IMG/VR virus record: IMGVR_UViG_3300009605_004544
Location: 1-64,000 of that record
From: a virus
Reading direction: 5' to 3' (one strand)
DNA length: 64,000 bases
The position numbers and the translations under genes are program-made. The notes under the pieces were generated by a model. The model ran no database searches. It worked only from the letters and a program-made list of their open reading frames with translations, and was not told the origin of the DNA. Below are positions 1 to 64,000 of the stretch, piece by piece (position 1 is the first letter of the stretch; every line of letters begins with the position of its first letter).

Positions 1-1
1 G

Positions 2-157
2 CAAGTTAATAAGCCACATAAAGACTATCACTCTAAAATTCAAGATGAGATAGCCGATGTGTCATACAGGCTCAACAACATGATAGAGTGGTATGACACA
101 AAAGCTATGGCACAACGAATGGTTGATAAATGGGGAGTTGGCGAAGATGTCATTTGA
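2..157 (+). CDS. 3' end of MazG-like NTP pyrophosphohydrolase (partial, starts before window)
   Basis: Open frame ...KIQDEIADVSYRL...GEDVI*, not in ORF track; EIADV is a MazG-type motif. Confidence 0.5.
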   Translation, partial: QVNKPHKDYHSKIQDEIADVSYRLNNMIEWYDTKAMAQRMVDKWGVGEDVI

Positions 158-332
158 TTTTTTTGATACGGATGACAAGGCCGCTATCTTAGACTTCATC
201 TACTGGTATGACATAGCAATGCGAAACAGCTTAGAGTATGAGTTTATGATTTCTTTTCTTAATAGCTATGAAAACGAACACGATATATATGACTCAATCG
301 CTGATGCGGTTTGTGAGTGGGATCTTGCATAA
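147..332 (+). CDS. Acidic hypothetical protein
   Basis: GGGGAG at 132-137 precedes ATG 147 (MSFDFFDTDD...); shorter than track ORF 93..332. Confidence 0.6.
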   Translation: MSFDFFDTDDKAAILDFIYWYDIAMRNSLEYEFMISFLNSYENEHDIYDSIADAVCEWDLA

Positions 333-695
333 ATGAACAATGCAACATTTATTGAATATGATGTAAAGATAACTTTGGGATGTCCAAGGTGTGATTATAT
401 CTTTCAATATGTAAACTACAATATACCTACTGATTCGCCCACCTATCACACTTGCGGTAGCTGCGATACAAAACTGTTCGTTGCTCCAGCCTCTATCAAG
501 GTTGAATTTAACAGCCTTATAACCAAAGAAGAACCCCTCATTGTCTCGAACGCTGAGATTATCAAAAAGGCCAAAGATACTGTCAGATCATATGGCTTTG
601 ACGCAAAGGAGGTAGCCGCAGCATTGGACAAAATCGACGCTAAGACTATGGACCTCGCCTCTCTTATTAAGGGCATACTCGCTAACCTAGAGTGA
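333..695 (+). CDS. Zn-ribbon fused to RuvA C-terminal domain III-like module
   Basis: CPRC...CGSC, then AKDTVRSYGFDAKEVAAALDKI...LASLIKGIL resembling RuvA domain III; overlaps ruvB start. Confidence 0.65.
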   Translation: MNNATFIEYDVKITLGCPRCDYIFQYVNYNIPTDSPTYHTCGSCDTKLFVAPASIKVEFNSLITKEEPLIVSNAEIIKKAKDTVRSYGFDAKEVAAALDKIDAKTMDLASLIKGILANLE

Positions 696-1609
696 ATCAA
701 ATGACGAATGACTTAAGACCTACTGACCTGTCTGGGATTCTAGGGCAAAAGCAGATTATGAAAGCTCTAGAGATAACTATAACAAGCGCAAAGAAGCGGT
801 CTGCCTGTCTAGACCATATGCTGTTTTATGGTCCCCCCGGCACTGGCAAAACAACTCTCTCTAACGCGATTGCGGCAGAGATGAATTGCGGGATACAGAT
901 AGCTAACGGGGCGAACCTAAGAACTGTTAAAAGTCTCATTCCGTATGTTATGCGCATCAAGTCAGGAGAAATATTATTTATTGATGAAATCCATCGGATG
1001 ACGAAGCTCGTTGAGGAATTCATGTATCCTATCATGGAAGACTTCAAAGTTGATATGTCCGTTGAGACAAAGGACATGATTGGAGAGACTATAAGTATTG
1101 ACATTCCTCGATTCACCCTAATCGGAGCAACTACAGAATTTGGCTCTCTTTCCAAGCCCCTTATTGATAGATTCAAACATAAACATACCCTTGAGCTATA
1201 TAATAATACAGACCTTCGACAAATAGTTGATGTTAATTCTGAAAAGTTAAACCTATCAATCTCCGAGGAGGGGTCTAATTTTGTAACAAAAATCTCCAGA
1301 GGAACGCCGAGGATCGCCAATGCGACACTCGAATGGTTACGCGACTACCAGATCGCGGAGGAGGTTCCGAGGCTCTCAGGGAGCCATGTGAGGGCCGCTA
1401 TGGACATGAAAGGGGTTGACACAGAGGGGTTGACGGGCATGGACAGAAAATACTTAAAAGTTCTACAAAACAGCGCTCATCCCTTGGGAATTAATACGAT
1501 TGTTTCACTAACGGACATCGACAGGCAGACAATTGAGGGTATAATTGAACCGTGGCTCCTACAAACCAACAAGATTACTAAAACCGGAAAGGGTCGCGTG
1601 GCAACTTGA
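692..1609 (+). CDS. ruvB: Holliday junction branch-migration ATPase RuvB
   Basis: LRP...GQ, Walker A GPPGTGKT, LFIDEIH, MEDF, LIGATT, SRGTPRIA, IEPWL, C-terminal KTGKGR. Confidence 0.95.
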   Translation: MNQMTNDLRPTDLSGILGQKQIMKALEITITSAKKRSACLDHMLFYGPPGTGKTTLSNAIAAEMNCGIQIANGANLRTVKSLIPYVMRIKSGEILFIDEIHRMTKLVEEFMYPIMEDFKVDMSVETKDMIGETISIDIPRFTLIGATTEFGSLSKPLIDRFKHKHTLELYNNTDLRQIVDVNSEKLNLSISEEGSNFVTKISRGTPRIANATLEWLRDYQIAEEVPRLSGSHVRAAMDMKGVDTEGLTGMDRKYLKVLQNSAHPLGINTIVSLTDIDRQTIEGIIEPWLLQTNKITKTGKGRVAT

Positions 1610-1627
1610 ACTTATTTGGTGTATATA

Positions 1628-1930
1628 GTGCATAGATACAGGGCAAAAACAAACAGGGTCGTTGACGGCGATACGGTAGATTTTGAAGTAGATCTTGGGT
1701 TCCATATTAGTATAAACATTAGGACTAGGCTATTGGGAGTGAACACGCCAGAACGGGGGCGTAAGGACTTCTCAAGAGCAACAGTAATGCTAAAGGATCT
1801 TTTATCTGATGCTTCAGATGATGAAGGTTATATCATAATTAAAACAGAAAAAACAGGTAAATATGGGAGATGGCTTGTGAGTATTGACGGTGTTAACGAA
1901 GCGTTGTCCGAGGTGTGGCCTTATGAGTAA
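1628..1930 (+). CDS. Thermonuclease (SNase-like)
   Basis: YRAK..RVVDGDTVD, RLLGVNTPE, GKYGRWL; GTG 1628 is the likely start. Confidence 0.85.
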   Translation: MHRYRAKTNRVVDGDTVDFEVDLGFHISINIRTRLLGVNTPERGRKDFSRATVMLKDLLSDASDDEGYIIIKTEKTGKYGRWLVSIDGVNEALSEVWPYE

Positions 1931-2129
1931 TATTGATAGGCAAATTACAAATATGGAAAATCATATATTTACCATAGAACTCGCAATGGAATCTGCAATG
2001 ACAAGAAAGGAGCAAGAAGAATTAGGCCGAAAGCACAATAAGTTCAACAAGAAGTTAAGGAAACTTAAGCGTAAATCTTGCTCAGAGAATAGGGACACCT
2101 CAGAGAGAACGGGGGGGGACTGGCTATAG
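1923..2129 (+). CDS. Small basic coiled-coil hypothetical protein
   Basis: ATG 1923 overlaps the preceding gene end; heptad-rich. Confidence 0.55.
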   Translation: MSNIDRQITNMENHIFTIELAMESAMTRKEQEELGRKHNKFNKKLRKLKRKSCSENRDTSERTGGDWL

Positions 2130-2188
2130 TCAAGGTAACGCTATAGCACCGGAGTTCGTGGTTCTATATTAAACATGGAGAAGGTTAG

Positions 2189-3427
2189 ATGATTGATATA
2201 AGATTTGACAGAAGAAACTTTATGAAAGTGGGAGGTATTAGCACCGGCCTTGCCTCTCTAGGATTGTCAGATGACAATGTAGAGAATATTCCCAACAATG
2301 AAAAGTCAGTAGTCTGGTTATGGCTAGGCGGTGGAGCAACTCATATTGAGACATTCGATCCTAAGCCAATGGCTCCAGTGGAGGTAAGATCCACTACTGG
2401 TGCGGTTATGACCAATGGAGGCTTCCTCCTTGGTGGAAACTTTATTAAGATGGCTAGCAGGGGAGACAAGATTGCTGTAGTTAGATCGTTTGCTCACAGC
2501 AACTCTAGTCATAGAACTGGCACTCACTGGGTAATGACTGGGCATAACTCGACTGACAACACTCCACAGTCAATGCAACAAGAACCATCATACGGTTCTA
2601 TCATGTCATCGGTATATGGAGCCAATCATCCTACAACCGGAATGCCCTCCTATGTCAGAGTCAATGGTATTTCTTTTGATGGCCCAGCTTGGTTAGGAGG
2701 TCAGTATAAGCCCTATGGAGCAAGTGGCGAAGGTGTTGAAAACCTTAAGACCAGAGTGGAGAACAATCGTTTTCTTCAACGTCGTGACTTAGTTGGTGGA
2801 CTAGACAAGCTAAAGATTGAGAACGATCTGGAAATCTGGCCCGACTTGCGTAAGCAATCCTTTGGTCTTATTTTAGGCAAGGCTAGCGAAGCCTTCGATC
2901 TTAAGAAGGAACCAGAAGCCAACCGTAAGAAGTACGGCAAGGGGCTGGGAGAGCAAATGCTGCTGGCTCGCAGGTTGGTTCAGAACGGAACCAAGTTTGT
3001 AACCATTCATTACGGCGGATGGGATATGCATAGCAACATTGCGAAGTCCCTTAACGGCAGAATGCCCCCACTTGACCATGCCCTGTCTACTTTTATTGAT
3101 GATTTGTATGACAGGGGTATGAGTAAGAATGTTCTGCTCGTAGTTACTGGTGAATTTGGACGCACCTATCGCGTTAATAAGAATGCTGGTAGAGATCACT
3201 GGGCGCAACTTAGCCCACTGATGTTTAGCGGTGGAGATTTTGAAATGGGTAGGGTAATCGGGGAATCTACGGCTAAGGCAGAAACTCCCAAGAGTGAACC
3301 CTTTGGGCCGAAAGATGTTACCGCTACTATGTTTGCCCACTTCGGTATTGATCCTCAATTGCAGAAGATTGATTTCGCTGGTCGTCCAAGATATTTCGTG
3401 GAGAGTGATGCGAAGGCAATTCTTTAA
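2189..3427 (+). CDS. DUF1501 family protein with twin-arginine signal
   Basis: RRNFMK Tat motif; WLGGG..HIETFDPKP, LLARRLV..G..FV, GGWDMH, GEFGRT, GRDHW; RBS GGAG. Confidence 0.9.
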   Translation: MIDIRFDRRNFMKVGGISTGLASLGLSDDNVENIPNNEKSVVWLWLGGGATHIETFDPKPMAPVEVRSTTGAVMTNGGFLLGGNFIKMASRGDKIAVVRSFAHSNSSHRTGTHWVMTGHNSTDNTPQSMQQEPSYGSIMSSVYGANHPTTGMPSYVRVNGISFDGPAWLGGQYKPYGASGEGVENLKTRVENNRFLQRRDLVGGLDKLKIENDLEIWPDLRKQSFGLILGKASEAFDLKKEPEANRKKYGKGLGEQMLLARRLVQNGTKFVTIHYGGWDMHSNIAKSLNGRMPPLDHALSTFIDDLYDRGMSKNVLLVVTGEFGRTYRVNKNAGRDHWAQLSPLMFSGGDFEMGRVIGESTAKAETPKSEPFGPKDVTATMFAHFGIDPQLQKIDFAGRPRYFVESDAKAIL

Positions 3428-3429
3428 AA

Positions 3430-3440
3430 GGTGTACTTAA
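3430..3440 (+). promoter_or_regulatory. GGTGTA-type motif (degenerate copy)
   Basis: GGTGTACTTAA, intergenic, upstream of a separate AAGGAG RBS. Confidence 0.35.
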
Positions 3441-3461
3441 AATTTAAGGAGAAGTTCGACA

Positions 3462-3767
3462 ATGAGAAAATTTATTACTATGTTGGTGGTTTTTGCCGCG
3501 TGTCTTGCTGCAACTACTGATGTTCAGGCAGAAGATAAGGATTCAAAAGTTAATGGATGGTCTGGGCATCGCACAATTATCCCATATCGCGCACCCGCTT
3601 ATCCTCCACCTGCACCAACCATTCCCACTCCAAATCTTGATGGGTTTCACTTTCTGCCACACCTTTACATCGGGCCTAATGACAGAGGAGGCTTTGGAAG
3701 TAACTTTGGTCTAAGGTTTGGTAGATTTAGGTCTTATGGTTTTCGTCTTGGAGTTGACTTCTTTTAG
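3462..3767 (+). CDS. Secreted Pro/Gly-rich hypothetical protein
   Basis: Signal peptide MRKFITMLVVFAACLAATTDVQA; Pro-rich middle; C-terminal FF. Confidence 0.7.
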   Translation: MRKFITMLVVFAACLAATTDVQAEDKDSKVNGWSGHRTIIPYRAPAYPPPAPTIPTPNLDGFHFLPHLYIGPNDRGGFGSNFGLRFGRFRSYGFRLGVDFF

Positions 3768-3776
3768 AGGGGGAGA

Positions 3777-4118
3777 ATGTGCATGAGTGATAGTGTTAAA
3801 ATAAACGACTGGGTTCAAAGAACTGCAACGCCCCTACCGGGGAAGGAGCCTTTCGACTGATATCCTTGGTCTATTGCGCAGGTTGCGCAAATTGAGGAAG
3901 ACGGTGTTCATGTTATGTTTTCATGTAAGTGTATGACTCATGACCTTTCTGATACTAAATACTGGTTCAACGGAGAATATGAACCTCTTGACCCTATGAC
4001 CCTTGATGAAAAGCTAGATGCTCACGCCCTACACTGTCCTTTTAAAGTGAATTTCTCAGCAACATCTTTCCCCTCTAACAAAATTATTTTCCAAGCAACT
4101 ACAGAGGACTACAAATGA
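3777..4118 (+). CDS. Candidate selenoprotein (in-frame TGA 3858-3860), SH3-like / Cys-His-rich; alternatively a nonsense pseudogene
   Basis: RBS GAGGGGGAG then ATG 3777/3783; same frame as track ORF 3915..4118; only interruption is TGA 3858, followed by a SECIS-like hairpin. Confidence 0.6.
3863..3898 (+). promoter_or_regulatory. Putative bacterial-type SECIS stem-loop
   Basis: TCCTTGGT-CTA-TTGCGCA-GGT-TGCGCAA-ATTGAGGA: 8 bp lower stem (3 GU pairs), 3 nt bulge, perfect 7 bp upper stem, G-first loop 20 nt after the TGA. Confidence 0.55.
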
Positions 4119-4543
4119 AGCTCGAAAGAGGACAGAAGCGTTGCAAAAATTGCAAGGCCATTAATGCCGCTAGGCAACGCATCTGTACGAATTGTGACGA
4201 AGAGTTCAAGCTCAAGAAGACCCGTATAAAAAATGAGATTGTTAACTGGGAAGAATTACAGCCCGGAGATACCTTCAGGATCATTAACGGAACTGGCTCG
4301 TACTTTACTATACAGAGCGACTGTTGCTCGGGTAAAAAGGGTGAAAAGATCATGATGGGCCAGAAGGGAAAGTTTGAGGTGAAAGAGATTGTGGAAGACG
4401 GCATTAAGGCTCATGGACTCCCCCCTTACAATTTTGGAAGTAGCTTTGTGTATATGGGGGAAGATTTTTTTAACGAGGACTTGGGTATTCAAAGGACCGC
4501 CCATCGTATTGTAAAGATTAATGACATTAAAACTAGACATTGA
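4115..4543 (+). CDS. Zn-ribbon hypothetical protein
   Basis: CKNC...CTNC at the N-terminus; RBS GAGGA; ATGA overlap. Confidence 0.75.
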   Translation: MKLERGQKRCKNCKAINAARQRICTNCDEEFKLKKTRIKNEIVNWEELQPGDTFRIINGTGSYFTIQSDCCSGKKGEKIMMGQKGKFEVKEIVEDGIKAHGLPPYNFGSSFVYMGEDFFNEDLGIQRTAHRIVKINDIKTRH

Positions 4544-4554
4544 GGAGTGTCAAT

Positions 4555-5106
4555 ATGGCCCTCAACGCCACAAGTAAGCCTGCGATCTCGTTTACTTTAA
4601 CAATCACTGAAACCTCTTACATGAATAGTCAGGTGACGGAAAGTACCATAGGAGGAAAGTCGGACCTGACGTTTACTAACGGTGACGGAACGGGCCAAAT
4701 CAATATGGGTTCCGCCATTAGTGGGAATTTGCCATCTGGAGGTGTTACATCGTATGACTTTACATCATTCCCAAAAGCCGTCTTTGGCAGTTCTATTAAT
4801 CTAGACTTTTCATCGGGCATAAAGGGGATCACCGTTGTTAACAATTACAACATTCCCACGGGGTCAGGCGGAATTCCAATGGCAGTCGCAGACCTGCCCT
4901 ATATCAATATTAATGCAACCGGATCTAACGCATTTACAGAGTTATTTAATGGCGAGTCTGGGAATATAAAAATCAACCCCCAAGGATCGTGGACATTTGT
5001 AGACTTTGTAGGCCGATTCCCAACTGCCTCCAACAAACTCGTCCATCTCGTAGATTCCGGCTCAGGTGTGCCTTACGAGATAACAATAATAGGCGTCACG
5101 GGATAA
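4555..5106 (+). CDS. Ser/Thr/Gly-rich beta protein, possible virion structural protein
   Basis: GAGGAG RBS, starts MAL..., composition typical of virion proteins. Confidence 0.6.
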   Translation: MALNATSKPAISFTLTITETSYMNSQVTESTIGGKSDLTFTNGDGTGQINMGSAISGNLPSGGVTSYDFTSFPKAVFGSSINLDFSSGIKGITVVNNYNIPTGSGGIPMAVADLPYININATGSNAFTELFNGESGNIKINPQGSWTFVDFVGRFPTASNKLVHLVDSGSGVPYEITIIGVTG

Positions 5107-5906
5107 TGTCGAAGGAAAAGAAGTGTCTCACCTCTTCTAGCTCTTTCCGAATTTTATTGATCGGGGAATCATGCAAGGATGAATACGTTTACGGAACTTG
5201 CGGACGTATATGCCCCGAAGCTGCCGCAATTTGCTTTAAAAGTAGCGGCGTGACCAAAAGCAGCGGAGGAATGACTGCTAATGTGCTTGCCAATATCCAC
5301 TCCCTCTGCCCTTCCGCAGATGTTGATGTGGTTACAAATACTTCAGCGATAATAAAGAGAAGATTTGTTGATCTTAGATACAACACAATCGTTTTCAGAG
5401 AAGATGATTCCGACTTTTGTGAGAGAGGGGAATTTAGTGACATCTGTTTTAAAGAATACGATGCTATAGTAATTTCTGATTACTGTAAGGGATTTTTGAC
5501 AGAGGAAGATATCCGATATATAAGTAGTCAGGGGCGCTCTGAGGCACCCCAGTTTATAGACACAAAGAAAACGCTAGGGCGATTTCTGAATAACATTGAT
5601 TTTGTTAAGATTAATCAAGAAGAATATGACAGCAATGTCTCTAATCTAAAAGACATATTAGATTCTTGCAAAAATCTCATTGTAACCTGCGGACGCAATG
5701 GCGCAATTCATCACAGCAAGGGGAGTCTTGCCGTGCAATACGAGGCCGACAAGGTGGACGTAAGGGACGTGTGTGGTGCGGGAGACACCTTTTTAGCAGC
5801 CTTGGTGGTAGAATATCTTAACGAAGAAAACATTGAGTCTAGTATAAAATATGCGAACGAGATGGCCGCGAGAGTTGTGAGAAAGCTCGGAGTGTCAACC
5901 CCATAA
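5106..5906 (+). CDS. PfkB/ribokinase-family kinase, HldE (RfaE) kinase domain-like
   Basis: ILLIGESCKDEY..G...RICPEA, VISDY.KG, KIN..E, DVCGAGDTF. Confidence 0.88.
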   Translation: MSKEKKCLTSSSSFRILLIGESCKDEYVYGTCGRICPEAAAICFKSSGVTKSSGGMTANVLANIHSLCPSADVDVVTNTSAIIKRRFVDLRYNTIVFREDDSDFCERGEFSDICFKEYDAIVISDYCKGFLTEEDIRYISSQGRSEAPQFIDTKKTLGRFLNNIDFVKINQEEYDSNVSNLKDILDSCKNLIVTCGRNGAIHHSKGSLAVQYEADKVDVRDVCGAGDTFLAALVVEYLNEENIESSIKYANEMAARVVRKLGVSTP

Positions 5907-5950
5907 AAGTGGACAGTAGATAGGGGAGAGTTAAAATTTTTCCTAAGAAA

Positions 5951-6337
5951 GTGTGGACCAATGGATGTTATGATATACTTCACATAGGTCACGTAAGACT
6001 GTTTGATTACGCCAAGTCACTAGGGGACATTCTTATCGTTGGGATAGACAGCGACAGGCGTGTCAAGGAACTTAAGGGGGAGGGCAGGCCAATAAATAGT
6101 CAGGAAGATCGTAAGGAAATGCTTCTTAGCAATCACAACATTGATGGCGTCTTTATTTTTGATTCTTCAGAAGAGCTTAGCCATCTAGTTAAAAGTAATG
6201 AAATTCATACGATGGTTGTTGGGGATGACTACAGGAGAAAGAAGGTAGTTGGCTCGGAACACGCTAAAGAGGTAGTGTTCTTTAAAAAAATTCAAGGGCT
6301 TTCAACTACAAATATTATAGGAAGGTGCCCACAATGA
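5951..6337 (+). CDS. Nucleotidylyltransferase, HldE (RfaE) domain II-like
   Basis: VWTNGCYDILHIGH, GIDSD..VK.LKG.GRPIN, STT; true start uncertain. Confidence 0.88.
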   Translation: MWTNGCYDILHIGHVRLFDYAKSLGDILIVGIDSDRRVKELKGEGRPINSQEDRKEMLLSNHNIDGVFIFDSSEELSHLVKSNEIHTMVVGDDYRRKKVVGSEHAKEVVFFKKIQGLSTTNIIGRCPQ

Positions 6338-7482
6338 AAGTCTATGATTACTGCCCGTTTTTTAGCTCTGCCGAAAACGATTTATATGAAATTAGAATAA
6401 ATGAGCATTGGGACTGTGTAGATAAGTTCATTATTATAGAGTCCGGAGAGACACATACGGGGTTCAAAAAGAGACCGAACTTTGACCATGAAAGATTTAG
6501 AAAGTACGCAGAGAAGCTGCTATACGTACATTTTGACACCTTTAAAGAGGAAATGGCAAAATACCCTACCCTCATAGACCACAAAATTAACAAAACTCGC
6601 GAAGGAACTCCTGCGGAACATGATTGGGCTAGAGATAATTTCCAAGGCAATTATATCGTTAAGGTTTTAGAAGACCTTGATGCCGACGACGAAGATATTG
6701 TGTATGGTAGCTCTCTGGATGAGATTATTTCCACAAAGTCTCTTGGAAAAGCAATAAAAATAGTGGGAAATAATAGGTCAGAGCTATTTAAGGCCAAGAC
6801 GTCAGAGGGTCATGATAAAAACGGCTTACACATCACGAAGTGGGGCGAGTATAATGATTTGCATATTCCTCCACTGATGGGATTTTGGCTTAAGACATAC
6901 GCTTATAAATTGAACCTTTTATGTCCTACCGTTATTCCTATGGCGAATATTACAACCTATGGCGCGTTAAAAACAATTTTACCCGCTACTCTCAGGCATC
7001 TAGCGATATATACTCATGATGCGATTGGCTCGTTTCACAATCCTGCTGGATGGCACTTCACTTGCTATGACAACACCCCTTTTGGAGGGGGGGTATATCA
7101 AAAATACTCTAGCTGGGCACATAGTAAAGATGATATTAATTTTTGTCGAGACCTTCCGAAATGTTGCGTTCATCATTTCAGAGAAGAGGTAGCAATTAGA
7201 GTATTTCAGGAGTTTAGCTTAGAAGTAGTTAAAGTTAAAAGAAAAACACATCCAAATTTTTTGTTGGATAATATAGATATGTTTAGCCGGGGTCTTTGGA
7301 ATCCCCTTGGAGTTGATGGTAAAATAGACAGGGAAGAAGCGAAACGAAGAATGGCTGGCCTTCCCCCATCCCAGACTACGGTTAGTTGCGGGCCATCAGG
7401 CACTGAGGGTATAAGTTCTGCATTTGCCGAGCATGGGCCAGTAATCGAAAACGGACGCTGGAAGGAGCAACATCTTGGTTGA
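6334..7482 (+). CDS. Glycosyltransferase family 17-like
   Basis: VYDY.PFF..E.DL.EIR, VDKFIIIES..TH.G..K, LDEI, GWHFT. Confidence 0.8.
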   Translation: MKVYDYCPFFSSAENDLYEIRINEHWDCVDKFIIIESGETHTGFKKRPNFDHERFRKYAEKLLYVHFDTFKEEMAKYPTLIDHKINKTREGTPAEHDWARDNFQGNYIVKVLEDLDADDEDIVYGSSLDEIISTKSLGKAIKIVGNNRSELFKAKTSEGHDKNGLHITKWGEYNDLHIPPLMGFWLKTYAYKLNLLCPTVIPMANITTYGALKTILPATLRHLAIYTHDAIGSFHNPAGWHFTCYDNTPFGGGVYQKYSSWAHSKDDINFCRDLPKCCVHHFREEVAIRVFQEFSLEVVKVKRKTHPNFLLDNIDMFSRGLWNPLGVDGKIDREEAKRRMAGLPPSQTTVSCGPSGTEGISSAFAEHGPVIENGRWKEQHLG

Positions 7483-7858
7483 TTTAAACCCCGAAATGCA
7501 GATTCTGGGAGCCTTAATTGACGTAACACACAACAAGAGGCTCCTGTTTTGCGTTCCCGAAAGCGCAGGAGATATTTTTTTGTCCACTAGCTTGCTGCCT
7601 TCCATGAAAGAAAACTACCCTGACTTTGACATTTACTTTGGATGTAACAGACAATTCCACGGCATCCTAAAGGGCAACCCCAATATATATAAAGTGCTCC
7701 CCTATATGTCAATTATGGAGAATGTATGGGTGATGGAGGGAGGAAGTGACTGGGGGGGATTTTTTGATGTCTCGATTATTGCAACTGTTTTGACCCAGAG
7801 ATTTATCAACTATCATCACAACGGGATGGATGTGAGTTCTTTTAATTTTAGGAAGTAA
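7475..7858 (+). CDS. GT9 (heptosyltransferase-like) N-terminal domain only
   Basis: AGDIFLSTSLLPSMKENYPD..I, ILKGNPNI. Confidence 0.7.
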   Translation: MVDLNPEMQILGALIDVTHNKRLLFCVPESAGDIFLSTSLLPSMKENYPDFDIYFGCNRQFHGILKGNPNIYKVLPYMSIMENVWVMEGGSDWGGFFDVSIIATVLTQRFINYHHNGMDVSSFNFRK

Positions 7859-7859
7859 G

Positions 7860-8423
7860 ATGCACCAGCTTGAGACATGCGCCCTAGTTAGTGGCGCCAA
7901 GATAGGAAAATGCTTTATTCAAGAGGAGGAGATTGAGATTCCTCACGGGGAATATATCACATTCCACCCTCATCACGACAAGGGAACTGCGAGGCAATAC
8001 GATCACTGGGGAAGGGTTATTGATTTAATTACTGACGAGCTTCCTAATATCCAAATGCTACAGATAGGGCAATCAAATGATACTCCATATCGTGATGACC
8101 TACATTGCGTAGATCCTAGCTTACTGGGCAACACGACTTACAACTCTTTGGCGTATGTCATAAAGAATAGCGTGCTACATTTAGGCTATGACAGCCTTGC
8201 CGTCCATCTAGCCTCGCACTACCAAAAAAAGATCGTCGCACTTTTTCCCCATTGGGCCAAGAGTAGCGGTCCATATTTTTCTAGACCAGAAGATGTCATT
8301 CTCTTCGAGCCAGATTTTTCAAAAATTAAACCCTGCTTTAGTTATGACGATCCCTACAGGCTGTTAAACACCATCGCTCCAGAAGATATTGCCAGAGCAA
8401 CCATTCATTTATTGGGGAATTGA
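7860..8423 (+). CDS. GT9-like C-terminal domain protein
   Basis: RQYDHW..VI, QIG, HLGYDSLAVHLAS...KKIVALF. Confidence 0.75.
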   Translation: MHQLETCALVSGAKIGKCFIQEEEIEIPHGEYITFHPHHDKGTARQYDHWGRVIDLITDELPNIQMLQIGQSNDTPYRDDLHCVDPSLLGNTTYNSLAYVIKNSVLHLGYDSLAVHLASHYQKKIVALFPHWAKSSGPYFSRPEDVILFEPDFSKIKPCFSYDDPYRLLNTIAPEDIARATIHLLGN

Positions 8424-8432
8424 GCGTATAAT

Positions 8433-9131
8433 ATGGTGCGATCTTTCTATATATCCGTGGATATGGGAGATCTTGTTTACTCCCTCCTATTTTGTAAAAT
8501 TCTTAACGTAGATACTATCTATGTAGATGGAGCGAGCAACGATGTGAAGTTCGATTGGGACTCAGCTAATTTTTTACTTCCTTTAATCAATAGTCAGGAC
8601 TACATTAAGGCAGCCGAGTTATATGATGGTCAAGATTTTGATGTCAACTACGGATTGCACCCCACAGAAGAGCCGGTGATCGTAGGAACGAACCTCACGG
8701 CCTATCATGCGTCAAAATTCAATATCAACCAAGACGACAGCAGGCTTTATGAGCCGTGGCTTAGAGTTGGCGAACATCAAAACCCAATACTCGCCCATAA
8801 AAAGGTATTGATTAACAGGACAAGCAGATATCACGGAGATTACAGCTTTTATTCTAATTTTTTGAGATATGTTGATCCCGAATTTTTAGTATTCGCTGGA
8901 TTAGAATCGGAATATTCAGATTTTTATCAACAGTTCGGCATAAGTATGGACTTTGTGAAAGCTACAGACGGACTAAGACTCGCTGAAATAATCAATGTGG
9001 TTCCAACATTTGTAGGCAACGAGTCCTTGATATGTGCGATTGCAAAGGGCCTTGGAAAGCATTGCTACGTCGAGTATGGCAGGATGGCTGCTAACTATAT
9101 TTTCAATCGCCCAAATATCTTCTATTTTTAG
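8433..9131 (+). CDS. GT9-like glycosyltransferase
   Basis: MGDLVYSL, EPWL, INRTSRY, FVGNES..CAIA.GLGK. Confidence 0.65.
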   Translation: MVRSFYISVDMGDLVYSLLFCKILNVDTIYVDGASNDVKFDWDSANFLLPLINSQDYIKAAELYDGQDFDVNYGLHPTEEPVIVGTNLTAYHASKFNINQDDSRLYEPWLRVGEHQNPILAHKKVLINRTSRYHGDYSFYSNFLRYVDPEFLVFAGLESEYSDFYQQFGISMDFVKATDGLRLAEIINVVPTFVGNESLICAIAKGLGKHCYVEYGRMAANYIFNRPNIFYF

Positions 9132-9143
9132 GAATATATAGCT

Positions 9144-10091
9144 ATGGCAGTTTACGACTGTTTTCCATTCTTTAACGAGAACGACCTTCTTGAGTTGCGA
9201 CTCAACCAACATTGGGATTTCGTTGACAAGTTCATAATAACCGAAGCAGGAGAAACTCACACTGGATTAAAGAAACCCTTCAACTTTGATCACGATAGAT
9301 TTAAAAAATACGAGTCTAAAATCAAATATGTTACGTTCAATAGTTTTGAAGAAGAAATTCAACGCAATTTGAACCTACTCGACGAGCACAGCGTCTCCGA
9401 CAGAACATCAATTGGCCAACACACGGAGGACTGGATTAGGGACCACTTCCAAGGCAATTATCCAGTCAAAATACTGCGAGAATTGGAGGCTCAGGACGAA
9501 GACATCATCTACATTAGCGCCCTAGACGAAATTCTGAGCAACAAAGGCTTTACGAATGGTCTGCAAATTTTTGAGGACAAGGGCAAGCGATACCACCTGA
9601 GAATGTCTGGCATTCCGCTGTATAGAGAAGAGGCGCAGCCAGTAATGGTTAGGCCTATTTTTGGCTTTAAGCTCGACATGTATGCCTATAAATTCAATCT
9701 TTTTTCAACGGTCATATCTGGACCGGCAATGACCGAATGGCAAACTATGAGCAGGAACCTTCCCTCCACGACAAGAAGCTTGGCCTATGATACCCACGAT
9801 CCGGTTGTAAATGCAGGATGGCACTTCACATTTTTAGACGATACGGATGGAGAAAAAATATTGGCTAAATATAAAAGCTGGGCACATTCCAGAGATCGTG
9901 ACACATTAAACGACCTCTCGAATGCAGACTATTCAGCTGAAGAGTGCATGTATTTTGATATTCAGACAAAAGAGGAGGCTGTTGAGAGGATGCTGAGCAT
10001 ATACAAACCCAACAAAGTGGACATATCCGAAGACACTCATCCAATTTTTCTTGTAAATAACTTGGATCAGTATGGTGGCTATATTCTATGA
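9144..10091 (+). CDS. Glycosyltransferase family 17-like (paralog of 6334..7482)
   Basis: VYDCFPFFNENDLLELRL, VDKFIITEA.ETHTG.KKP, LDEI, GWHFTF. Confidence 0.82.
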   Translation: MAVYDCFPFFNENDLLELRLNQHWDFVDKFIITEAGETHTGLKKPFNFDHDRFKKYESKIKYVTFNSFEEEIQRNLNLLDEHSVSDRTSIGQHTEDWIRDHFQGNYPVKILRELEAQDEDIIYISALDEILSNKGFTNGLQIFEDKGKRYHLRMSGIPLYREEAQPVMVRPIFGFKLDMYAYKFNLFSTVISGPAMTEWQTMSRNLPSTTRSLAYDTHDPVVNAGWHFTFLDDTDGEKILAKYKSWAHSRDRDTLNDLSNADYSAEECMYFDIQTKEEAVERMLSIYKPNKVDISEDTHPIFLVNNLDQYGGYIL

Positions 10092-10828
10092 ATGATAGAA
10101 TTTGCATATTGACAATGTATACGGAGGAGATTAAAGAACTCGGCGTTATAACTGTTGAATATAACAAACGAAGATACTGTGAAAAGCACGGATATTCTCT
10201 TGATATTAGAAAAGACCCCTCTAAATTCCACACGACTGCTGATTATGGAATGCCCCACTTCGGATATGAAAAAATAGGGGCGATTCTAGAACTCGTAAAC
10301 AGCAATAAATATGAATGGATATTTTGGTGTGGCTCGGACACGATGATAACTAACTATGGTATAAAGCTCGAAGACCTAATTGATCCAGATTATCACTTTA
10401 TTGTCCCTAATGATCTATGGGGCCTTAACACGGACTGCTTATTAGTCAGGGCCAGTTCCGAGGCCGCGACTTTTTTGAAAGAAGTTTACGGCACGTTCCA
10501 TAAATACGTGGACGAGAATGGCGTAAATATAGATACGGGGGTAAGATTACCTGACGGCGGCGCGAGATCGTGGGCAGAGCAAGGGGCTATTAACGACCTC
10601 AAGGATAAATACAACGACATTATAAAGGTAGTGCCGCAAAAAACCATGAATTCATACCTCTACCAGATGTACCCTAGCCCTTGGCACCAGAGAGGGCTAG
10701 ATTGCGATGGTAACGATGGCACATGGGCGCCGGGAGATTTTTTGTTGCACCTTCCCGGCATGCCAAATGAGGCTCGCTTGAACATAGTGATCAATCTTCT
10801 TAAAGAGGTAATAGGTGACGACCAATGA
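10088..10828 (+). CDS. GT34 (GMA12/MNN10-like) glycosyltransferase
   Basis: NKRRYCEKHGY, YEWIFW..SD.MITN, EQGAI, MNSY, GDFLLH.PG. Confidence 0.8.
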   Translation: MNDRICILTMYTEEIKELGVITVEYNKRRYCEKHGYSLDIRKDPSKFHTTADYGMPHFGYEKIGAILELVNSNKYEWIFWCGSDTMITNYGIKLEDLIDPDYHFIVPNDLWGLNTDCLLVRASSEAATFLKEVYGTFHKYVDENGVNIDTGVRLPDGGARSWAEQGAINDLKDKYNDIIKVVPQKTMNSYLYQMYPSPWHQRGLDCDGNDGTWAPGDFLLHLPGMPNEARLNIVINLLKEVIGDDQ

Positions 10829-11970
10829 CTAGGAAAGTATGGTATGCTCCCAATGGTTTTGAGGCATATGGAGAAGAAGAAATTAAAGCCGTCGAAGAGT
10901 GCCTTAGAGATGGCTGGCTTGCTGGATTTGGTAACAAGTCTCTCGAATTCGAGAGGAGAGTCGCAAATATTTTCGGCAAACAGTATGGGGTGTTTGTAAA
11001 CTCAGGGTCTTCTGCGTGCTTGCTCGCCCTTGCCTCCCTAGACCTTCCGAGAGGAGCGGAAATTGTCACCCCTGCCTGCACATTTTCTACAACGGTCGCC
11101 CCCATGGTCCAGCTTGGCTATTCTCCTGTATTTTGCGACGTTGGCCTTACTTCGTATGTGCCCGAAGTGAAGGATGTCATAGAGTTAGTTTCTAAAAACA
11201 CTAAGGCTATCATGATTCCTAATTTGATTGGAAACAAACCCGATTGGCCAAAACTTAGAGAAGCTCTTTCAACAATTGGCAGGGAAGATATCTATCTCAT
11301 AGAGGATTCTGCTGATACTATCACACACACTCAGGAATCCGACATTTCCACCACTAGTTTTTACGCGAGTCATGTTATTACGGCGGGTGGGTCTGGAGGC
11401 ATGGTCATGTTTAATGATGAAGCCCATCGAGACAGATGCCTCCAATATAGAGATTGGGGTCGCGTTGGCAACAACTCTGAACATGTTGACGATAGGTTCA
11501 ATCATGAGATAGATGGAATTCCTTATGATTTTAAGTTTCTGTATGGAGTACTAGGGTATAATTTCAAGTGTTCTGAAATGAATGCTGCATTTGGATTAGT
11601 GCAGCTTGATAGGTTCGAAGATTTTAAAGCCGTCAGAAGGCGCAATATTGAGAGATATTTAGACAATCTCAAGGACTTGGGGAAGGTCTTATTGCCGGAT
11701 GACAGCATCCAACCCAACTGGCTTGCAGTTCCACTTCAAACGGACGATAGACTGGGTCTTCTTACTTTCTTGGAGCAAAATGATATACAGACTAGAGTTA
11801 CATTTGCAGGTAACGTTACACGGCATCCAGCATACAGACATTACCTGCAAGCCTTTGACAATGCTGATACAATCATGAAAAACGGGTTTTTGTTGGGTGC
11901 TCATCACGGAATGGAAGTAGAGGACGTGGACTACGTTTGTGAAAAAATCAAGGAATTCTGTGGGAAGTAA
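10825..11970 (+). CDS. DegT/DnrJ-fold PLP/PMP enzyme, RfbH/ColD-like 3-dehydratase (His in place of catalytic Lys)
   Basis: VNSGSSA, NLIGN, IEDSAD, SFYASHVIT.GG.GG, RDWGR, GYN.K. Confidence 0.85.
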   Translation: MTRKVWYAPNGFEAYGEEEIKAVEECLRDGWLAGFGNKSLEFERRVANIFGKQYGVFVNSGSSACLLALASLDLPRGAEIVTPACTFSTTVAPMVQLGYSPVFCDVGLTSYVPEVKDVIELVSKNTKAIMIPNLIGNKPDWPKLREALSTIGREDIYLIEDSADTITHTQESDISTTSFYASHVITAGGSGGMVMFNDEAHRDRCLQYRDWGRVGNNSEHVDDRFNHEIDGIPYDFKFLYGVLGYNFKCSEMNAAFGLVQLDRFEDFKAVRRRNIERYLDNLKDLGKVLLPDDSIQPNWLAVPLQTDDRLGLLTFLEQNDIQTRVTFAGNVTRHPAYRHYLQAFDNADTIMKNGFLLGAHHGMEVEDVDYVCEKIKEFCGK

Positions 11971-11974
11971 AAAG

Positions 11975-12934
11975 ATGAAGGTGGTTTATGTAACAGGCTG
12001 CTTGGGCTTTATAGGCTCCTATGTAACCCGACAATGCCTAGATCTCGGATGGTATGTGCGAGGCATCGACAAGATGACCTACGCAGCCAACCAAGACCTA
12101 TTAAAGGAGTTCGAAACCTACGACAATTTTGTCTTTGAGAAAATAGACATTAATGACATTGAGTTCTTATACGACTGCGACTATGTTATTAATACTGCTG
12201 CCGAAACCCACGTAGGCAACTCTATTGTTTGTAGCGACTGCTTTGTTAGTTCCAATATTAAAGGAGTGCACCATCTTCTTGAGCTAATACGCAACTTTAG
12301 ACAAGAAGGAAAGGACGTTCCGGTATTATTTCATTTTAGTACGGATGAGGTTTATGGTGATATAGGATCGGGTAGTCATACAGAGGACGACCTCTTGATG
12401 CCATCTAATCCGTATTCAGCTACCAAGGCTTCAGCAGACATGCTCGTTCTTGCATGGGCTAGAACATACGGAATACCCTACATCTTATTAAGACCAACAA
12501 ACAACTACGGGATAGGCCAATATATTGAAAAGCTTGTACCCAAGACCTGTAAGTATATTGGGTTGGGAAGAAAAATACCTCTCCACAACGATGGTTTGCC
12601 TGTAAGGAACTGGCTTCATGCTGACGACACCGCTTCCGCTGTTGTACAGATCATAAGTGCTGACGTAGTTAATGAAATCTATAACGTTGCCGGTGGGTTT
12701 GAACAGCAAAATATTGCTACCGTTACAAAAATATTAAGGGCTTATGACAAGCTCAACAAGCAAGAGTCTAATATTCAAGACTTCTTAGATCTATCTGCCT
12801 CCAGACCGGGGCAGGATGTTCGATATGCTTTAAACGACAGGAAGCTAAAGAACTTAGGCTGGTCTCCGAAGAGACACTTTGATTCAGAGATACAAAATAT
12901 AGTAGATTATTACCGCGACAAATTTATTTGGTAA
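11975..12934 (+). CDS. rfbB: dTDP-glucose 4,6-dehydratase-like
   Basis: TG.LGFIGS, DKMTYA, AAETHV, STDEVYG, PSNPYSATK, NNYG, RPGQD.RY. Confidence 0.9.
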   Translation: MKVVYVTGCLGFIGSYVTRQCLDLGWYVRGIDKMTYAANQDLLKEFETYDNFVFEKIDINDIEFLYDCDYVINTAAETHVGNSIVCSDCFVSSNIKGVHHLLELIRNFRQEGKDVPVLFHFSTDEVYGDIGSGSHTEDDLLMPSNPYSATKASADMLVLAWARTYGIPYILLRPTNNYGIGQYIEKLVPKTCKYIGLGRKIPLHNDGLPVRNWLHADDTASAVVQIISADVVNEIYNVAGGFEQQNIATVTKILRAYDKLNKQESNIQDFLDLSASRPGQDVRYALNDRKLKNLGWSPKRHFDSEIQNIVDYYRDKFIW

Positions 12935-12941
12935 GGGTGGC

Positions 12942-14480
12942 ATGATGCAAGACAGAGTCTTAATTATTTGTGAAATGGCAAACAACCACATGGGCGACGT
13001 TGCTCACGGCAAGTTAATGATTGAGCAATTCTCCAAGGTCGCAGATTCATACCGCGACACTTTTGACTTTGCTTGGAAGTTCCAGTTCAGAGACTTGGAT
13101 ACTTTCATTCACAAAGATTACGTTCGTCGAGACGACCTCAAGTATGTGAAAAGGTTTAAAGAGACCGACTTATCACAAGAACAGTTTATAGATCTCATGC
13201 GTCATGCTGAAAAGCACGGCTTCTGGACTATGTGTACGGCTTTTGACGAACCCTCAGTGGCACGCATTAGCGAAATGAATTTCGATATAGCAAAGGTAGC
13301 AAGCTGCTCCTTTACGGATTGGCCCCTACTTAACGAATTAATAAGCTTAGACATTCCCATTATCCTGTCTACTGCCGGGGCAACCACACAAGACATAGAC
13401 AATGTTGTTAGCTTTATGCAGCATCGAAACAAGGACTTCTCCTTAATGCACTGTGTTGGACAGTACCCCACGGATGCCAGCAACTTACAGCTAAACCAAA
13501 TAAGCCAGCTTATGGCCAGATATCCCGATGTAGGGGTGGGATATTCCACGCACGAACATCCGTCAGAAACGCGGGCTATCTCTATGGCGATAGCTAAGGG
13601 TGCTGCGCTTGCCGAAAAGCACGTTGCTGTAGAAACAGACCAATATCCTATCAATGCCTATTCAGTAACCCCAGAACAAATGGACAAGTGGCTTCGATCT
13701 GCAAGCGATGCTCTGGTAATGAATGGCTCTCTAGGGAAGCCGCAGCCTCGTGAACAGGAACTGTCTGACTTGGGGCAGTTTAAGCGAGGGGTATTTGTAA
13801 AAAGAAATATCCAAAGCGGAGAGACTATTACTAGAGATGATCTCTATTGCGCTTGGCCTAGTATCGAGGGGCAATTTTTAGCAAACTCCATGTCTAAGTA
13901 TAGTTCGTTCACGGTCAATGAAGACCTACCAGAAGATAGCCCATTGCTAACTGCTAATGCAACCGTAGAAAATCGCAGAAACGATGTGTGGGATATAGTC
14001 CAAGACGTGAAAGGGTTTTTAAACGAGTCGAATGTGGTTTATCCTTCTCAAGCTGAATTAGAGATATCTCATCACTACGGTATAGATGATTTCTATGAGA
14101 CGGGGATCTCAATGATTACGGTCGTCAATCGGGACTACTGCAAAAAGCTGATTGTTGTTCTTCCGAATCAAAACCATCCAGAGCAATACCATCTGAAAAA
14201 AGAAGAGACTTTTGTGGTTTTGCATGGAGAATTGGATTTGAAACTGTCTTCAATTAATTCAATTGCCAATAGCTGGCCAGAAAAAATCGAATCTCACCAC
14301 TTGCTGAAGGTTGGTGATGTTATCACGATTGAACCAGAAGTGAGGCACGAATTTTCTAGTAAAAACGGGTGCGTTCTAGAAGAGGTGTCGTCCACCCACT
14401 ATGTTGACGACTCATTCTACACTGACCCTTCTATCGTCGAGAACAGGAACAGGAAGACTTTTGTCTCCTATTGGAAATAA
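12942..14480 (+). CDS. NeuB-family nonulosonate synthase + SAF + C-terminal cupin (D-lyxose isomerase-like)
   Basis: EMANNHMGD, KFQ, KVAS, LSTAG, HC...YP, GYSTH, EKH; C-terminal YCKKL...HPEQYH.KKEETF. Confidence 0.88.
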   Translation: MMQDRVLIICEMANNHMGDVAHGKLMIEQFSKVADSYRDTFDFAWKFQFRDLDTFIHKDYVRRDDLKYVKRFKETDLSQEQFIDLMRHAEKHGFWTMCTAFDEPSVARISEMNFDIAKVASCSFTDWPLLNELISLDIPIILSTAGATTQDIDNVVSFMQHRNKDFSLMHCVGQYPTDASNLQLNQISQLMARYPDVGVGYSTHEHPSETRAISMAIAKGAALAEKHVAVETDQYPINAYSVTPEQMDKWLRSASDALVMNGSLGKPQPREQELSDLGQFKRGVFVKRNIQSGETITRDDLYCAWPSIEGQFLANSMSKYSSFTVNEDLPEDSPLLTANATVENRRNDVWDIVQDVKGFLNESNVVYPSQAELEISHHYGIDDFYETGISMITVVNRDYCKKLIVVLPNQNHPEQYHLKKEETFVVLHGELDLKLSSINSIANSWPEKIESHHLLKVGDVITIEPEVRHEFSSKNGCVLEEVSSTHYVDDSFYTDPSIVENRNRKTFVSYWK

Positions 14481-14481
14481 A

Positions 14482-16284
14482 ATGAAAGTATCAGACTACA
14501 TAGCCTCTAAGGTTGCCGAATATGTAGACCATGTCTTCTTGATATCTGGGGGCGGCTGCATACATTTGGTTGACTCTTTTTCTAAGTCTCCGATAAGCAT
14601 GATTCCCACGCTACATGAACAGGGGGCGTCGATATGTGCCGAGTCTTATGGGCAGTATACCAATAGGCTCGGTGTTGCCCTCGTTACGACAGGGCCGGGA
14701 GCCACCAACGCTCTCACTGGAGTAGCTTCTGCTTGGCTCGACTCGATCCCCATGCTAATTATTTCAGGGCAGGTACAAAATAAAGACAGGGTGGGGAATA
14801 GGGGCGTAAGGCAGATTGGGTTTCAAGAAATCGACTCTGTTTCTATCTATAAGGGGGTCACAAAATGGGCAATTACGATAACTGATCCTCAAAATATTAG
14901 GTACTGTGTAGAAAAGGCTCTTTGGTTTGCAACGCATGGTCGCAAAGGGCCAGTTCTGCTGGACATCCCCTTAGACATTCAAGCTGCCGACATAGACCCT
15001 AGTAGTCAAGGGGGCTTTGAGGCACCCGAGTTTTTTGACACAGGAGGATACCCACCAAACTTAGAGTGCGTATCTGCCATTTTAGACGAGATGGACTCCG
15101 CAAAGAGGCCGATTGTTTTGGCTGGGAACGGAATTCGTCTGGCAGATGCGGTGCCCGAATTTTTAACCTTCATCCGTAACACGAACATTCCTGTCTTAAC
15201 AACTTGGAAAGCAATGGACTTCCTAGAAGAAGAACATCCTCAATACGTTGGAAGACCCGGAGGGGTTGGGCAAAGAGGAGCCAATTTTAATCAACAGAAT
15301 GCAGACTTCATCTTAACTATAGGAGCCAGACTAGATCATGGGCAACTCGCCTATCAACCACAATATTTTGCCAGAGAAGCTGTAAGATGTATAGTAGACA
15401 TCGATAGGAACGAGATCGAAAAGCTAGGAATAGAAATCCACTATCCGGTTGATATGGATGCAAAAGTCTTTTTAAACGAAGCCAACCGGCTCTTAGCGGC
15501 AGACCCGTTATTGGTTGACCCGCTGCCTTCTGAGTGGTTATCTAATTGCAAAAGGCTATACGAAAAATACCCGGTGATCGAGCAGAAATATCTGGATAAC
15601 GAAGGTCTCATAAATAATTATGCGTTTATTGAATATCTCTCAGAACTACTCCCACAAAACTCTCTACTTATACCGGGAAGCTCTGGAGCATGCAGTGAAG
15701 TCACCATGCAGGCATTTAAATGCAAGAAGGGAACTAGAGTTTACAACAGCGAGGGTCTTGGAGCCATGGGCTTTGGCATTCCAGCCGCTATCGGCGGCTG
15801 TCTAGCGAGCGGCAAAGAAACCATTTGCATAGATGGTGATGGAGGCTTTGTTATGAACATACAGGAACTTGAACTGACTCGAAGGTACAGCTTGCCAATT
15901 AAATTTTTTGTTCTCAATAACGACGGCTATGGCTCCATTAAGACAACTCAAAATACTCATTTTGGGGGACGGTTGGTAGCTAGCGACCCCTCAAGTGGGC
16001 TAACGCTCCCTTCCGTTGAGTTAAATGCAGCAGCATACAAAATACCCTATTTTAGAATAGAAACCCAGCAACACCTAAGAGAAGGCTTGAAGCAAGTATT
16101 GGCCAAGAAAGGCCCGGCTGTCTGTGAATTAATGGTTGATCCTAATCATGTCACCCTTCCCAAAGCCTCCGTGTTCAAGAAAGAGGACGGAAGCTTTTCA
16201 ACAAGACCGATGGAAGATCTTTTCCCGTTCTTGGATAGGGAAGAGTTTCGAGAAAACTTAATGATAGAAGAGATTCCAGAATAA
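14482..16284 (+). CDS. ThDP-dependent enzyme, acetolactate synthase-like / YerE-like
   Basis: LHEQ, TTGPGATN, ISGQV, FQE, GPV.LDIPLD.Q, GAMGFGIPAAIG, GDGG...N.QEL, NNDGY. Confidence 0.9.
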   Translation: MKVSDYIASKVAEYVDHVFLISGGGCIHLVDSFSKSPISMIPTLHEQGASICAESYGQYTNRLGVALVTTGPGATNALTGVASAWLDSIPMLIISGQVQNKDRVGNRGVRQIGFQEIDSVSIYKGVTKWAITITDPQNIRYCVEKALWFATHGRKGPVLLDIPLDIQAADIDPSSQGGFEAPEFFDTGGYPPNLECVSAILDEMDSAKRPIVLAGNGIRLADAVPEFLTFIRNTNIPVLTTWKAMDFLEEEHPQYVGRPGGVGQRGANFNQQNADFILTIGARLDHGQLAYQPQYFAREAVRCIVDIDRNEIEKLGIEIHYPVDMDAKVFLNEANRLLAADPLLVDPLPSEWLSNCKRLYEKYPVIEQKYLDNEGLINNYAFIEYLSELLPQNSLLIPGSSGACSEVTMQAFKCKKGTRVYNSEGLGAMGFGIPAAIGGCLASGKETICIDGDGGFVMNIQELELTRRYSLPIKFFVLNNDGYGSIKTTQNTHFGGRLVASDPSSGLTLPSVELNAAAYKIPYFRIETQQHLREGLKQVLAKKGPAVCELMVDPNHVTLPKASVFKKEDGSFSTRPMEDLFPFLDREEFRENLMIEEIPE

Positions 16285-16315
16285 GGTAATGGTATGAATA
16301 AAAACATATAAATTC

Positions 16316-17194
16316 ATGATTAATATTCTAATCACAGGTGCTAACGGCTTCATAGCCAAAAGCTTAAACGAGTCTCTAAGTTACCATTACGATATAAATA
16401 TGTGTGACAGGCAGAAATTAGATCTGCTTGACTCTGATAAGGTTCTTGAATATATAAAACTGAATAACTTTGATGTTGTTATCCACGGAGCAACTTATGA
16501 CGCTGCCCCAGAATTTTCAACGAAAGACCCGGATGCTGTTCTAGAAAACAATCTAAGGATGTTCTTTAATCTAGCCAGATGTAGTGACTATTTTGGTAAG
16601 ATGATTTACTTTGGCTCTGGTGCAGAGTTTAGTCGCCCCCACTGGACCCCTCGTATGTCAGAAAATTATTTTGGCATACATGTCCCTGTCGATCAATACG
16701 GATATTCAAAATACTTGATGAACGAATACGCTTCGCTGAGTTCTAATATATACAACCTTAGACTATTTGGCCTGTTTGGTAAATATGACGACTGGAGATA
16801 TCGTTTTATTTCTAATGCTTGCTGCAAGGCTGTGCTGGGGATGTCCATATCCATGAGACACAACTCTGTATTTGACTATCTGTATATAGACGACCTAATT
16901 TCCACCGTAGACTGGGCCATTAACAACATTCCCGAACACAAAGACTACAATGTATGTAGCGGGGAATCAATTTCTTATATGGCTCTGGCTAATTTAATTA
17001 TAGAAGAGTCGGGGAAGAAACTGGAGATCATCGTTGAACAAGACGACACTAGCTATGAATACAGCGGAGACAATTCACGCCTCATCGCTGAAGCGGGGTT
17101 GGTTTTTACGGACATTCGATCCTCGATAAAAAAATTGTACAGGACGTATCTGCATAACAAAAGTATAATATCTAAGGAGCTATTTGTTTACTAA
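16316..17194 (+). CDS. NAD-dependent epimerase/reductase (extended SDR)
   Basis: ITGANGFIA, GSGAE, YGYSK, LRLFG.FG. Confidence 0.88.
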   Translation: MINILITGANGFIAKSLNESLSYHYDINMCDRQKLDLLDSDKVLEYIKLNNFDVVIHGATYDAAPEFSTKDPDAVLENNLRMFFNLARCSDYFGKMIYFGSGAEFSRPHWTPRMSENYFGIHVPVDQYGYSKYLMNEYASLSSNIYNLRLFGLFGKYDDWRYRFISNACCKAVLGMSISMRHNSVFDYLYIDDLISTVDWAINNIPEHKDYNVCSGESISYMALANLIIEESGKKLEIIVEQDDTSYEYSGDNSRLIAEAGLVFTDIRSSIKKLYRTYLHNKSIISKELFVY

Positions 17195-17712
17195 TGAAAA
17201 CCGCCATAGAACTTTTAGATAGGGCAGTGTCGTTATTTCGAAAAGAAGAGCCAGACACGGGCCTTCCACAAAAAATATTCCACTTCGTGAGCAGGTCTAC
17301 GCCCATTGTGAATGTTGACTTGCTTATCAAGGATGAAACCGGCAGAATTCTTCTGTCTTGGAGGGATGACGAGTTTGCTGGGAGCGGGTGGCATATTCCC
17401 GGCGGCATTGTAAGATTTAAAGAAACCATGGAGGACAGGCTACTCAAGGTTGCAAACATTGAGATCGGAACTGAAGTAGAATACGATTCATCCCCGCTAT
17501 GTTGCAAGGAAGTCTTTTTACCTCACGATACGAGAGGGCATTTTGTGTCGTTTTTATATAATTGCTTTTTGAGTAGCGATTTTGACCCCTCCAATTCGAT
17601 GTTCGGCAAAACAGACGCAGGATTTTTACAATGGCATGAGGTGTGTCCCGATAATTTAGTGGAAGTCCAAAACATGTACCGGCCATATATAGAGGGGACA
17701 TATTTTGCATAA
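17194..17712 (+). CDS. Nudix hydrolase, GDP-mannose mannosyl hydrolase-like
   Basis: TPIVNVDLLI, W.IPGG.VR.KET....L..VA..E.G, H.VS. Confidence 0.8.
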   Translation: MKTAIELLDRAVSLFRKEEPDTGLPQKIFHFVSRSTPIVNVDLLIKDETGRILLSWRDDEFAGSGWHIPGGIVRFKETMEDRLLKVANIEIGTEVEYDSSPLCCKEVFLPHDTRGHFVSFLYNCFLSSDFDPSNSMFGKTDAGFLQWHEVCPDNLVEVQNMYRPYIEGTYFA

Positions 17713-18196
17713 GCATAAAACTATAGCAATCAGTGGCGGATTTGATCCTATTCATGTAGGGCATCTCCATATGATTAAAGAGGCTTCCAAGCACGGGAGT
17801 GTCATAGTTATTCTAAATAGTGACGCATGGCTAGAGCAAAAAAAGGGCTATGTGTTTATGCCCTTCAAAGAAAGGAAAGCAATCCTAGAAGAGTTTGAAT
17901 CCGTTCATCACGTTGTTGAAGTGGACGACTCTGATGGCACAGTGTGTGCCGCTTTAGATCAATTACGCCCATGTTATTTCGGAAACGGGGGAGATAGAGT
18001 CTCTGATAATGTTCCAGAAGTGAAGTTCTGTAAAAGGTATAGTATTGGACTAGTGTGGAATCTTGGAGGAAGTAAGATTCAAAGCAGTAGCGAATTAGTC
18101 ACTCATTCAAAAGACTATGACTACAAGGATAGAGATTTAAAAAAACACAACGACCCTTCCGATCCCTTTGAACTAGAACTAGGGGGTCAGGGGTAG
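17705..18196 (+). CDS. Cytidylyltransferase-like protein
   Basis: ISGGFDPIHVGH, LNSD.WL..KKG, F.NGGDR, K.QSSS. Confidence 0.88.
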   Translation: MHKHKTIAISGGFDPIHVGHLHMIKEASKHGSVIVILNSDAWLEQKKGYVFMPFKERKAILEEFESVHHVVEVDDSDGTVCAALDQLRPCYFGNGGDRVSDNVPEVKFCKRYSIGLVWNLGGSKIQSSSELVTHSKDYDYKDRDLKKHNDPSDPFELELGGQG

Positions 18197-19359
18197 TGAG
18201 CAAGCAGCTAGTGAAGTTCTGTAGGATATGCGGCAGCGCACTTTTCGAAGACCCTATTTTTGAACTTGATAACATGCCCAAAGCGGCACAGCATTTACCG
18301 TCAACTCCCGAAAAAGGAGTCAGGTTAGAGGTGTGTCAATGTTCTGGGTGTGGAGTCGTTCAATTAAACAATGAACCCGTCTCTTATTACAAAGAGGTCA
18401 TCCGCGCCGTCGCATTTTCACAAGAAATGAAAGACTACAGGGTCTCCCAATTCAAAGCATTTGTTAAGGACTATGCTTTAGGTGGGAAAAGAGTTCTTGA
18501 AATAGGATGCGGAAATGGAGAATATTTAGAACTCATGAAGGACGCTGGTACAGACGCCTATGGAATTGAGTTCTCTCCAGACGCAGTAAGGCATTGCCAA
18601 GATCAAGGATTGCAAGTAGACCGGCAATATATAGAGAGGCCAGATGAGAAAGTTTTTTCTGAACCCTTTGATGCATTTTTTATATTGAACTTTTTTGAGC
18701 ATCTTCCAGATCCTAATACTACACTCAAAACAATTTGGAATAATCTAGAAGAGGGCGCTGTCGGCCTAATAGAAGTTCCCAATTTTAACATGATGCTAGA
18801 TAATGATCTTTTTTCTGAGTTTATAGGAGATCACTTATTCTATTTTACAAAAGAAACCCTAATATCAACGCTGAGTAGAAATGGCTTTGACATTGTGGAA
18901 TGCAACTCTATATGGCATGATTACATTATATCAGTAACAGTGAGGAAAAGAAGCAGCCTAGACCTAAGTCGTTTTTATGAGCAAAAAAATAAAATCACAT
19001 CGGCTTTACACGAATACATAGACAGGTATCCTGACCACACAGTAGCTATTTATGGAGCGGGACATCAATCTCTTGCGGTTATGGCCCTCTCTGATCTGGG
19101 TGGAAAAATCAAATATGTTGTTGATGATGCAACTTTTAAACAAGGTAGATATACGCCAGCAAGCAATATTCCTATAGTCGCTTCCAATGTGCTATTTGAA
19201 GATCTGTCAGTTGGAGGTATTCAGGCAATCATCGTGATGGCGGCAAGCTATTCAGATGAAGTTGCAACAAAATTAATAAAGTCGCAAGCCAACGCCTTGG
19301 ATATTGCGATACTCAGACAAGATGGGTTAGAAATATATAACACTAACAGTAAAGGATAA
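18196..19359 (+). CDS. SAM-dependent NDP-sugar C-methyltransferase-like
   Basis: CRICG..C.GCG Zn site, LEIGCGNG, FEHLPDP, IEVPN, H..YF, YGAG, VVDD...KQG.Y.P. Confidence 0.85.
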   Translation: MSKQLVKFCRICGSALFEDPIFELDNMPKAAQHLPSTPEKGVRLEVCQCSGCGVVQLNNEPVSYYKEVIRAVAFSQEMKDYRVSQFKAFVKDYALGGKRVLEIGCGNGEYLELMKDAGTDAYGIEFSPDAVRHCQDQGLQVDRQYIERPDEKVFSEPFDAFFILNFFEHLPDPNTTLKTIWNNLEEGAVGLIEVPNFNMMLDNDLFSEFIGDHLFYFTKETLISTLSRNGFDIVECNSIWHDYIISVTVRKRSSLDLSRFYEQKNKITSALHEYIDRYPDHTVAIYGAGHQSLAVMALSDLGGKIKYVVDDATFKQGRYTPASNIPIVASNVLFEDLSVGGIQAIIVMAASYSDEVATKLIKSQANALDIAILRQDGLEIYNTNSKG

Positions 19360-19361
19360 TT

Positions 19362-19802
19362 ATGGCTAAACTTGATATGGTGGTTTTGAAGGAAGGCGAG
19401 GGAGACGTTCCTATGCCGGGGCAGGCAGTCTTAATGCACTATGAATTATGGGCTGGAGAAGGAGTAACCTCCTCCTTATATGATTATGGTAAAAAGGAAT
19501 ATGTAGACAGCATTTATTACAGCACGTATGACACGAGCATTCCCCTCTCAGGCCCTATTGAAATATGCATCGGGCAAAGAACGCCAAAGGACGAGGTTTA
19601 TACTAAAAGAGATTCCATTCAGGGTCTGGATGATGCCCTACTCTCTATGAGGGTGGGAACCAAGTGTCAACTTTCTATACCGGCTGAATTGGCATACGGA
19701 GAAGAGGGGGCAAGCAGCTTCCATACTTTCCATGGGTACAGAACGCCTCCAAATAAAGAGATTAGGTGTAATATAGAGTTAGTGGACATTGTAGAGGAGT
19801 AA
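19362..19802 (+). CDS. FKBP-type peptidyl-prolyl isomerase
   Basis: EG.G..P..GQ.V.MHY, IQGLD..L.SM.VG....L.IP.ELAYG, PPN. Confidence 0.8.
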   Translation: MAKLDMVVLKEGEGDVPMPGQAVLMHYELWAGEGVTSSLYDYGKKEYVDSIYYSTYDTSIPLSGPIEICIGQRTPKDEVYTKRDSIQGLDDALLSMRVGTKCQLSIPAELAYGEEGASSFHTFHGYRTPPNKEIRCNIELVDIVEE

Positions 19803-19805
19803 AGC

Positions 19806-20273
19806 ATGGCAAAGAAGCAGGAATTTGTTTCCAACGTAACTGGGGAAGAGTGGTTTAAGCACAACACCCAGAGATGGACAACCGTAATTAATCAAGTCGG
19901 AATCATTATGGAGGATGAAATCCATGATGGTAAAAATGGTGAAAAGATAACTCTTAAAGCGGGCCAGCGCGTCATCATCGATGACATTCGAGGTCGCATC
20001 AAGCCGCAATACAGGGTTCTTGACGCGAATGGTAAGGTTTGGTTTGTATCGGCCCTTAATGTAAAGTTCGCTAAAGATGAAGAGCGGGAGGCAACGGCGG
20101 ATCACTATCAATATAGAGGTGGAGTCAGGGTCGATAAAGGCTCTAGGCATGACGGCACGCCCCTAAATCCGCGATACACGGTGGATACTAGCACCGAAGA
20201 AGAGTATGCCGCAGCACGAGCTAAAGAAAAACAAGACAGACTTAAAGAAATGGAGGGGCTAGATAATGCCTAA
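19806..20273 (+). CDS. Hypothetical protein with SH3-like beta barrel
   Basis: GAGGAG RBS; LKAGQRVII...YRV.D.NGKVWFV. Confidence 0.65.
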   Translation: MAKKQEFVSNVTGEEWFKHNTQRWTTVINQVGIIMEDEIHDGKNGEKITLKAGQRVIIDDIRGRIKPQYRVLDANGKVWFVSALNVKFAKDEEREATADHYQYRGGVRVDKGSRHDGTPLNPRYTVDTSTEEEYAAARAKEKQDRLKEMEGLDNA

Positions 20274-21654
20274 TTCACACAATGCTATGTTTCACAATCC
20301 GCTGGAGGGCAATCCTCATGACCCATCTCCTATGTGGTCAGATGATGAGCTTAAAGAGTTCACTGAGCAACTTGCAGCCGGAAAAGAATTCACCCCTGAA
20401 GAACTTGCCAAGATGAAAGAAGGCAAGGTCATGCAAGCGACTGGGGTGGGGGATGAGGGATTGCGTCAAAACTGGCTCAAAAATTATAAGCCACATGTTT
20501 ATGATAAGATGATGAAGTTCCCAGAAAAGATTGCAAATGGGGAAAGCATTGCCATCATCCAATTTCAGTACGATTACTTGTGCAACTTCGATTGTGAGCA
20601 TTGCTGCATTGATAAGTTTTATGTGCCTAAAGACTGGGAAAAGGCTAGTGGGAGACGCAAGTTTGAACTGGAAGACGTGCGTAGGCTTTCCCAAGAGTGT
20701 GACGAAATGGGGCTTGCCAATTTTGTTATCACTGGCGGTGAGCCTCTGATCATTAAAGAGTATGACCAACTCGTAGAAGCCATCGATCCTTCTAAGTTTT
20801 ATTTAGTCACAGACTCCAATGGGTGGTTTTTAGATCACAAAAAGGCAAAGCATTTGAAGAAAATCGGAATTGATAAGGTGCAGCTAAGCCTTGATGGGGC
20901 TTCTGCGGAAGATCACGACACGTTTAGGCGTGCGCCGGGTTCTTGGGACCGTGTCATGACAGCCATTGACGCTTGCAAAGAAGCCGATCTGCATGTCATT
21001 TTATCCACTGTTATCTGGAAAGATAGAATCTACACAGAAGAATGGAAAAATTTCTTGGACTTTGCCAAGGAAAAGCAGGTCGGCACCTATGTTGTATACG
21101 CCAAGCCGGTGGGTGCATTTGAAAATGTGACTGATCAAATGATGACCGAAACAGAAGGTAAGATTTTACAACAGTTCGAGGAAGAGTACGACATCTTTAC
21201 TCATATGACCCCATCTTACGGTAGGGACATCGGGTGTATTGCAGTTAAACGAATTTTGCCAGTTTCGCGGTATGGTGATATTATGCCGTGTCCTTACCAG
21301 CATGTGTCATTGGGCAACTTTTTTGAAGAACCCCTCAAGGACATTGTGGGTCGTGCATTAAACATGAAGTGGTTTGATCCGCGCAAGAATATGCCTTGCA
21401 TTTGTGGCGTGGACAAGGGCTTTATTGAAAATGTGATTTCTGAATCTTATGGAGACTCCGAGGTTCCTGTAAGGTACGACAAGGTTCTCAACTCGGACGA
21501 CTTCCTTGATAAGGGCAACATGGGAGACGTTAAAGACGGGACTGGCACTGGTAAAGAAAATGAAACGTGGCAGAATGCCCCGTTGATTACAGTTAAAGGC
21601 ACTAAGATTAGACCATTTAATCCGGTGACGGACTCAATGGATCGTGCAACCTAA
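20266..21654 (+). CDS. Radical SAM protein with SPASM/twitch domain
   Basis: CNFDCEHC, TGGEPL, SNG, LSLDG, GC.A...GDIMPCP. Confidence 0.9.
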   Translation: MPNSHNAMFHNPLEGNPHDPSPMWSDDELKEFTEQLAAGKEFTPEELAKMKEGKVMQATGVGDEGLRQNWLKNYKPHVYDKMMKFPEKIANGESIAIIQFQYDYLCNFDCEHCCIDKFYVPKDWEKASGRRKFELEDVRRLSQECDEMGLANFVITGGEPLIIKEYDQLVEAIDPSKFYLVTDSNGWFLDHKKAKHLKKIGIDKVQLSLDGASAEDHDTFRRAPGSWDRVMTAIDACKEADLHVILSTVIWKDRIYTEEWKNFLDFAKEKQVGTYVVYAKPVGAFENVTDQMMTETEGKILQQFEEEYDIFTHMTPSYGRDIGCIAVKRILPVSRYGDIMPCPYQHVSLGNFFEEPLKDIVGRALNMKWFDPRKNMPCICGVDKGFIENVISESYGDSEVPVRYDKVLNSDDFLDKGNMGDVKDGTGTGKENETWQNAPLITVKGTKIRPFNPVTDSMDRAT

Positions 21655-21667
21655 AAGGAGACATGAG

Positions 21668-21985
21668 ATGATTTCGTTTACTGAAAAGGCTCTAGAGGTA
21701 ATGAGGGAAGCTGCTCAAGAGGGCGGCATCATACGGGTTGCTGTTAAGGGAGGGGGCTGTTCAGGTTTTTTGTATCAGGTTAAAGTGGAAGACAATCCTC
21801 AAGAGAACGATAGCATTATAGAGTTTGAAGAAGGCGATCTTAAGGTTTGTATTGATCCGCAAAGTGCTTTCATGCTGGACGAGACAGTAGTGGATTATGA
21901 AACTAGCCTTGCTCAGTCTGGTTTTAAATTTGTTAACCCCAAAGCCGAGCGGTCCTGTGGATGCGGGCAGTCCTTTGGATGCTAA
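21668..21985 (+). CDS. iscA: A-type Fe-S carrier (IscA/HesB family)
   Basis: RVAVKGGGCSG, VDY....SGFKF.NP, CGCGQSF; RBS AAGGAG. Confidence 0.92.
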   Translation: MISFTEKALEVMREAAQEGGIIRVAVKGGGCSGFLYQVKVEDNPQENDSIIEFEEGDLKVCIDPQSAFMLDETVVDYETSLAQSGFKFVNPKAERSCGCGQSFGC

Positions 21986-22799
21986 AAGAATAGTCGGATT
22001 TACATGCTCCTGCTTTGATTTACTTCATGCTGGACATGCGATCATGCTACGTGAAGCTAGAGAGCAATGCGATTTCTTAATCGTGGGGCTGCAAGTTGAT
22101 CCTACGATAGATAGAGTCGATAAAAATAAGCCAATTCAAACCCTAGAAGAAAGACAAGAACAGTTAGAGGCCATTAAATATGTAGACGACGTACATATCT
22201 ATAGCACAGAACGTGACCTCTACGAAGCCTTGAAGAAGATTAATCCTGATGTGAGATTCATAGGGGAAGACTGGAAAGATAAAAAATTTACGGGTCATGA
22301 CTTACCAATCCCTATTATTTATACGAAGAGGTATGGGCATTCTACTAGCGAGCTTCGCCAAAGAATCTTTCAGGCAGAACAAAAGCAGGTGGGGGCCAAG
22401 AGCGACCTCCCAGCAGGTAAAAATTCTGGCAGAAAATACGTGCCGAAAGGGTGGGGATATGAAGATTGGCTTGTAAATAAGGAAGAATATTGTGGCAAAT
22501 TGCTTTTCTTAAAAAAAGACAGGCAATTTAGCTGGCACTATCACGAGTTAAAAGATGAAACATTCTATGTTCACTCTGGTAAGGTTGAGTTGAAGTACGG
22601 GTTCGGAAATAACGTAAATCGGGGCGGTATAGAATGCCTTAGCAACCCAACCGAAATTGTAATCCTAGAGCCGGGGGACACCTTCCACGTACCCACAGGG
22701 CTACGCCATCAGGCTAAAGGTCTTTTAGACAGCTATATTTTTGAGTTCTCCACTACCCATTTTGACGAAGACTCCTACAGAATCATTAAGGGTGACTAA
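21975..22799 (+). CDS. TagD-like cytidylyltransferase fused to a cupin
   Basis: GFTCSCFDLLHAGH, KNKPIQT..ER, IGEDW, STSELR; then VPKGWG.E, FSWHYH..KDETFYV, EFST. Confidence 0.85.
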   Translation: MDAKRIVGFTCSCFDLLHAGHAIMLREAREQCDFLIVGLQVDPTIDRVDKNKPIQTLEERQEQLEAIKYVDDVHIYSTERDLYEALKKINPDVRFIGEDWKDKKFTGHDLPIPIIYTKRYGHSTSELRQRIFQAEQKQVGAKSDLPAGKNSGRKYVPKGWGYEDWLVNKEEYCGKLLFLKKDRQFSWHYHELKDETFYVHSGKVELKYGFGNNVNRGGIECLSNPTEIVILEPGDTFHVPTGLRHQAKGLLDSYIFEFSTTHFDEDSYRIIKGD

Positions 22800-22960
22800 T
22801 GACAGACCCAACCGGCATCCAGCCTGCACCTAAAGATATTATGCCATCATCTAGTCAGGCTGTAGAGAATTCTAGCAAGCTAACAGGGCAACAAAAGTTC
22901 TGGAGAGACTTTACAGACGATCTTTTATCTGAATTAGACACTGATAACGAGAGGCCCTGA
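22799..22960 (+). CDS. 53 aa hypothetical protein (not in track)
   Basis: TAATG overlap; MTDPTGIQPAPKD...DNERP* fills the gap. Confidence 0.5.
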   Translation: MTDPTGIQPAPKDIMPSSSQAVENSSKLTGQQKFWRDFTDDLLSELDTDNERP

Positions 22961-22968
22961 CCTCATTC

Positions 22969-22979
22969 TGGTGTATAAT
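22969..22979 (+). promoter_or_regulatory. Putative phage promoter TGGTGTATAAT
   Basis: Intergenic, about 40 nt before a gene with its own AGGAG RBS; motif recurs. Confidence 0.55.
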
Positions 22980-23019
22980 TTCAGGGAGAGACTACGCACT
23001 CAAAACAGGAGCAGATAAT

Positions 23020-23520
23020 ATGCCTCTTAAAAAATGTACTGTTGACGGAAAAGCCGGATACCAGTGGGGAGATGCCGGGAAATGTTATACCGGACGTGAC
23101 GCAAAAAAGAAAGCGATTCGCCAAGGCGTAGCAGTAGAGGGACCGGAAAAGTTTTCCCGTATTGCCCAACTTGAAGAAACCATCTTTTCTGAATCCGAAA
23201 TTGAAGCCGTGGCAGACACCATGCACGACTTGGGCTATGATGTTCGATCTATAACAGCGACTGCTTCCGCGTTACGCAGCCAAGCCATGTACGATGGATA
23301 CAGGACCACCTCCATGGATTTAGATCGTGATGGTTATGGTCATTTTCATACCTTTAAAAGAGATGACACTGACACCTCTAGGGCTAGAACTAAATTTGGA
23401 GACATTATAATTGGTGCCCATGAGCATGCGATTGTTGACGGCAAAATCCAGCCTGCCGATGGCCATACGCACGAAATCAAAGACATTGGCCCCGGTGAGG
23501 GATGGGTGTACGAGGGCTGA
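23020..23520 (+). CDS. Phage hypothetical protein with His-rich (YmaF-like) C-terminus
   Basis: MPLKKC...GYQWG..GKCY; GHFH, HEH, DGHTH. Confidence 0.7.
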   Translation: MPLKKCTVDGKAGYQWGDAGKCYTGRDAKKKAIRQGVAVEGPEKFSRIAQLEETIFSESEIEAVADTMHDLGYDVRSITATASALRSQAMYDGYRTTSMDLDRDGYGHFHTFKRDDTDTSRARTKFGDIIIGAHEHAIVDGKIQPADGHTHEIKDIGPGEGWVYEG

Positions 23521-23522
23521 TA

Positions 23523-23681
23523 ATGCGGTACAGTCTATTAGCAGAAGAAATTGCTGATTTTTTTTATTCGGATGAGGGCAGTGAAGGGAGTCGCGGATCG
23601 GTAGAATACTGGGGAAATGTGGAAGCCATAGAGGACATTATTGAGGACTTTATGCAAAACAAACTGACCCTTGGTGAGTAG
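23523..23681 (+). CDS. 52 aa acidic hypothetical protein (not in track)
   Basis: MRYSLLAEEIADFFY...KLTLGE* fills the gap on the + strand. Confidence 0.5.
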   Translation: MRYSLLAEEIADFFYSDEGSEGSRGSVEYWGNVEAIEDIIEDFMQNKLTLGE

Positions 23682-23685
23682 AAAC

Positions 23686-26058
23686 ATGATAAGATCTTTG
23701 ATTCTTCCCCTTTTGTTAATCTTTACTTTTTGCCCTGCGGCTGAAGCTAAGTTCTTAACACTTAACGATATTGGTGAGGCTTCCTGCCGAGTTCGAGTTA
23801 GGAACGCAGCCGGAAGCGGCACGTCGATATCGGAAGATAAAGAACACATTTATGTGTTGACAAATGCCCATGTGGTTGGGAATAATCAACGAGCTACATG
23901 TGAATTTTTTAGATATGGCCGTAAAACCGGCCTTATTCCGGGTGACGTAGTTTGGACATCCTACGACACTAGGACTGTTAATGACTTTGCTATTATTCGT
24001 ATTAGGAAATCCTATTTTGGAAGATATCTCCCACGCATAGTTCCTCTTGCCCCTGCTGAACACGCCGTTCAGGAAAATGATTATATCGCATCTGCCGGAT
24101 GCCCTCAAGCACGTTGGTTACAACTCTGGGAAGGCCACGCTCTTTCAAAAGCTTCTAGGAATCAAGTACTGTTCACGCCTCCTCCCCTCGGAGGGCAAAG
24201 CGGTTCTGGAGTGTACACGCTCATCAAGGGGCATACTTATTTATGCGCTATTCTTACTTGGAGAGTGGAGGAGGATATAGGAGGGGCTATTCATATAGGT
24301 AACTTCTTACGTGCCAGTAAAGGGGAGGCTTCTGCTGAAGAGTTCCAAAAGGTTCCTGCTAGCTGGAAACATATCAGCACCAAGACTGAAACTCCTACCA
24401 AGAACGTCCCCAAGGCTTGCTATGCGTTGGGTGAGAATGGCCTTTATTATATGCAAGAAAAGAGTGGGAGTGTAGGTAGCGGATTCCTTCAGTCGGTCAT
24501 ATTACCAACAGGGCATCGCCATATCAAAATTAAAAAGTGGAATTGCTGGCTTTGGTACGATGGGAAAAAATACTTCTTTGACAAGAGCGGTCCCTTTATC
24601 AAGTGTCCCGGTGGAATTTGCCCTCCTATTATAGACCCTCCTACGCCGACCCCTCCCAATGGAGACGGTGGTGATGGTGACAAAGATAACCCATACGGAA
24701 TATTGCCTCCTAACTGGGAAGGTCACGAGGACAAGACTGAAGAGTATGAAAAAGCTATCGAAGATTTAAAAAAACAGGTTACAAATTTAAGTAAGGAGAA
24801 AAAGGACTTACTATCTCAGATGGAAAGTCTTAACACGGAAAAGAAAGACCTGTCCTCCAATATAGACAGCCTAAAGGAGACATTGGAAGAAAAAATTGCC
24901 ACCCTATCTAATTTAAACAATAGGCTAGAAGATTTAAAATCTAAAGATGATAAGAACATTGAAGAGATAAACGGACTTAACGGACAGATTAACAGATTAA
25001 ATAGTGATATTTCTTTGGGTTCACAGCAGGTTGAAGGATTGCAGGAATCCTTAGACAAAAAATCACAGATGTTAGACGGGCTGTTAGGAGACTATAATCA
25101 ATTGGACGGAGAGGTTGAAGAGGTCAAAAGTCAGCGTAATCTGTTCGCTTGGCTTTTTGGGGGAACTAGCACGGGAGGAATTTTGCTGTGGTTGTTCTCA
25201 TGGTACTGGAAGCTAAGAGGAAAAAGGAAGGCCAAAGATATGATTGAAGACAAGCTGGACCCGGAAAAAGTTACTGACGCAATTAACGACAAGATAGACC
25301 GAGTCCAAGAGGAGAAGCTTGGGCAAAACCATGCTCTCAACGGCATCGTGGACTATCTTCAAGAACGCCTTGAGTCTGTTATAGAAGACAAGATAGGCTC
25401 CCTCAGTCAGAGCTTACAGGATAGAATTGATAAGATTGAGGTTTCCGCTAAAGACATAGACGTTAGCATCTATAACACTATCGATGACAGAGATGAAGTT
25501 AAAACTTCTAGCGACACAGGCGGTGAGGAGATTCCCGTTATACAATCTCCGTCTGCAAAGGAGGCCCTTGACAATCAGGATAAAGATGGGGACCGCGCAT
25601 CGTGCGCATGCGATGCAATCTTAGATTACATTAAACAGCCTTCCTTTCCGGCAGCTAGCAGTAGGATTAAAGAGTTTATAGACCTAAAGAGGTGTGATGG
25701 TGAACGGGTAGAAGAGTTGGCATTTTACGCTCATCTTTACAAAGAAGCCATTGACCTACTTAAAAGAAATTCTTTGATCGTCATCAAAGGCGGAAATCCA
25801 GACAAACTTCACGGACAAATTAAGGCAGGAGAAGCGCTGGAAGACCATGTACGCAACGAGTTTTTACGTAGAGTATCTAGTTCTACGATTAATCGCCATA
25901 TTATATACCACGAAGCAATGATCGGCTTTCTATATAAGCAGGCCGTAGCCAAGCTAAAAAGAGGAGAGTTCAACGTTTTGGGGTATAAAGATATAGCAAA
26001 AGCAATAGAGCAATGGGTAAAGACTGAGTTCTTAAAACGAATGGGTTTCACCTTATAA
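23686..26058 (+). CDS. Membrane-anchored trypsin-like serine protease with coiled-coil stalk
   Basis: Signal peptide; GSG, TNAHVV, DFAI, GQSGSG triad; CPGGICP + Pro linker; long heptads; TM LFAWLF...SWYW; C-terminal domain. Confidence 0.8.
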   Translation: MIRSLILPLLLIFTFCPAAEAKFLTLNDIGEASCRVRVRNAAGSGTSISEDKEHIYVLTNAHVVGNNQRATCEFFRYGRKTGLIPGDVVWTSYDTRTVNDFAIIRIRKSYFGRYLPRIVPLAPAEHAVQENDYIASAGCPQARWLQLWEGHALSKASRNQVLFTPPPLGGQSGSGVYTLIKGHTYLCAILTWRVEEDIGGAIHIGNFLRASKGEASAEEFQKVPASWKHISTKTETPTKNVPKACYALGENGLYYMQEKSGSVGSGFLQSVILPTGHRHIKIKKWNCWLWYDGKKYFFDKSGPFIKCPGGICPPIIDPPTPTPPNGDGGDGDKDNPYGILPPNWEGHEDKTEEYEKAIEDLKKQVTNLSKEKKDLLSQMESLNTEKKDLSSNIDSLKETLEEKIATLSNLNNRLEDLKSKDDKNIEEINGLNGQINRLNSDISLGSQQVEGLQESLDKKSQMLDGLLGDYNQLDGEVEEVKSQRNLFAWLFGGTSTGGILLWLFSWYWKLRGKRKAKDMIEDKLDPEKVTDAINDKIDRVQEEKLGQNHALNGIVDYLQERLESVIEDKIGSLSQSLQDRIDKIEVSAKDIDVSIYNTIDDRDEVKTSSDTGGEEIPVIQSPSAKEALDNQDKDGDRASCACDAILDYIKQPSFPAASSRIKEFIDLKRCDGERVEELAFYAHLYKEAIDLLKRNSLIVIKGGNPDKLHGQIKAGEALEDHVRNEFLRRVSSSTINRHIIYHEAMIGFLYKQAVAKLKRGEFNVLGYKDIAKAIEQWVKTEFLKRMGFTL

Positions 26059-26075
26059 CCAATGGGAGACATTAA

Positions 26076-26711
26076 ATGCCTGAATATCAAAATACTTTTA
26101 GAGGAGCCAACCTTGAATTTCCGAATTTGGGCGTTCACTTCATGTTGGCTGAAATCATCAAATTCAGAAAGCAGCTTACTGTGCGGCAAGAATTTCGTTC
26201 TCAATCTGGCTGGAATGATTCCCTGAATCGCTATATGATCACGGAGATCGAAAAGCTTGGCGATACGCTAGAAAACATCACGTATAATCCTGATGACCTG
26301 ACACTGGAGGAGCTAGAGGCTCAAGCGTCTAATACCACCAGAAGCGTGGCTGACGATTACAACGACCTTGCCCTAACGCAAGACAATGTATTAATGCCAG
26401 TAGGCGTAAATCGTAGCATCGTATGGGATTTGACAGGGGCAGATTTAGATATCGCGCAGCTTGACCCCTCAAACTGTCCTAACGACGCAGCAAGATCGTT
26501 TGTTACAGCACTCGACAATGTTTTTGTTGAGTTGACTCGCTTGGACAGTAGGCATCAGCCATATTCTGTAACAAAGTACGAATCAGTTATGATAAGATCC
26601 CTTCTGAATGTGCTATACACCCTGAGCCAGAGGAAGGGTGGAGAAGCAAATAGGAGCGACATTCCTACCGGAACGCTTCCTTCAGATGAGGGTACTACTT
26701 TTGCTGGCTGA
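26076..26711 (+). CDS. Hypothetical protein
   Basis: 211 aa ORF, GGGAG RBS, followed by a terminator. Confidence 0.75.
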   Translation: MPEYQNTFRGANLEFPNLGVHFMLAEIIKFRKQLTVRQEFRSQSGWNDSLNRYMITEIEKLGDTLENITYNPDDLTLEELEAQASNTTRSVADDYNDLALTQDNVLMPVGVNRSIVWDLTGADLDIAQLDPSNCPNDAARSFVTALDNVFVELTRLDSRHQPYSVTKYESVMIRSLLNVLYTLSQRKGGEANRSDIPTGTLPSDEGTTFAG

Positions 26712-26749
26712 AGCTGGTCGTTAAGAAATCCTTAACTGTTTTGTAAGGA

Positions 26750-26784
26750 GGGGGTAGGGGTGTCGTCCTCTACCCTCTTTTTTT
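26750..26784 (+). terminator. Intrinsic terminator
   Basis: GGGGGTAGGGG-TGTCGT-CCTCTACCCTC then T7. Confidence 0.8.
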
Positions 26785-26797
26785 CTAAGGAGGGGCC

Positions 26798-27214
26798 ATG
26801 AGCGATTACGTAAAGAACGTTTTAAGCCATAAAATTTACAATAAGATGCATAATGCAGACGGTCGTGGTCAGGAAGTGGCTATTGATCCTGCTACCATAG
26901 TATTAATTGCCAAAATATCTATGTCTATTATTAGTGCTATTAAAAATTGTAAAGACTCTGCCGAAGAAAGAGAAGGGGTTATTAGAAACCCCGGAATAGA
27001 CACTGATGGTATTCTTAAATCTATCGTGCGTAAGAAGCTCGGTTGGTTTAAGTATTTCTTTATCGGGGCTAAAGTTATTAGGGCCATAAAGGAGATTGGA
27101 TCAGAAGTAAAACACGATGAGCTTAACAGTTCAGGACTATTCGACGACTTGGGTGAAGATGGTCGTCGTAAATCGGGAGTATTTGATAATGGTCAAAGAT
27201 ACTACGAAATATAG
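26798..27214 (+). CDS. Hypothetical protein
   Basis: AAGGAGG RBS; 138 aa. Confidence 0.7.
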   Translation: MSDYVKNVLSHKIYNKMHNADGRGQEVAIDPATIVLIAKISMSIISAIKNCKDSAEEREGVIRNPGIDTDGILKSIVRKKLGWFKYFFIGAKVIRAIKEIGSEVKHDELNSSGLFDDLGEDGRRKSGVFDNGQRYYEI

Positions 27215-27225
27215 AGAGGTGTCCC

Positions 27226-27855
27226 ATGCTTCGCCGCCAGTTTCTATCGTGTTGCGCTTGCCTGTTAACCGGATGTGGCAATGTTAATAGCGCACCATCG
27301 AAGTCAAAACAAAAAATATGTTCGCATCCCGACGCCTTGTCGATATATAATACGTATGACAAGTGGGGAAAAACAGAACTCACTTATCATATGTTAGACA
27401 GAGACACCAGACACATGAAAGCAGAAGAATGGGACGCGGTATGGGTTGAGTCTTTTCGTTGCTGGTCAGAGGTGTGTCCTCTAACTTTCAAGCTCATTGG
27501 CACCGGATCAGCAGGATGGCAAAAAGCGGACATAGTTATTGATGTTAATAGAACCGCCGAAGGCTTTGGCTCAAAGGGAAACATTTTGGCTTGGGCAGAA
27601 ATGCCTAATAGCTCCGACTGGGATGCGCAACTGTGGACTCAATTTGACAGGTCAGAGGACTGGGTTACAGAGAGAGACGATAGCAACGACGCTATTCTGC
27701 AAGGTGTTGCCGTTCATGAAATCGGACACCTTTTGGGGCTGGGACATTCCCAATACTTATCTTCTGTTATGTATCCGTACCACGTCTCAGACCTTATTAT
27801 TGCCCCACAGGAATACGATATAAGAGCAATACAGACTCTGTATGGAGAGAAGTAA
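27226..27855 (+). CDS. Matrixin (M10) zinc metalloprotease, Tat lipoprotein
   Basis: RRQFL + LTGC lipobox; ICSHPD cysteine-switch-like; HEIGHLLGLGHS; Met-turn SVMYP. Confidence 0.88.
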   Translation: MLRRQFLSCCACLLTGCGNVNSAPSKSKQKICSHPDALSIYNTYDKWGKTELTYHMLDRDTRHMKAEEWDAVWVESFRCWSEVCPLTFKLIGTGSAGWQKADIVIDVNRTAEGFGSKGNILAWAEMPNSSDWDAQLWTQFDRSEDWVTERDDSNDAILQGVAVHEIGHLLGLGHSQYLSSVMYPYHVSDLIIAPQEYDIRAIQTLYGEK

Positions 27856-27857
27856 TA

Positions 27858-28961
27858 ATGGCTGTTACCAATAAGATCAAATTTTTCAATCAGGAAAAAA
27901 CTACCGAGAGCGTTACCACTTCAGCAAGCTTTACTCTTCAGGGAACTATTCTGGATGCAGATAAGCTTACAGCTAATAACAGATACGTTATGGTAAGTTG
28001 GATTAACTGCAAAAGCCCCGGAACCAACGATGGTGGGAGCAAGCTTTCCTTTGAAGGAGGGGCCGGGGACATAACTGGGTCAGTGCAGCAACGTCACGAC
28101 ACCAACAGTGTAGGCATGGCTGTATCACATATAGGAGAATTCGTGGCGCCAGACCCTCCTGAGAATATTGGCATTTATAGAAAGAGAGTCGCCGGAAGTG
28201 CGGAAGAAGAGACGGCTTACGGACAATGCTTCGCAATAGATCTTTCCTTTTCAGGAGACAGCGGAAGCCTACAGGACGGCACTAATTATAGCAGCAGCAC
28301 CACCACTTCCACCAGAACGGAAGCTCCCGGCGGGGTTTTCCACAGTCATACAGTAAATCACGGGGGATCAAATTTAATTTTAGCCTCTGCTAAAGTATTT
28401 GACAATACAGATACGGCCTTGATTGGCCTGTATCTAGACACCGTTCTTATTGCTAGCGGTTCCCGATTTACGCAAGACCCAGCAGACATTAAGGAGGTTG
28501 TATTTGCAGTAGCGCAGAATATAACTGCCGGTCAAAAAGTTGAGATTAAAAATATTGACAACGATGTTGTGAATGCTGACTACACCTATGTTTTTGCCCT
28601 TAATCTCGATAGCTCTCCAGCCGCCTCAGAAACTGGCAAGATGACTAGCTGGACGGACTATGGTTCTAGCGGAAGCTGGGGGAGCAAGGTCATGGATGGA
28701 AATGCACAACCTTCTTTCATCGTAGCTATGGGACGCCAAACCAACGCAGGTATTGCATCTGGAAGGCCAGCAGGGGTCTCCTTAAGGAACAACACCGCAG
28801 GCGAATGGATGCTATTTAATAGCAGACCCAGTGGCGATTTCAGCCCCTTGTATTTTCCAGCTACGAATTATGGACAGGACACGGGCCAGAAAGAAACTTC
28901 GGTAATTGTAGGGGTTGGCACCATCAGTGATACCGGCGAAATAGAATTGGTGACGATTTAA
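27858..28961 (+). CDS. Ser/Thr/Gly-rich protein, possible virion/tail component
   Basis: 367 aa ORF with beta-rich composition; no recognised motif. Confidence 0.55.
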   Translation: MAVTNKIKFFNQEKTTESVTTSASFTLQGTILDADKLTANNRYVMVSWINCKSPGTNDGGSKLSFEGGAGDITGSVQQRHDTNSVGMAVSHIGEFVAPDPPENIGIYRKRVAGSAEEETAYGQCFAIDLSFSGDSGSLQDGTNYSSSTTTSTRTEAPGGVFHSHTVNHGGSNLILASAKVFDNTDTALIGLYLDTVLIASGSRFTQDPADIKEVVFAVAQNITAGQKVEIKNIDNDVVNADYTYVFALNLDSSPAASETGKMTSWTDYGSSGSWGSKVMDGNAQPSFIVAMGRQTNAGIASGRPAGVSLRNNTAGEWMLFNSRPSGDFSPLYFPATNYGQDTGQKETSVIVGVGTISDTGEIELVTI

Positions 28962-28998
28962 GATTTTTTGAGAATGACCCCTCCGCTTTAGGAAAAGG

Positions 28999-29008
28999 GG
29001 GGTATAAT
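28999..29008 (+). promoter_or_regulatory. Putative promoter GGGGTATAAT
   Basis: Intergenic TATAAT before the ssb operon. Confidence 0.5.
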
Positions 29009-29055
29009 AGGGCATGGTCACAAGGGTTTTATAGGATCTAACAAAAAGGAAAAAT

Positions 29056-29283
29056 ATGAAAACCACAGAAACGACCGATTGGAACCTCCTTCTTTCGAAC
29101 AAGTGTGCTGTAAAGACACTTAATAAGTTCGCAACAGGTGACGAGACAACGAAGGCGGTTACATCCTGCTTTACCAACACCCCAAAGGCAGGAGAATTTA
29201 GGAAGCTCGTCAGAAATCATGGAACCACATACGCTCGCAGGCTGACTAGAAAAGCCCTGCGTTACCGAGGTCTTTTGAAGTAG
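29056..29283 (+). CDS. Small basic hypothetical protein
   Basis: AAGGA RBS; 75 aa; Arg/Lys-rich. Confidence 0.65.
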   Translation: MKTTETTDWNLLLSNKCAVKTLNKFATGDETTKAVTSCFTNTPKAGEFRKLVRNHGTTYARRLTRKALRYRGLLK

Positions 29284-29292
29284 GAGATTTGA

Positions 29293-29697
29293 ATGAGTGA
29301 TCTTAATGAAGTTATCGTCAGCGGTCGTCTCACTAGAGACTGTGAACTTAGGCACACCCCGACTGGCACCGCTGTTACAGACGTTATTATTGCCTCGAAC
29401 AGAATCTGGTCTAAAGACTCTGACAGGCAAGAGGAGACAACCTTTGTTGATGTTACTATTTGGGGGAAACAAGCCGAATCTCTCCATGAATATTTAGTAA
29501 AGGGCCGACACATCATGGTGGTCGGAAGACTCAAGCTAAATAAATGGGAAACTGAAGAGGGAGACAAGCGCAGTAAGCTCACCATGGTGGCGGAAAAGAT
29601 TAATCTTACGCCGGGTGGCCGATCAAACGGTGGAACACAATCACCTTCTAAGTCAGAAAAAGTGACCACCGAAGCAGCCGAAGAAGTCCCCTTTTAA
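29293..29697 (+). CDS. ssb: Single-stranded DNA-binding protein
   Basis: LN.VIV.GRLTRD.ELR.TP.G, F.DV.IWGKQAE, L.KG, acidic tail EEVPF. Confidence 0.95.
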   Translation: MSDLNEVIVSGRLTRDCELRHTPTGTAVTDVIIASNRIWSKDSDRQEETTFVDVTIWGKQAESLHEYLVKGRHIMVVGRLKLNKWETEEGDKRSKLTMVAEKINLTPGGRSNGGTQSPSKSEKVTTEAAEEVPF

Positions 29698-29723
29698 AGC
29701 CTAGAAACCCCTCTAGGAAACCT

Positions 29724-29767
29724 CAAGGCCCCTTATTTAGTTCGTGCTAGATAGGGGGTCTTGTTTG
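29724..29767 (+). terminator. Intrinsic terminator-like hairpin after ssb
   Basis: CAAGGCCCCTTATTTAG-TTCGTG-CTAGATAGGGGGTCTTG then TTTG. Confidence 0.65.
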
Positions 29768-29785
29768 TAACACAAGGAATTACAC

Positions 29786-29851
29786 ATGCTTGAAATTATG
29801 CTTTTTGCCATAGCCGCTTATATGGGTTCTTATTTTGTAGAAGAGGAATAA
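29786..29851 (+). CDS. 21 aa hydrophobic micropeptide (not in track)
   Basis: AAGGA RBS; MLEIMLFAIAAYMGSYFVEEE*; stop overlaps next ATG (TAATG). Confidence 0.45.
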   Translation: MLEIMLFAIAAYMGSYFVEEE

Positions 29852-30372
29852 TGCAGATGCCGAATGTCATTAGACGAACTTTATTTTTGAAGTGGTGGCT
29901 GTTTATTAGTACGGCCATGGCGGCAGCCGCATATCTATATCTGACAGGGGTATTCCACCTTTTATGGGAGGGGGATGCTACAAAATTAAGCTTTATACTG
30001 CTGCCCCTCTTTATGTTCATGTCTATTTGGTGTGGGTATAAGACATGGACGCTTAGTGTCTTTTTAGATTCAAACAAGACAGATAAATATATCGTAGAAA
30101 AAATTGAGCACCTCATGGAGGTTGGATGGTTTACAAGCGATCTTTGCTTAAGTATTGGAATGATGGGGACAGTGATTGGATTTATCATGATGCTTTCTGG
30201 ATTCTCGCAGGTAGACGTTGCTGATATGTCAACTGTTCAGGGAATGATCAAGGGGCTGGGCGTAGGAATGTCCACTGCGCTATATACTACTTTGACAGGA
30301 CTTGTATGTAGCGCTCTCTTGAAAATTCAATACTTCAATCTCAGCCAAGCAATTGATAAAGTACGCAAATGA
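29851..30372 (+). CDS. MotA/TolQ/ExbB proton-channel family protein
   Basis: 4 TM segments; IGMMGTVIGFI, GMSTALYTTLTGL. Confidence 0.85.
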   Translation: MQMPNVIRRTLFLKWWLFISTAMAAAAYLYLTGVFHLLWEGDATKLSFILLPLFMFMSIWCGYKTWTLSVFLDSNKTDKYIVEKIEHLMEVGWFTSDLCLSIGMMGTVIGFIMMLSGFSQVDVADMSTVQGMIKGLGVGMSTALYTTLTGLVCSALLKIQYFNLSQAIDKVRK

Positions 30373-31004
30373 AAAGAAACTACCACACGGAACTCGCCTT
30401 CCTTGACCTTTTATTCAACACCCTATTATGCTTCGCTGCCCTGTTCGCCCTATCCTTTATTCTTATAAACCCTAGCAAGCAGAATAAAAACGTAGAGGCT
30501 AAAGCGGACTTCATTATCACCGTCACTTGGCCTGCCGACATGGACGATGATGTAGACACTTATGTTGAAGACCCCGCAGGTAACCTTGTGGCGTTTATGA
30601 GACGCGAAGAGGGGCTAATGCATTTAGACCGTGACGACGTAGGGTTTCGTTCTGACCGCATAGAAACAATCGCTGGGATTGTAGAGTTTAAAGAAAACCG
30701 TGAGGTCGTCACCCTAAGAGGGACTTTCGCTGGTGAATATGTAGTGAATGTTCACATGTATACAAAGAGAAGCGGGGGCATCCCCACCCCGGTGTCAATC
30801 AGGCTTGAGAAATTGACCCCTTTTAAAATTGCTGCGGTCAGGGAAGTTACCCTGACAGATACAATCACAGAAGACGGCAAAAAAGCAGGTGAAGAAAAAA
30901 CCGCTTTCCGTTTCACTCTTAATAATAAAGGTGAAGTTATTGATGTAAACCATTTAGAAAAATCGCTGGCTCTTCGAACCCCACAAAACGCTCTACTGAA
31001 TTGA
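30369..31004 (+). CDS. MotB/ExbD-like TM (conserved Asp) plus YfaP/DUF2135-like soluble domain
   Basis: AFLDLLFNTLLCF TM; W...DDDVDTYVEDP.G, LDRDD.G, E.VT....GEYVVNVHMY. Confidence 0.65.
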   Translation: MKRNYHTELAFLDLLFNTLLCFAALFALSFILINPSKQNKNVEAKADFIITVTWPADMDDDVDTYVEDPAGNLVAFMRREEGLMHLDRDDVGFRSDRIETIAGIVEFKENREVVTLRGTFAGEYVVNVHMYTKRSGGIPTPVSIRLEKLTPFKIAAVREVTLTDTITEDGKKAGEEKTAFRFTLNNKGEVIDVNHLEKSLALRTPQNALLN

Positions 31005-31017
31005 TTTAGGCGTATAT

Positions 31018-31611
31018 ATGACAATCTCATTAATGTTTTTAAGTATGGCCATTCTGATTTTATGGTTTATCATAGGGTCAAAAGGTCATTGGGGAATTAA
31101 GACTACGGTTATTGCCCTTACATTGTATCTTTGTGTTTCTATCGGGGCTGCATTGCCCGATTTCGCGGGGTGGCCATCGGTAGCACCGCTCCCGTCCAAA
31201 TTTTTAGTCCACTGGCTAGTAGTCAAAGAGCCACCTAAAAAAACAAAGAAAGAAGGAGCTATTTATGTTTGGGCTACGTCGCTTTCCGACGATGCTGGGG
31301 AAAAGAGGAAGGGATGGTACAGATTTTTAATTCCATTCTCGTCTATTGATACTTCCGAACCCCGTGTATACAAAACTCCGTACTCCATAGATAGCCACAA
31401 AGAAGCCGATGGGATTGTTAATAGAATTAAAGACGGCAAAGTTGTCGTAGGGGAACGTGGAAAAGGGAAGGGTGGGGAAGGCAAAGGAAAGGACGGAAAG
31501 AATGGATCAGGCACAGAAGGAAGAGACGGCAACGGCGAAGGAAGTTTCAGCTTAAGCGAAGACGTGAACTTTCAAGATCTTCCTCCAGCCTCACTGCCAG
31601 ATAAAAACTAA
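31018..31611 (+). CDS. Membrane protein with Gly/Lys-rich tail
   Basis: Two N-terminal TMs, GWP, IYVW, PRVYK.PY, GKGKGGEGKG tail. Confidence 0.7.
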   Translation: MTISLMFLSMAILILWFIIGSKGHWGIKTTVIALTLYLCVSIGAALPDFAGWPSVAPLPSKFLVHWLVVKEPPKKTKKEGAIYVWATSLSDDAGEKRKGWYRFLIPFSSIDTSEPRVYKTPYSIDSHKEADGIVNRIKDGKVVVGERGKGKGGEGKGKDGKNGSGTEGRDGNGEGSFSLSEDVNFQDLPPASLPDKN

Positions 31612-31624
31612 GGATTGTAGTATA

Positions 31625-32734
31625 ATGAAAAAATTAAACCTCTTTACGCCCATTAGCAGCCTCGGGTACGGTGTGGTAGGGTTGAATCTTTTAAAATCGC
31701 TATCTGTGGACACGGAGATAGCATTATTTTTGATAGGAAATCTGGAAGGCACAGAGGAGGAGGTGGGCCTAGCCAAGGAAGCCATGGCAAGAGGAGATAT
31801 ATTTGAAGACTTTAGTGACGCCCCCTCTTTAAAAGTTTGGCATGAGTTTGCTCTAGCAGAACGTATTGGAGGAGGCCCCTCTTTTGCGTTTCCCTTTTTT
31901 GAAATTAACACGCTAGACAAGAGAAGGATTAATCATTTACTCTCTGTTGACGGAGTTCTAGTTGCGTCAGAATGGGCTAAGAATGTTATTAAAAATCATG
32001 CCTATCTACCTCCCCTCATAAGCGTCGTACCTCTAGGGGTAGACCTCTCGATCTTTACGCCGGGACCACACGAGACTACAGAGAATTGTGTGTTTTTGAA
32101 TTGCGGGAAATGGGAAAAGCGTAAAGGTCACGATGTTCTTTTAGAGATGTTTAAAACCGCCTTTCCAGATGAAAATGATGTCGAACTCTGGATGATGTCT
32201 TCTAATCCGTTTTTATCAGAAGAGACTGGTCTAGCGAAGTTCCGTCACGAATGGGAGCGGTATTATCGAAGTGACTCTAGAGTGAGACTACTTGACAGGG
32301 TGCCGACGCACCATGAGGTTGCACAAGTTATGGCGTCTGCTAATTGCGGGATATTCCCAAGCCGAGCAGAAGGATGGAACTTAGAACTATTAGAAATGAT
32401 GTCCATGGGCAAGCATGTCATCGCAACTAATTATTCTGCTCACACAGAATTTTGCAACGATCAAAACGCTAGTCTAATAGAAATTGAAGACTTAGAAAAG
32501 GCTGAAGACGGTATATTTTTTGACGGCGCTGTAGGTGAATGGGCTTCGTTAGAGGGGGCACCGTTTGATCAGGCCGTAGAACACATGCGTTCTTTTTATG
32601 AGTACTGGAAATCTGACAGGGAGCAGCAATACAACATGGAAGGTGTCGAAACAGCAAAACAATTAACATGGACGAAAACCGCCAGCAGGATTAAGGAAAC
32701 TATCTATGGAAATCAGGATACGTCGTCTGTCTGA
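31625..32734 (+). CDS. GT4 glycosyltransferase
   Basis: GYG, VPLGVD, GKWEKRKG.D, PSRAEGWNL..LE.M..GK.VIATN. Confidence 0.9.
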   Translation: MKKLNLFTPISSLGYGVVGLNLLKSLSVDTEIALFLIGNLEGTEEEVGLAKEAMARGDIFEDFSDAPSLKVWHEFALAERIGGGPSFAFPFFEINTLDKRRINHLLSVDGVLVASEWAKNVIKNHAYLPPLISVVPLGVDLSIFTPGPHETTENCVFLNCGKWEKRKGHDVLLEMFKTAFPDENDVELWMMSSNPFLSEETGLAKFRHEWERYYRSDSRVRLLDRVPTHHEVAQVMASANCGIFPSRAEGWNLELLEMMSMGKHVIATNYSAHTEFCNDQNASLIEIEDLEKAEDGIFFDGAVGEWASLEGAPFDQAVEHMRSFYEYWKSDREQQYNMEGVETAKQLTWTKTASRIKETIYGNQDTSSV

Positions 32735-33128
32735 GAGCGCCATCATACCCACCAAAGCGAACAGTTCGGACGCTGGGTGGGACTTGTATGCGGCCGAGGA
32801 CGCCATTATCGACCCGATGAATCGTGAATTGGTATCGACTCAAATAGCCATGGCTATTCCCGAAGGCTTTGTAGGCCTTATATGGGATAGGTCTGGCATG
32901 GCCGCTAAGAGAGGAGTTCACCGTTTTGCAGGAGTCATTGATAGTGGATATCGCGGAGAGATCAAGGTTTGCCTTTGGAACGCCTCTAACAAATACTGCA
33001 TTGTAACTAAAGGAGAAAGGGTGGCGCAAATTCTTTTCCAGCAGGTTCCGTCTTTTACTTTGAAAGAGGTTTCTACTCTTGAAGAAACAGAGCGAGGAGA
33101 AGGAGGCTTTGGAAGTAGCGGGCTATGA
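32706..33128 (+). CDS. dut: dUTPase (trimeric)
   Basis: AGWDL, RSG, GVIDSGYRGE, GER.AQ, RGEGGFGSSG. Confidence 0.95.
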   Translation: MEIRIRRLSESAIIPTKANSSDAGWDLYAAEDAIIDPMNRELVSTQIAMAIPEGFVGLIWDRSGMAAKRGVHRFAGVIDSGYRGEIKVCLWNASNKYCIVTKGERVAQILFQQVPSFTLKEVSTLEETERGEGGFGSSGL

Positions 33129-34234
33129 AGATCAACAAGGATGTAAAGCTAGATTTTGATGACGTGCTGCTAGTTCCCCATAGAACAAAAACAGCGTCTC
33201 GTAAAAATGTAACCATCGAACGCAAGTTTCAATTTTATCATTCCACACGTCATTGGAATGGCACTCCGATAGTCGCTGCGAACATGGATACTACCGGGAC
33301 GTTTGCCATGGGGGATGCCCTAATAAGGCATAATATGGTAACTTGCATTCATAAATATTACAATCTAGAAGAGCGTGTTGAAAAATTCACCTCTTACCCA
33401 ATTGAAGGGGTGTGGTATAGCTTGGGAATTAAACACTCTGAATTTGAAGAACTGTGTCGCTTTGTTGAATCTACAGGCACTGTGCCTAATATCTGCATCG
33501 ATGTTGCCAACGGCTATACCGAAAACTTTGTAGAATTTTGTGCCAAGGTACGAGACAATTTTAACGACACCCCCATAATCATGGCTGGAAACGTTTGCAC
33601 CCCCGAGATGGTTCAGGAGCTAATACTACACGGGGGTGTTGATATTGTTAAAATAGGTATCGGCCCCGGTTCCGCATGCACCACACGCCTAAAGACGGGG
33701 GTGGGATATCCTCAATTTTCAGCCATTATAGAATGTTCACATGCCGCACATGGCCTTAAGAGCGAGGAAAGAAGAATGGGTCTTGTATGTGCTGATGGAG
33801 GATGTCGCACCGCAGCCGATGTTTGCAAAGCCTTCGCTGCAAATGCAGATTTTGTCATGCTGGGTGGGATGCTGGCAGGAACAGACGAATGCGAAGGGGA
33901 GTGGCAATATGAGGGATGGATTAGCTCTCCGTGTGGAATGAGAATACAAAAAGGGAATTCCTCAAAACCTAATCAAAAAAAGTCTCTTAAATTCTATGGG
34001 ATGTCTTCTAAAAAAGCACAAGACAAACATGGAGAAGGGCTGAAGGACTATCGAAGTAGCGAAGGGCGTGTATTTGAAGTTCTCTACAAAGGCTCCGTAG
34101 ACGGCATTATTCAGGATCTCTTAGGTGGTATTCGAAGTTGCTGTGCCTATATTGGTGCAACCTCCCTAAAAGATATGGCAAAATGTGCTGAATTCATACA
34201 AGTAAATCGGACCCACTTTGATCAATCCACATAG
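33125..34234 (+). CDS. guaC: GMP reductase
   Basis: LDFDDVL, ANMDTTGTF, IDVANGY, GIGPGSACTTR, ADGG, FYGMSS, SEG. Confidence 0.92.
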   Translation: MKINKDVKLDFDDVLLVPHRTKTASRKNVTIERKFQFYHSTRHWNGTPIVAANMDTTGTFAMGDALIRHNMVTCIHKYYNLEERVEKFTSYPIEGVWYSLGIKHSEFEELCRFVESTGTVPNICIDVANGYTENFVEFCAKVRDNFNDTPIIMAGNVCTPEMVQELILHGGVDIVKIGIGPGSACTTRLKTGVGYPQFSAIIECSHAAHGLKSEERRMGLVCADGGCRTAADVCKAFAANADFVMLGGMLAGTDECEGEWQYEGWISSPCGMRIQKGNSSKPNQKKSLKFYGMSSKKAQDKHGEGLKDYRSSEGRVFEVLYKGSVDGIIQDLLGGIRSCCAYIGATSLKDMAKCAEFIQVNRTHFDQST

Positions 34235-34239
34235 GGTTT

Positions 34240-34250
34240 GGGTGTATAAT
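34240..34250 (+). promoter_or_regulatory. Putative phage promoter GGGTGTATAAT
   Basis: Intergenic copy of the recurring motif, 40 nt before ATG 34291. Confidence 0.55.
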
Positions 34251-34290
34251 AGAGTGAGCCATTCTTTCCTGCCACAGAAGGGGTCTCCCC

Positions 34291-34743
34291 ATGCTTAGCT
34301 TTATTCTAGAGAAATTTAAAAAGTGGCGTAGGGGGACTGGATTTTTAGCTCAAGACGACCCTCCTACTGTGCAAGACCAGACAGGCCAAGACGATCAAGA
34401 CGAACCGCTGGAAAACCCATCTACAACGATAGTCGTGAATCTTAGAGAAGACGGAGAATTTACGGTAGCTTTAGACTTTATGAGAACGGGAGATGAGGTT
34501 TCTGATATTACAGGCACGATGCTCCACATGGTTAATTCAGGCCTTATGGCTGAATATTTTGTAGAAGCCTTGAATTTGTGGGCAGAAGAAAAGGAACAGA
34601 AGAAGTTTGTTTTGAAAATAGTGAAGCGTTGGAGGTCTCTATACGACGAAGTAAACGCGGAAGACAAAACAGTTCTTGCTCCATCCAAACTAGCAGTCGA
34701 TCCGACAGATGTTTTTGGCTTGAGGCGTTTGCAACAGAAATGA
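34291..34743 (+). CDS. Hypothetical protein
   Basis: 150 aa ORF. Confidence 0.7.
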   Translation: MLSFILEKFKKWRRGTGFLAQDDPPTVQDQTGQDDQDEPLENPSTTIVVNLREDGEFTVALDFMRTGDEVSDITGTMLHMVNSGLMAEYFVEALNLWAEEKEQKKFVLKIVKRWRSLYDEVNAEDKTVLAPSKLAVDPTDVFGLRRLQQK

Positions 34744-34791
34744 AGAAGACTCAATTACCATTTTCTAATAATAACCACAAGAGGTGTTATT

Positions 34792-35265
34792 ATGAGCCGT
34801 GTACCCGCCCCTAAAGGATACGATGTATACTGGGAAAAATGGATAGACGCTTTTGAAGAAGATCAAGAGGTCTCTTCTGACGAGACTGGCGAGACGGACG
34901 AAGAACCCTCGTATGAAACGTTTGAGTACGGTGACGAAGAAGAGGGCCATCTCAGCGAAGAAGACATATTTCAAGACTCAGTCTCACATATTCAAAGTAT
35001 CGTAACTCCGTTTGGGATTCTTCCCATAACCGAACAAAATAGGGCAAGCACCTATTTTAAATTATGGGTAGGCCACTGTAATTTTAAGCTTACGGAAGAT
35101 TTCTACAAAATTATAGGGCGTGAAGGTGGGGTGGAGGCTCTAGATATCCTTACTCCGTATAGATTTAGAATAGCGGTTGGTAAGATGTTTGTAGACAGGC
35201 ATGTCATGAAGGCCGTGCGAGATAAAATGGTCTTATATGCAAGTGGCAAAACTGACGATGAATAA
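34792..35265 (+). CDS. Hypothetical protein with acidic N-terminal half
   Basis: GAGGTG RBS; W.GH.NF, GVEALD..TPYRFRIAVGK.F. Confidence 0.75.
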   Translation: MSRVPAPKGYDVYWEKWIDAFEEDQEVSSDETGETDEEPSYETFEYGDEEEGHLSEEDIFQDSVSHIQSIVTPFGILPITEQNRASTYFKLWVGHCNFKLTEDFYKIIGREGGVEALDILTPYRFRIAVGKMFVDRHVMKAVRDKMVLYASGKTDDE

Positions 35266-35941
35266 AAGAAACCGTCTTATCCCCATACCAAAGGCGGCGA
35301 TTTCAGAAGTCCACGATTATGATGTCATAATATCTAGTCGTGAGATATTTTTAAGTGGTTACGACCAAGAGGAATATCTTGAAGTAGATTATAGAGTAGC
35401 TACGAGGTTTATTAAAAACCTAAGAGTATTAGAGAGTCTCAGTTCCGATCCAATAGTCATTCACCAATATAGCGCGGGGGGCGAATGGGAAAGCGGAATG
35501 GCTATATACGACGCCATACAGCATAGTGAGGCGTCTTTTGTTTTTATATGTCACGGACTGGCTGCCTCTATGGGGAGTATCATCCCACAGGCTGTCCACG
35601 GCAAGGGTGTCAGGCTAACGATGCCCAATTGTTACTGGTGTATCCATGAGGGTGAGCAGTCAATGGAGGGAACAGTCAAGCAAGTCCGGTCCTATTATGA
35701 ATTCTGTAAACTTAGCGGGACGCGAATGTATGACATATACTCTGATGTCTGCTATGAGACGGGTGCATATTTCCAAGACATTCCTAAAGCCAAAGTTAAG
35801 GAGTTTGTAAAGCATAGGCTAGAGTCAAAGGAAGACTGGTGGCTAACCGCAGAAGATGCGGTTATATACGGGTTTGTTGATGGAATAATTGGTTCTGAAA
35901 ATTACGAATCAATCTTAGATGCGCGGGATCATTTGGTGTAA
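35258..35941 (+). CDS. clpP: ClpP-like protease (S14)
   Basis: S.GG....G.AIYD, GLAASMG (Ser), IHE (His), DWWLTAEDA..YG.VD (Asp). Confidence 0.85.
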   Translation: MNKRNRLIPIPKAAISEVHDYDVIISSREIFLSGYDQEEYLEVDYRVATRFIKNLRVLESLSSDPIVIHQYSAGGEWESGMAIYDAIQHSEASFVFICHGLAASMGSIIPQAVHGKGVRLTMPNCYWCIHEGEQSMEGTVKQVRSYYEFCKLSGTRMYDIYSDVCYETGAYFQDIPKAKVKEFVKHRLESKEDWWLTAEDAVIYGFVDGIIGSENYESILDARDHLV

Positions 35942-36021
35942 TACTATAGTATAGGGAAGGACTATTTCACATGTAAGGACTCAAAGGAAATTTATCGTCT
36001 CTGTAAAGAGAGGGTTTTATT

Positions 36022-36618
36022 ATGGCGTTTATCACTAATATTACGACTACACCGGTTACTGGCAGCTATGGAGATAATGGGCTGCCCCTGTATGTTGACA
36101 ATCGTCACGGAAATATTCGTGACGGGGGAACAATTGCAGATTCAACCAACTGGTCATCGTCTGCTTTAGGCGAAGGCAATCCTATTATTACCATCGTTTC
36201 TGGCGTTGGACCGGTCGAGGGAGCAGTCCCCGGCACTTTCAATCAGGGAACACAGGTAATGATGATTGCTTCGACCACTATTGCTGGAGAGTCTAGCACC
36301 GTTATGGAAGGTGGAGACTCCAACAGTGCCAACGTCGCTTATTCTCCGTTACAGTTAGATGTTCTTAGAACATATTTCTATAAGACGGCAGTACGGCAGG
36401 GCAACTGGAATATCTTCACCGGAGCGTTTAGTTCTGTCACTAACGCCGTGTCTGGCGCATACAACATCACCACAGCCGTCGATGACGCTGCTGGAATGCG
36501 TGCTGCCCAAACCGACGTTGCTGCTAATCCGTCTCAGGATACTCCGGGTCGCCTCGTCTTCCGCGATGGCAGTCCTGATCCTGTGCAGAGCGGATATCAC
36601 GCACGGTATAACTGGTAA
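36022..36618 (+). CDS. Thr/Gly/Ser-rich probable virion protein
   Basis: Preceded by a TGGTGTAATA motif and followed by a terminator; composition. Confidence 0.6.
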   Translation: MAFITNITTTPVTGSYGDNGLPLYVDNRHGNIRDGGTIADSTNWSSSALGEGNPIITIVSGVGPVEGAVPGTFNQGTQVMMIASTTIAGESSTVMEGGDSNSANVAYSPLQLDVLRTYFYKTAVRQGNWNIFTGAFSSVTNAVSGAYNITTAVDDAAGMRAAQTDVAANPSQDTPGRLVFRDGSPDPVQSGYHARYNW

Positions 36619-36635
36619 TCTGATGTCATAATTAC

Positions 36636-36672
36636 GAGGAGGGGGCCTTGGGAAGCCGAGGCCCCTTTTCTC
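36636..36672 (+). terminator. Intrinsic terminator
   Basis: GAGGAGGGGGCCTTGG-GAAG-CCGAGGCCCCTTTTC followed by a pyrimidine tract. Confidence 0.7.
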
Positions 36673-36703
36673 ACTTCCTTTTCCTTAGATAGTGAGAACC
36701 CAA

Positions 36704-37039
36704 ATGGTAGCCATCGCCAAAGGTAATCCATACGTAAAGGATGTGATTTTTTTCTTAGCGGCAATTGTGGTTAGCATGTCAGGCTTTTGGATGATGACGG
36801 GAAGAGACCTTATTACTCGTGACGAGGCTAGGCTTCTAGTTCAACAACAAACAATAGCTATGCAAACTAAGCTAGAGCTATATCATGAGGCGTTGCTAGA
36901 TCAAGAAGATAGAATCGCCAGACAGGAAGAAAAGCTACAGACAGTTTTAGAAAAAAATACTGAAGCTATTAATGCGCTTAAAGTCCAAATTGCTACTCTA
37001 AGCCAATCCCTAGAGATGCTCACGGGTAGAAAACCATGA
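36704..37039 (+). CDS. Single-TM coiled-coil protein (holin/hemolysin-like?)
   Basis: TM VIFFLAAIVVSMSGFWMM, then heptad repeats. Confidence 0.6.
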   Translation: MVAIAKGNPYVKDVIFFLAAIVVSMSGFWMMTGRDLITRDEARLLVQQQTIAMQTKLELYHEALLDQEDRIARQEEKLQTVLEKNTEAINALKVQIATLSQSLEMLTGRKP

Positions 37040-37650
37040 ATATACTACCGTATGCAGAAGCCCGACCTCTAATCCAAGAGGGTGACGTTCTCTTGTTTCG
37101 TGGCAAAGGGCTAATATCTTGGTTAATCAAAAGATATGGCAGCGGAGTTCACAGTCATGCAGCTATAGCCCATTGGGATGATGACAATTTAGGATGCGTT
37201 GAATTCAGAGAGTTCCGAGGGGGAAGGGCTGTTTCCCTAAAAACTCAGATTGAAACACATCCCAACAATATAGACGTTTTTAGAGCCGCTAACGTGATTC
37301 AATACGGGGATGAACGTTTTGAATTTACCAACGAAACGGCTAAAGCAGTTAGCAATATTATGATAGACCTGTCGGGACTCCCCTATGGGTGGAAAAATAT
37401 CTGTAAATTGATAAAGCACTATTTACCATTCTGGCGACTGGCCAAGCAAAACGTCAAGGATGACGATCCTACAAATGTTTTTGTTTGCAGCACTGCCGTT
37501 GCGTATGCATATCGGAAAGCGTATTTGGACCCGGTGCCATATTTAGCAGACTCGGCTGTGATGCCATCAGACTTGGCAAGATCTTCCCTGTTTAGATATC
37601 AATTTACTATTCAAAAGGACTGGTATAGGAACTATTTATATGACGAATAA
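37036..37650 (+). CDS. Permuted papain-like NlpC/P60 protein (YiiX/YebB, C92)
   Basis: GDVLLF, SHAAI (His), G.PY, VCS..VAYAY (Cys), P.DL. Confidence 0.82.
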   Translation: MNILPYAEARPLIQEGDVLLFRGKGLISWLIKRYGSGVHSHAAIAHWDDDNLGCVEFREFRGGRAVSLKTQIETHPNNIDVFRAANVIQYGDERFEFTNETAKAVSNIMIDLSGLPYGWKNICKLIKHYLPFWRLAKQNVKDDDPTNVFVCSTAVAYAYRKAYLDPVPYLADSAVMPSDLARSSLFRYQFTIQKDWYRNYLYDE

Positions 37651-37888
37651 AAAATCCAAAAAACCCCTCCATTTTTACAGAACAACCTTCGATCCCATGA
37701 TCGCTCGGCTGTATAATAATGTAGCTCAGGGGCGTAGCTGCCGACACTGCCACGGGAAAGGCTATTTCGTTTCTCAAGTGCCGCAGGATGACGCCACATC
37801 GCTTCGAAACGGGGAGCCTTATCAGAAAGTCCATTCGTATTGCCAATGTGTCCGGAGAAACATGAAGGACCAACTTAGGGAACAGTAA
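37640..37888 (+). CDS. Small Zn-finger protein
   Basis: CRHCHGKG...CQC. Confidence 0.7.
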   Translation: MTNKKSKKPLHFYRTTFDPMIARLYNNVAQGRSCRHCHGKGYFVSQVPQDDATSLRNGEPYQKVHSYCQCVRRNMKDQLREQ

Positions 37889-37908
37889 TTCTGTGAAGGG
37901 TTAGGAGA

Positions 37909-38502
37909 GTGAAGGAAAAGTTTATAAGGAAATACATGGGCCTTGCCAAGGTCATTGCCAACGACCAAAACCCATGCCTATCAAGAAGGGTGGGGGTCGT
38001 TGTGGTAGACCCCTCTACTAATGGCATTGTGGGGGCCGGATATAACGGGCCTCCTGAAGGAACCCCGCACTGTAATGACGTAAAATTTTTAAAGGGGTTC
38101 TTTTGGCCTCAACTCACAGCCAGAGAGAGAGCACAACTCTGTATCAGAAGCGACACAATGGATAGTCAGGATGTTGACGTAACTTGCGAGTTTCTTTCGA
38201 AGTGTAATGAATGTCCTCGCAACATGCTAGGCTACTCTTCAGGAAAAAGAGCCGAACTATGTTCGTGCCAACATGCGGAACGCAATGCTCTTAATAAACT
38301 GCCCATTCCAGCCAACGGTCTTGTTATGTTCTGCTGGTGTGGAGTCCCCTGCATACAGTGCGCGGGGTCTATTATAAACGCGGCCATCAAAGAAGTTCAC
38401 TGCTTGACAGAAAAAGATTATCACCCAACTTCTAGATGGCTTTTTGAGGAGGGTCGCACAGAACTTTTTGAACATGATATTGCAACATTGGAATTAAAAT
38501 AA
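37909..38502 (+). CDS. dCMP deaminase family
   Basis: C.SRRVG, GYNGPP.G.PHC, HAE.NA, PCIQC. Confidence 0.9.
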   Translation: MKEKFIRKYMGLAKVIANDQNPCLSRRVGVVVVDPSTNGIVGAGYNGPPEGTPHCNDVKFLKGFFWPQLTARERAQLCIRSDTMDSQDVDVTCEFLSKCNECPRNMLGYSSGKRAELCSCQHAERNALNKLPIPANGLVMFCWCGVPCIQCAGSIINAAIKEVHCLTEKDYHPTSRWLFEEGRTELFEHDIATLELK

Positions 38503-38520
38503 TAAGCAACGGAGTTTGCT

Positions 38521-41046
38521 ATGTCAGATAGATTTACTAATAGCTTTAGCTATGAAACATGGTATCAAAAGTATAAGTTCACCAACGATGAATGCGTAGA
38601 AGATACATGGCTCAGGGTAGCCAAAGACCTAGCATCAGTGGAAAAAAACCAAGAAGAGTGGACTGAAAAATTCTATGCGGCATTGGAAGACTTTAAGTTT
38701 GTCCCCGGAGGTCGCATCACCTCAAATGCAGGAACCTCATTAAAGGGTACTACCTATATTAATTGCTTCGTTGACGGATTTCAAGGTAAAGATCTCGATT
38801 CTATTGAAGGAATTTATGACACCTTATTACGTCAAGCTAAGATTCTTAAGAGCGAAGGCGGATACGGGTTTTGTGCTGACGTTCTGAGGCCCTGTGGCGC
38901 TCATATCGGAGGCATCGGGAACCAATCCCCCGGATCGGTTAAATTCTTAGAATTGTGGGATAAGTCTTCCGAGATTATCACGGCAGGCTCTGGCAAGCAA
39001 TCAAGAAAAGGCCAGAAAAACTTCATCCGTAAGGGTGCGCAAATGGTCACTCTAAGTTGCTGGCATCCTGACGTAGTGGAATTCATTGAGGCTAAGAAAA
39101 CTCCGGGGCGATTGTCTAAGTTTAATATGTCAGTTCTATGCACCGACGATCTCATGACCGCCGTTGCTATTGACCTTCCATGGAAGCTAGTTTTTCCAAA
39201 CTATGAGGCCTTCCCTTCAGAATATAAAGAGCATTGGAATGGTGATATCCAAGCATGGCTCTCGCTGTTTGAAGATATCGATCATGAAGAATCCCCTTTA
39301 GTTACCTACCATGAGTTTGATTCTGCTCGTGAATTGTGGGATCTTATAATGCAAAATACGTACAACCGAAACGAACCGGGCGTTTTGTTTGTGGACAGTA
39401 TGAATCGTATGAATAATTTGTATTATTGCGAATCGATTAATGCCACTAACCCATGCGGAGAACAGGCATTGCCTATTGGGGGAGTGTGCTTACTCGGCTC
39501 TATCAATCTGGTTCATTTCATCGATCCGGTCAAAAAGGACTGGAAGTATCGTGACTTGAAAGAGACTATTTTTACAGCCGTTAGATTTATGGACAACGTT
39601 AACGATAAAACATACGTGCCTCTAAAAACTCAAAAAGATAATCTGAAAAATAAAAGACGTGTCGGCTTAGGTGTTTTAGGCTATGGGTCCGCATTGCTAA
39701 TGGCGCATGTCAAGTACGGTAGCAAAAAAGCACTAGAGATGACAGAAAGCTTAATGAAGTTTTTCACCAACGAGGCCTACAAGGCGTCCGCTCAAATTGC
39801 AAAAGAGAAGGGAACCTTCCCCCTTTACGATAAGGACCGGTACCTTAAGGGCGAGTTTATTAAAAGGCTCGACAGGAGCACCGTCAATTTAATTAAAGAG
39901 CACGGTGTTCGCAATTCTCATGTTACCTCCATACAACCCACGGGGAATAGCTCTTGTTTTGCCAACCTTGTAAGCGGTGGCTTAGAACCCCTCTTCATGC
40001 ACGGGTATGTAAGAACCTCGATACAGCCTAATGCCCCGGAAGGGCTTTCTGTCCCAAAGGGCGTCGATTGGGAGAATAAAACTTTTGACTTACTACAAGT
40101 CCCAGACACTGGATTTAACTGGACTTGGGTAAAGGAAGGGGATGAGCACTTATTAGCCACGACCTTTGAAGATAAAACTTGGAAGTTTGACAGGACTCGG
40201 GGCTTACTGAAGGAAGAGTGGGTAGAAGATTATGGGGTTACTTATTTAAAGAATACGGATAGATGGAACCCAGAGGCAGGATGGGCCTCTTGCACCATGG
40301 ATTTAGACGTTGACGCCCATGTGAATACGATGTCGATTTTCGCCCAATGGGTTGACTCTGCAATCTCCAAAACTATTAATTTGCGTAATGACTACTTATA
40401 CGACGACTTTAAAAAGATCTACAATAAGGCTTGGGAAAATGGCATCAAGGGATTTACCACTTACAGGGCAGGAACCATGACATCTGTTTTGTCCGCTTCG
40501 TCATCTATCAACAACGCTCCATGCGGGGCATGTCATACAACGACCCCCTCCAAAAGGCCAAGAGAGCTACCCTGTGACGTGCATCATATCAAGGTCAAGG
40601 GGGAGCAATATTTTGTGTTTGTTGGAATACTAGACAATGATGTATATGAAGTATTTGCAGGCAAGAACGGCTTTATTGACAAGAAAGTTAAGTCTGGAAC
40701 TATCGTGAAGCTCGGGAGGCCCAAGGGCGTCTACAAAGCCATGTTGGAAAATGGATTGGAACTCTCACCTATTAACGCTACTTGCACCGAAGAGGAAGAC
40801 GCTCTGACGAGGATGACTTCCATGACTCTTCGGCACGGTGCGAATGTTCACATGGTAGTGCAACAATTAGAAAGGGTAAGAGGAGACATGACTTGTTTTG
40901 CAAAGAGTATGGCCAGAGCACTCAAGAAATATATACCGGATGGAACCAAGGAGGAAGGGGCGTGCCCCGAATGTGAAAGTAGGGAGTTGATACGTCAGGA
41001 AGGCTGCATTACTTGCACCCAATGTGCATGGTCTAAATGCGTGTAA
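38521..41046 (+). CDS. nrdJ: Class II (adenosylcobalamin-dependent) ribonucleotide reductase with TSCPD domain
   Basis: PGGR, NCFV, HPDV.EFI, EPG, TNPCGE, C.LGSINL, PTG, SKTIN, KG.T.YR, C-terminal CPEC..EGC.TC..C.WSKC; no intein. Confidence 0.92.
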   Translation: MSDRFTNSFSYETWYQKYKFTNDECVEDTWLRVAKDLASVEKNQEEWTEKFYAALEDFKFVPGGRITSNAGTSLKGTTYINCFVDGFQGKDLDSIEGIYDTLLRQAKILKSEGGYGFCADVLRPCGAHIGGIGNQSPGSVKFLELWDKSSEIITAGSGKQSRKGQKNFIRKGAQMVTLSCWHPDVVEFIEAKKTPGRLSKFNMSVLCTDDLMTAVAIDLPWKLVFPNYEAFPSEYKEHWNGDIQAWLSLFEDIDHEESPLVTYHEFDSARELWDLIMQNTYNRNEPGVLFVDSMNRMNNLYYCESINATNPCGEQALPIGGVCLLGSINLVHFIDPVKKDWKYRDLKETIFTAVRFMDNVNDKTYVPLKTQKDNLKNKRRVGLGVLGYGSALLMAHVKYGSKKALEMTESLMKFFTNEAYKASAQIAKEKGTFPLYDKDRYLKGEFIKRLDRSTVNLIKEHGVRNSHVTSIQPTGNSSCFANLVSGGLEPLFMHGYVRTSIQPNAPEGLSVPKGVDWENKTFDLLQVPDTGFNWTWVKEGDEHLLATTFEDKTWKFDRTRGLLKEEWVEDYGVTYLKNTDRWNPEAGWASCTMDLDVDAHVNTMSIFAQWVDSAISKTINLRNDYLYDDFKKIYNKAWENGIKGFTTYRAGTMTSVLSASSSINNAPCGACHTTTPSKRPRELPCDVHHIKVKGEQYFVFVGILDNDVYEVFAGKNGFIDKKVKSGTIVKLGRPKGVYKAMLENGLELSPINATCTEEEDALTRMTSMTLRHGANVHMVVQQLERVRGDMTCFAKSMARALKKYIPDGTKEEGACPECESRELIRQEGCITCTQCAWSKCV

Positions 41047-41070
41047 TTTTACTATATTAATCCTAAGATC

Positions 41071-41397
41071 ATGCATAGAATTATACTTCATATTTGTTGT
41101 GCTCTGATCGTAGCAATTTCGGCAATAGATACTTATTGGCTGAGTAAAGCGAGAAGCTATATCGAGGAAGTGGAGCAAAACCCAATTGGCCAATACCTGA
41201 TCTCTCTAGACAATGGAGACGTATCACTCTTTATTTTGTGCAAGTTCTTAGGAACCTATATCGCAGTAGCAGCAACGTATATAATCTACAAAAAATACCC
41301 CAAGCACGGGATGGTGACGGCAGTCTCCCTCGCCATTGCGCAGATTTGGTTGCTCCTGTACCTTTATTGTGGGCCGATTTCGAAACTCTGGGGGTAG
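41071..41397 (+). CDS. DUF5658-like membrane protein
   Basis: D...L....E.NP.G..L.....F...K pattern with 3 TMs. Confidence 0.6.
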   Translation: MHRIILHICCALIVAISAIDTYWLSKARSYIEEVEQNPIGQYLISLDNGDVSLFILCKFLGTYIAVAATYIIYKKYPKHGMVTAVSLAIAQIWLLLYLYCGPISKLWG

Positions 41398-41416
41398 AAT
41401 TTAAGGGAAATAAACG

Positions 41417-41800
41417 ATGCCAGAATATATATTTCGTTGCAATCATTGCGAGATTAATTTTTCACATACTTGCAGTATGTCAGAATTCACTAAGAGAAAA
41501 TATTTTAGATGCCCAGAATGCCATAAAAAAGGAGAGCGAGATTTCTCTTTCGATGACATTGGAGGGTCGGTGACAAGGTCTTTATCTGAATGTAAAACCA
41601 TAGGCCATTATGCAGAAAAACAATCTGCAAAATATAGCAAGCGGCAAATAGAAGATATGCAGGAAAGTTTTAAAACAAAGAAAACGTCGGGCATGGAACA
41701 GTTACCAGAAGGCATGAGCCGTATAGAAAAACCACAGGAAAGTACCCAGTGGGCACGTAAAGAGAAAAAGACAAGAGATATTAAGAGAAAGAGGAGATAA
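41417..41800 (+). CDS. FmdB-family Zn-ribbon protein
   Basis: MPEY.F.C..C...F......CPEC. Confidence 0.85.
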   Translation: MPEYIFRCNHCEINFSHTCSMSEFTKRKYFRCPECHKKGERDFSFDDIGGSVTRSLSECKTIGHYAEKQSAKYSKRQIEDMQESFKTKKTSGMEQLPEGMSRIEKPQESTQWARKEKKTRDIKRKRR

Positions 41801-41801
41801 C

Positions 41802-42224
41802 ATGGCAAAAAAGAAAGATCCCAACGAAGGATTTCACGTCATAGATAAAAGTAAAAAAGGCAAGGAGCCTAAGCGAGTGGAGGTTATCTATACTGTCTCT
41901 GGTAAGCATGATTATCTAGAAGACAAGAAATATCCCGCAGTAAAATTAGACTCTAACGAAGCAAAAGAATCTGCCATTGCCCATGCTATGAAAATTACTA
42001 TTGGTGCAAGAACCAAATATTACGCCAAGCGAGGCAAGCATGGACGGTTGTTTAATCCGGTAGGCATGTTTAGCGAAGGAATGGGTAGTAAGCGGATGCC
42101 CCATGCGGGGAGACCGGAGTGGAGATTCGTAGAAATTGGAGAAAGAGCATTTAGATTTTATAGAGACTTTTTAAGAACTAAAAATATTGCATACCTACAT
42201 AATGCAGAAAGAGAGCTACTATGA
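41802..42224 (+). CDS. Basic hypothetical protein
   Basis: GAGGAG RBS; LFNP, F..Y..FL.TKN..YL..AERE. Confidence 0.75.
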   Translation: MAKKKDPNEGFHVIDKSKKGKEPKRVEVIYTVSGKHDYLEDKKYPAVKLDSNEAKESAIAHAMKITIGARTKYYAKRGKHGRLFNPVGMFSEGMGSKRMPHAGRPEWRFVEIGERAFRFYRDFLRTKNIAYLHNAERELL

Positions 42225-42544
42225 AAAAGGGCAAGATTACAGAAGTAGAGATTTCCTGCCTTAAAGGAATGGCTATGGACAATGTCTCAGCAGAAGAAAT
42301 GGCGAAACAACTTAACAGGAGCGTTGAGACGATTCAAAAGGAGCTAGATCGCATTAGCGACAAAGTTCTGAGGGATCAAATGCTTATTACAAAGACTGCC
42401 GGTGGCGTTCCCGGTGTTGCGGTCATGACCAAAGCAGGATCATTGCGAGCGGATGAGAATAAAAATGAGCCTCTCTCCACTACGATACCACGCAAGGGAG
42501 ACCGTGGCGAATGGGTTCACAAGATTCGACCTGATGAAGAATAG
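42221..42544 (+). CDS. HTH-containing hypothetical protein
   Basis: SAEEMAKQLNRSVETIQKEL. Confidence 0.65.
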   Translation: MKKGKITEVEISCLKGMAMDNVSAEEMAKQLNRSVETIQKELDRISDKVLRDQMLITKTAGGVPGVAVMTKAGSLRADENKNEPLSTTIPRKGDRGEWVHKIRPDEE

Positions 42545-42989
42545 AACAGAATCTAGACGTTACCCATCTCGCTATTCTCCAGATGTGGATGAAAATGGAG
42601 TTGCATGGATAACTGGCCGTCAATATATTGTAGAGATGGTATGTGAAAATAAAGCGGCTAAAGATATAAAGGAACTACCTCGCGGCTTCTATACCAAAGA
42701 GTTGCAGCTTTCAGATTGGCAGAAATTCTACAGGGAACAAATTAATAACCGTAGTCTAACAAAGCTTATTGACAAGCACGGTGTTGATAAAATCATTGCG
42801 TTCTTAAAAACCAACAAATATGTCATGAGTCTAAGGCCGAAATGGGTTCACGAGAAAATTGAAGAGTATACTTATGTAGAGCGCACAGCTAGTAAAGAAG
42901 AGCTATCTTATGATTTTCATAGCAAAGAAAACTTTACCAGTAATAACAAAAAGAGATCTATCATTTCCAAATTAGAGGAATTGGAATGA
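42534..42989 (+). CDS. Hypothetical protein
   Basis: ATG 42534 is the likely start; ATGA-coupled to recA. Confidence 0.7.
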   Translation: MKNRTESRRYPSRYSPDVDENGVAWITGRQYIVEMVCENKAAKDIKELPRGFYTKELQLSDWQKFYREQINNRSLTKLIDKHGVDKIIAFLKTNKYVMSLRPKWVHEKIEEYTYVERTASKEELSYDFHSKENFTSNNKKRSIISKLEELE

Positions 42990-43963
42990 CGAAGGATATC
43001 ATTAAGGAATATGGGGACGTTATCCATGACCCGTCTTCGATAACCAATCAAGAACTAGAGATCATATCGGTTAGTCCCAAGATTGACATTGCCTTGGGTG
43101 GGGGCGTCCCCGAAGGCTCCCTTTTTATACTGACGGGTCCAGAAAAGGTCGGCAAGACAGTTACCGCCCTCACCTTTTGTGCCAACGCTCAAAGCCTTAA
43201 ACGCAAAGTTTATTATGGCAACATTGAGGGACGGTTAAGAAAGAGAGATATAGAGGGGATTTCTGGCATTAATATGGACCCGGAGTATCTCGAAATCATA
43301 GGATCGACACAGGGTAATATACTTTCTGCTGAAAAATATCTTAGCATCTTTGACCAATTGATTCATACGCAGCCCGACTGCATATGTATTGTTGATTCCT
43401 TTTCGGCTCTCGCCAGCGATGCAGAACTGACGGGGGATTTAAGCGACCAACAAGTAATGAGCGTTCAAAAGGTGTTGGCTAAATTCTGTAGGAGAATTTC
43501 TAACGTGCTCCCTATCAATAAAGTTACGGTTGTTGGGATCACGCATCTAATGGCTAATGTCAACAAGTTCGGAAGAGGCAAAACTAAGGTAGAAAAATCG
43601 GGAACCGCCTTAAAATATCAGGTTGATGTTAAGCTGCACGCTACGCACATCACTCCCATATTACAGGGAGAGACTCAAATTGGTCAGACCGTGCATTGGC
43701 AAGTTGTTACCTCTGCTATTGGCCCTCCGGGGCAGAAAGTGACCAGTCATATTAAATATGGCCGAGGTATCTGGAAGGAGATGGAGCTTGCGGATCTGCT
43801 TGTAGATTTCGGCTTAGTGCAAAAAAGCGGATCTTGGCTCACCCTCCCAAACGAGGAAAAGCTACAGGGAAAGAATAATTTAGCTGCGTACCTAGAGGAA
43901 AACCCAAACGAGTATATCAAATTTGAAAATGACATTTTTTCTATGATTGGAATTGAAAGGTAA
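42986..43963 (+). CDS. recA: RecA/UvsX-like recombinase
   Basis: DIALGGGVP.G, GPEKVGKT, IVDS..AL, G.ALKY, YG.GI, KSGSW. Confidence 0.88.
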   Translation: MTKDIIKEYGDVIHDPSSITNQELEIISVSPKIDIALGGGVPEGSLFILTGPEKVGKTVTALTFCANAQSLKRKVYYGNIEGRLRKRDIEGISGINMDPEYLEIIGSTQGNILSAEKYLSIFDQLIHTQPDCICIVDSFSALASDAELTGDLSDQQVMSVQKVLAKFCRRISNVLPINKVTVVGITHLMANVNKFGRGKTKVEKSGTALKYQVDVKLHATHITPILQGETQIGQTVHWQVVTSAIGPPGQKVTSHIKYGRGIWKEMELADLLVDFGLVQKSGSWLTLPNEEKLQGKNNLAAYLEENPNEYIKFENDIFSMIGIER

Positions 43964-43967
43964 GACA

Positions 43968-44963
43968 ATGATAAAGACAATTTTTACGGCTGCGTTAATT
44001 TTCTTGGCAAGTACCGTTAATGTGGTTGCTGAAGATCCGGTTGTTACTTTGGGGCCACCCGCAACTAATGGAAAAGAAGCACCAGAGTCAATTGCCGCAA
44101 GACTATATCAACACCTACAGGACGTTTCTGTTACTGTCAAGACACAGAGCGGGGAAGGCTCTGGCGTTATCGTAACACGAGAAGTCGAAGTTTCCCCGAA
44201 CGTCAAACAGAAGGTTAATTTTGTGTGGACAGCAGCCCACGTTGTAGATGGGCTTCGCTCTGTTAGAACGATTATCAAGGATGGGCAATCTAGAAAAGTG
44301 GTTGAGTTCAAAGATGCTCAAATCGTTCAGGAGTTAGTCGAAGACGGTCGTCGCGTTGGCGAAATGAAGATGGAAGCCAAGGTGATCAAATACAGTGATT
44401 CTGAGAACGGCGAAGACTTGGCCCTTTTGATGATTCGGAAGAAGGGCTTTATCGATAAGTCCGTCACCTTCTATAAGGGCAAAGGTAGGCCAGTTGCTAT
44501 TGGCACTGAACTATACCACGTCGGCTCATTACTAGGTCAAACTGGCTCGAATTCGATGACGAGAGGAATTTGCTCTCAAGTTGGAAGAGTTCTTGACTTG
44601 GGGAATGGAGATGGAGTAGTCTTTGATCAAACTACAGTGACTGCGTTTCCGGGGTCCAGCGGCGGCGGGGTTTTCCTGAGCGAAAGGTCTGGTGAAAAGG
44701 CTGGCCAGTACATGGGGATGCTCGTTCGTGGTGCTGGAGAAACTTTTAATCTTATTGTTCCAATTCGCAGAATGAGGAGCTATGCTACAAAAGAAGGCAT
44801 CTTGTGGGCTATTGATACAGACGTTAAGATTCCTTCTATCAAAGAAATTACTTCCATGCCTGCTGAAGGCCCAAAATCTACACCCAGCCCCGGAACCAAG
44901 GCTACTAAAGATACTGTTAAATTCCCCGTCCTTCCCCTGAGAAAAGAAGAGAATGAAGACTAG
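43968..44963 (+). CDS. Secreted trypsin-like serine protease
   Basis: Signal peptide; GSGV, TAAHVV, DLALL, PGSSGGG. Confidence 0.85.
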   Translation: MIKTIFTAALIFLASTVNVVAEDPVVTLGPPATNGKEAPESIAARLYQHLQDVSVTVKTQSGEGSGVIVTREVEVSPNVKQKVNFVWTAAHVVDGLRSVRTIIKDGQSRKVVEFKDAQIVQELVEDGRRVGEMKMEAKVIKYSDSENGEDLALLMIRKKGFIDKSVTFYKGKGRPVAIGTELYHVGSLLGQTGSNSMTRGICSQVGRVLDLGNGDGVVFDQTTVTAFPGSSGGGVFLSERSGEKAGQYMGMLVRGAGETFNLIVPIRRMRSYATKEGILWAIDTDVKIPSIKEITSMPAEGPKSTPSPGTKATKDTVKFPVLPLRKEENED

Positions 44964-45369
44964 GAGTTTAGACGGAGGTATCCATAAATGGAAGATTGAG
45001 AGCAGCTTGATCCGGGGAAACGAGGAAAGACCCCGATCTAAGCTACATCTAGCTGCTCGCTCTCTTCTAAAAGAGATATATCCAACGTTACAAATCTGCG
45101 AAGAGATACCGGTTCGTATCAGGCGTGACAAAAAGGCAATCATTGATTTTTATATCAATACGATCAAGACTGTAATCGAAGTTCATGGAGAGCAACATTA
45201 TAAATTTAACTCTCTATATCATACTTGCGCTCAAGACTTTTTAAACCAAAAGAAAAGAGATTCTGAACTTATAGATTGGTGCATTCTTAATAATTTGAAT
45301 TATGTAGAGTTGCCATTCAACGAAAATAGGAAGCAATGGAAAATAAGAATTCAGCCAAAGAGCAGCTAG
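44953..45369 (+). CDS. PD-(D/E)XK / Vsr-like (DUF559-like) endonuclease
   Basis: IDFY, IEVHGEQHY, RD...WC..N. Confidence 0.78.
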   Translation: MKTRSLDGGIHKWKIESSLIRGNEERPRSKLHLAARSLLKEIYPTLQICEEIPVRIRRDKKAIIDFYINTIKTVIEVHGEQHYKFNSLYHTCAQDFLNQKKRDSELIDWCILNNLNYVELPFNENRKQWKIRIQPKSS

Positions 45370-45824
45370 AAAAACTGGACTCTGTTTTAGACGAATATGA
45401 ATCTTCCCTAGGGATTCCTGTATTTAATAGCGATTTTTATGATGACACCGCAAAAAACTATTTACAGCTATCTCGTAACCAAATAGAAAAGCTTACTCCT
45501 GAGCAATGCGCAGAGGCAGCCCTCCTTTTAGCTTCTCTATCCTTCCATTTACAAAGAAGCTATAATCGGGAAATAGCAAGAGTTAATTGGGCAGACCAAG
45601 TTCTGAAGAGCGCAGTTGCTGGTAGAGAGCAGCAATACAGGGGGTCATGGGAAAGTCAGTTCAATCAGGCAGTCGGAGAAGACAGTTATACTAGAAAGGT
45701 CTTGACCATAAAAAGGTACGCCCAGCAAAGAGCCGACCGCGTGAATTATCTATCCTCTTCAGTTAAGAACATCGGTGATATCTTTCTTAGTGTTCAAAGA
45801 TCAAAGGCGTTTAAAAATGGATAA
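45336..45824 (+). CDS. Helical hypothetical protein (UvsY-like mediator?)
   Basis: All-alpha; located between recA and dnaB. Confidence 0.6.
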   Translation: MENKNSAKEQLEKLDSVLDEYESSLGIPVFNSDFYDDTAKNYLQLSRNQIEKLTPEQCAEAALLLASLSFHLQRSYNREIARVNWADQVLKSAVAGREQQYRGSWESQFNQAVGEDSYTRKVLTIKRYAQQRADRVNYLSSSVKNIGDIFLSVQRSKAFKNG

Positions 45825-46242
45825 TCAAGACCCCAAAGACCTTCAACAGATAATTGATTTGTTATCTGCCGAACAATTAGAGGGCTTAAAAAAGATTCTT
45901 TCTTCAGGGTCAAAGAAGCCTAAGAAAAAAAGGAGAGGGAGGGGTAAGCGAAAAAAAACTCAGGCACCTCCATCGGCAAAGGCTGGAAATAAGCCCCCCT
46001 TTCTTGACGGCATTTCGCTCACTCCTGACGAACAGAAAGAAATGATCGAGGCTTCTCAATTTGACAAAGAGAAAGGGCTTGACAGGCCGAAAGATGGTGG
46101 TATAATCCCACAGGCTCCTTCTTTCCAGAAGGTTCCTATTCAGTGCAGAATCTGCGGCAAATCATTTGAAGTTTCCGCAGCGCTGATACCTCCCGAAAAA
46201 GACAGGTTTAAATGTAACAAATGTTCATGTAGTGCAGGTTAA
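45817..46242 (+). CDS. Hypothetical protein with basic tract and C-terminal Zn ribbon
   Basis: KKPKKKRRGRGKRKK; CRICG...CNKC. Confidence 0.7.
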   Translation: MDNQDPKDLQQIIDLLSAEQLEGLKKILSSGSKKPKKKRRGRGKRKKTQAPPSAKAGNKPPFLDGISLTPDEQKEMIEASQFDKEKGLDRPKDGGIIPQAPSFQKVPIQCRICGKSFEVSAALIPPEKDRFKCNKCSCSAG

Positions 46243-46260
46243 AAAATAAGGAGAAAAAAA

Positions 46261-46695
46261 ATGAGTGTCAAAGCTAAGACGTTAACTACCCTCTGCTTTA
46301 TCTTTACCGCAGCAATATCAGTAACGGCGGGTTATTTTTATGGTTCTCTGGAACGAACACGGATTGACTCCGAGCGAGTCGCCCAAGAACAACAAGCAGC
46401 GTTTGAAGAGGCCTCTACTGAGGAACTGAATTCAATTTACCGATTACTAACCGCTGCCGCTTTCACCAATCGAACCAATATGAATCTGTCAGCGAAGACT
46501 AATCATTATATTACTCATCCGCAAGGCAAAGAGGGTCATCGCCCCAGTGTTGCTTGCGACCAATGCTGGGAGCACCTTGAAAACGTAGTCAAAAACATGC
46601 CCCAAATGGACGATGCTAACGAAGCCTATTTTAACGCTTTCTATCGAAAGCCTTACGAACAACTTAAGAAGATGCGAAAGGAAAACAAGAAATGA
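46261..46695 (+). CDS. N-terminal TM hypothetical protein
   Basis: AAGGAG RBS; TM; CDQC. Confidence 0.7.
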   Translation: MSVKAKTLTTLCFIFTAAISVTAGYFYGSLERTRIDSERVAQEQQAAFEEASTEELNSIYRLLTAAAFTNRTNMNLSAKTNHYITHPQGKEGHRPSVACDQCWEHLENVVKNMPQMDDANEAYFNAFYRKPYEQLKKMRKENKK

Positions 46696-48146
46696 TACTG
46701 TCGGATGCGCCTGCTGAACGAGCGATACTCGCTGGAATTTGCCGATACGGCTCAGAGGCTTACTATGATGTTGTGGATCTAATTGATCCGAATAGTTTTA
46801 CTATTGATTCAAACTCTATGATATATACTTGCCTTAAGCATATCATGGATAAAGACAGTGGCATTTCTATAGATCTGCCAACCATTCTGTCTTCAGCAAA
46901 AGAGATAGGGCTGCATGACCTCGTTTCTGACAAACAGGAAGTGCAACATCTATCTGCTATTATGAAATTCCCGGTACTCTTGGACAATGTTCGCAAGATG
47001 GCAGCCAAGGTTCGGAAGCTCCAGATAGCTCGGATGATGCATGATCAACTGGAAGCCACGAAGGAAAAATATTCTGGAGTAACGGGCAATGAACCCATAT
47101 CGCAGATACTGGGCATTGCTGAAGAATCTATTTTTGATTTTACATCACTGATCAATGACAATGATGACGCTCCTCAAAAAGTTTTTATTGACGTTGAAGA
47201 CAGACTTGATGATCTCGCTGAAAGCCCTCTCGACCAAGTGGGGATTCCTACAGGATTCGACAGGTATGATTTTGCTATCGGGGGCGGTTTACGGCGTGGA
47301 ACCGTGAATGTAGTAGGGGCTAGGCCTAAAGTTGGTAAGACCCTCTTTGCCGAGAATGCTGGTGTTTACATAGCCCGCACTCTTGGTATCCCAGTGCTAA
47401 ACTTAGACACTGAAATGATGAGAAAAGACCATCAGGATCGCGGAATGGCAATGCTTACTGAGATCTCAATCAACGATATCGAAACTGGCAAGTTTGCTTC
47501 TAACAGTTATAAAAACCAAAAGATACGCGAGTCTGCTAAGGCTGTCAAGGACATCCCCTATTACCATAAATCTATTGGAGGAAAACCATTTGAGGACCAG
47601 CTATCCATTATGCGAAGGTGGATTGCTAAAGAAGTAGGCATTAATAACGAGGGTAGGGCAAACGACTGCGTAGTTATTTATGACTATTTAAAAATCATGG
47701 AGTCATCAGATATCAAAGGAGACATGAAGGAATATCAGCTACTGGGCTTCCTGATGACATCCTTGCATAACTTCGCCATCAGATACGAAGTTCCGATTCT
47801 AGCCTTTGTGCAGCTTAACAGGGATGGTATTAACAAAGAGTCTACCGATACCGCTAGCGGCTCGGATAGGATTATCTGGCTGTGCTCTAATTTTAGTATT
47901 TATAAAGCCAAGTCTGACGAAGAGGTCGCGAAAGATGGCCCTGAAAATGGTAATCGCAAGTTAGTCCCGGTCATTGCAAGACATGGGGAAGGTCTAGCTG
48001 ATAAAGACTATATTAACATTAACATGATCGGTAAATACGGAAAGATAGTAGAGGGCAAAACTGCCTTTGAGCTAGAAGATGGCACCGATTTTGTAGAAGA
48101 CGAGGGTCAATTGGAAAATGACAATGACGACATACCCTTCGCGTGA
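46692..48146 (+). CDS. dnaB: Replicative helicase DnaB
   Basis: AERAIL, GIPTGF..D...GG, GARPKVGKT, EM, DYL, QLNR, SD.I; no intein. Confidence 0.93.
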   Translation: MILSDAPAERAILAGICRYGSEAYYDVVDLIDPNSFTIDSNSMIYTCLKHIMDKDSGISIDLPTILSSAKEIGLHDLVSDKQEVQHLSAIMKFPVLLDNVRKMAAKVRKLQIARMMHDQLEATKEKYSGVTGNEPISQILGIAEESIFDFTSLINDNDDAPQKVFIDVEDRLDDLAESPLDQVGIPTGFDRYDFAIGGGLRRGTVNVVGARPKVGKTLFAENAGVYIARTLGIPVLNLDTEMMRKDHQDRGMAMLTEISINDIETGKFASNSYKNQKIRESAKAVKDIPYYHKSIGGKPFEDQLSIMRRWIAKEVGINNEGRANDCVVIYDYLKIMESSDIKGDMKEYQLLGFLMTSLHNFAIRYEVPILAFVQLNRDGINKESTDTASGSDRIIWLCSNFSIYKAKSDEEVAKDGPENGNRKLVPVIARHGEGLADKDYININMIGKYGKIVEGKTAFELEDGTDFVEDEGQLENDNDDIPFA

Positions 48147-49284
48147 GTCTCACAAATACAACGATCAGGCAAAACTAAACGCCCTGACCGCGCTGGCGGT
48201 GCAAAATATAGAGAGGATATACGGCTATTTTGGAACAGAGATCTCTTACAGGAATGACATACTGATTAAGTCTTCCTGCTTTACTCACGGGGGCGACAAT
48301 CCAACCGCGCTAAACCTTTACTATAACGGAGACATTCGTGTTCACTACAAATGCAGAACCCATCAGTGTGAAGACCTTTTTGGCTCTTCGTTGATTAGCC
48401 TTGTAAGAGGAGGTCTTTCTAGAACACGATATAAGTGGAAAATTAATGGAGATAGAGAAGCCACGTTTAACGAGACTGTAGATTTCCTTTTAAAGATTAC
48501 TGATCAAAATTTTGATAGCTTAAGTTCAGAACACACTAGTATTGATGGAGATAAGTTACAGTTTTCTTCTTTAATTAATGGCTTTATGATGCCTGAAAAT
48601 GCCCTAACTGGTATCCGCAGGGATTTTTATAGAAGCAAAGTAGAAATACCATCATCATATTATTTGCAAAGAGGATACTCCATTGAGGTTCTTGACAAGT
48701 ACGATGTTGGAACGTGCAAAAGGCCTAGGAAGGCTCTTTACCAAAGGGCGGTTGCTCCTGTCTACGACGATTCCGGCGATATTATTTTGGGGTTCACGGG
48801 AAGGAGCATCTTCTCAGAATGTTCTAAGTGCAAACATTATCACGATCCCGATAAGGAGTGTCATTTTTTCCCCAAATGGAAGCATACCGCTGGGTTCCAG
48901 AAGGAAAACTGCTTGTATAATTACTGGTACGCTAAGGAATCTATCCTAGAAAGCGGAGTGGTTGTTTTGGTAGAATCTCCGGGCAATGTTTGGCGATTAG
49001 AGGAGGCGGGAATACATAATTCAGTGGCAATCTTTGGGGCGCATTTAAGCCAGAGCCAAAAAAAGATTATTGACTCGTCGGGAGCGCTCTCCATAGTTTG
49101 CCTGTTGGACAATGACGAGGCCGGATTAAGCGGCACGAAAAAGATTCATGAACAATGTTCAAAAATGTATCGTTTATATTTCCCAGAACTAGACGTAAAC
49201 GATATTGGGGATATGAGTGTAGATACAGTGACTAGCGATATTAAACCTTTAATATGTAAGATAGGAGATGTTTACAATGGTTGA
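48118..49284 (+). CDS. dnaG: DnaG-like primase
   Basis: C..HGGDN...C...C Zn domain, YL.RG, GFTGR, LYN, TOPRIM VES, DNDEAG, D.GD. Confidence 0.87.
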   Translation: MTMTTYPSRESHKYNDQAKLNALTALAVQNIERIYGYFGTEISYRNDILIKSSCFTHGGDNPTALNLYYNGDIRVHYKCRTHQCEDLFGSSLISLVRGGLSRTRYKWKINGDREATFNETVDFLLKITDQNFDSLSSEHTSIDGDKLQFSSLINGFMMPENALTGIRRDFYRSKVEIPSSYYLQRGYSIEVLDKYDVGTCKRPRKALYQRAVAPVYDDSGDIILGFTGRSIFSECSKCKHYHDPDKECHFFPKWKHTAGFQKENCLYNYWYAKESILESGVVVLVESPGNVWRLEEAGIHNSVAIFGAHLSQSQKKIIDSSGALSIVCLLDNDEAGLSGTKKIHEQCSKMYRLYFPELDVNDIGDMSVDTVTSDIKPLICKIGDVYNG

Positions 49285-49585
49285 AAATTTTGAAATGGGC
49301 GGTTCTGATAGTCCTGCTGGTGCAGGGGCCTATCCCTCTAGCGAAGCAGCTTCGGCTCCTGCTCCTGCTTCTCCCCCCACCAGCGCTCAATTAATTTTGC
49401 GAGCGGTGGAGGCACATTTTATGGCTCAAAGATCGCGAGCGGTCGCGAATCTTAATAATTATTTGACGAGTTCCGCTGGGGTTGGGGAGCATCCCGATGT
49501 GGTTGAGGAATGTATCAAGCTCGTAGATGACATAGAACACGCCGAAAGTTCATTGGCCACTTTGAATAGGGTTATTTCTTCATGA
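49277..49585 (+). CDS. Phage hypothetical protein
   Basis: AGGAG RBS; GVGEH.D..EE motif. Confidence 0.7.
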   Translation: MVENFEMGGSDSPAGAGAYPSSEAASAPAPASPPTSAQLILRAVEAHFMAQRSRAVANLNNYLTSSAGVGEHPDVVEECIKLVDDIEHAESSLATLNRVISS

Positions 49586-50331
49586 CGCAAATTATTGGAT
49601 TCGCAGGCAAAAAACAAGCTGGCAAAGACACTGCTTGCAATTTTGTTCTAGCTGCCAAAATTGCCGAGCTTGGAGTAAGCAGGTCTACTCGCCTAACCGA
49701 TGAGGGCGAAATAGAAGTTAGCGACATTCTAGATGATTCTGTTTCTGGTGAAGAATGGATTCCGTTCAAGCCCCCCTATGTTGATGTTCAAAATCTTTTC
49801 GATAACGAGCTTGGCAAGTTTATTAAGATATACTCTTTTGCTGAGAAATTGAAACGAATGTCTATAGATATTCTGGGGTTAAAAGAAGAGTGGGTGTTCG
49901 GAACTGATGAACAAAAAAATACTCTCACAAGCTTTAAATGGGAAAGGTTTTCACAAGATAAAAAAGGGTCCATGACCGCAAGGGAAGTCTTACAACATGT
50001 AGGCACCGACATGTTTCGTTCTATATATGAAAATGTATGGGTCGATTCATGCTTGAAGCAAATAGAAGAAGACGGTCCCGAATTAGCCTTGGTTTCAGAT
50101 GCAAGATTCAAGAACGAAGTACTGTCCATCCAAGATAGCGGAGGGTTTGTAGTAGGACTAACAAGGAGTCCTTACAAGAAAGTAGATAGGCACGCTAGCG
50201 AAACTGAAGTTGAAGAATGCTTTGACATCTGTGATGTCATCGTAGACAACAGCGACCTCTCCATACCAGAGCAAAATAAAGAGATATATTTAGCTATCAA
50301 GCATTTAGATAATATTCCTCACATTTTATAG
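49582..50331 (+). CDS. Deoxynucleoside monophosphate kinase
   Basis: IIGFAGKKQAGKDT, SFAE.LK, TAREVLQ.VGT, DARF.NE, HASE. Confidence 0.88.
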   Translation: MTQIIGFAGKKQAGKDTACNFVLAAKIAELGVSRSTRLTDEGEIEVSDILDDSVSGEEWIPFKPPYVDVQNLFDNELGKFIKIYSFAEKLKRMSIDILGLKEEWVFGTDEQKNTLTSFKWERFSQDKKGSMTAREVLQHVGTDMFRSIYENVWVDSCLKQIEEDGPELALVSDARFKNEVLSIQDSGGFVVGLTRSPYKKVDRHASETEVEECFDICDVIVDNSDLSIPEQNKEIYLAIKHLDNIPHIL

Positions 50332-50340
50332 GAGGCTTCC

Positions 50341-50751
50341 ATGCCGCAACCAGATTCGTCCAACACATTAATTGTAGATTGTGATGGTGTAATTGCAGAC
50401 AAAAATAATGGAGGAGACTATGCTAAAGCCGGGCCGCTTCAGCACGGCATCGATCAAGTTAACAGGCTCTACGATATGGGCTACACAATTGTTCTATACA
50501 CTGCCAGATATGGAGACCGGGAAAAGGGCAATATTCACTTGCAGTACGGGAGGGGCTATAAGGAGTGGACAGAATGGCTTGAGGAACATGGTGTAAAATA
50601 TCATCATGCGTATATGGGGAAGCCTGCGGGAGTTATCTATATAGACGATAAGGCCGCTCGGGTAAGAGGAGACAGCGAGGAGGGGTGGTCACAAGTGTGG
50701 GAAGAGGTAGACAACTTAAAGGGAAAAGACCGATATGGTAATCTCATATGA
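50341..50751 (+). CDS. HAD-superfamily phosphatase
   Basis: DCDGV, YTAR, GKP, YIDDK. Confidence 0.85.
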   Translation: MPQPDSSNTLIVDCDGVIADKNNGGDYAKAGPLQHGIDQVNRLYDMGYTIVLYTARYGDREKGNIHLQYGRGYKEWTEWLEEHGVKYHHAYMGKPAGVIYIDDKAARVRGDSEEGWSQVWEEVDNLKGKDRYGNLI

Positions 50752-51818
50752 TTCCCATAGTCTATTTCAGGTCGTCGTCTTTTAATTGCCATCGGTTTTG
50801 TCCGATGCAATACTACATGGAGTACACGCTGGGATGGAGGGGAGACTCTGGCAAAAAGGCTGACAAGGGAACCATTGTCCACAAAGCTCTGGAGATTGCC
50901 GCTGTTTGCAAAAAAGGCCTGCAAGATGGCAAAAAGATTATTGTAGATCCTCAAATTGGGAGAGTCAGTACCTGTAATTACGAAAGAAAATACCTGAACA
51001 GGGTGATCTCAAGGGTTTACGAATACTACACTAGCAGAATCCCCCACCATCCGTGGACAGATAAAGACGCCAAAGATTGCGAAAAATGGGTCTGGAAGGC
51101 TCTTGAATATAATGATGGGATGTTTGATCCCCGTAATAGAGACGTGGTGGCTGCGGAGCCACGTTTCGATTTTTATATTGAAGAAGATTGGGCTAAATAT
51201 TCTTATGACATGCAAGAGGAAAAGCTGGAAGGCCAATTGGCCATGAAGGGAACCATCGACCTTGTAACCGATCTAGGTGATGGCGTATATGAAGTAATAG
51301 ATTGGAAAACTGGAAGGCGGTTGGACTGGGCTACAGGAAAGAAGAAAACACAGCACAACCTCTTTGATGATGCTCAGTTGAGAATATATCATTATGCTGT
51401 CAAGCACATGTTCCCCGAGGTTTCTTCTTTTTTGATTACGATATATTTCATCAATGATGGAGGAGCGTTCACTTTACATTTCCAAGATAAAGACCTTAAA
51501 GATACGGAAGAGATGCTTAAGGCTAAATTTGAATTCATCAAGAATACAGACGATCCCAAAATCATTAGACAATTGGACCCTCCTCAGTCATGGAAATGTT
51601 CAAAGCTGTGTCATCAAGGAAAGACAACATTTGAAGATACCTCTATTGAGCCGCTTATAGAACGTCGCACGGGACAAAGAACGCGACATGGAGAAGTCAT
51701 GACCAAGTGCGAGCAGGCGAGATATATGGTCAAAAAATATGGTATCGATTGGGTTACTGATAATCTCGCTCATCCCGATCATCAAATAGGCTTGTATCAA
51801 CCTCCCGGTGAGGTCTAA
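50748..51818 (+). CDS. Cas4/AddB-like PD-(D/E)XK exonuclease
   Basis: FCP.QY, GTIVH, GTIDL, IDWKTG, QL.IY, C-terminal CSKLC. Confidence 0.85.
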   Translation: MIPIVYFRSSSFNCHRFCPMQYYMEYTLGWRGDSGKKADKGTIVHKALEIAAVCKKGLQDGKKIIVDPQIGRVSTCNYERKYLNRVISRVYEYYTSRIPHHPWTDKDAKDCEKWVWKALEYNDGMFDPRNRDVVAAEPRFDFYIEEDWAKYSYDMQEEKLEGQLAMKGTIDLVTDLGDGVYEVIDWKTGRRLDWATGKKKTQHNLFDDAQLRIYHYAVKHMFPEVSSFLITIYFINDGGAFTLHFQDKDLKDTEEMLKAKFEFIKNTDDPKIIRQLDPPQSWKCSKLCHQGKTTFEDTSIEPLIERRTGQRTRHGEVMTKCEQARYMVKKYGIDWVTDNLAHPDHQIGLYQPPGEV

Positions 51819-51828
51819 GGAGTATATA

Positions 51829-52395
51829 ATGTCAACAGAGAAACGCATGGACGACCTCAATAAGCTGTCGGACATCTTGAATGAATTTCTAGACGAAGAC
51901 CAAGCGAGGGAATTCACATCTAAAATAGAGCAGGAAGTTGCCCAAAAGACGGATGACAAGACGCTACGGGCACTATTAGAAACTTTAAGTTCGCTTTACA
52001 CTGTCAAACCGAGCAGAAAGGAACACCTCAAGAAAGTCGTCCTTACTTTACTAGTTGCCTTTCACATGTCTGTGATAGTTATTAACCTCGTGGCATTCTT
52101 CATCCTACCATTTCTGTACCCTCTGCTGGTATGGATGCCTCTTAATAGCTTCATCCTGACTGTCACGTTTACTAGAGAAATCTGCCCTTTAACCCGGCTT
52201 GAAAATTACATGAGAACGTCAATGGGAATGCCAAGAATAGGGGGGTTCATAGGGCACTATTTTGTCAGGCCCACTAAAAGAGCATATAGGACTTACAAGA
52301 TAGGACTTGGACTCTCAGGCAAAAAAGGAAAATCAAATGATAGAAGTCAAGATAACCCAGAAGATGAAAAAAAGAGCTTGGACCAAAGCCCGTGA
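51829..52395 (+). CDS. DUF2784-like membrane protein
   Basis: H in TM; CPLT.LEN..R...G....GFI.HY. Confidence 0.75.
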   Translation: MSTEKRMDDLNKLSDILNEFLDEDQAREFTSKIEQEVAQKTDDKTLRALLETLSSLYTVKPSRKEHLKKVVLTLLVAFHMSVIVINLVAFFILPFLYPLLVWMPLNSFILTVTFTREICPLTRLENYMRTSMGMPRIGGFIGHYFVRPTKRAYRTYKIGLGLSGKKGKSNDRSQDNPEDEKKSLDQSP

Positions 52396-52840
52396 GATGG
52401 GGGTCATTAAAAACTCCATTCTCAGCGGTGCTGGGAATATAGCAGGATTTCTTGGGGAAGAAGTTGCCAATTCTTTGATCAAGGGAGAGATCAGCAATAC
52501 ATATGATTATGATATCGTGCATAATGCAAAGACTCAAGAGCTTAAATACGATGTAAAAACTAAAAGATGCACGTCTATCCCGAAACCCTACTACGAATGC
52601 TCAATTGCGGCGTATAATACCAAGCAGGCATGTGACAGGTATGCTTTTGTTCGCATAGAATGGGTCCACGGCAAATGGGGGAGGGCTTGGGTTTTGGGAT
52701 GGCTAGACAATAAAGAATATTTCGAGAAGGCTCAGCGGCTTAACAAGGGGGACATTGACCCCTCTAACGGTTATGTAGTCAAGGCAGACTGCTACAATGT
52801 GAGCATCTCGGAATTGAGAGACTTTAGGAGAAGGAAATGA
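52337..52840 (+). CDS. Restriction endonuclease-like (PD-(D/E)XK) protein
   Basis: G.LGE, YDYD, DVKTK, D.Y.F. Confidence 0.65.
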   Translation: MIEVKITQKMKKRAWTKAREMGVIKNSILSGAGNIAGFLGEEVANSLIKGEISNTYDYDIVHNAKTQELKYDVKTKRCTSIPKPYYECSIAAYNTKQACDRYAFVRIEWVHGKWGRAWVLGWLDNKEYFEKAQRLNKGDIDPSNGYVVKADCYNVSISELRDFRRRK

Positions 52841-54699
52841 CATACGTTCCGCTGCACGTCCATTCTGAATATAGCTTGCTGGACGGGCTTTCACAAACGT
52901 CACAGATATCTAGAAGATTAGAAGATATAGAAACAGATACCTGCGTCCTTACTGATCACGGAACTGTTTCTGGGGCCGTTGACTTTTCCAAAACGCTTAG
53001 GAATGCATCTCAGAAACCAATTTTGGGATGTGAATTCTACTTATGCATGGGCGATGCCTCCGAACAGTCTCCAGAAAATAGAGACCTTGTTCACCAAGTG
53101 GTTATAGCGAAAAATTTACAGGGATGGAAAGATCTACTTCGGCTAGTATCCCAATCAAATAGAACTGATCAATTTTACTATAAGCCTCGTATTGATTTCG
53201 ATCAATTAAAAGCAGTTGCCGCAAATGGCAATCTGATTTCATTTAGCGGTCACTTGGGTTCTTACTTAGGCAATGCCGCACTAGAAAATTCTGATGACCG
53301 TTTTCTTTCCAACGCGGCTTTAAAATTACAGGATATGTTTGGAAGGGGGAATTTCTTTATTGAAATACAACTGATAGACTCTCAAAATAATGAAGGTGCC
53401 AGAATTGCCGCTGAAAGATTGCGAGAGATTGCCGTGCAGACAGGCATCCCCCCCGTAGCAACCCCAGACGCTCATTACCCTACCAGAGAGGCCGCAGAAG
53501 ACCAGAGGGTGCTCCTCTGCACGTCTTTAAAAAAGACCATAGGCCAAGTCCACAGGGAATTAAAAGAGGGAAAGTCTCGTTCGCTTAAGTCATTTTTTTC
53601 CTCTGACAATTATCATATTCCCTCTTACGAAGAGATGAGTCAGTTTCATACTGAAGAAGAATTGCAAAACACAATAGTGATTGCCAATATGTGTGAGTCT
53701 TATGATATTCTAGGAGCACCAAACCCCCCTACGTTTTCGTGTCCAGCAAATTACGAAGCTCAAAGCTATTTGAGACATCTGTGTAAAATTGGATGGTCTC
53801 AAAAAATGCAGCACATCGAAAAGAACGGCGCTGATTTTAACAGGTACGGAGATCGGGTCCAGAAGGAGCTTCAAGTTTTTGAGGAGGCTGGCCTGTCAGG
53901 ATACTTTTTAATCGTGCAGGACATTTTACAATTTTGCAGGAAGGAAGGCTACTTAACAGGCCCCGGCAGAGGGAGTGCCGCAGGCTGCATGGTGTCGTAC
54001 CTTATTGGCATTACACAGATAGACCCTTTGCGACACAATTTGGTTTTCGAAAGATTTTACAACGCAGGAAGAAATACTTCGGGAAGAATATCAATGCCTG
54101 ACATTGATATAGATGTTCCCAAGGTTGCTAGGGAAAAAGTGATTAGCTACATGAAGCAAAAATATGGAAAAGACAACGTAGCACAAATCGTTACCTACCA
54201 AACCTTGCAAGGGCGATCTGGACTCAAAAGAGTGATGCAAGCTAGGGGGAATATATCCTTTGCTGAACAAAACGACATTACTAAGCACATCATGGATGAG
54301 TCCAAAATTGCCGACGAACTTCAAGACATGAAAGAGGAGCTTGGCGAATCATCGCTTACCTTGTGGGCATTAAAAAATAGAAAGCAGCAGCTTAAAGACT
54401 GGTGTGAAATAGGCGAGGATGGTAAGCTAGAAGGTAAAATGTCTCGTATCTTTGAGCAAGCTATCAGACTAGAGGGGACTAAAATTATTCAATCCAAGCA
54501 TGCTGCGGGGGTGGTAGTTTCACCATCTTCGATTTCAGAAACGTGCCCTATGATCAAGCCTGCGAACAAAGGAGAAACGGACTTGCTGGCTGGGTTCGAG
54601 GGGCCTAGCTGTGAAGATGTCGGACTCTTAAAGCTAGATGTATTGGGGATTAGAATGTTGGACAAAATAATGGAAGTGCCGGACATACTGAGGGGATAA
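52837..54699 (+). CDS. dnaE: DNA polymerase III alpha, N-terminal part (PHP + palm/thumb)
   Basis: HVHSEYSLLDG, TDHG, DAHY, GPGRGSAAG, FERF, PDIDID, HAAGVV, KLDVLG, then stop. Confidence 0.93.
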   Translation: MTYVPLHVHSEYSLLDGLSQTSQISRRLEDIETDTCVLTDHGTVSGAVDFSKTLRNASQKPILGCEFYLCMGDASEQSPENRDLVHQVVIAKNLQGWKDLLRLVSQSNRTDQFYYKPRIDFDQLKAVAANGNLISFSGHLGSYLGNAALENSDDRFLSNAALKLQDMFGRGNFFIEIQLIDSQNNEGARIAAERLREIAVQTGIPPVATPDAHYPTREAAEDQRVLLCTSLKKTIGQVHRELKEGKSRSLKSFFSSDNYHIPSYEEMSQFHTEEELQNTIVIANMCESYDILGAPNPPTFSCPANYEAQSYLRHLCKIGWSQKMQHIEKNGADFNRYGDRVQKELQVFEEAGLSGYFLIVQDILQFCRKEGYLTGPGRGSAAGCMVSYLIGITQIDPLRHNLVFERFYNAGRNTSGRISMPDIDIDVPKVAREKVISYMKQKYGKDNVAQIVTYQTLQGRSGLKRVMQARGNISFAEQNDITKHIMDESKIADELQDMKEELGESSLTLWALKNRKQQLKDWCEIGEDGKLEGKMSRIFEQAIRLEGTKIIQSKHAAGVVVSPSSISETCPMIKPANKGETDLLAGFEGPSCEDVGLLKLDVLGIRMLDKIMEVPDILRG

Positions 54700-54701
54700 A
54701 A

Positions 54702-54884
54702 ATGACATTATGGATATACTGTCCGAGGTGTGGCAAGGCTGTTGATGAGTTTGAAGAAAGATGCGCCCACTGCGATCTTGGAGGCATATGGGAACATAAT
54801 TGGCGAATAATAAGCGAAGAGTTGGAAGATTTTATGACAACCGGAACCCCTCCCAACATGGTTCCAAGGGCAGACAACGGATAG
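54702..54884 (+). CDS. Small Zn-ribbon protein
   Basis: CPRC...CAHC; GAGGGG RBS. Confidence 0.6.
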   Translation: MTLWIYCPRCGKAVDEFEERCAHCDLGGIWEHNWRIISEELEDFMTTGTPPNMVPRADNG

Positions 54885-54892
54885 GAGACGAG

Positions 54893-55567
54893 ATGAATAA
54901 CCGGTGGATTATGGTGTTCGACTTTGAGACAGACGGGGTAGACCCAAATACTTGCAATCCCGTAGAGCTTGCGGCTATTCCTATCGATCCTCGAACTTTG
55001 GAAATTAAAGAGAAGAAAGCTTTTAGCGCTGTCATTAAGCCACCCGGATTTAATAAAGAAGAGTACTTCACAGACGACCGTCAAAAGACTATAGAATGGC
55101 ATGCGAAACAGAGGGGCGTAACTAGCGCCGACATTATCAAGTCTTGGAAGAAGGGGAAGAGCGAAAAGATAGTCTGGAAAAACTTTTGCGAATACTGCAA
55201 GAAGTTCAATATAGAAAAATCTTATGGAAACTGGTACACAGAGCCGATAGCTGCTGGGTATAACATCATCGGATTTGACTTGCCGATTTGTCAGCGGTTA
55301 GCCGACAAGCATAAGACTGGAATGCCATTTGCTAAAGTGAACAAGATGGATCTCATGGACCTCCTGTTTTATTGGTTTGAAAACCTAGGCGAGCCTAAGA
55401 ATATGAGACTTGATACAATGCGAGATTTTTTCGGAGTCCAAACAGTCCAAGCGCATGAGGCGTATTCTGACACTTTCGATACTGCAAAGCTATTGGTGCA
55501 GTTCCTTAAGTTCCATAGGCGACAGTCTAGCGTAGGCAAGTTCAAGGGAGCAATGGTTCAAAAATGA
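54893..55567 (+). CDS. DEDDh 3'-5' exonuclease (DnaQ-like)
   Basis: ExoI DFETDG, ExoII YN..GFD, ExoIII HEAYSD; AGGAG RBS. Confidence 0.87.
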   Translation: MNNRWIMVFDFETDGVDPNTCNPVELAAIPIDPRTLEIKEKKAFSAVIKPPGFNKEEYFTDDRQKTIEWHAKQRGVTSADIIKSWKKGKSEKIVWKNFCEYCKKFNIEKSYGNWYTEPIAAGYNIIGFDLPICQRLADKHKTGMPFAKVNKMDLMDLLFYWFENLGEPKNMRLDTMRDFFGVQTVQAHEAYSDTFDTAKLLVQFLKFHRRQSSVGKFKGAMVQK

Positions 55568-57207
55568 AGAATGCATTTGCATGTGGATGCACGTTCGACG
55601 TAGTTGACAAGCACGTTGTTTACGATCCCAATATTGAACGCCTGCCTCTCAAATGCTCTGCTACTTGGGATTTAATTTGTGATGGAAATACCAAAGGAGT
55701 TTTCCAATTGGAATCCCAACTGGGGCGAAGTATGGCTGAACGAGTAAAGCCAAAGAATATAGAAGAGCTATCAGACCTCGTAGCTATTATTCGACCGGGA
55801 TGCATGGAGGCAATTGTAGATGGCAAAAGTCTGACACAACACTATATAGATAGAAAGCACGGAATAGACCCCGTCGAATATTTTCATGATGCGCTTGAAC
55901 CGATCTTATCCAGCACCTATGGGATACTCGTCTATCAAGAACAAGCCATCCTTATTGCTAGAGACATCGGGGGTTTCGACCTACAAGAAGCAGACATTTT
56001 GCGCAAAGCCATTGGAAAGAAAAACGTAGGTTTGATGACCGAGCTAAAGAAGCAATTTATTCAAAAGGCAGAGCAAAAAAAGGTTGTCACAAAAGAGCAA
56101 GCTGAAGAAATATTTAGTTGGATTGAAAAATCTCAAAGATACTCATTCAATAAGTCACATTCGGTAAGCTATGCATATAATGCGTATCTGACAGCTTACA
56201 CGAAGACTCACTTCCCAAGGGAGTTCTTCACGTCTTACCTTAAAAATTCAATTGGCAAGCCTGATGCCTACACAGAAATAGAAGAGCTAGTAAATAACGC
56301 TCGCATAATGGACATTGATGTGATGCCCCCGAATATTAAAAAGATGAACAAAAGGTTCACCTTAATAGGCCCCAACCCCACATTCGGCATTACGGAAATT
56401 AAGGGCGTAGGTGGTTCCGTGTTTGATAAGATGGGCGACTGCCTGAGTCGCAATCAGATCAATTTAGAAACATGCGACTGGAATACATTTTTAATAGGAT
56501 TCGGCTCATGTATTAAAGTAGACTCCTTTGAAGCCTTGATACTTAGCGGCGCACTTGATTGCTTTGATATTAGTCGTAGTCAAATGGCTCATGAATTGAA
56601 AATGTTCAGAGAATTAAGTAAGCGAGAAATCGCTTGGATCGAAACGTACAAGTCGTCGAACGTTAAAGCCGATCTAGAGGGATGTATCGCTGAAATGATC
56701 TCTACTAACAACTGGTCAAATCCCAAGAGGCCGATATTCAGAAGGGATCGACTAGAGGTAGTAGAAAGCGTTAGGGGTTCTTTACAGAATCCGGGCTATG
56801 AGCTTGTAGACTTTCCCGGCTGGAAAGCCAGAAAGGAAGAACACTACCTTGGAGTCTCTTTAACTTGCGCCCGAGTAGACGAGTACGATACAAGTGGTGC
56901 TAATTGCACATGCAAAGAATACACGGACGGCTTTAACTCAAGGAACGGTATAAGGATAGCCGCCCAGATTGACGGCGTAAGAGAATGGAAAATTAAAAGA
57001 GGAAATGCCAAAGGAAAAAAGATGGCTTTTGTTACCATCAGCGACGGAACTTGCAGCTTAGATAGCGTAACAGTATTTTCTGATGAGTGGGAAAAATACA
57101 GTAACGAATTGTCGGAAGGGAATGTTTTGTTGCTAGCTGGCATGAGAGACTCTAAAAGAGGAAGTTTTCTAATAAAGTCAGTTTCTAAGGTCAAAAACCT
57201 AGCTTAG
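55564..57207 (+). CDS. dnaE: DNA polymerase III alpha, C-terminal part (fingers, HhH, OB)
   Basis: GVFQLES, AIIRPG, TYGILVYQEQ, AD.LRKAIGKK, YSFNKSH, IKGVG, MAFVT.SD. Confidence 0.93.
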   Translation: MKNAFACGCTFDVVDKHVVYDPNIERLPLKCSATWDLICDGNTKGVFQLESQLGRSMAERVKPKNIEELSDLVAIIRPGCMEAIVDGKSLTQHYIDRKHGIDPVEYFHDALEPILSSTYGILVYQEQAILIARDIGGFDLQEADILRKAIGKKNVGLMTELKKQFIQKAEQKKVVTKEQAEEIFSWIEKSQRYSFNKSHSVSYAYNAYLTAYTKTHFPREFFTSYLKNSIGKPDAYTEIEELVNNARIMDIDVMPPNIKKMNKRFTLIGPNPTFGITEIKGVGGSVFDKMGDCLSRNQINLETCDWNTFLIGFGSCIKVDSFEALILSGALDCFDISRSQMAHELKMFRELSKREIAWIETYKSSNVKADLEGCIAEMISTNNWSNPKRPIFRRDRLEVVESVRGSLQNPGYELVDFPGWKARKEEHYLGVSLTCARVDEYDTSGANCTCKEYTDGFNSRNGIRIAAQIDGVREWKIKRGNAKGKKMAFVTISDGTCSLDSVTVFSDEWEKYSNELSEGNVLLLAGMRDSKRGSFLIKSVSKVKNLA

Positions 57208-57234
57208 ATAATATAATATATTAAGAGGGAATTT

Positions 57235-57693
57235 ATGGACGAACTGATAGAAAAGCATATGGGTTTGGTGATATCTATAGTCAATAGGTTTAGTCCTAAA
57301 AATCAAACAGAAAAAGACGACTACATACAAGCGGGGCGTATAGGTCTTTGGAAAGCCCTTACTAAATTTTCAAAAACGGGAGGAAGCAAATTTTCCCCAT
57401 ACGCTTGGAACCCCATCAAATGGGAAATCATAAAAGAAATCCGATCTGCAAAATCTAAATGTGACTCAATCAATCCAGAGGATTGCGAACACTATTGTGG
57501 CATTAGAAGCTCGGCGCATTTTTGGGAGCTTATTCCATCTAGCCTAACCCCTGCGGAACGCCAAGTAATTCAACTGAGACGTGAGGGCTATAACTTCAAA
57601 GAAATTTCATGTGAATTGGATTGCCATAGGTCTCGCATCAAAAAGATTTTTCAGAGCGCTATATGCAAAATAAGAGAAACTAATAATGAATAA
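57235..57693 (+). CDS. Small sigma-70 family factor (regions 2 and 4)
   Basis: DD.IQ.G.IGLWKA...F, FSPYA, LT..ERQVI.L, F.EI...L. Confidence 0.85.
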   Translation: MDELIEKHMGLVISIVNRFSPKNQTEKDDYIQAGRIGLWKALTKFSKTGGSKFSPYAWNPIKWEIIKEIRSAKSKCDSINPEDCEHYCGIRSSAHFWELIPSSLTPAERQVIQLRREGYNFKEISCELDCHRSRIKKIFQSAICKIRETNNE

Positions 57694-59338
57694 AAGGCGC
57701 GTCTTATTAGTTAGCGAAGCAAACTTTTTAAACTCAGGGTTTGGCACGTATGCCAAAGAGCTTTTAAATAGGCTACATACTACCAACAAATATGAGTTAG
57801 CTGAATTCGCATCTTATGGCAAGCCCAGCATGGGCCAAAGTGTTCCGTGGACTTTCTATGGAAATATGCCGGAAGATGGAGATCAAGCGTCCTTGGACTT
57901 CTATAATAGTAACGGGTCTCACCAATTCGGAACATGGAGATTTGACAAGGTTTGTATAGATTTCAAGCCAGACATTGTGCTGTCCTATAGAGACCCTTGG
58001 ATGGACAATTGGATTCAAAACGCTCCCACCAGACCGTACTTCCATTGGGTATGGATGCCCACCGTTGATTCTTCTCCCCAGAGACAAGAGTGGGTAAATA
58101 CTTTTTCAACATGCGATGCTGTCTTGGCTTACTCAGAATTTGGGGGTAAAGTCCTAAAGGAACAAGGCAAGGAAAGAATCAACTATATCGGGTGTGCTTC
58201 TCCCGGCATTGATCCTCACGTTTATAAGCCGCTGCCTAAAGAAGCCCTCAGAAAAGAAATGGGAATTGATCCAGAATGTTTTATCGTTGGAACGGTAATG
58301 CGAAATCAAAAAAGAAAACTGTTCTTTGAACTTATGAAGTCCTTTCGTTCGTTCTTAGATGAAGCCCCTTCGGACATTGCCTCTAAGTCCTTGTTATATT
58401 TGCATACCAGTTATCCCGAAAAAAACGGGTGGGACATAGCGGATGGAATAATGCAAAACAACCTTGGGGGAAAGGTTCTAATGACCTATATTTGTAGAGT
58501 ATGCAATAAATTTTTTCCATCCACCTTTCAAGATGCTCTCGCTCAGTGTCAATTTTGTAAGCAAAGAACTGCTGTCTGCCCCACTGTGAGCCTTGGGGTT
58601 TCTGTCGAAGACCTTGCTAAAATTTATAACCTGTTTGATCTCTATGTCCAATACGCAATATGTGAAGGCTTTGGAATGCCCCAAGTAGAAGCTGCCGCAT
58701 GCGGCGTTCCTGTTGCGGGTACGGACTATAGCGCCATGCATGACGTGATTAAATTTACAAAAGGCTACCCCATTCCGGTGAAGACATTTTTTAGAGAGAT
58801 CGAAACTAACGCTGAAAGAGCATATCCCGATAATGACAAGTTGAAAGAAACCTTCATAGAATTTTTTAGTCAATCCAATGAGGAACGAACTAAGAAGTCA
58901 ATGGAGGTTCGAAAGCATACAATTAAACGTTATAATTGGGATGATACCGCCAGTGTATGGGAACGTTACATAGACTCATATGAGCCACAAGGATTGCAGG
59001 GGAAATGGGATTCGCCAGCTTCTCTGTCTATGGTGCCAGATGGCATCCCAGAAAATTTATCGAACGGGGATTTCATTAAGTGGATATTCACAGATGTGTT
59101 GCATGATCCCGACCTGTTACATCAAAACGAAGGTGTTAAGCTATATAGAGACCTCACTTTTGGCGCTGAAATGGGTCAGGGCGTTCTGGAGCCTCTTAGT
59201 AGAGAAAAGATCTTCGATGCGTACAGGGCGCGGGCAAATAACAGGAATCAGGCAGAGCAACTACGGGCAGGGAATATTCAGGTGCATCCTGAGAAGTTCG
59301 TCATAGAAGCTCGTGCAGGGCAAGAGGAAAGGGTATGA
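57686..59338 (+). CDS. GT4 glycosyltransferase with CxxC...CxxC insertion
   Basis: SGFG, RNQKRK, CRVC..CQFC, EGFGMP.VEAAACGVP. Confidence 0.88.
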   Translation: MNKRRVLLVSEANFLNSGFGTYAKELLNRLHTTNKYELAEFASYGKPSMGQSVPWTFYGNMPEDGDQASLDFYNSNGSHQFGTWRFDKVCIDFKPDIVLSYRDPWMDNWIQNAPTRPYFHWVWMPTVDSSPQRQEWVNTFSTCDAVLAYSEFGGKVLKEQGKERINYIGCASPGIDPHVYKPLPKEALRKEMGIDPECFIVGTVMRNQKRKLFFELMKSFRSFLDEAPSDIASKSLLYLHTSYPEKNGWDIADGIMQNNLGGKVLMTYICRVCNKFFPSTFQDALAQCQFCKQRTAVCPTVSLGVSVEDLAKIYNLFDLYVQYAICEGFGMPQVEAAACGVPVAGTDYSAMHDVIKFTKGYPIPVKTFFREIETNAERAYPDNDKLKETFIEFFSQSNEERTKKSMEVRKHTIKRYNWDDTASVWERYIDSYEPQGLQGKWDSPASLSMVPDGIPENLSNGDFIKWIFTDVLHDPDLLHQNEGVKLYRDLTFGAEMGQGVLEPLSREKIFDAYRARANNRNQAEQLRAGNIQVHPEKFVIEARAGQEERV

Positions 59339-60444
59339 ATATATTATTTATCGGACCCTACAGGCAAAAAGATGAATGGGGACGTAAAAGCAAATCTATT
59401 CTGAGGGCTGTCCAGAAAACGGGCCACAATGTTACATCAAGACCAATATTTTTGACATCCCATCCAGACACTAACAGTTATATGGAAGCGTGTGAATTTA
59501 ATATCTCAGAACAGTATGATGTTTTAATACAGTTTTTATTGCAGCCGTATGCTATTTATGATGGGAGAGTTTCAAAAAGAATAGGGATATTTAACACAGA
59601 AACAATGCCAAATAAAATGGCTTTGGGCCAACTTACTAAAGAGCTTTTAATGGACGAAGTTTGGACCGATAGCTGCTTTATACAAAAGGGCCTTCAAAAT
59701 TCTCTTGATAGTTATCAAGGGAATGTCAAGGTGCGTGCGATTCCTCCTGTACTAGATACGACCGATCTTGAAGAAACATCTTCCATTTCAATAAAGGCTT
59801 CCGATAGGGAATTAGATGGTCGTTTTCTTTTTTATTACATCGGCAATCTCGCAGAAGACAAAGGGGGTTTTAAAGAAACGTGCATCGCCTATATGAGCAC
59901 GTTCTCTAGTTCTGATCAAGTTGCCTTAATTGTTGCTCCCGAAGCTCCGTTCCCAGAAGAGGAAGTTAATAAGGCGTTGGAAGATTGCCGTGCCTGCGTT
60001 GGGGAAATCAAACACTCTTTGCACTATCCTCTCATTAAAGTCATCCGTTCACAAAACGGCCTACAAAGATCCGAAAGAGTTGCTCTTCACGTAGATTCAG
60101 ACTGCATGGTCTCTCCGGGCTACTCTCTGGCTACAAGCTCTCTAGTTCTTGAGGCCGCAATGTATAAAAATACACCCATCGTGAATAAAGGGAATGCATG
60201 CTATGAATGGTGGGGGGAAGAAAATCTATGGGGCGTCGAGTCATATGAAGACCTTTGTGTCTCTCGACAAAGGCCATTGCCATATCGTTTTACATCTGGT
60301 GAATCGTGGCAGAAGCCGATTATTAAATCTTTAGGAGAGACGATGCTAGAGGTATACATTGACAAATTTAAAAGAGACAAGAAAGCCAAGGCTAATTCTA
60401 AATTGCGAAATTATTTCAACGAGCCTTCTTTAGAGATTGTATGA
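59335..60444 (+). CDS. GT4-like glycosyltransferase (divergent)
   Basis: IGPY...WG, FYYIG...KG, LEAAM...PI. Confidence 0.7.
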   Translation: MNILFIGPYRQKDEWGRKSKSILRAVQKTGHNVTSRPIFLTSHPDTNSYMEACEFNISEQYDVLIQFLLQPYAIYDGRVSKRIGIFNTETMPNKMALGQLTKELLMDEVWTDSCFIQKGLQNSLDSYQGNVKVRAIPPVLDTTDLEETSSISIKASDRELDGRFLFYYIGNLAEDKGGFKETCIAYMSTFSSSDQVALIVAPEAPFPEEEVNKALEDCRACVGEIKHSLHYPLIKVIRSQNGLQRSERVALHVDSDCMVSPGYSLATSSLVLEAAMYKNTPIVNKGNACYEWWGEENLWGVESYEDLCVSRQRPLPYRFTSGESWQKPIIKSLGETMLEVYIDKFKRDKKAKANSKLRNYFNEPSLEIV

Positions 60445-61427
60445 TGCTTGTTAATAATGTTTTAAGATCGGTCTACCGAGCAAATAGCTCAGAAATGGGC
60501 CGATTAAATATTTTAACTATGTGCAGAAACACCGAAAAGTATATTTCGTTGCTGAGCGATTACACCCCACATACATTTTACATTCTGGAACAGCACCCAT
60601 GGAATGTTCTCATTGAGAAACCACGCCCAAACATATACCAGCATGGTTCTCATTCTCCACCTTTAGATTGTATCATATGCTATGACAGGGCAGAGCAATA
60701 TGAAGAAGCTCAAGGCGTTGCCCACCAATTACACATACCCATAATTCTTGTTGATATGTGTTCGCGGGAACTCGTGAGACCTCAACATATATTAGAAAAC
60801 TTAACGCCTGTAGACGCATCTGTACTGCACAGAAAACCAACCTTAATAGTGTGCAATGACGAGCACATACAAAGATCATGGAACCGGCCATTTACTGATC
60901 TGAACGCAGACATCAATCAATCGATTGTTATACCTGCTGGAATAAACACTGATAAGTTTAAGCCAAGACCCCAAACTGATCCATTAATTGCAATGGATAA
61001 CAACACCTCCCCTCAAGCAGGCGCAGAAGTTGCATCCCGCATCGGCACGCGATATCGGATAATTCCTACAGACCATGACAACTCAGAGGAAATAGCCGTA
61101 ACACATTCGCGATATTTTATAAACACTAAACGAAACATTACAGTAAAAACTTTAGAAGCCATGTCTGCTGGCAATGTAGTAATTTGCCAAAAAAACGCAG
61201 ATACTGAAAGCCTTATTGAGCACGGGAAAACAGGAATTCTGCTTAATAACTTAGAAGAACTTCTGCCAACTATAGACCGTTTAGAAAAGTCGGAAAGTGA
61301 TCGATTGCAAATAAGCAATTTTGCCAGACAAAAAATAATCCGAGAACACTCTGTTGAGGAGTTCTCTTTAAAATGGGCATCTGCTTTCTCTATGATCAAA
61401 TTAAGTTTTTACCTCCCCGCTACGTAG
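60441..61427 (+). CDS. GT4-like glycosyltransferase
   Basis: GINTDKF, LEAMSAG..VI, IEHGKTG. Confidence 0.78.
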   Translation: MMLVNNVLRSVYRANSSEMGRLNILTMCRNTEKYISLLSDYTPHTFYILEQHPWNVLIEKPRPNIYQHGSHSPPLDCIICYDRAEQYEEAQGVAHQLHIPIILVDMCSRELVRPQHILENLTPVDASVLHRKPTLIVCNDEHIQRSWNRPFTDLNADINQSIVIPAGINTDKFKPRPQTDPLIAMDNNTSPQAGAEVASRIGTRYRIIPTDHDNSEEIAVTHSRYFINTKRNITVKTLEAMSAGNVVICQKNADTESLIEHGKTGILLNNLEELLPTIDRLEKSESDRLQISNFARQKIIREHSVEEFSLKWASAFSMIKLSFYLPAT

Positions 61428-61435
61428 GTACTCAT

Positions 61436-61831
61436 ATGAACATAAATCTAGTTACGGATCAAAACGCGAGATCCGTTGAAAACCATGAAAATCTCTTGAT
61501 CGCTGAAGTGGACAAGCTCCCTGACAGTTTGTGCAAAAGTGTGACCCTCAACAACACATTGAATTATTTAACAGACGAGCAATTTAGACAGCTACTAAAT
61601 AAAGTTCGTCACGGTGGAATTGTTTCCGTTAGTGCCCCAGATGTGATGGAAATTTCTACTGCATTATGTTGGGGTCAAATTGACGTACCCACATTTTCAT
61701 CACTCACTACCAATAGGGTGAGCCAATATAGTTTACTGCAAATAAAGAATGTCTTTGAACAGAGTGGCTACATTATTGAGAGCGCCTCTATTCATAATCT
61801 TTCTTTTTACATTAAGGCCCGACGACCATGA
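61436..61831 (+). CDS. Degenerate methyltransferase-like protein
   Basis: L...R.GG.V.V..PD pattern. Confidence 0.45.
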   Translation: MNINLVTDQNARSVENHENLLIAEVDKLPDSLCKSVTLNNTLNYLTDEQFRQLLNKVRHGGIVSVSAPDVMEISTALCWGQIDVPTFSSLTTNRVSQYSLLQIKNVFEQSGYIIESASIHNLSFYIKARRP

Positions 61832-62676
61832 ATGAAAAACCAGAACAAAAAAAACAAGATGAGGTTAGGGTCAGTATTACATCTACAGCATGCGCAAACT
61901 GTATATTCGCTGAGCACGAGAAGAAGGTCCAAACAGGCTGCGCAGCAGGCCGTCTGGAGAAGTTTAGAAAAGCCAACGTTAATCTAGTACCGATAGCTAA
62001 CGAGGAAGACATTACCTCGTTTCTGATTGACGGTAAAAGCTGCGTTTATTACAGAAACGACGAATGGGCCAAGTCTTATTATAAAAGCTCATCAGCGGAT
62101 GCGATATTGAAATCTGTTAAAGCAGAGTTGAAAATCCCTTATCACGCTTTATTGTTTTTTAGGTCAGGCGACAGCTTAGACGATGTAAAGGCCAGACTGT
62201 CCGAATTGGAAAGTCAGGATGTCAAACCAAAGATCGTTACGTTAATAGATCGTTCGCATTCAACAGAAATCATGACGGGCGACCTTATGAAAATTTGCCA
62301 GACATACAGCTTTGCACACTGGCGAATTCAATCGATTCAGGCAGTTGACCAATTAGACAACGACGTTATAGACCTATCATATGACAATACAAAAAAAATA
62401 CAATACATGTTCTACATTGTGTTGGAATGTGGATATGAGATTCCTCAAAAAATGTCAAAAGATATTCACAAGTCTCTGCACGATGATATGAAATCTTTTG
62501 TTGTGCTATTGCCTAATTCTCAGAATGTCGGAAAGACGGCTCTAAAAGTGGCGCATGAGAAATACAGTGGCAACTCCTTTACAGTGCCTCTGGAGGACAA
62601 AATTGAACATTACGATGATGCCACCCATTTGATTAGAGGGGTTGAAGAGATATGCCCGAGTCTCCAAGCGTCTTAG
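61828..62676 (+). CDS. Hypothetical protein, Cys-rich N-terminus plus GT2-like remnant
   Basis: CANC..Q.GC..GRL...C.YYR. Confidence 0.6.
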   Translation: MNEKPEQKKQDEVRVSITSTACANCIFAEHEKKVQTGCAAGRLEKFRKANVNLVPIANEEDITSFLIDGKSCVYYRNDEWAKSYYKSSSADAILKSVKAELKIPYHALLFFRSGDSLDDVKARLSELESQDVKPKIVTLIDRSHSTEIMTGDLMKICQTYSFAHWRIQSIQAVDQLDNDVIDLSYDNTKKIQYMFYIVLECGYEIPQKMSKDIHKSLHDDMKSFVVLLPNSQNVGKTALKVAHEKYSGNSFTVPLEDKIEHYDDATHLIRGVEEICPSLQAS

Positions 62677-63158
62677 TTGCTGTAGGAAATGGCAATTCCC
62701 ATAAGCTCCCTAAGCAAGATTATCCAAACATATTTACTGAATACAACATAAGCTCATTAGGGGCGACCGCGAATGGCGATTTCTATAACCGTGTAGCTAG
62801 ACATCCGGCTATTGAGAATAAAACTGAATTTGATATATATGGATTTATGGAGGGGAACTGTCGATATACCGACAAAGACAGCGTACAGAAAATAGTCGAT
62901 TTTTTTCATAAGCATGAACGTATTGAGGTCGTTGTCTGCGACCTTATACGATCTACCAACAGCTTCAAGTCTCGTATATACGTGCAGCCTCAAGCAACAA
63001 ACAACATCCCGTTTTTTGTTAGAAAGTCCGTTATACACAAGATTGATTTTACAGAGGAAGATCTCATGTTGCAAAACCAACTAGAAAAGCTGCGAAAAGA
63101 GCATACAATCTTCCATATTGCATCTCCTCTAATATCGATACTAGAAAAAGAAACTTAA
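62652..63158 (+). CDS. GT2-like hypothetical protein
   Basis: QDYPN, weak GT-A similarity. Confidence 0.45.
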   Translation: MPESPSVLVAVGNGNSHKLPKQDYPNIFTEYNISSLGATANGDFYNRVARHPAIENKTEFDIYGFMEGNCRYTDKDSVQKIVDFFHKHERIEVVVCDLIRSTNSFKSRIYVQPQATNNIPFFVRKSVIHKIDFTEEDLMLQNQLEKLRKEHTIFHIASPLISILEKET

Positions 63159-63847
63159 TGTCGAATAATAAAGAACGGCTTAGCATCATCATTCCAGCAG
63201 CGGGAATTGGCCGCAGGATGAAATCTTACGGGCCGAAGCCCTTGATAAAAATAGGCAACTCTACAATAATTAAAAATCAAATCAATTTACTACAAACATA
63301 TCTGCCCAATCCAAATATTATTTTAGTATGCGGTTTCAAAGCTGATAAGTTAATGGACGAGTCCCCTTCTTATATTCTAAAGGTAGAAAATGAATTTTAT
63401 GAACACACTAATGTGGTTCGTAGTATCGGGATGGGGTTGAGGGTCGCAGGAGACGCCTCAAAGGTTTTAATTGTATACGGAGACTTGGTCTTTAATTCTG
63501 CGACCGTTAAGCATTTGCCAATGGAGAAATCCTGCATTGTCGTCACGGATCAAAATATGGGGGAAGAGGAGGTTGGATGCATCATCGATGATGAAAATAT
63601 TCTTGCCAACATGATGTATGACCTGCCCAATAAATGGGGACAAATATCATTATTCGTAGGCAAGGAACTTGAGCTACTGAAACGGCTATGCTGGAACGAA
63701 AAAAATAGCACCAAATTCGGTTTTGAAATCATCAATCAGATAATAAACAGGGGAGGCGTTTTCAAGTGCGTATACAATAGCGCAATCAAAATAGTAGATA
63801 TAGATAGCTCTAAAGACATCCAAAAGGCGAAAGAGATTTTATTATGA
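63158..63847 (+). CDS. Sugar/choline-phosphate nucleotidyltransferase
   Basis: IIPAAGIGRRM..YGPKPLI, YGDL, DIDS..D. Confidence 0.88.
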   Translation: MSNNKERLSIIIPAAGIGRRMKSYGPKPLIKIGNSTIIKNQINLLQTYLPNPNIILVCGFKADKLMDESPSYILKVENEFYEHTNVVRSIGMGLRVAGDASKVLIVYGDLVFNSATVKHLPMEKSCIVVTDQNMGEEEVGCIIDDENILANMMYDLPNKWGQISLFVGKELELLKRLCWNEKNSTKFGFEIINQIINRGGVFKCVYNSAIKIVDIDSSKDIQKAKEILL

Positions 63848-64000
63848 AGGTCGTCATACCGCAATTACAGTTGCAGGTTTTTCAGGACATTGCTCAGTGT
63901 CTAGAAAGTGTCAGAGAAACTGCTGGTGTAGACTCGATATTTTGGGACACATCTCGGAAGCCTATTATTGACATGTTTGACGAATTGAGGCCAGAGATCG
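63844..64000 (+). CDS. 5' end of a gene running off the window, possibly a glycosyltransferase
   Basis: ATGA overlap; open frame MKVVIPQL...DMFDELRPEI. Confidence 0.55.
   Translation, partial: MKVVIPQLQLQVFQDIAQCLESVRETAGVDSIFWDTSRKPIIDMFDELRPEI

Follow-up and report, generated by a model that had tools for sequence, protein, structure and literature searches.

A conserved in-frame UGA followed by a SECIS-like hairpin in a marine phage gene family: a candidate bacteriophage selenoprotein

The locus and its phage setting

The window, meaning the whole 64-kb stretch of viral DNA (64,000 nt) that was analysed, is part of the genome of a large phage that encodes a ribonucleotide reductase, a DnaB-type helicase, a primase, RecA, a DnaE-type polymerase and a PD-(D/E)XK nuclease; a long sugar-biosynthesis island is also present in the window. 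Toward its left end, the plus strand carries a phage-borne DUF1501 gene (2189-3427; Pfam DUF1501, E 1.4e-69), a gene for a small secreted-looking protein of 101 aa with a hydrophobic N-terminus (3462-3767), the gene with an in-frame UGA that is the subject of this study (3783-4118) and a gene for a 142-aa protein with an N-terminal zinc ribbon (4115-4543; weak Pfam Zn_ribbon match), whose start overlaps the stop of the UGA gene in an ATGA.

The read-through coding sequence on the plus strand (3783-4118) comprises 111 codons including the UGA, and a terminal TGA at 4116-4118. A Shine-Dalgarno-like GAGGGGGAG (3767-3775, plus strand) lies 7 nt before ATG 3783, and this start has a better spacing to the motif than the alternative start, ATG 3777, and agrees with the starts of the homologues, in which an ATG lies 22-25 codons before the TGA and is preceded by a purine-rich GGAG, AAGGAG or AGGT. 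Counted from ATG 3783, the in-frame UGA (3858-3860, plus strand) is residue 26 and is the proposed selenocysteine (Sec) codon. An earlier reading made from the sequence only had placed a ribosome-binding site before ATG 3777/3783, an in-frame TGA at 3858 and a frame open to 4118, and these coordinates all hold. Thirteen nucleotides after the UGA begins a SECIS-like apical stem-loop, UUGCGCA-GGU-UGCGCAA (3874-3890, plus strand), made up of TTGCGCA (3874-3880), GGT (3881-3883) and TGCGCAA (3884-3890), with the loop 20 nt from the UGA and with a 5-bp conserved core that pairs 3875-3879 with 3885-3889. In the MFE fold of the window, the stem-loop is extended by a lower stem (3863-3870 with 3891-3898), and the resulting two-stem structure (3863-3898, plus strand) is weakly supported.

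The genes around the UGA gene recur with it. The zinc-ribbon gene adjoins the UGA gene in 42 loci and is a syntenic partner that lies outside the recoding signal, relatives of the 101-aa protein are encoded upstream of the UGA gene in 12 loci, and the DUF1501 gene is syntenic in 17 phage loci with 47-99% identity. The gene order RuvB, DUF1501, small protein, UGA gene, zinc-ribbon gene and 4540 ORF is repeated in many related contigs. The cellular-looking genes at the left end (RuvA-C-like and RuvB-like genes, DUF1501 and the small secreted protein) are phage genes. Related IMG/VR records are 57-92 kb long and 37-45% complete according to CheckV, which suggests a phage genome size of about 150-200 kb. 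None of the cultured phages is a close relative: blastn of positions 3400-4600 against the phage collection gave no match, and tblastn searches in which the DNA polymerase and the RuvB-like protein served as queries gave only relatives of less than 43% identity and no clue to the host.

Conservation of the UGA codon, its flanks and the hairpin

Relatives of the gene were collected by a word-index protein search, which gave ten relatives, and by DNA scans, which gave 2 viral and 53 metagenomic loci originating from TARA and deep-ocean samples. The UGA site is spanned by 52 marine phage or metagenome loci, and 41 distinct homologous proteins were recovered. The codon at the site is TGA in 52/52 spanning loci, and a member of a more distant subfamily (L056, about 43% identical) has TGA at the same codon too, so that the TGA is kept across protein identities down to about 43% and is never exchanged for a Trp, Arg or Gly codon. 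The TGA is also confirmed at the level of assembly, being identical in >50 independent assemblies; a 6,062-nt contig from an independent metagenome run is identical to the window over 3373-4700, with no variant at the TGA. Contigs from RNA libraries did not extend over the gene.

In the loci spanning the site, the UGA is flanked by EPFD and YPWS[IV]AQV, and PFD-U-YPWS is the most conserved stretch, its flanks being invariant as protein while their codons vary synonymously. The residues P, F, Y, P and S beside the UGA use all of their synonymous codons, indicating that these residues are selected as protein. Nei-Gojobori counts over the 41 distinct sequences gave pN/pS values of 0.22, 0.34 and 0.25 for three consecutive segments, namely the 20 codons that precede the UGA, the 21 that follow it and the next 40. 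Purifying selection acts on both sides of the UGA, and the segment upstream of it, which the sequence-only reading had singled out as a point on which the proposal could fail, is conserved as protein. Synonymous variation is lower over the hairpin (pS 0.53 vs. 0.76-0.85), as expected where RNA and protein constraints overlap.

The hairpin was compared across 39 distinct 69-nt segments, in which the core occupies alignment columns 27-31 with 37-41. Two pairs covary, the one being U-A in 28 sequences and C-G in 10, and the other G-C in 20 sequences and A-U in 19. The 5-bp core comprises 195 cells, of which 29 are altered on both sides of the stem without loss of pairing and only a single one is broken. 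Both of the covarying switches are non-synonymous (Gln/Arg and Ala/Val); since each of them costs an amino-acid change, the RNA pairing is what is preserved. The hairpin of L056 carries a G-U intermediate. The loop GGU is invariant, with its first G provided by a Gln codon that is CAG in 41/41, and the 13-nt spacer shows no length variation in any locus. Conservation and covariation, which the sequence-only reading had proposed as the check on its SECIS assignment, are thus both found in the apical hairpin. Of the two-stem structure in that reading, the apical 7-bp stem and the GGU loop 20 nt from the UGA stand; the lower stem is supported in part, with only 69% of its cells paired across homologues, and most relatives form some lower stem with other partners. 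An additional small hairpin that includes the UGA itself (GACUG with UGGUC) is invariant and therefore uninformative either way.

Segment 3850-3910 folds with an MFE of -18.6 kcal/mol, and its z of -1.94 relative to shuffles is unremarkable alone. The motif GCRCAGGTNGYGC occurs once in the 64-kb window vs. 0.00 expected from shuffles. The conservation of the TGA, the covariation and the rarity of the motif set the finding above chance, unlike the fold energy alone. Rfam returned nothing at gathering thresholds for the whole window or at E up to 10 for 3760-4000.

The bSECIS constraints given in a 2026 review comprise a loop of 3-9 nt on a stem of 4-16 bp, a G in the first two loop positions with the pattern N1-G-[G|U]-N-N2 and N1/N2 pairing, a UGA-to-loop distance of 16-37 nt and an MFE of -7.5 kcal/mol or lower (PMC13188914). 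All four were found for the phage hairpin in 39/39 distinct sequences. In each of the 39, the loop is GGU (3 nt) or AGGUN (5 nt) on a stem of 5-7 bp, with the pattern A-G-G-U-U in most sequences; MFE values were -6.1 to -8.5 for the 17-mer and -8.2 to -21.2 for the UGA with 45 nt, the latter segment lying at or below the bSECIS cut-off in 39/39, and the apical hairpin is present in every printed MFE structure. The likeness to the Escherichia coli fdhF SECIS noticed in the sequence-only reading proved to be real when checked on the K-12 sequence, in which the UGA is followed by 13 nt and then UUGCA-GGUC-UGCA, compared with 13 nt and then UUGCGCA-GGU-UGCGCAA in the phage gene. The phage gene shares with bacterial in-ORF SECIS genes a hairpin just 3' of the UGA, a GG-U loop start and an upper stem of 5-7 bp. 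It differs from fdhF in that its hairpin has no evident bulged U like fdhF U17, and from bacterial selenoprotein genes in being phage-encoded, in the lack of Sel machinery in the parts of the phage seen and in belonging to a new family without a Cys form. Around the UGA, the residues D-U-Y-P-W do not form a redox motif of the classic UxxC or CxxU type.

A Cys homologue aligned with the UGA is the usual criterion by which selenoprotein genes are detected, and is not a defining feature of them. No Cys was found at the UGA position among the 10 word-index matches, 15 profile matches, 55 DNA loci and 185,579 species genomes, so that the usual Sec/Cys pair test is not applicable to this family. The profile search covered 1.84 billion representative proteins and gave 15 matches at E up to 0.001, none with Cys: eleven are truncated forms of the family, three are code-4 W calls and one is unrelated (P0023, an 863-aa repeat protein that matches only part of the profile and was rejected as a homologue). 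Trp stands at the site in the predicted proteins P0002, P0003, P0005, P0012, P0014 and P0024. Two of these, P0002 and P0003, also translate the terminal TGA of the UGA gene as W and run on into the next gene, and hence were called with code 4, and P0012, P0014 and P0024 derive from contigs of 519-901 bp. One W-protein cluster includes, in addition, a 63-aa form from a 2,735-bp contig, with its start downstream of the UGA. In the DNA relative of P0014, the codon at the site is TGA; for P0024, the most distant relative, no DNA relative was found in viral contigs. The W was rejected as a real residue and is considered a code-4 gene-calling artefact on short contigs. In public protein sets the family appears only as products of 67-77 aa lacking the N-terminal part or as code-4 'W' read-throughs.

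The read-through protein was modelled with AlphaFold2 from a 33-sequence alignment (pLDDT 76, pTM 0.69) and is predicted to form an SH3-like barrel followed by a helix, with a strand at residues 10-13, encoded before the UGA, placed in the small barrel. The best VIA-align Z values were 6.7 (2l89 PWWP), 6.5 (PsaE), 6.3 (Spt5 KOW) and 6.2 (NdhS), and Foldseek with the same model gave no match at E up to 0.001. The modelled likeness to SH3-like proteins (PWWP, Tudor, KOW, PsaE and NdhS) would thus be one of generic fold only, with no match to a sequence family. Searches of Pfam, PHROGs, NCBIfam and PDB sequences with the protein gave nothing significant, and Protein Atlas gave only scores of 0.78 or less for the part after the UGA. 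Residues Cys48, Cys50, His81 and Cys85 are invariant, a pattern that suggests a redox or metal-binding centre. As a guess, the product may be a small SH3-like protein with a redox or metal-binding role, in which U26 would act together with C48, C50, H81 and C85.

A matching hairpin in planctomycete selD and the candidate host

The nearest cellular relatives of the phage DUF1501 protein are about 50% identical to it and come nearly all from Planctomycetota MAGs, several of them marine Pirellulales or Planctomycetaceae. SelA, SelB and SelD are encoded in 4/4 of the planctomycete MAGs with the nearest DUF1501 relatives (G001, G002, G003 and G005), and a tRNA-Sec scoring above the family cut-off is present in 3/4. 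The same MAGs carry many selenoprotein genes, including peroxiredoxin-like and Rdx genes in which a G-first hairpin follows an in-frame UGA; its stem begins 18-23 nt after the UGA in the genes measured. Genes for Sec insertion, on which the sequence-only reading depended, are present in the candidate host lineage.

In two of these MAGs, selD itself has an in-frame UGA and is thus a selenoprotein gene, with a following hairpin of GCGCA-GGUCG-UGCGC (G003) or CCGCAC-AGGUG-GUGCGG (G005). An order-level sample had selD in 17/41 genomes, including nine selD genes with an in-frame UGA, and the hairpins found were CCGCACAGGUUGUGCGG (two genes), GCACAGGUUGUGCAA, UCGCACAGGUUGUGCGA and UCGCGCAGGUCGUGCGU. 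Across the MAGs and their order, UGA-containing selD genes are followed by CCGCACAGGUUGUGCGG, GCACAGGUUGUGCAA, UCGCACAGGUUGUGCGA or GCGCAGGUCGUGCG, which is the tip of the phage hairpin; the 13-nt phage tip, GCRCA-GGU-N-GYGC, matches the selD hairpin of marine Planctomycetota. The planctomycete selD genes (L113, L114, L165, L167, L168, L169 and L175) have nearly the same apical stem-loop of 13-17 nt, GCACAGGUUGUGC or GCGCAGGUCGUGC, and the two hairpins encode the same peptide, AQVV[RQ], in proteins that are otherwise unrelated. They differ in their distance from the UGA, with the hairpin starting after 27 nt in planctomycete selD and after 13 nt in the phage gene, and in their closing pairs, which are G-C-rich in selD and A-U-rich in the phage. 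A search of the four planctomycete MAGs for TGA-N(9-36)-GCRCAGGTNGYGC gave 17 matches vs. 8 in controls, with only the selD sites lying in real reading frames, and the same motif count across 151 genomes of the phylum was not above control. The motif is too short to be used by itself in GC-rich genomes, and consequently only ORF-checked sites were relied on.

Leu-UAA, Arg-UCU, Ile-UAU and Asp-GUC tRNAs are encoded in related phage records; they serve A/U-ending codons, and this set fits a phage of 43% GC in a GC-richer host. A search of 185,579 species genomes gave no prophage copy of the UGA-gene family. Neither the window nor three partial records of related phages yielded a tRNA-Sec, selD or any other Sel gene; Sec insertion would accordingly depend wholly on the host. 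Judged from one auxiliary gene of about 50% identity and from the likeness of the hairpins, a planctomycete is a reasonably likely host.

Interpretation of the UGA and its meaning for phage biology

From the evidence at the level of sequence, the gene at 3783-4118 quite probably encodes one protein of about 110 residues in which the UGA at 3858-3860 is read as selenocysteine. The proposal of a Sec-containing read-through protein is supported in that the UGA and the hairpin are conserved, and none of the checks brought to bear on it succeeded in refuting it. Three other readings of the UGA were weighed against it. One is that a standard amino acid, e.g., Trp from a near-cognate tRNA, is inserted at the UGA with the hairpin aiding read-through, so that the main product would be a 25-residue peptide. 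A conserved UGA with coding sequence on both sides fits this reading equally well, and neither a Cys homologue nor a classic redox motif around the UGA is there to speak for Sec. Yet TGG never replaces TGA in 53 loci, whereas TGG is used in 41/41 at the true Trp positions -16 and +3, which points to selection for the UGA itself; the hairpin also fits the SelB-type model, including the invariant GGU loop, and its tip is that of a real SECIS, the one in the selD genes of the candidate host lineage, and the 25-residue peptide would, in the model, make up only part of the strand arrangement of the barrel. Read-through with a standard amino acid is consequently regarded as improbable. The UGA could also be a true stop that ends a conserved 25-aa leader, with the downstream protein separately started and the hairpin regulating translation or mRNA stability. 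Gene callers do annotate the downstream part alone (67-77 aa), and an ATG at 3915 in the window and a GTG after the UGA in many relatives are available as starts. This arrangement is nevertheless very unlikely, given that in 9/52 loci a stretch free of ATG, GTG and TTG runs from the UGA to the invariant CxCM and that the position of such a codon varies in the loci having one; that YPWS[IV]AQV shares the frame of the upstream part and is kept as protein while its codons vary synonymously; that no start codon lies near the UGA for reinitiation in the window; and that the predicted fold needs the N-terminal strand.

It is extremely unlikely that the code is changed (TGA as Trp or Gly), that the gene is a pseudogene or that the assembly is in error. 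Some database proteins do show W at the site, but the three that were traced come from contigs of 519-901 bp, and two others read the terminal TGA as W. As the sequence-only reading had maintained, TGA is a normal stop elsewhere: it ends 31/80 long ORFs in the window, 18 of them in ATGA overlaps, the frame at 3858 is the only otherwise unoccupied open frame split by a TGA, and many loci also end the UGA gene itself with TGA. A search of the window and of three partial related phage records for suppressor tRNAs gave none. An error of assembly is opposed by the agreement among the independent assemblies and the independent run, and a pseudogene by the strong purifying selection. As far as sequence analysis can go, all of these are excluded.

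In the Sec reading, a ribosome nearing the UGA would meet the hairpin 13 nt downstream, the tip of which (GCRCA-GGU-N-GYGC) would bind SelB of the host. SelB with GTP and Sec-tRNA(Sec) would then deliver selenocysteine in competition with release factor 2, and translation would run on to the stop at 4116. The phage would supply the cis signals only, with selA, selB, selC and selD provided by the host, which would most likely be a Pirellulales-type marine planctomycete with the same tip on the hairpin of its own selD. A further proposal, that the family is confined to phages, always has Sec and has no Cys form, with a signal copied from or converged on the selD SECIS of the host, is more doubtful and is put forward tentatively.

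Literature on viral recoding, bacterial selenoproteomes and huge phages was consulted, and no report of a selenoprotein from a bacterial virus was found in it. A review of viral recoding names only the GPx genes of poxviruses as viral selenoproteins (PMC8310308). The GPx genes of molluscum contagiosum and fowlpox viruses likewise encode viral selenoproteins relying on the Sec machinery of the host, and the SECIS of fowlpox GPx also lies inside the coding region, as in the phage gene. They differ in being captured cellular genes of eukaryotic viruses with a eukaryotic SECIS, whereas the phage gene has a bacterial-type SECIS and no cellular homologue. Phages with recoded stop codons (TAG as Gln, TGA as Trp; PMC9523058) likewise have in-frame stops needing read-through; here, in contrast, a single fixed codon in one gene is concerned, TGA keeps its role as a stop elsewhere, and searches for a suppressor tRNA or tRNA-Sec gave none. 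Genes for tRNA-Sec have been described in three huge phages, for which selenoproteins were only speculated upon and no gene was named (PMC10747093). Recent reviews and databases of prokaryotic selenoproteomes and a paper on prediction methods (PMC13188914) make no mention of phages or viruses, and a marine survey had few or no viral sequences in its selenoprotein families.

Selenoproteins are known from cells and a few poxviruses, and a phage case would extend the range of their encoders and would show bacterial viruses tapping the selenium and SelB system of the host. If the Sec reading is true, this gene would add a selenoprotein family without a Cys counterpart; on the further proposal of a phage-only family with a copied or converged signal, it would be the first documented bacteriophage selenoprotein and a case of SECIS mimicry. 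The family also exposes a blind spot of annotation, as public protein sets hold only its shortened or 'W' forms, and the match between phage SECIS and host SECIS could serve in host prediction. Under the phage-only proposal, the protein would be made only when permitted by SelB and the selenium supply of the host, and competition for SelB may arise between the many phage transcripts and the selenoprotein mRNAs of the host.

Codon context, neighbour and annotation of the UGA gene

The Asp codon preceding the UGA is GAC in all 41 distinct homologues that were compared codon by codon and GAT in none, and the GACUG that it begins can pair with an invariant UGGUC located shortly 3' (window 3855-3871). 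Together, the fixed GAC and the potential pairing could reflect either an effect of codon context or a second, small hairpin enclosing the UGA, both segments of which are invariant. Directly after the UGA gene, in 42 loci, lies a gene encoding an N-terminal zinc ribbon (window 4115-4543, plus strand), which in the window overlaps the stop codon of the probable selenoprotein gene through an ATGA and may be its functional partner.

In the public protein collections, family members (among database proteins P0002-P0029) appear in two forms: truncated proteins of 48-77 aa begun at an internal ATG or GTG, and read-through products from short contigs in which the UGA is translated as W under code 4 calls. 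Since gene callers produced only truncated or W forms, the true product is missing from the protein collection that was searched.

Other gene blocks of the phage

At the left end, an ORF resembling the RuvA C-terminus is followed by a complete RuvB-like AAA+ gene (window 333-1609); both are conserved in related phage contigs and are therefore phage genes rather than host flank. A long sugar/nonulosonic-acid biosynthesis island occupies window 5109-22799, encoding a PfkB kinase, two GT17-like glycosyltransferases, a DegT aminotransferase and a 4,6-dehydratase, as well as a NeuB-like protein with a cupin, a TPP enzyme, an epimerase, a methyltransferase and a radical SAM/SPASM protein. A DnaE-type DNA polymerase (window 52837-57207) is divided over two ORFs (52837-54699 and 55564-57207), between which lies an RNase T/DnaQ-like exonuclease ORF (54800-55567).

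Clues to the host

The tRNAs found in related phage records (L001, 406-479; L156-L159) are Ile-UAU, Leu-UAA, Arg-UCU and Asp-GUC; that they serve A/U-ending codons suggests a host GC content above the 43% of the phage. The phage-borne DUF1501 gene (window 2189-3427, plus strand) encodes a TAT-like signal and has syntenic counterparts, 47-99% identical, in 17 loci of related phages. Its closest cellular relatives are approximately 50% identical, nearly all of them in Planctomycetota MAGs, and the gene looks like both an unusual auxiliary gene and a pointer to the host.

In the planctomycetes with selD loci L113, L114, L165-L169 and L175, the selD product is itself a selenoprotein, with a SECIS tip that is well conserved between genomes and encodes the peptide AQVV[RQ]. 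The same genomes carry peroxiredoxin-like and Rdx genes with an in-frame UGA; together with selD, these genes indicate that the planctomycetes concerned are selenoprotein-rich.
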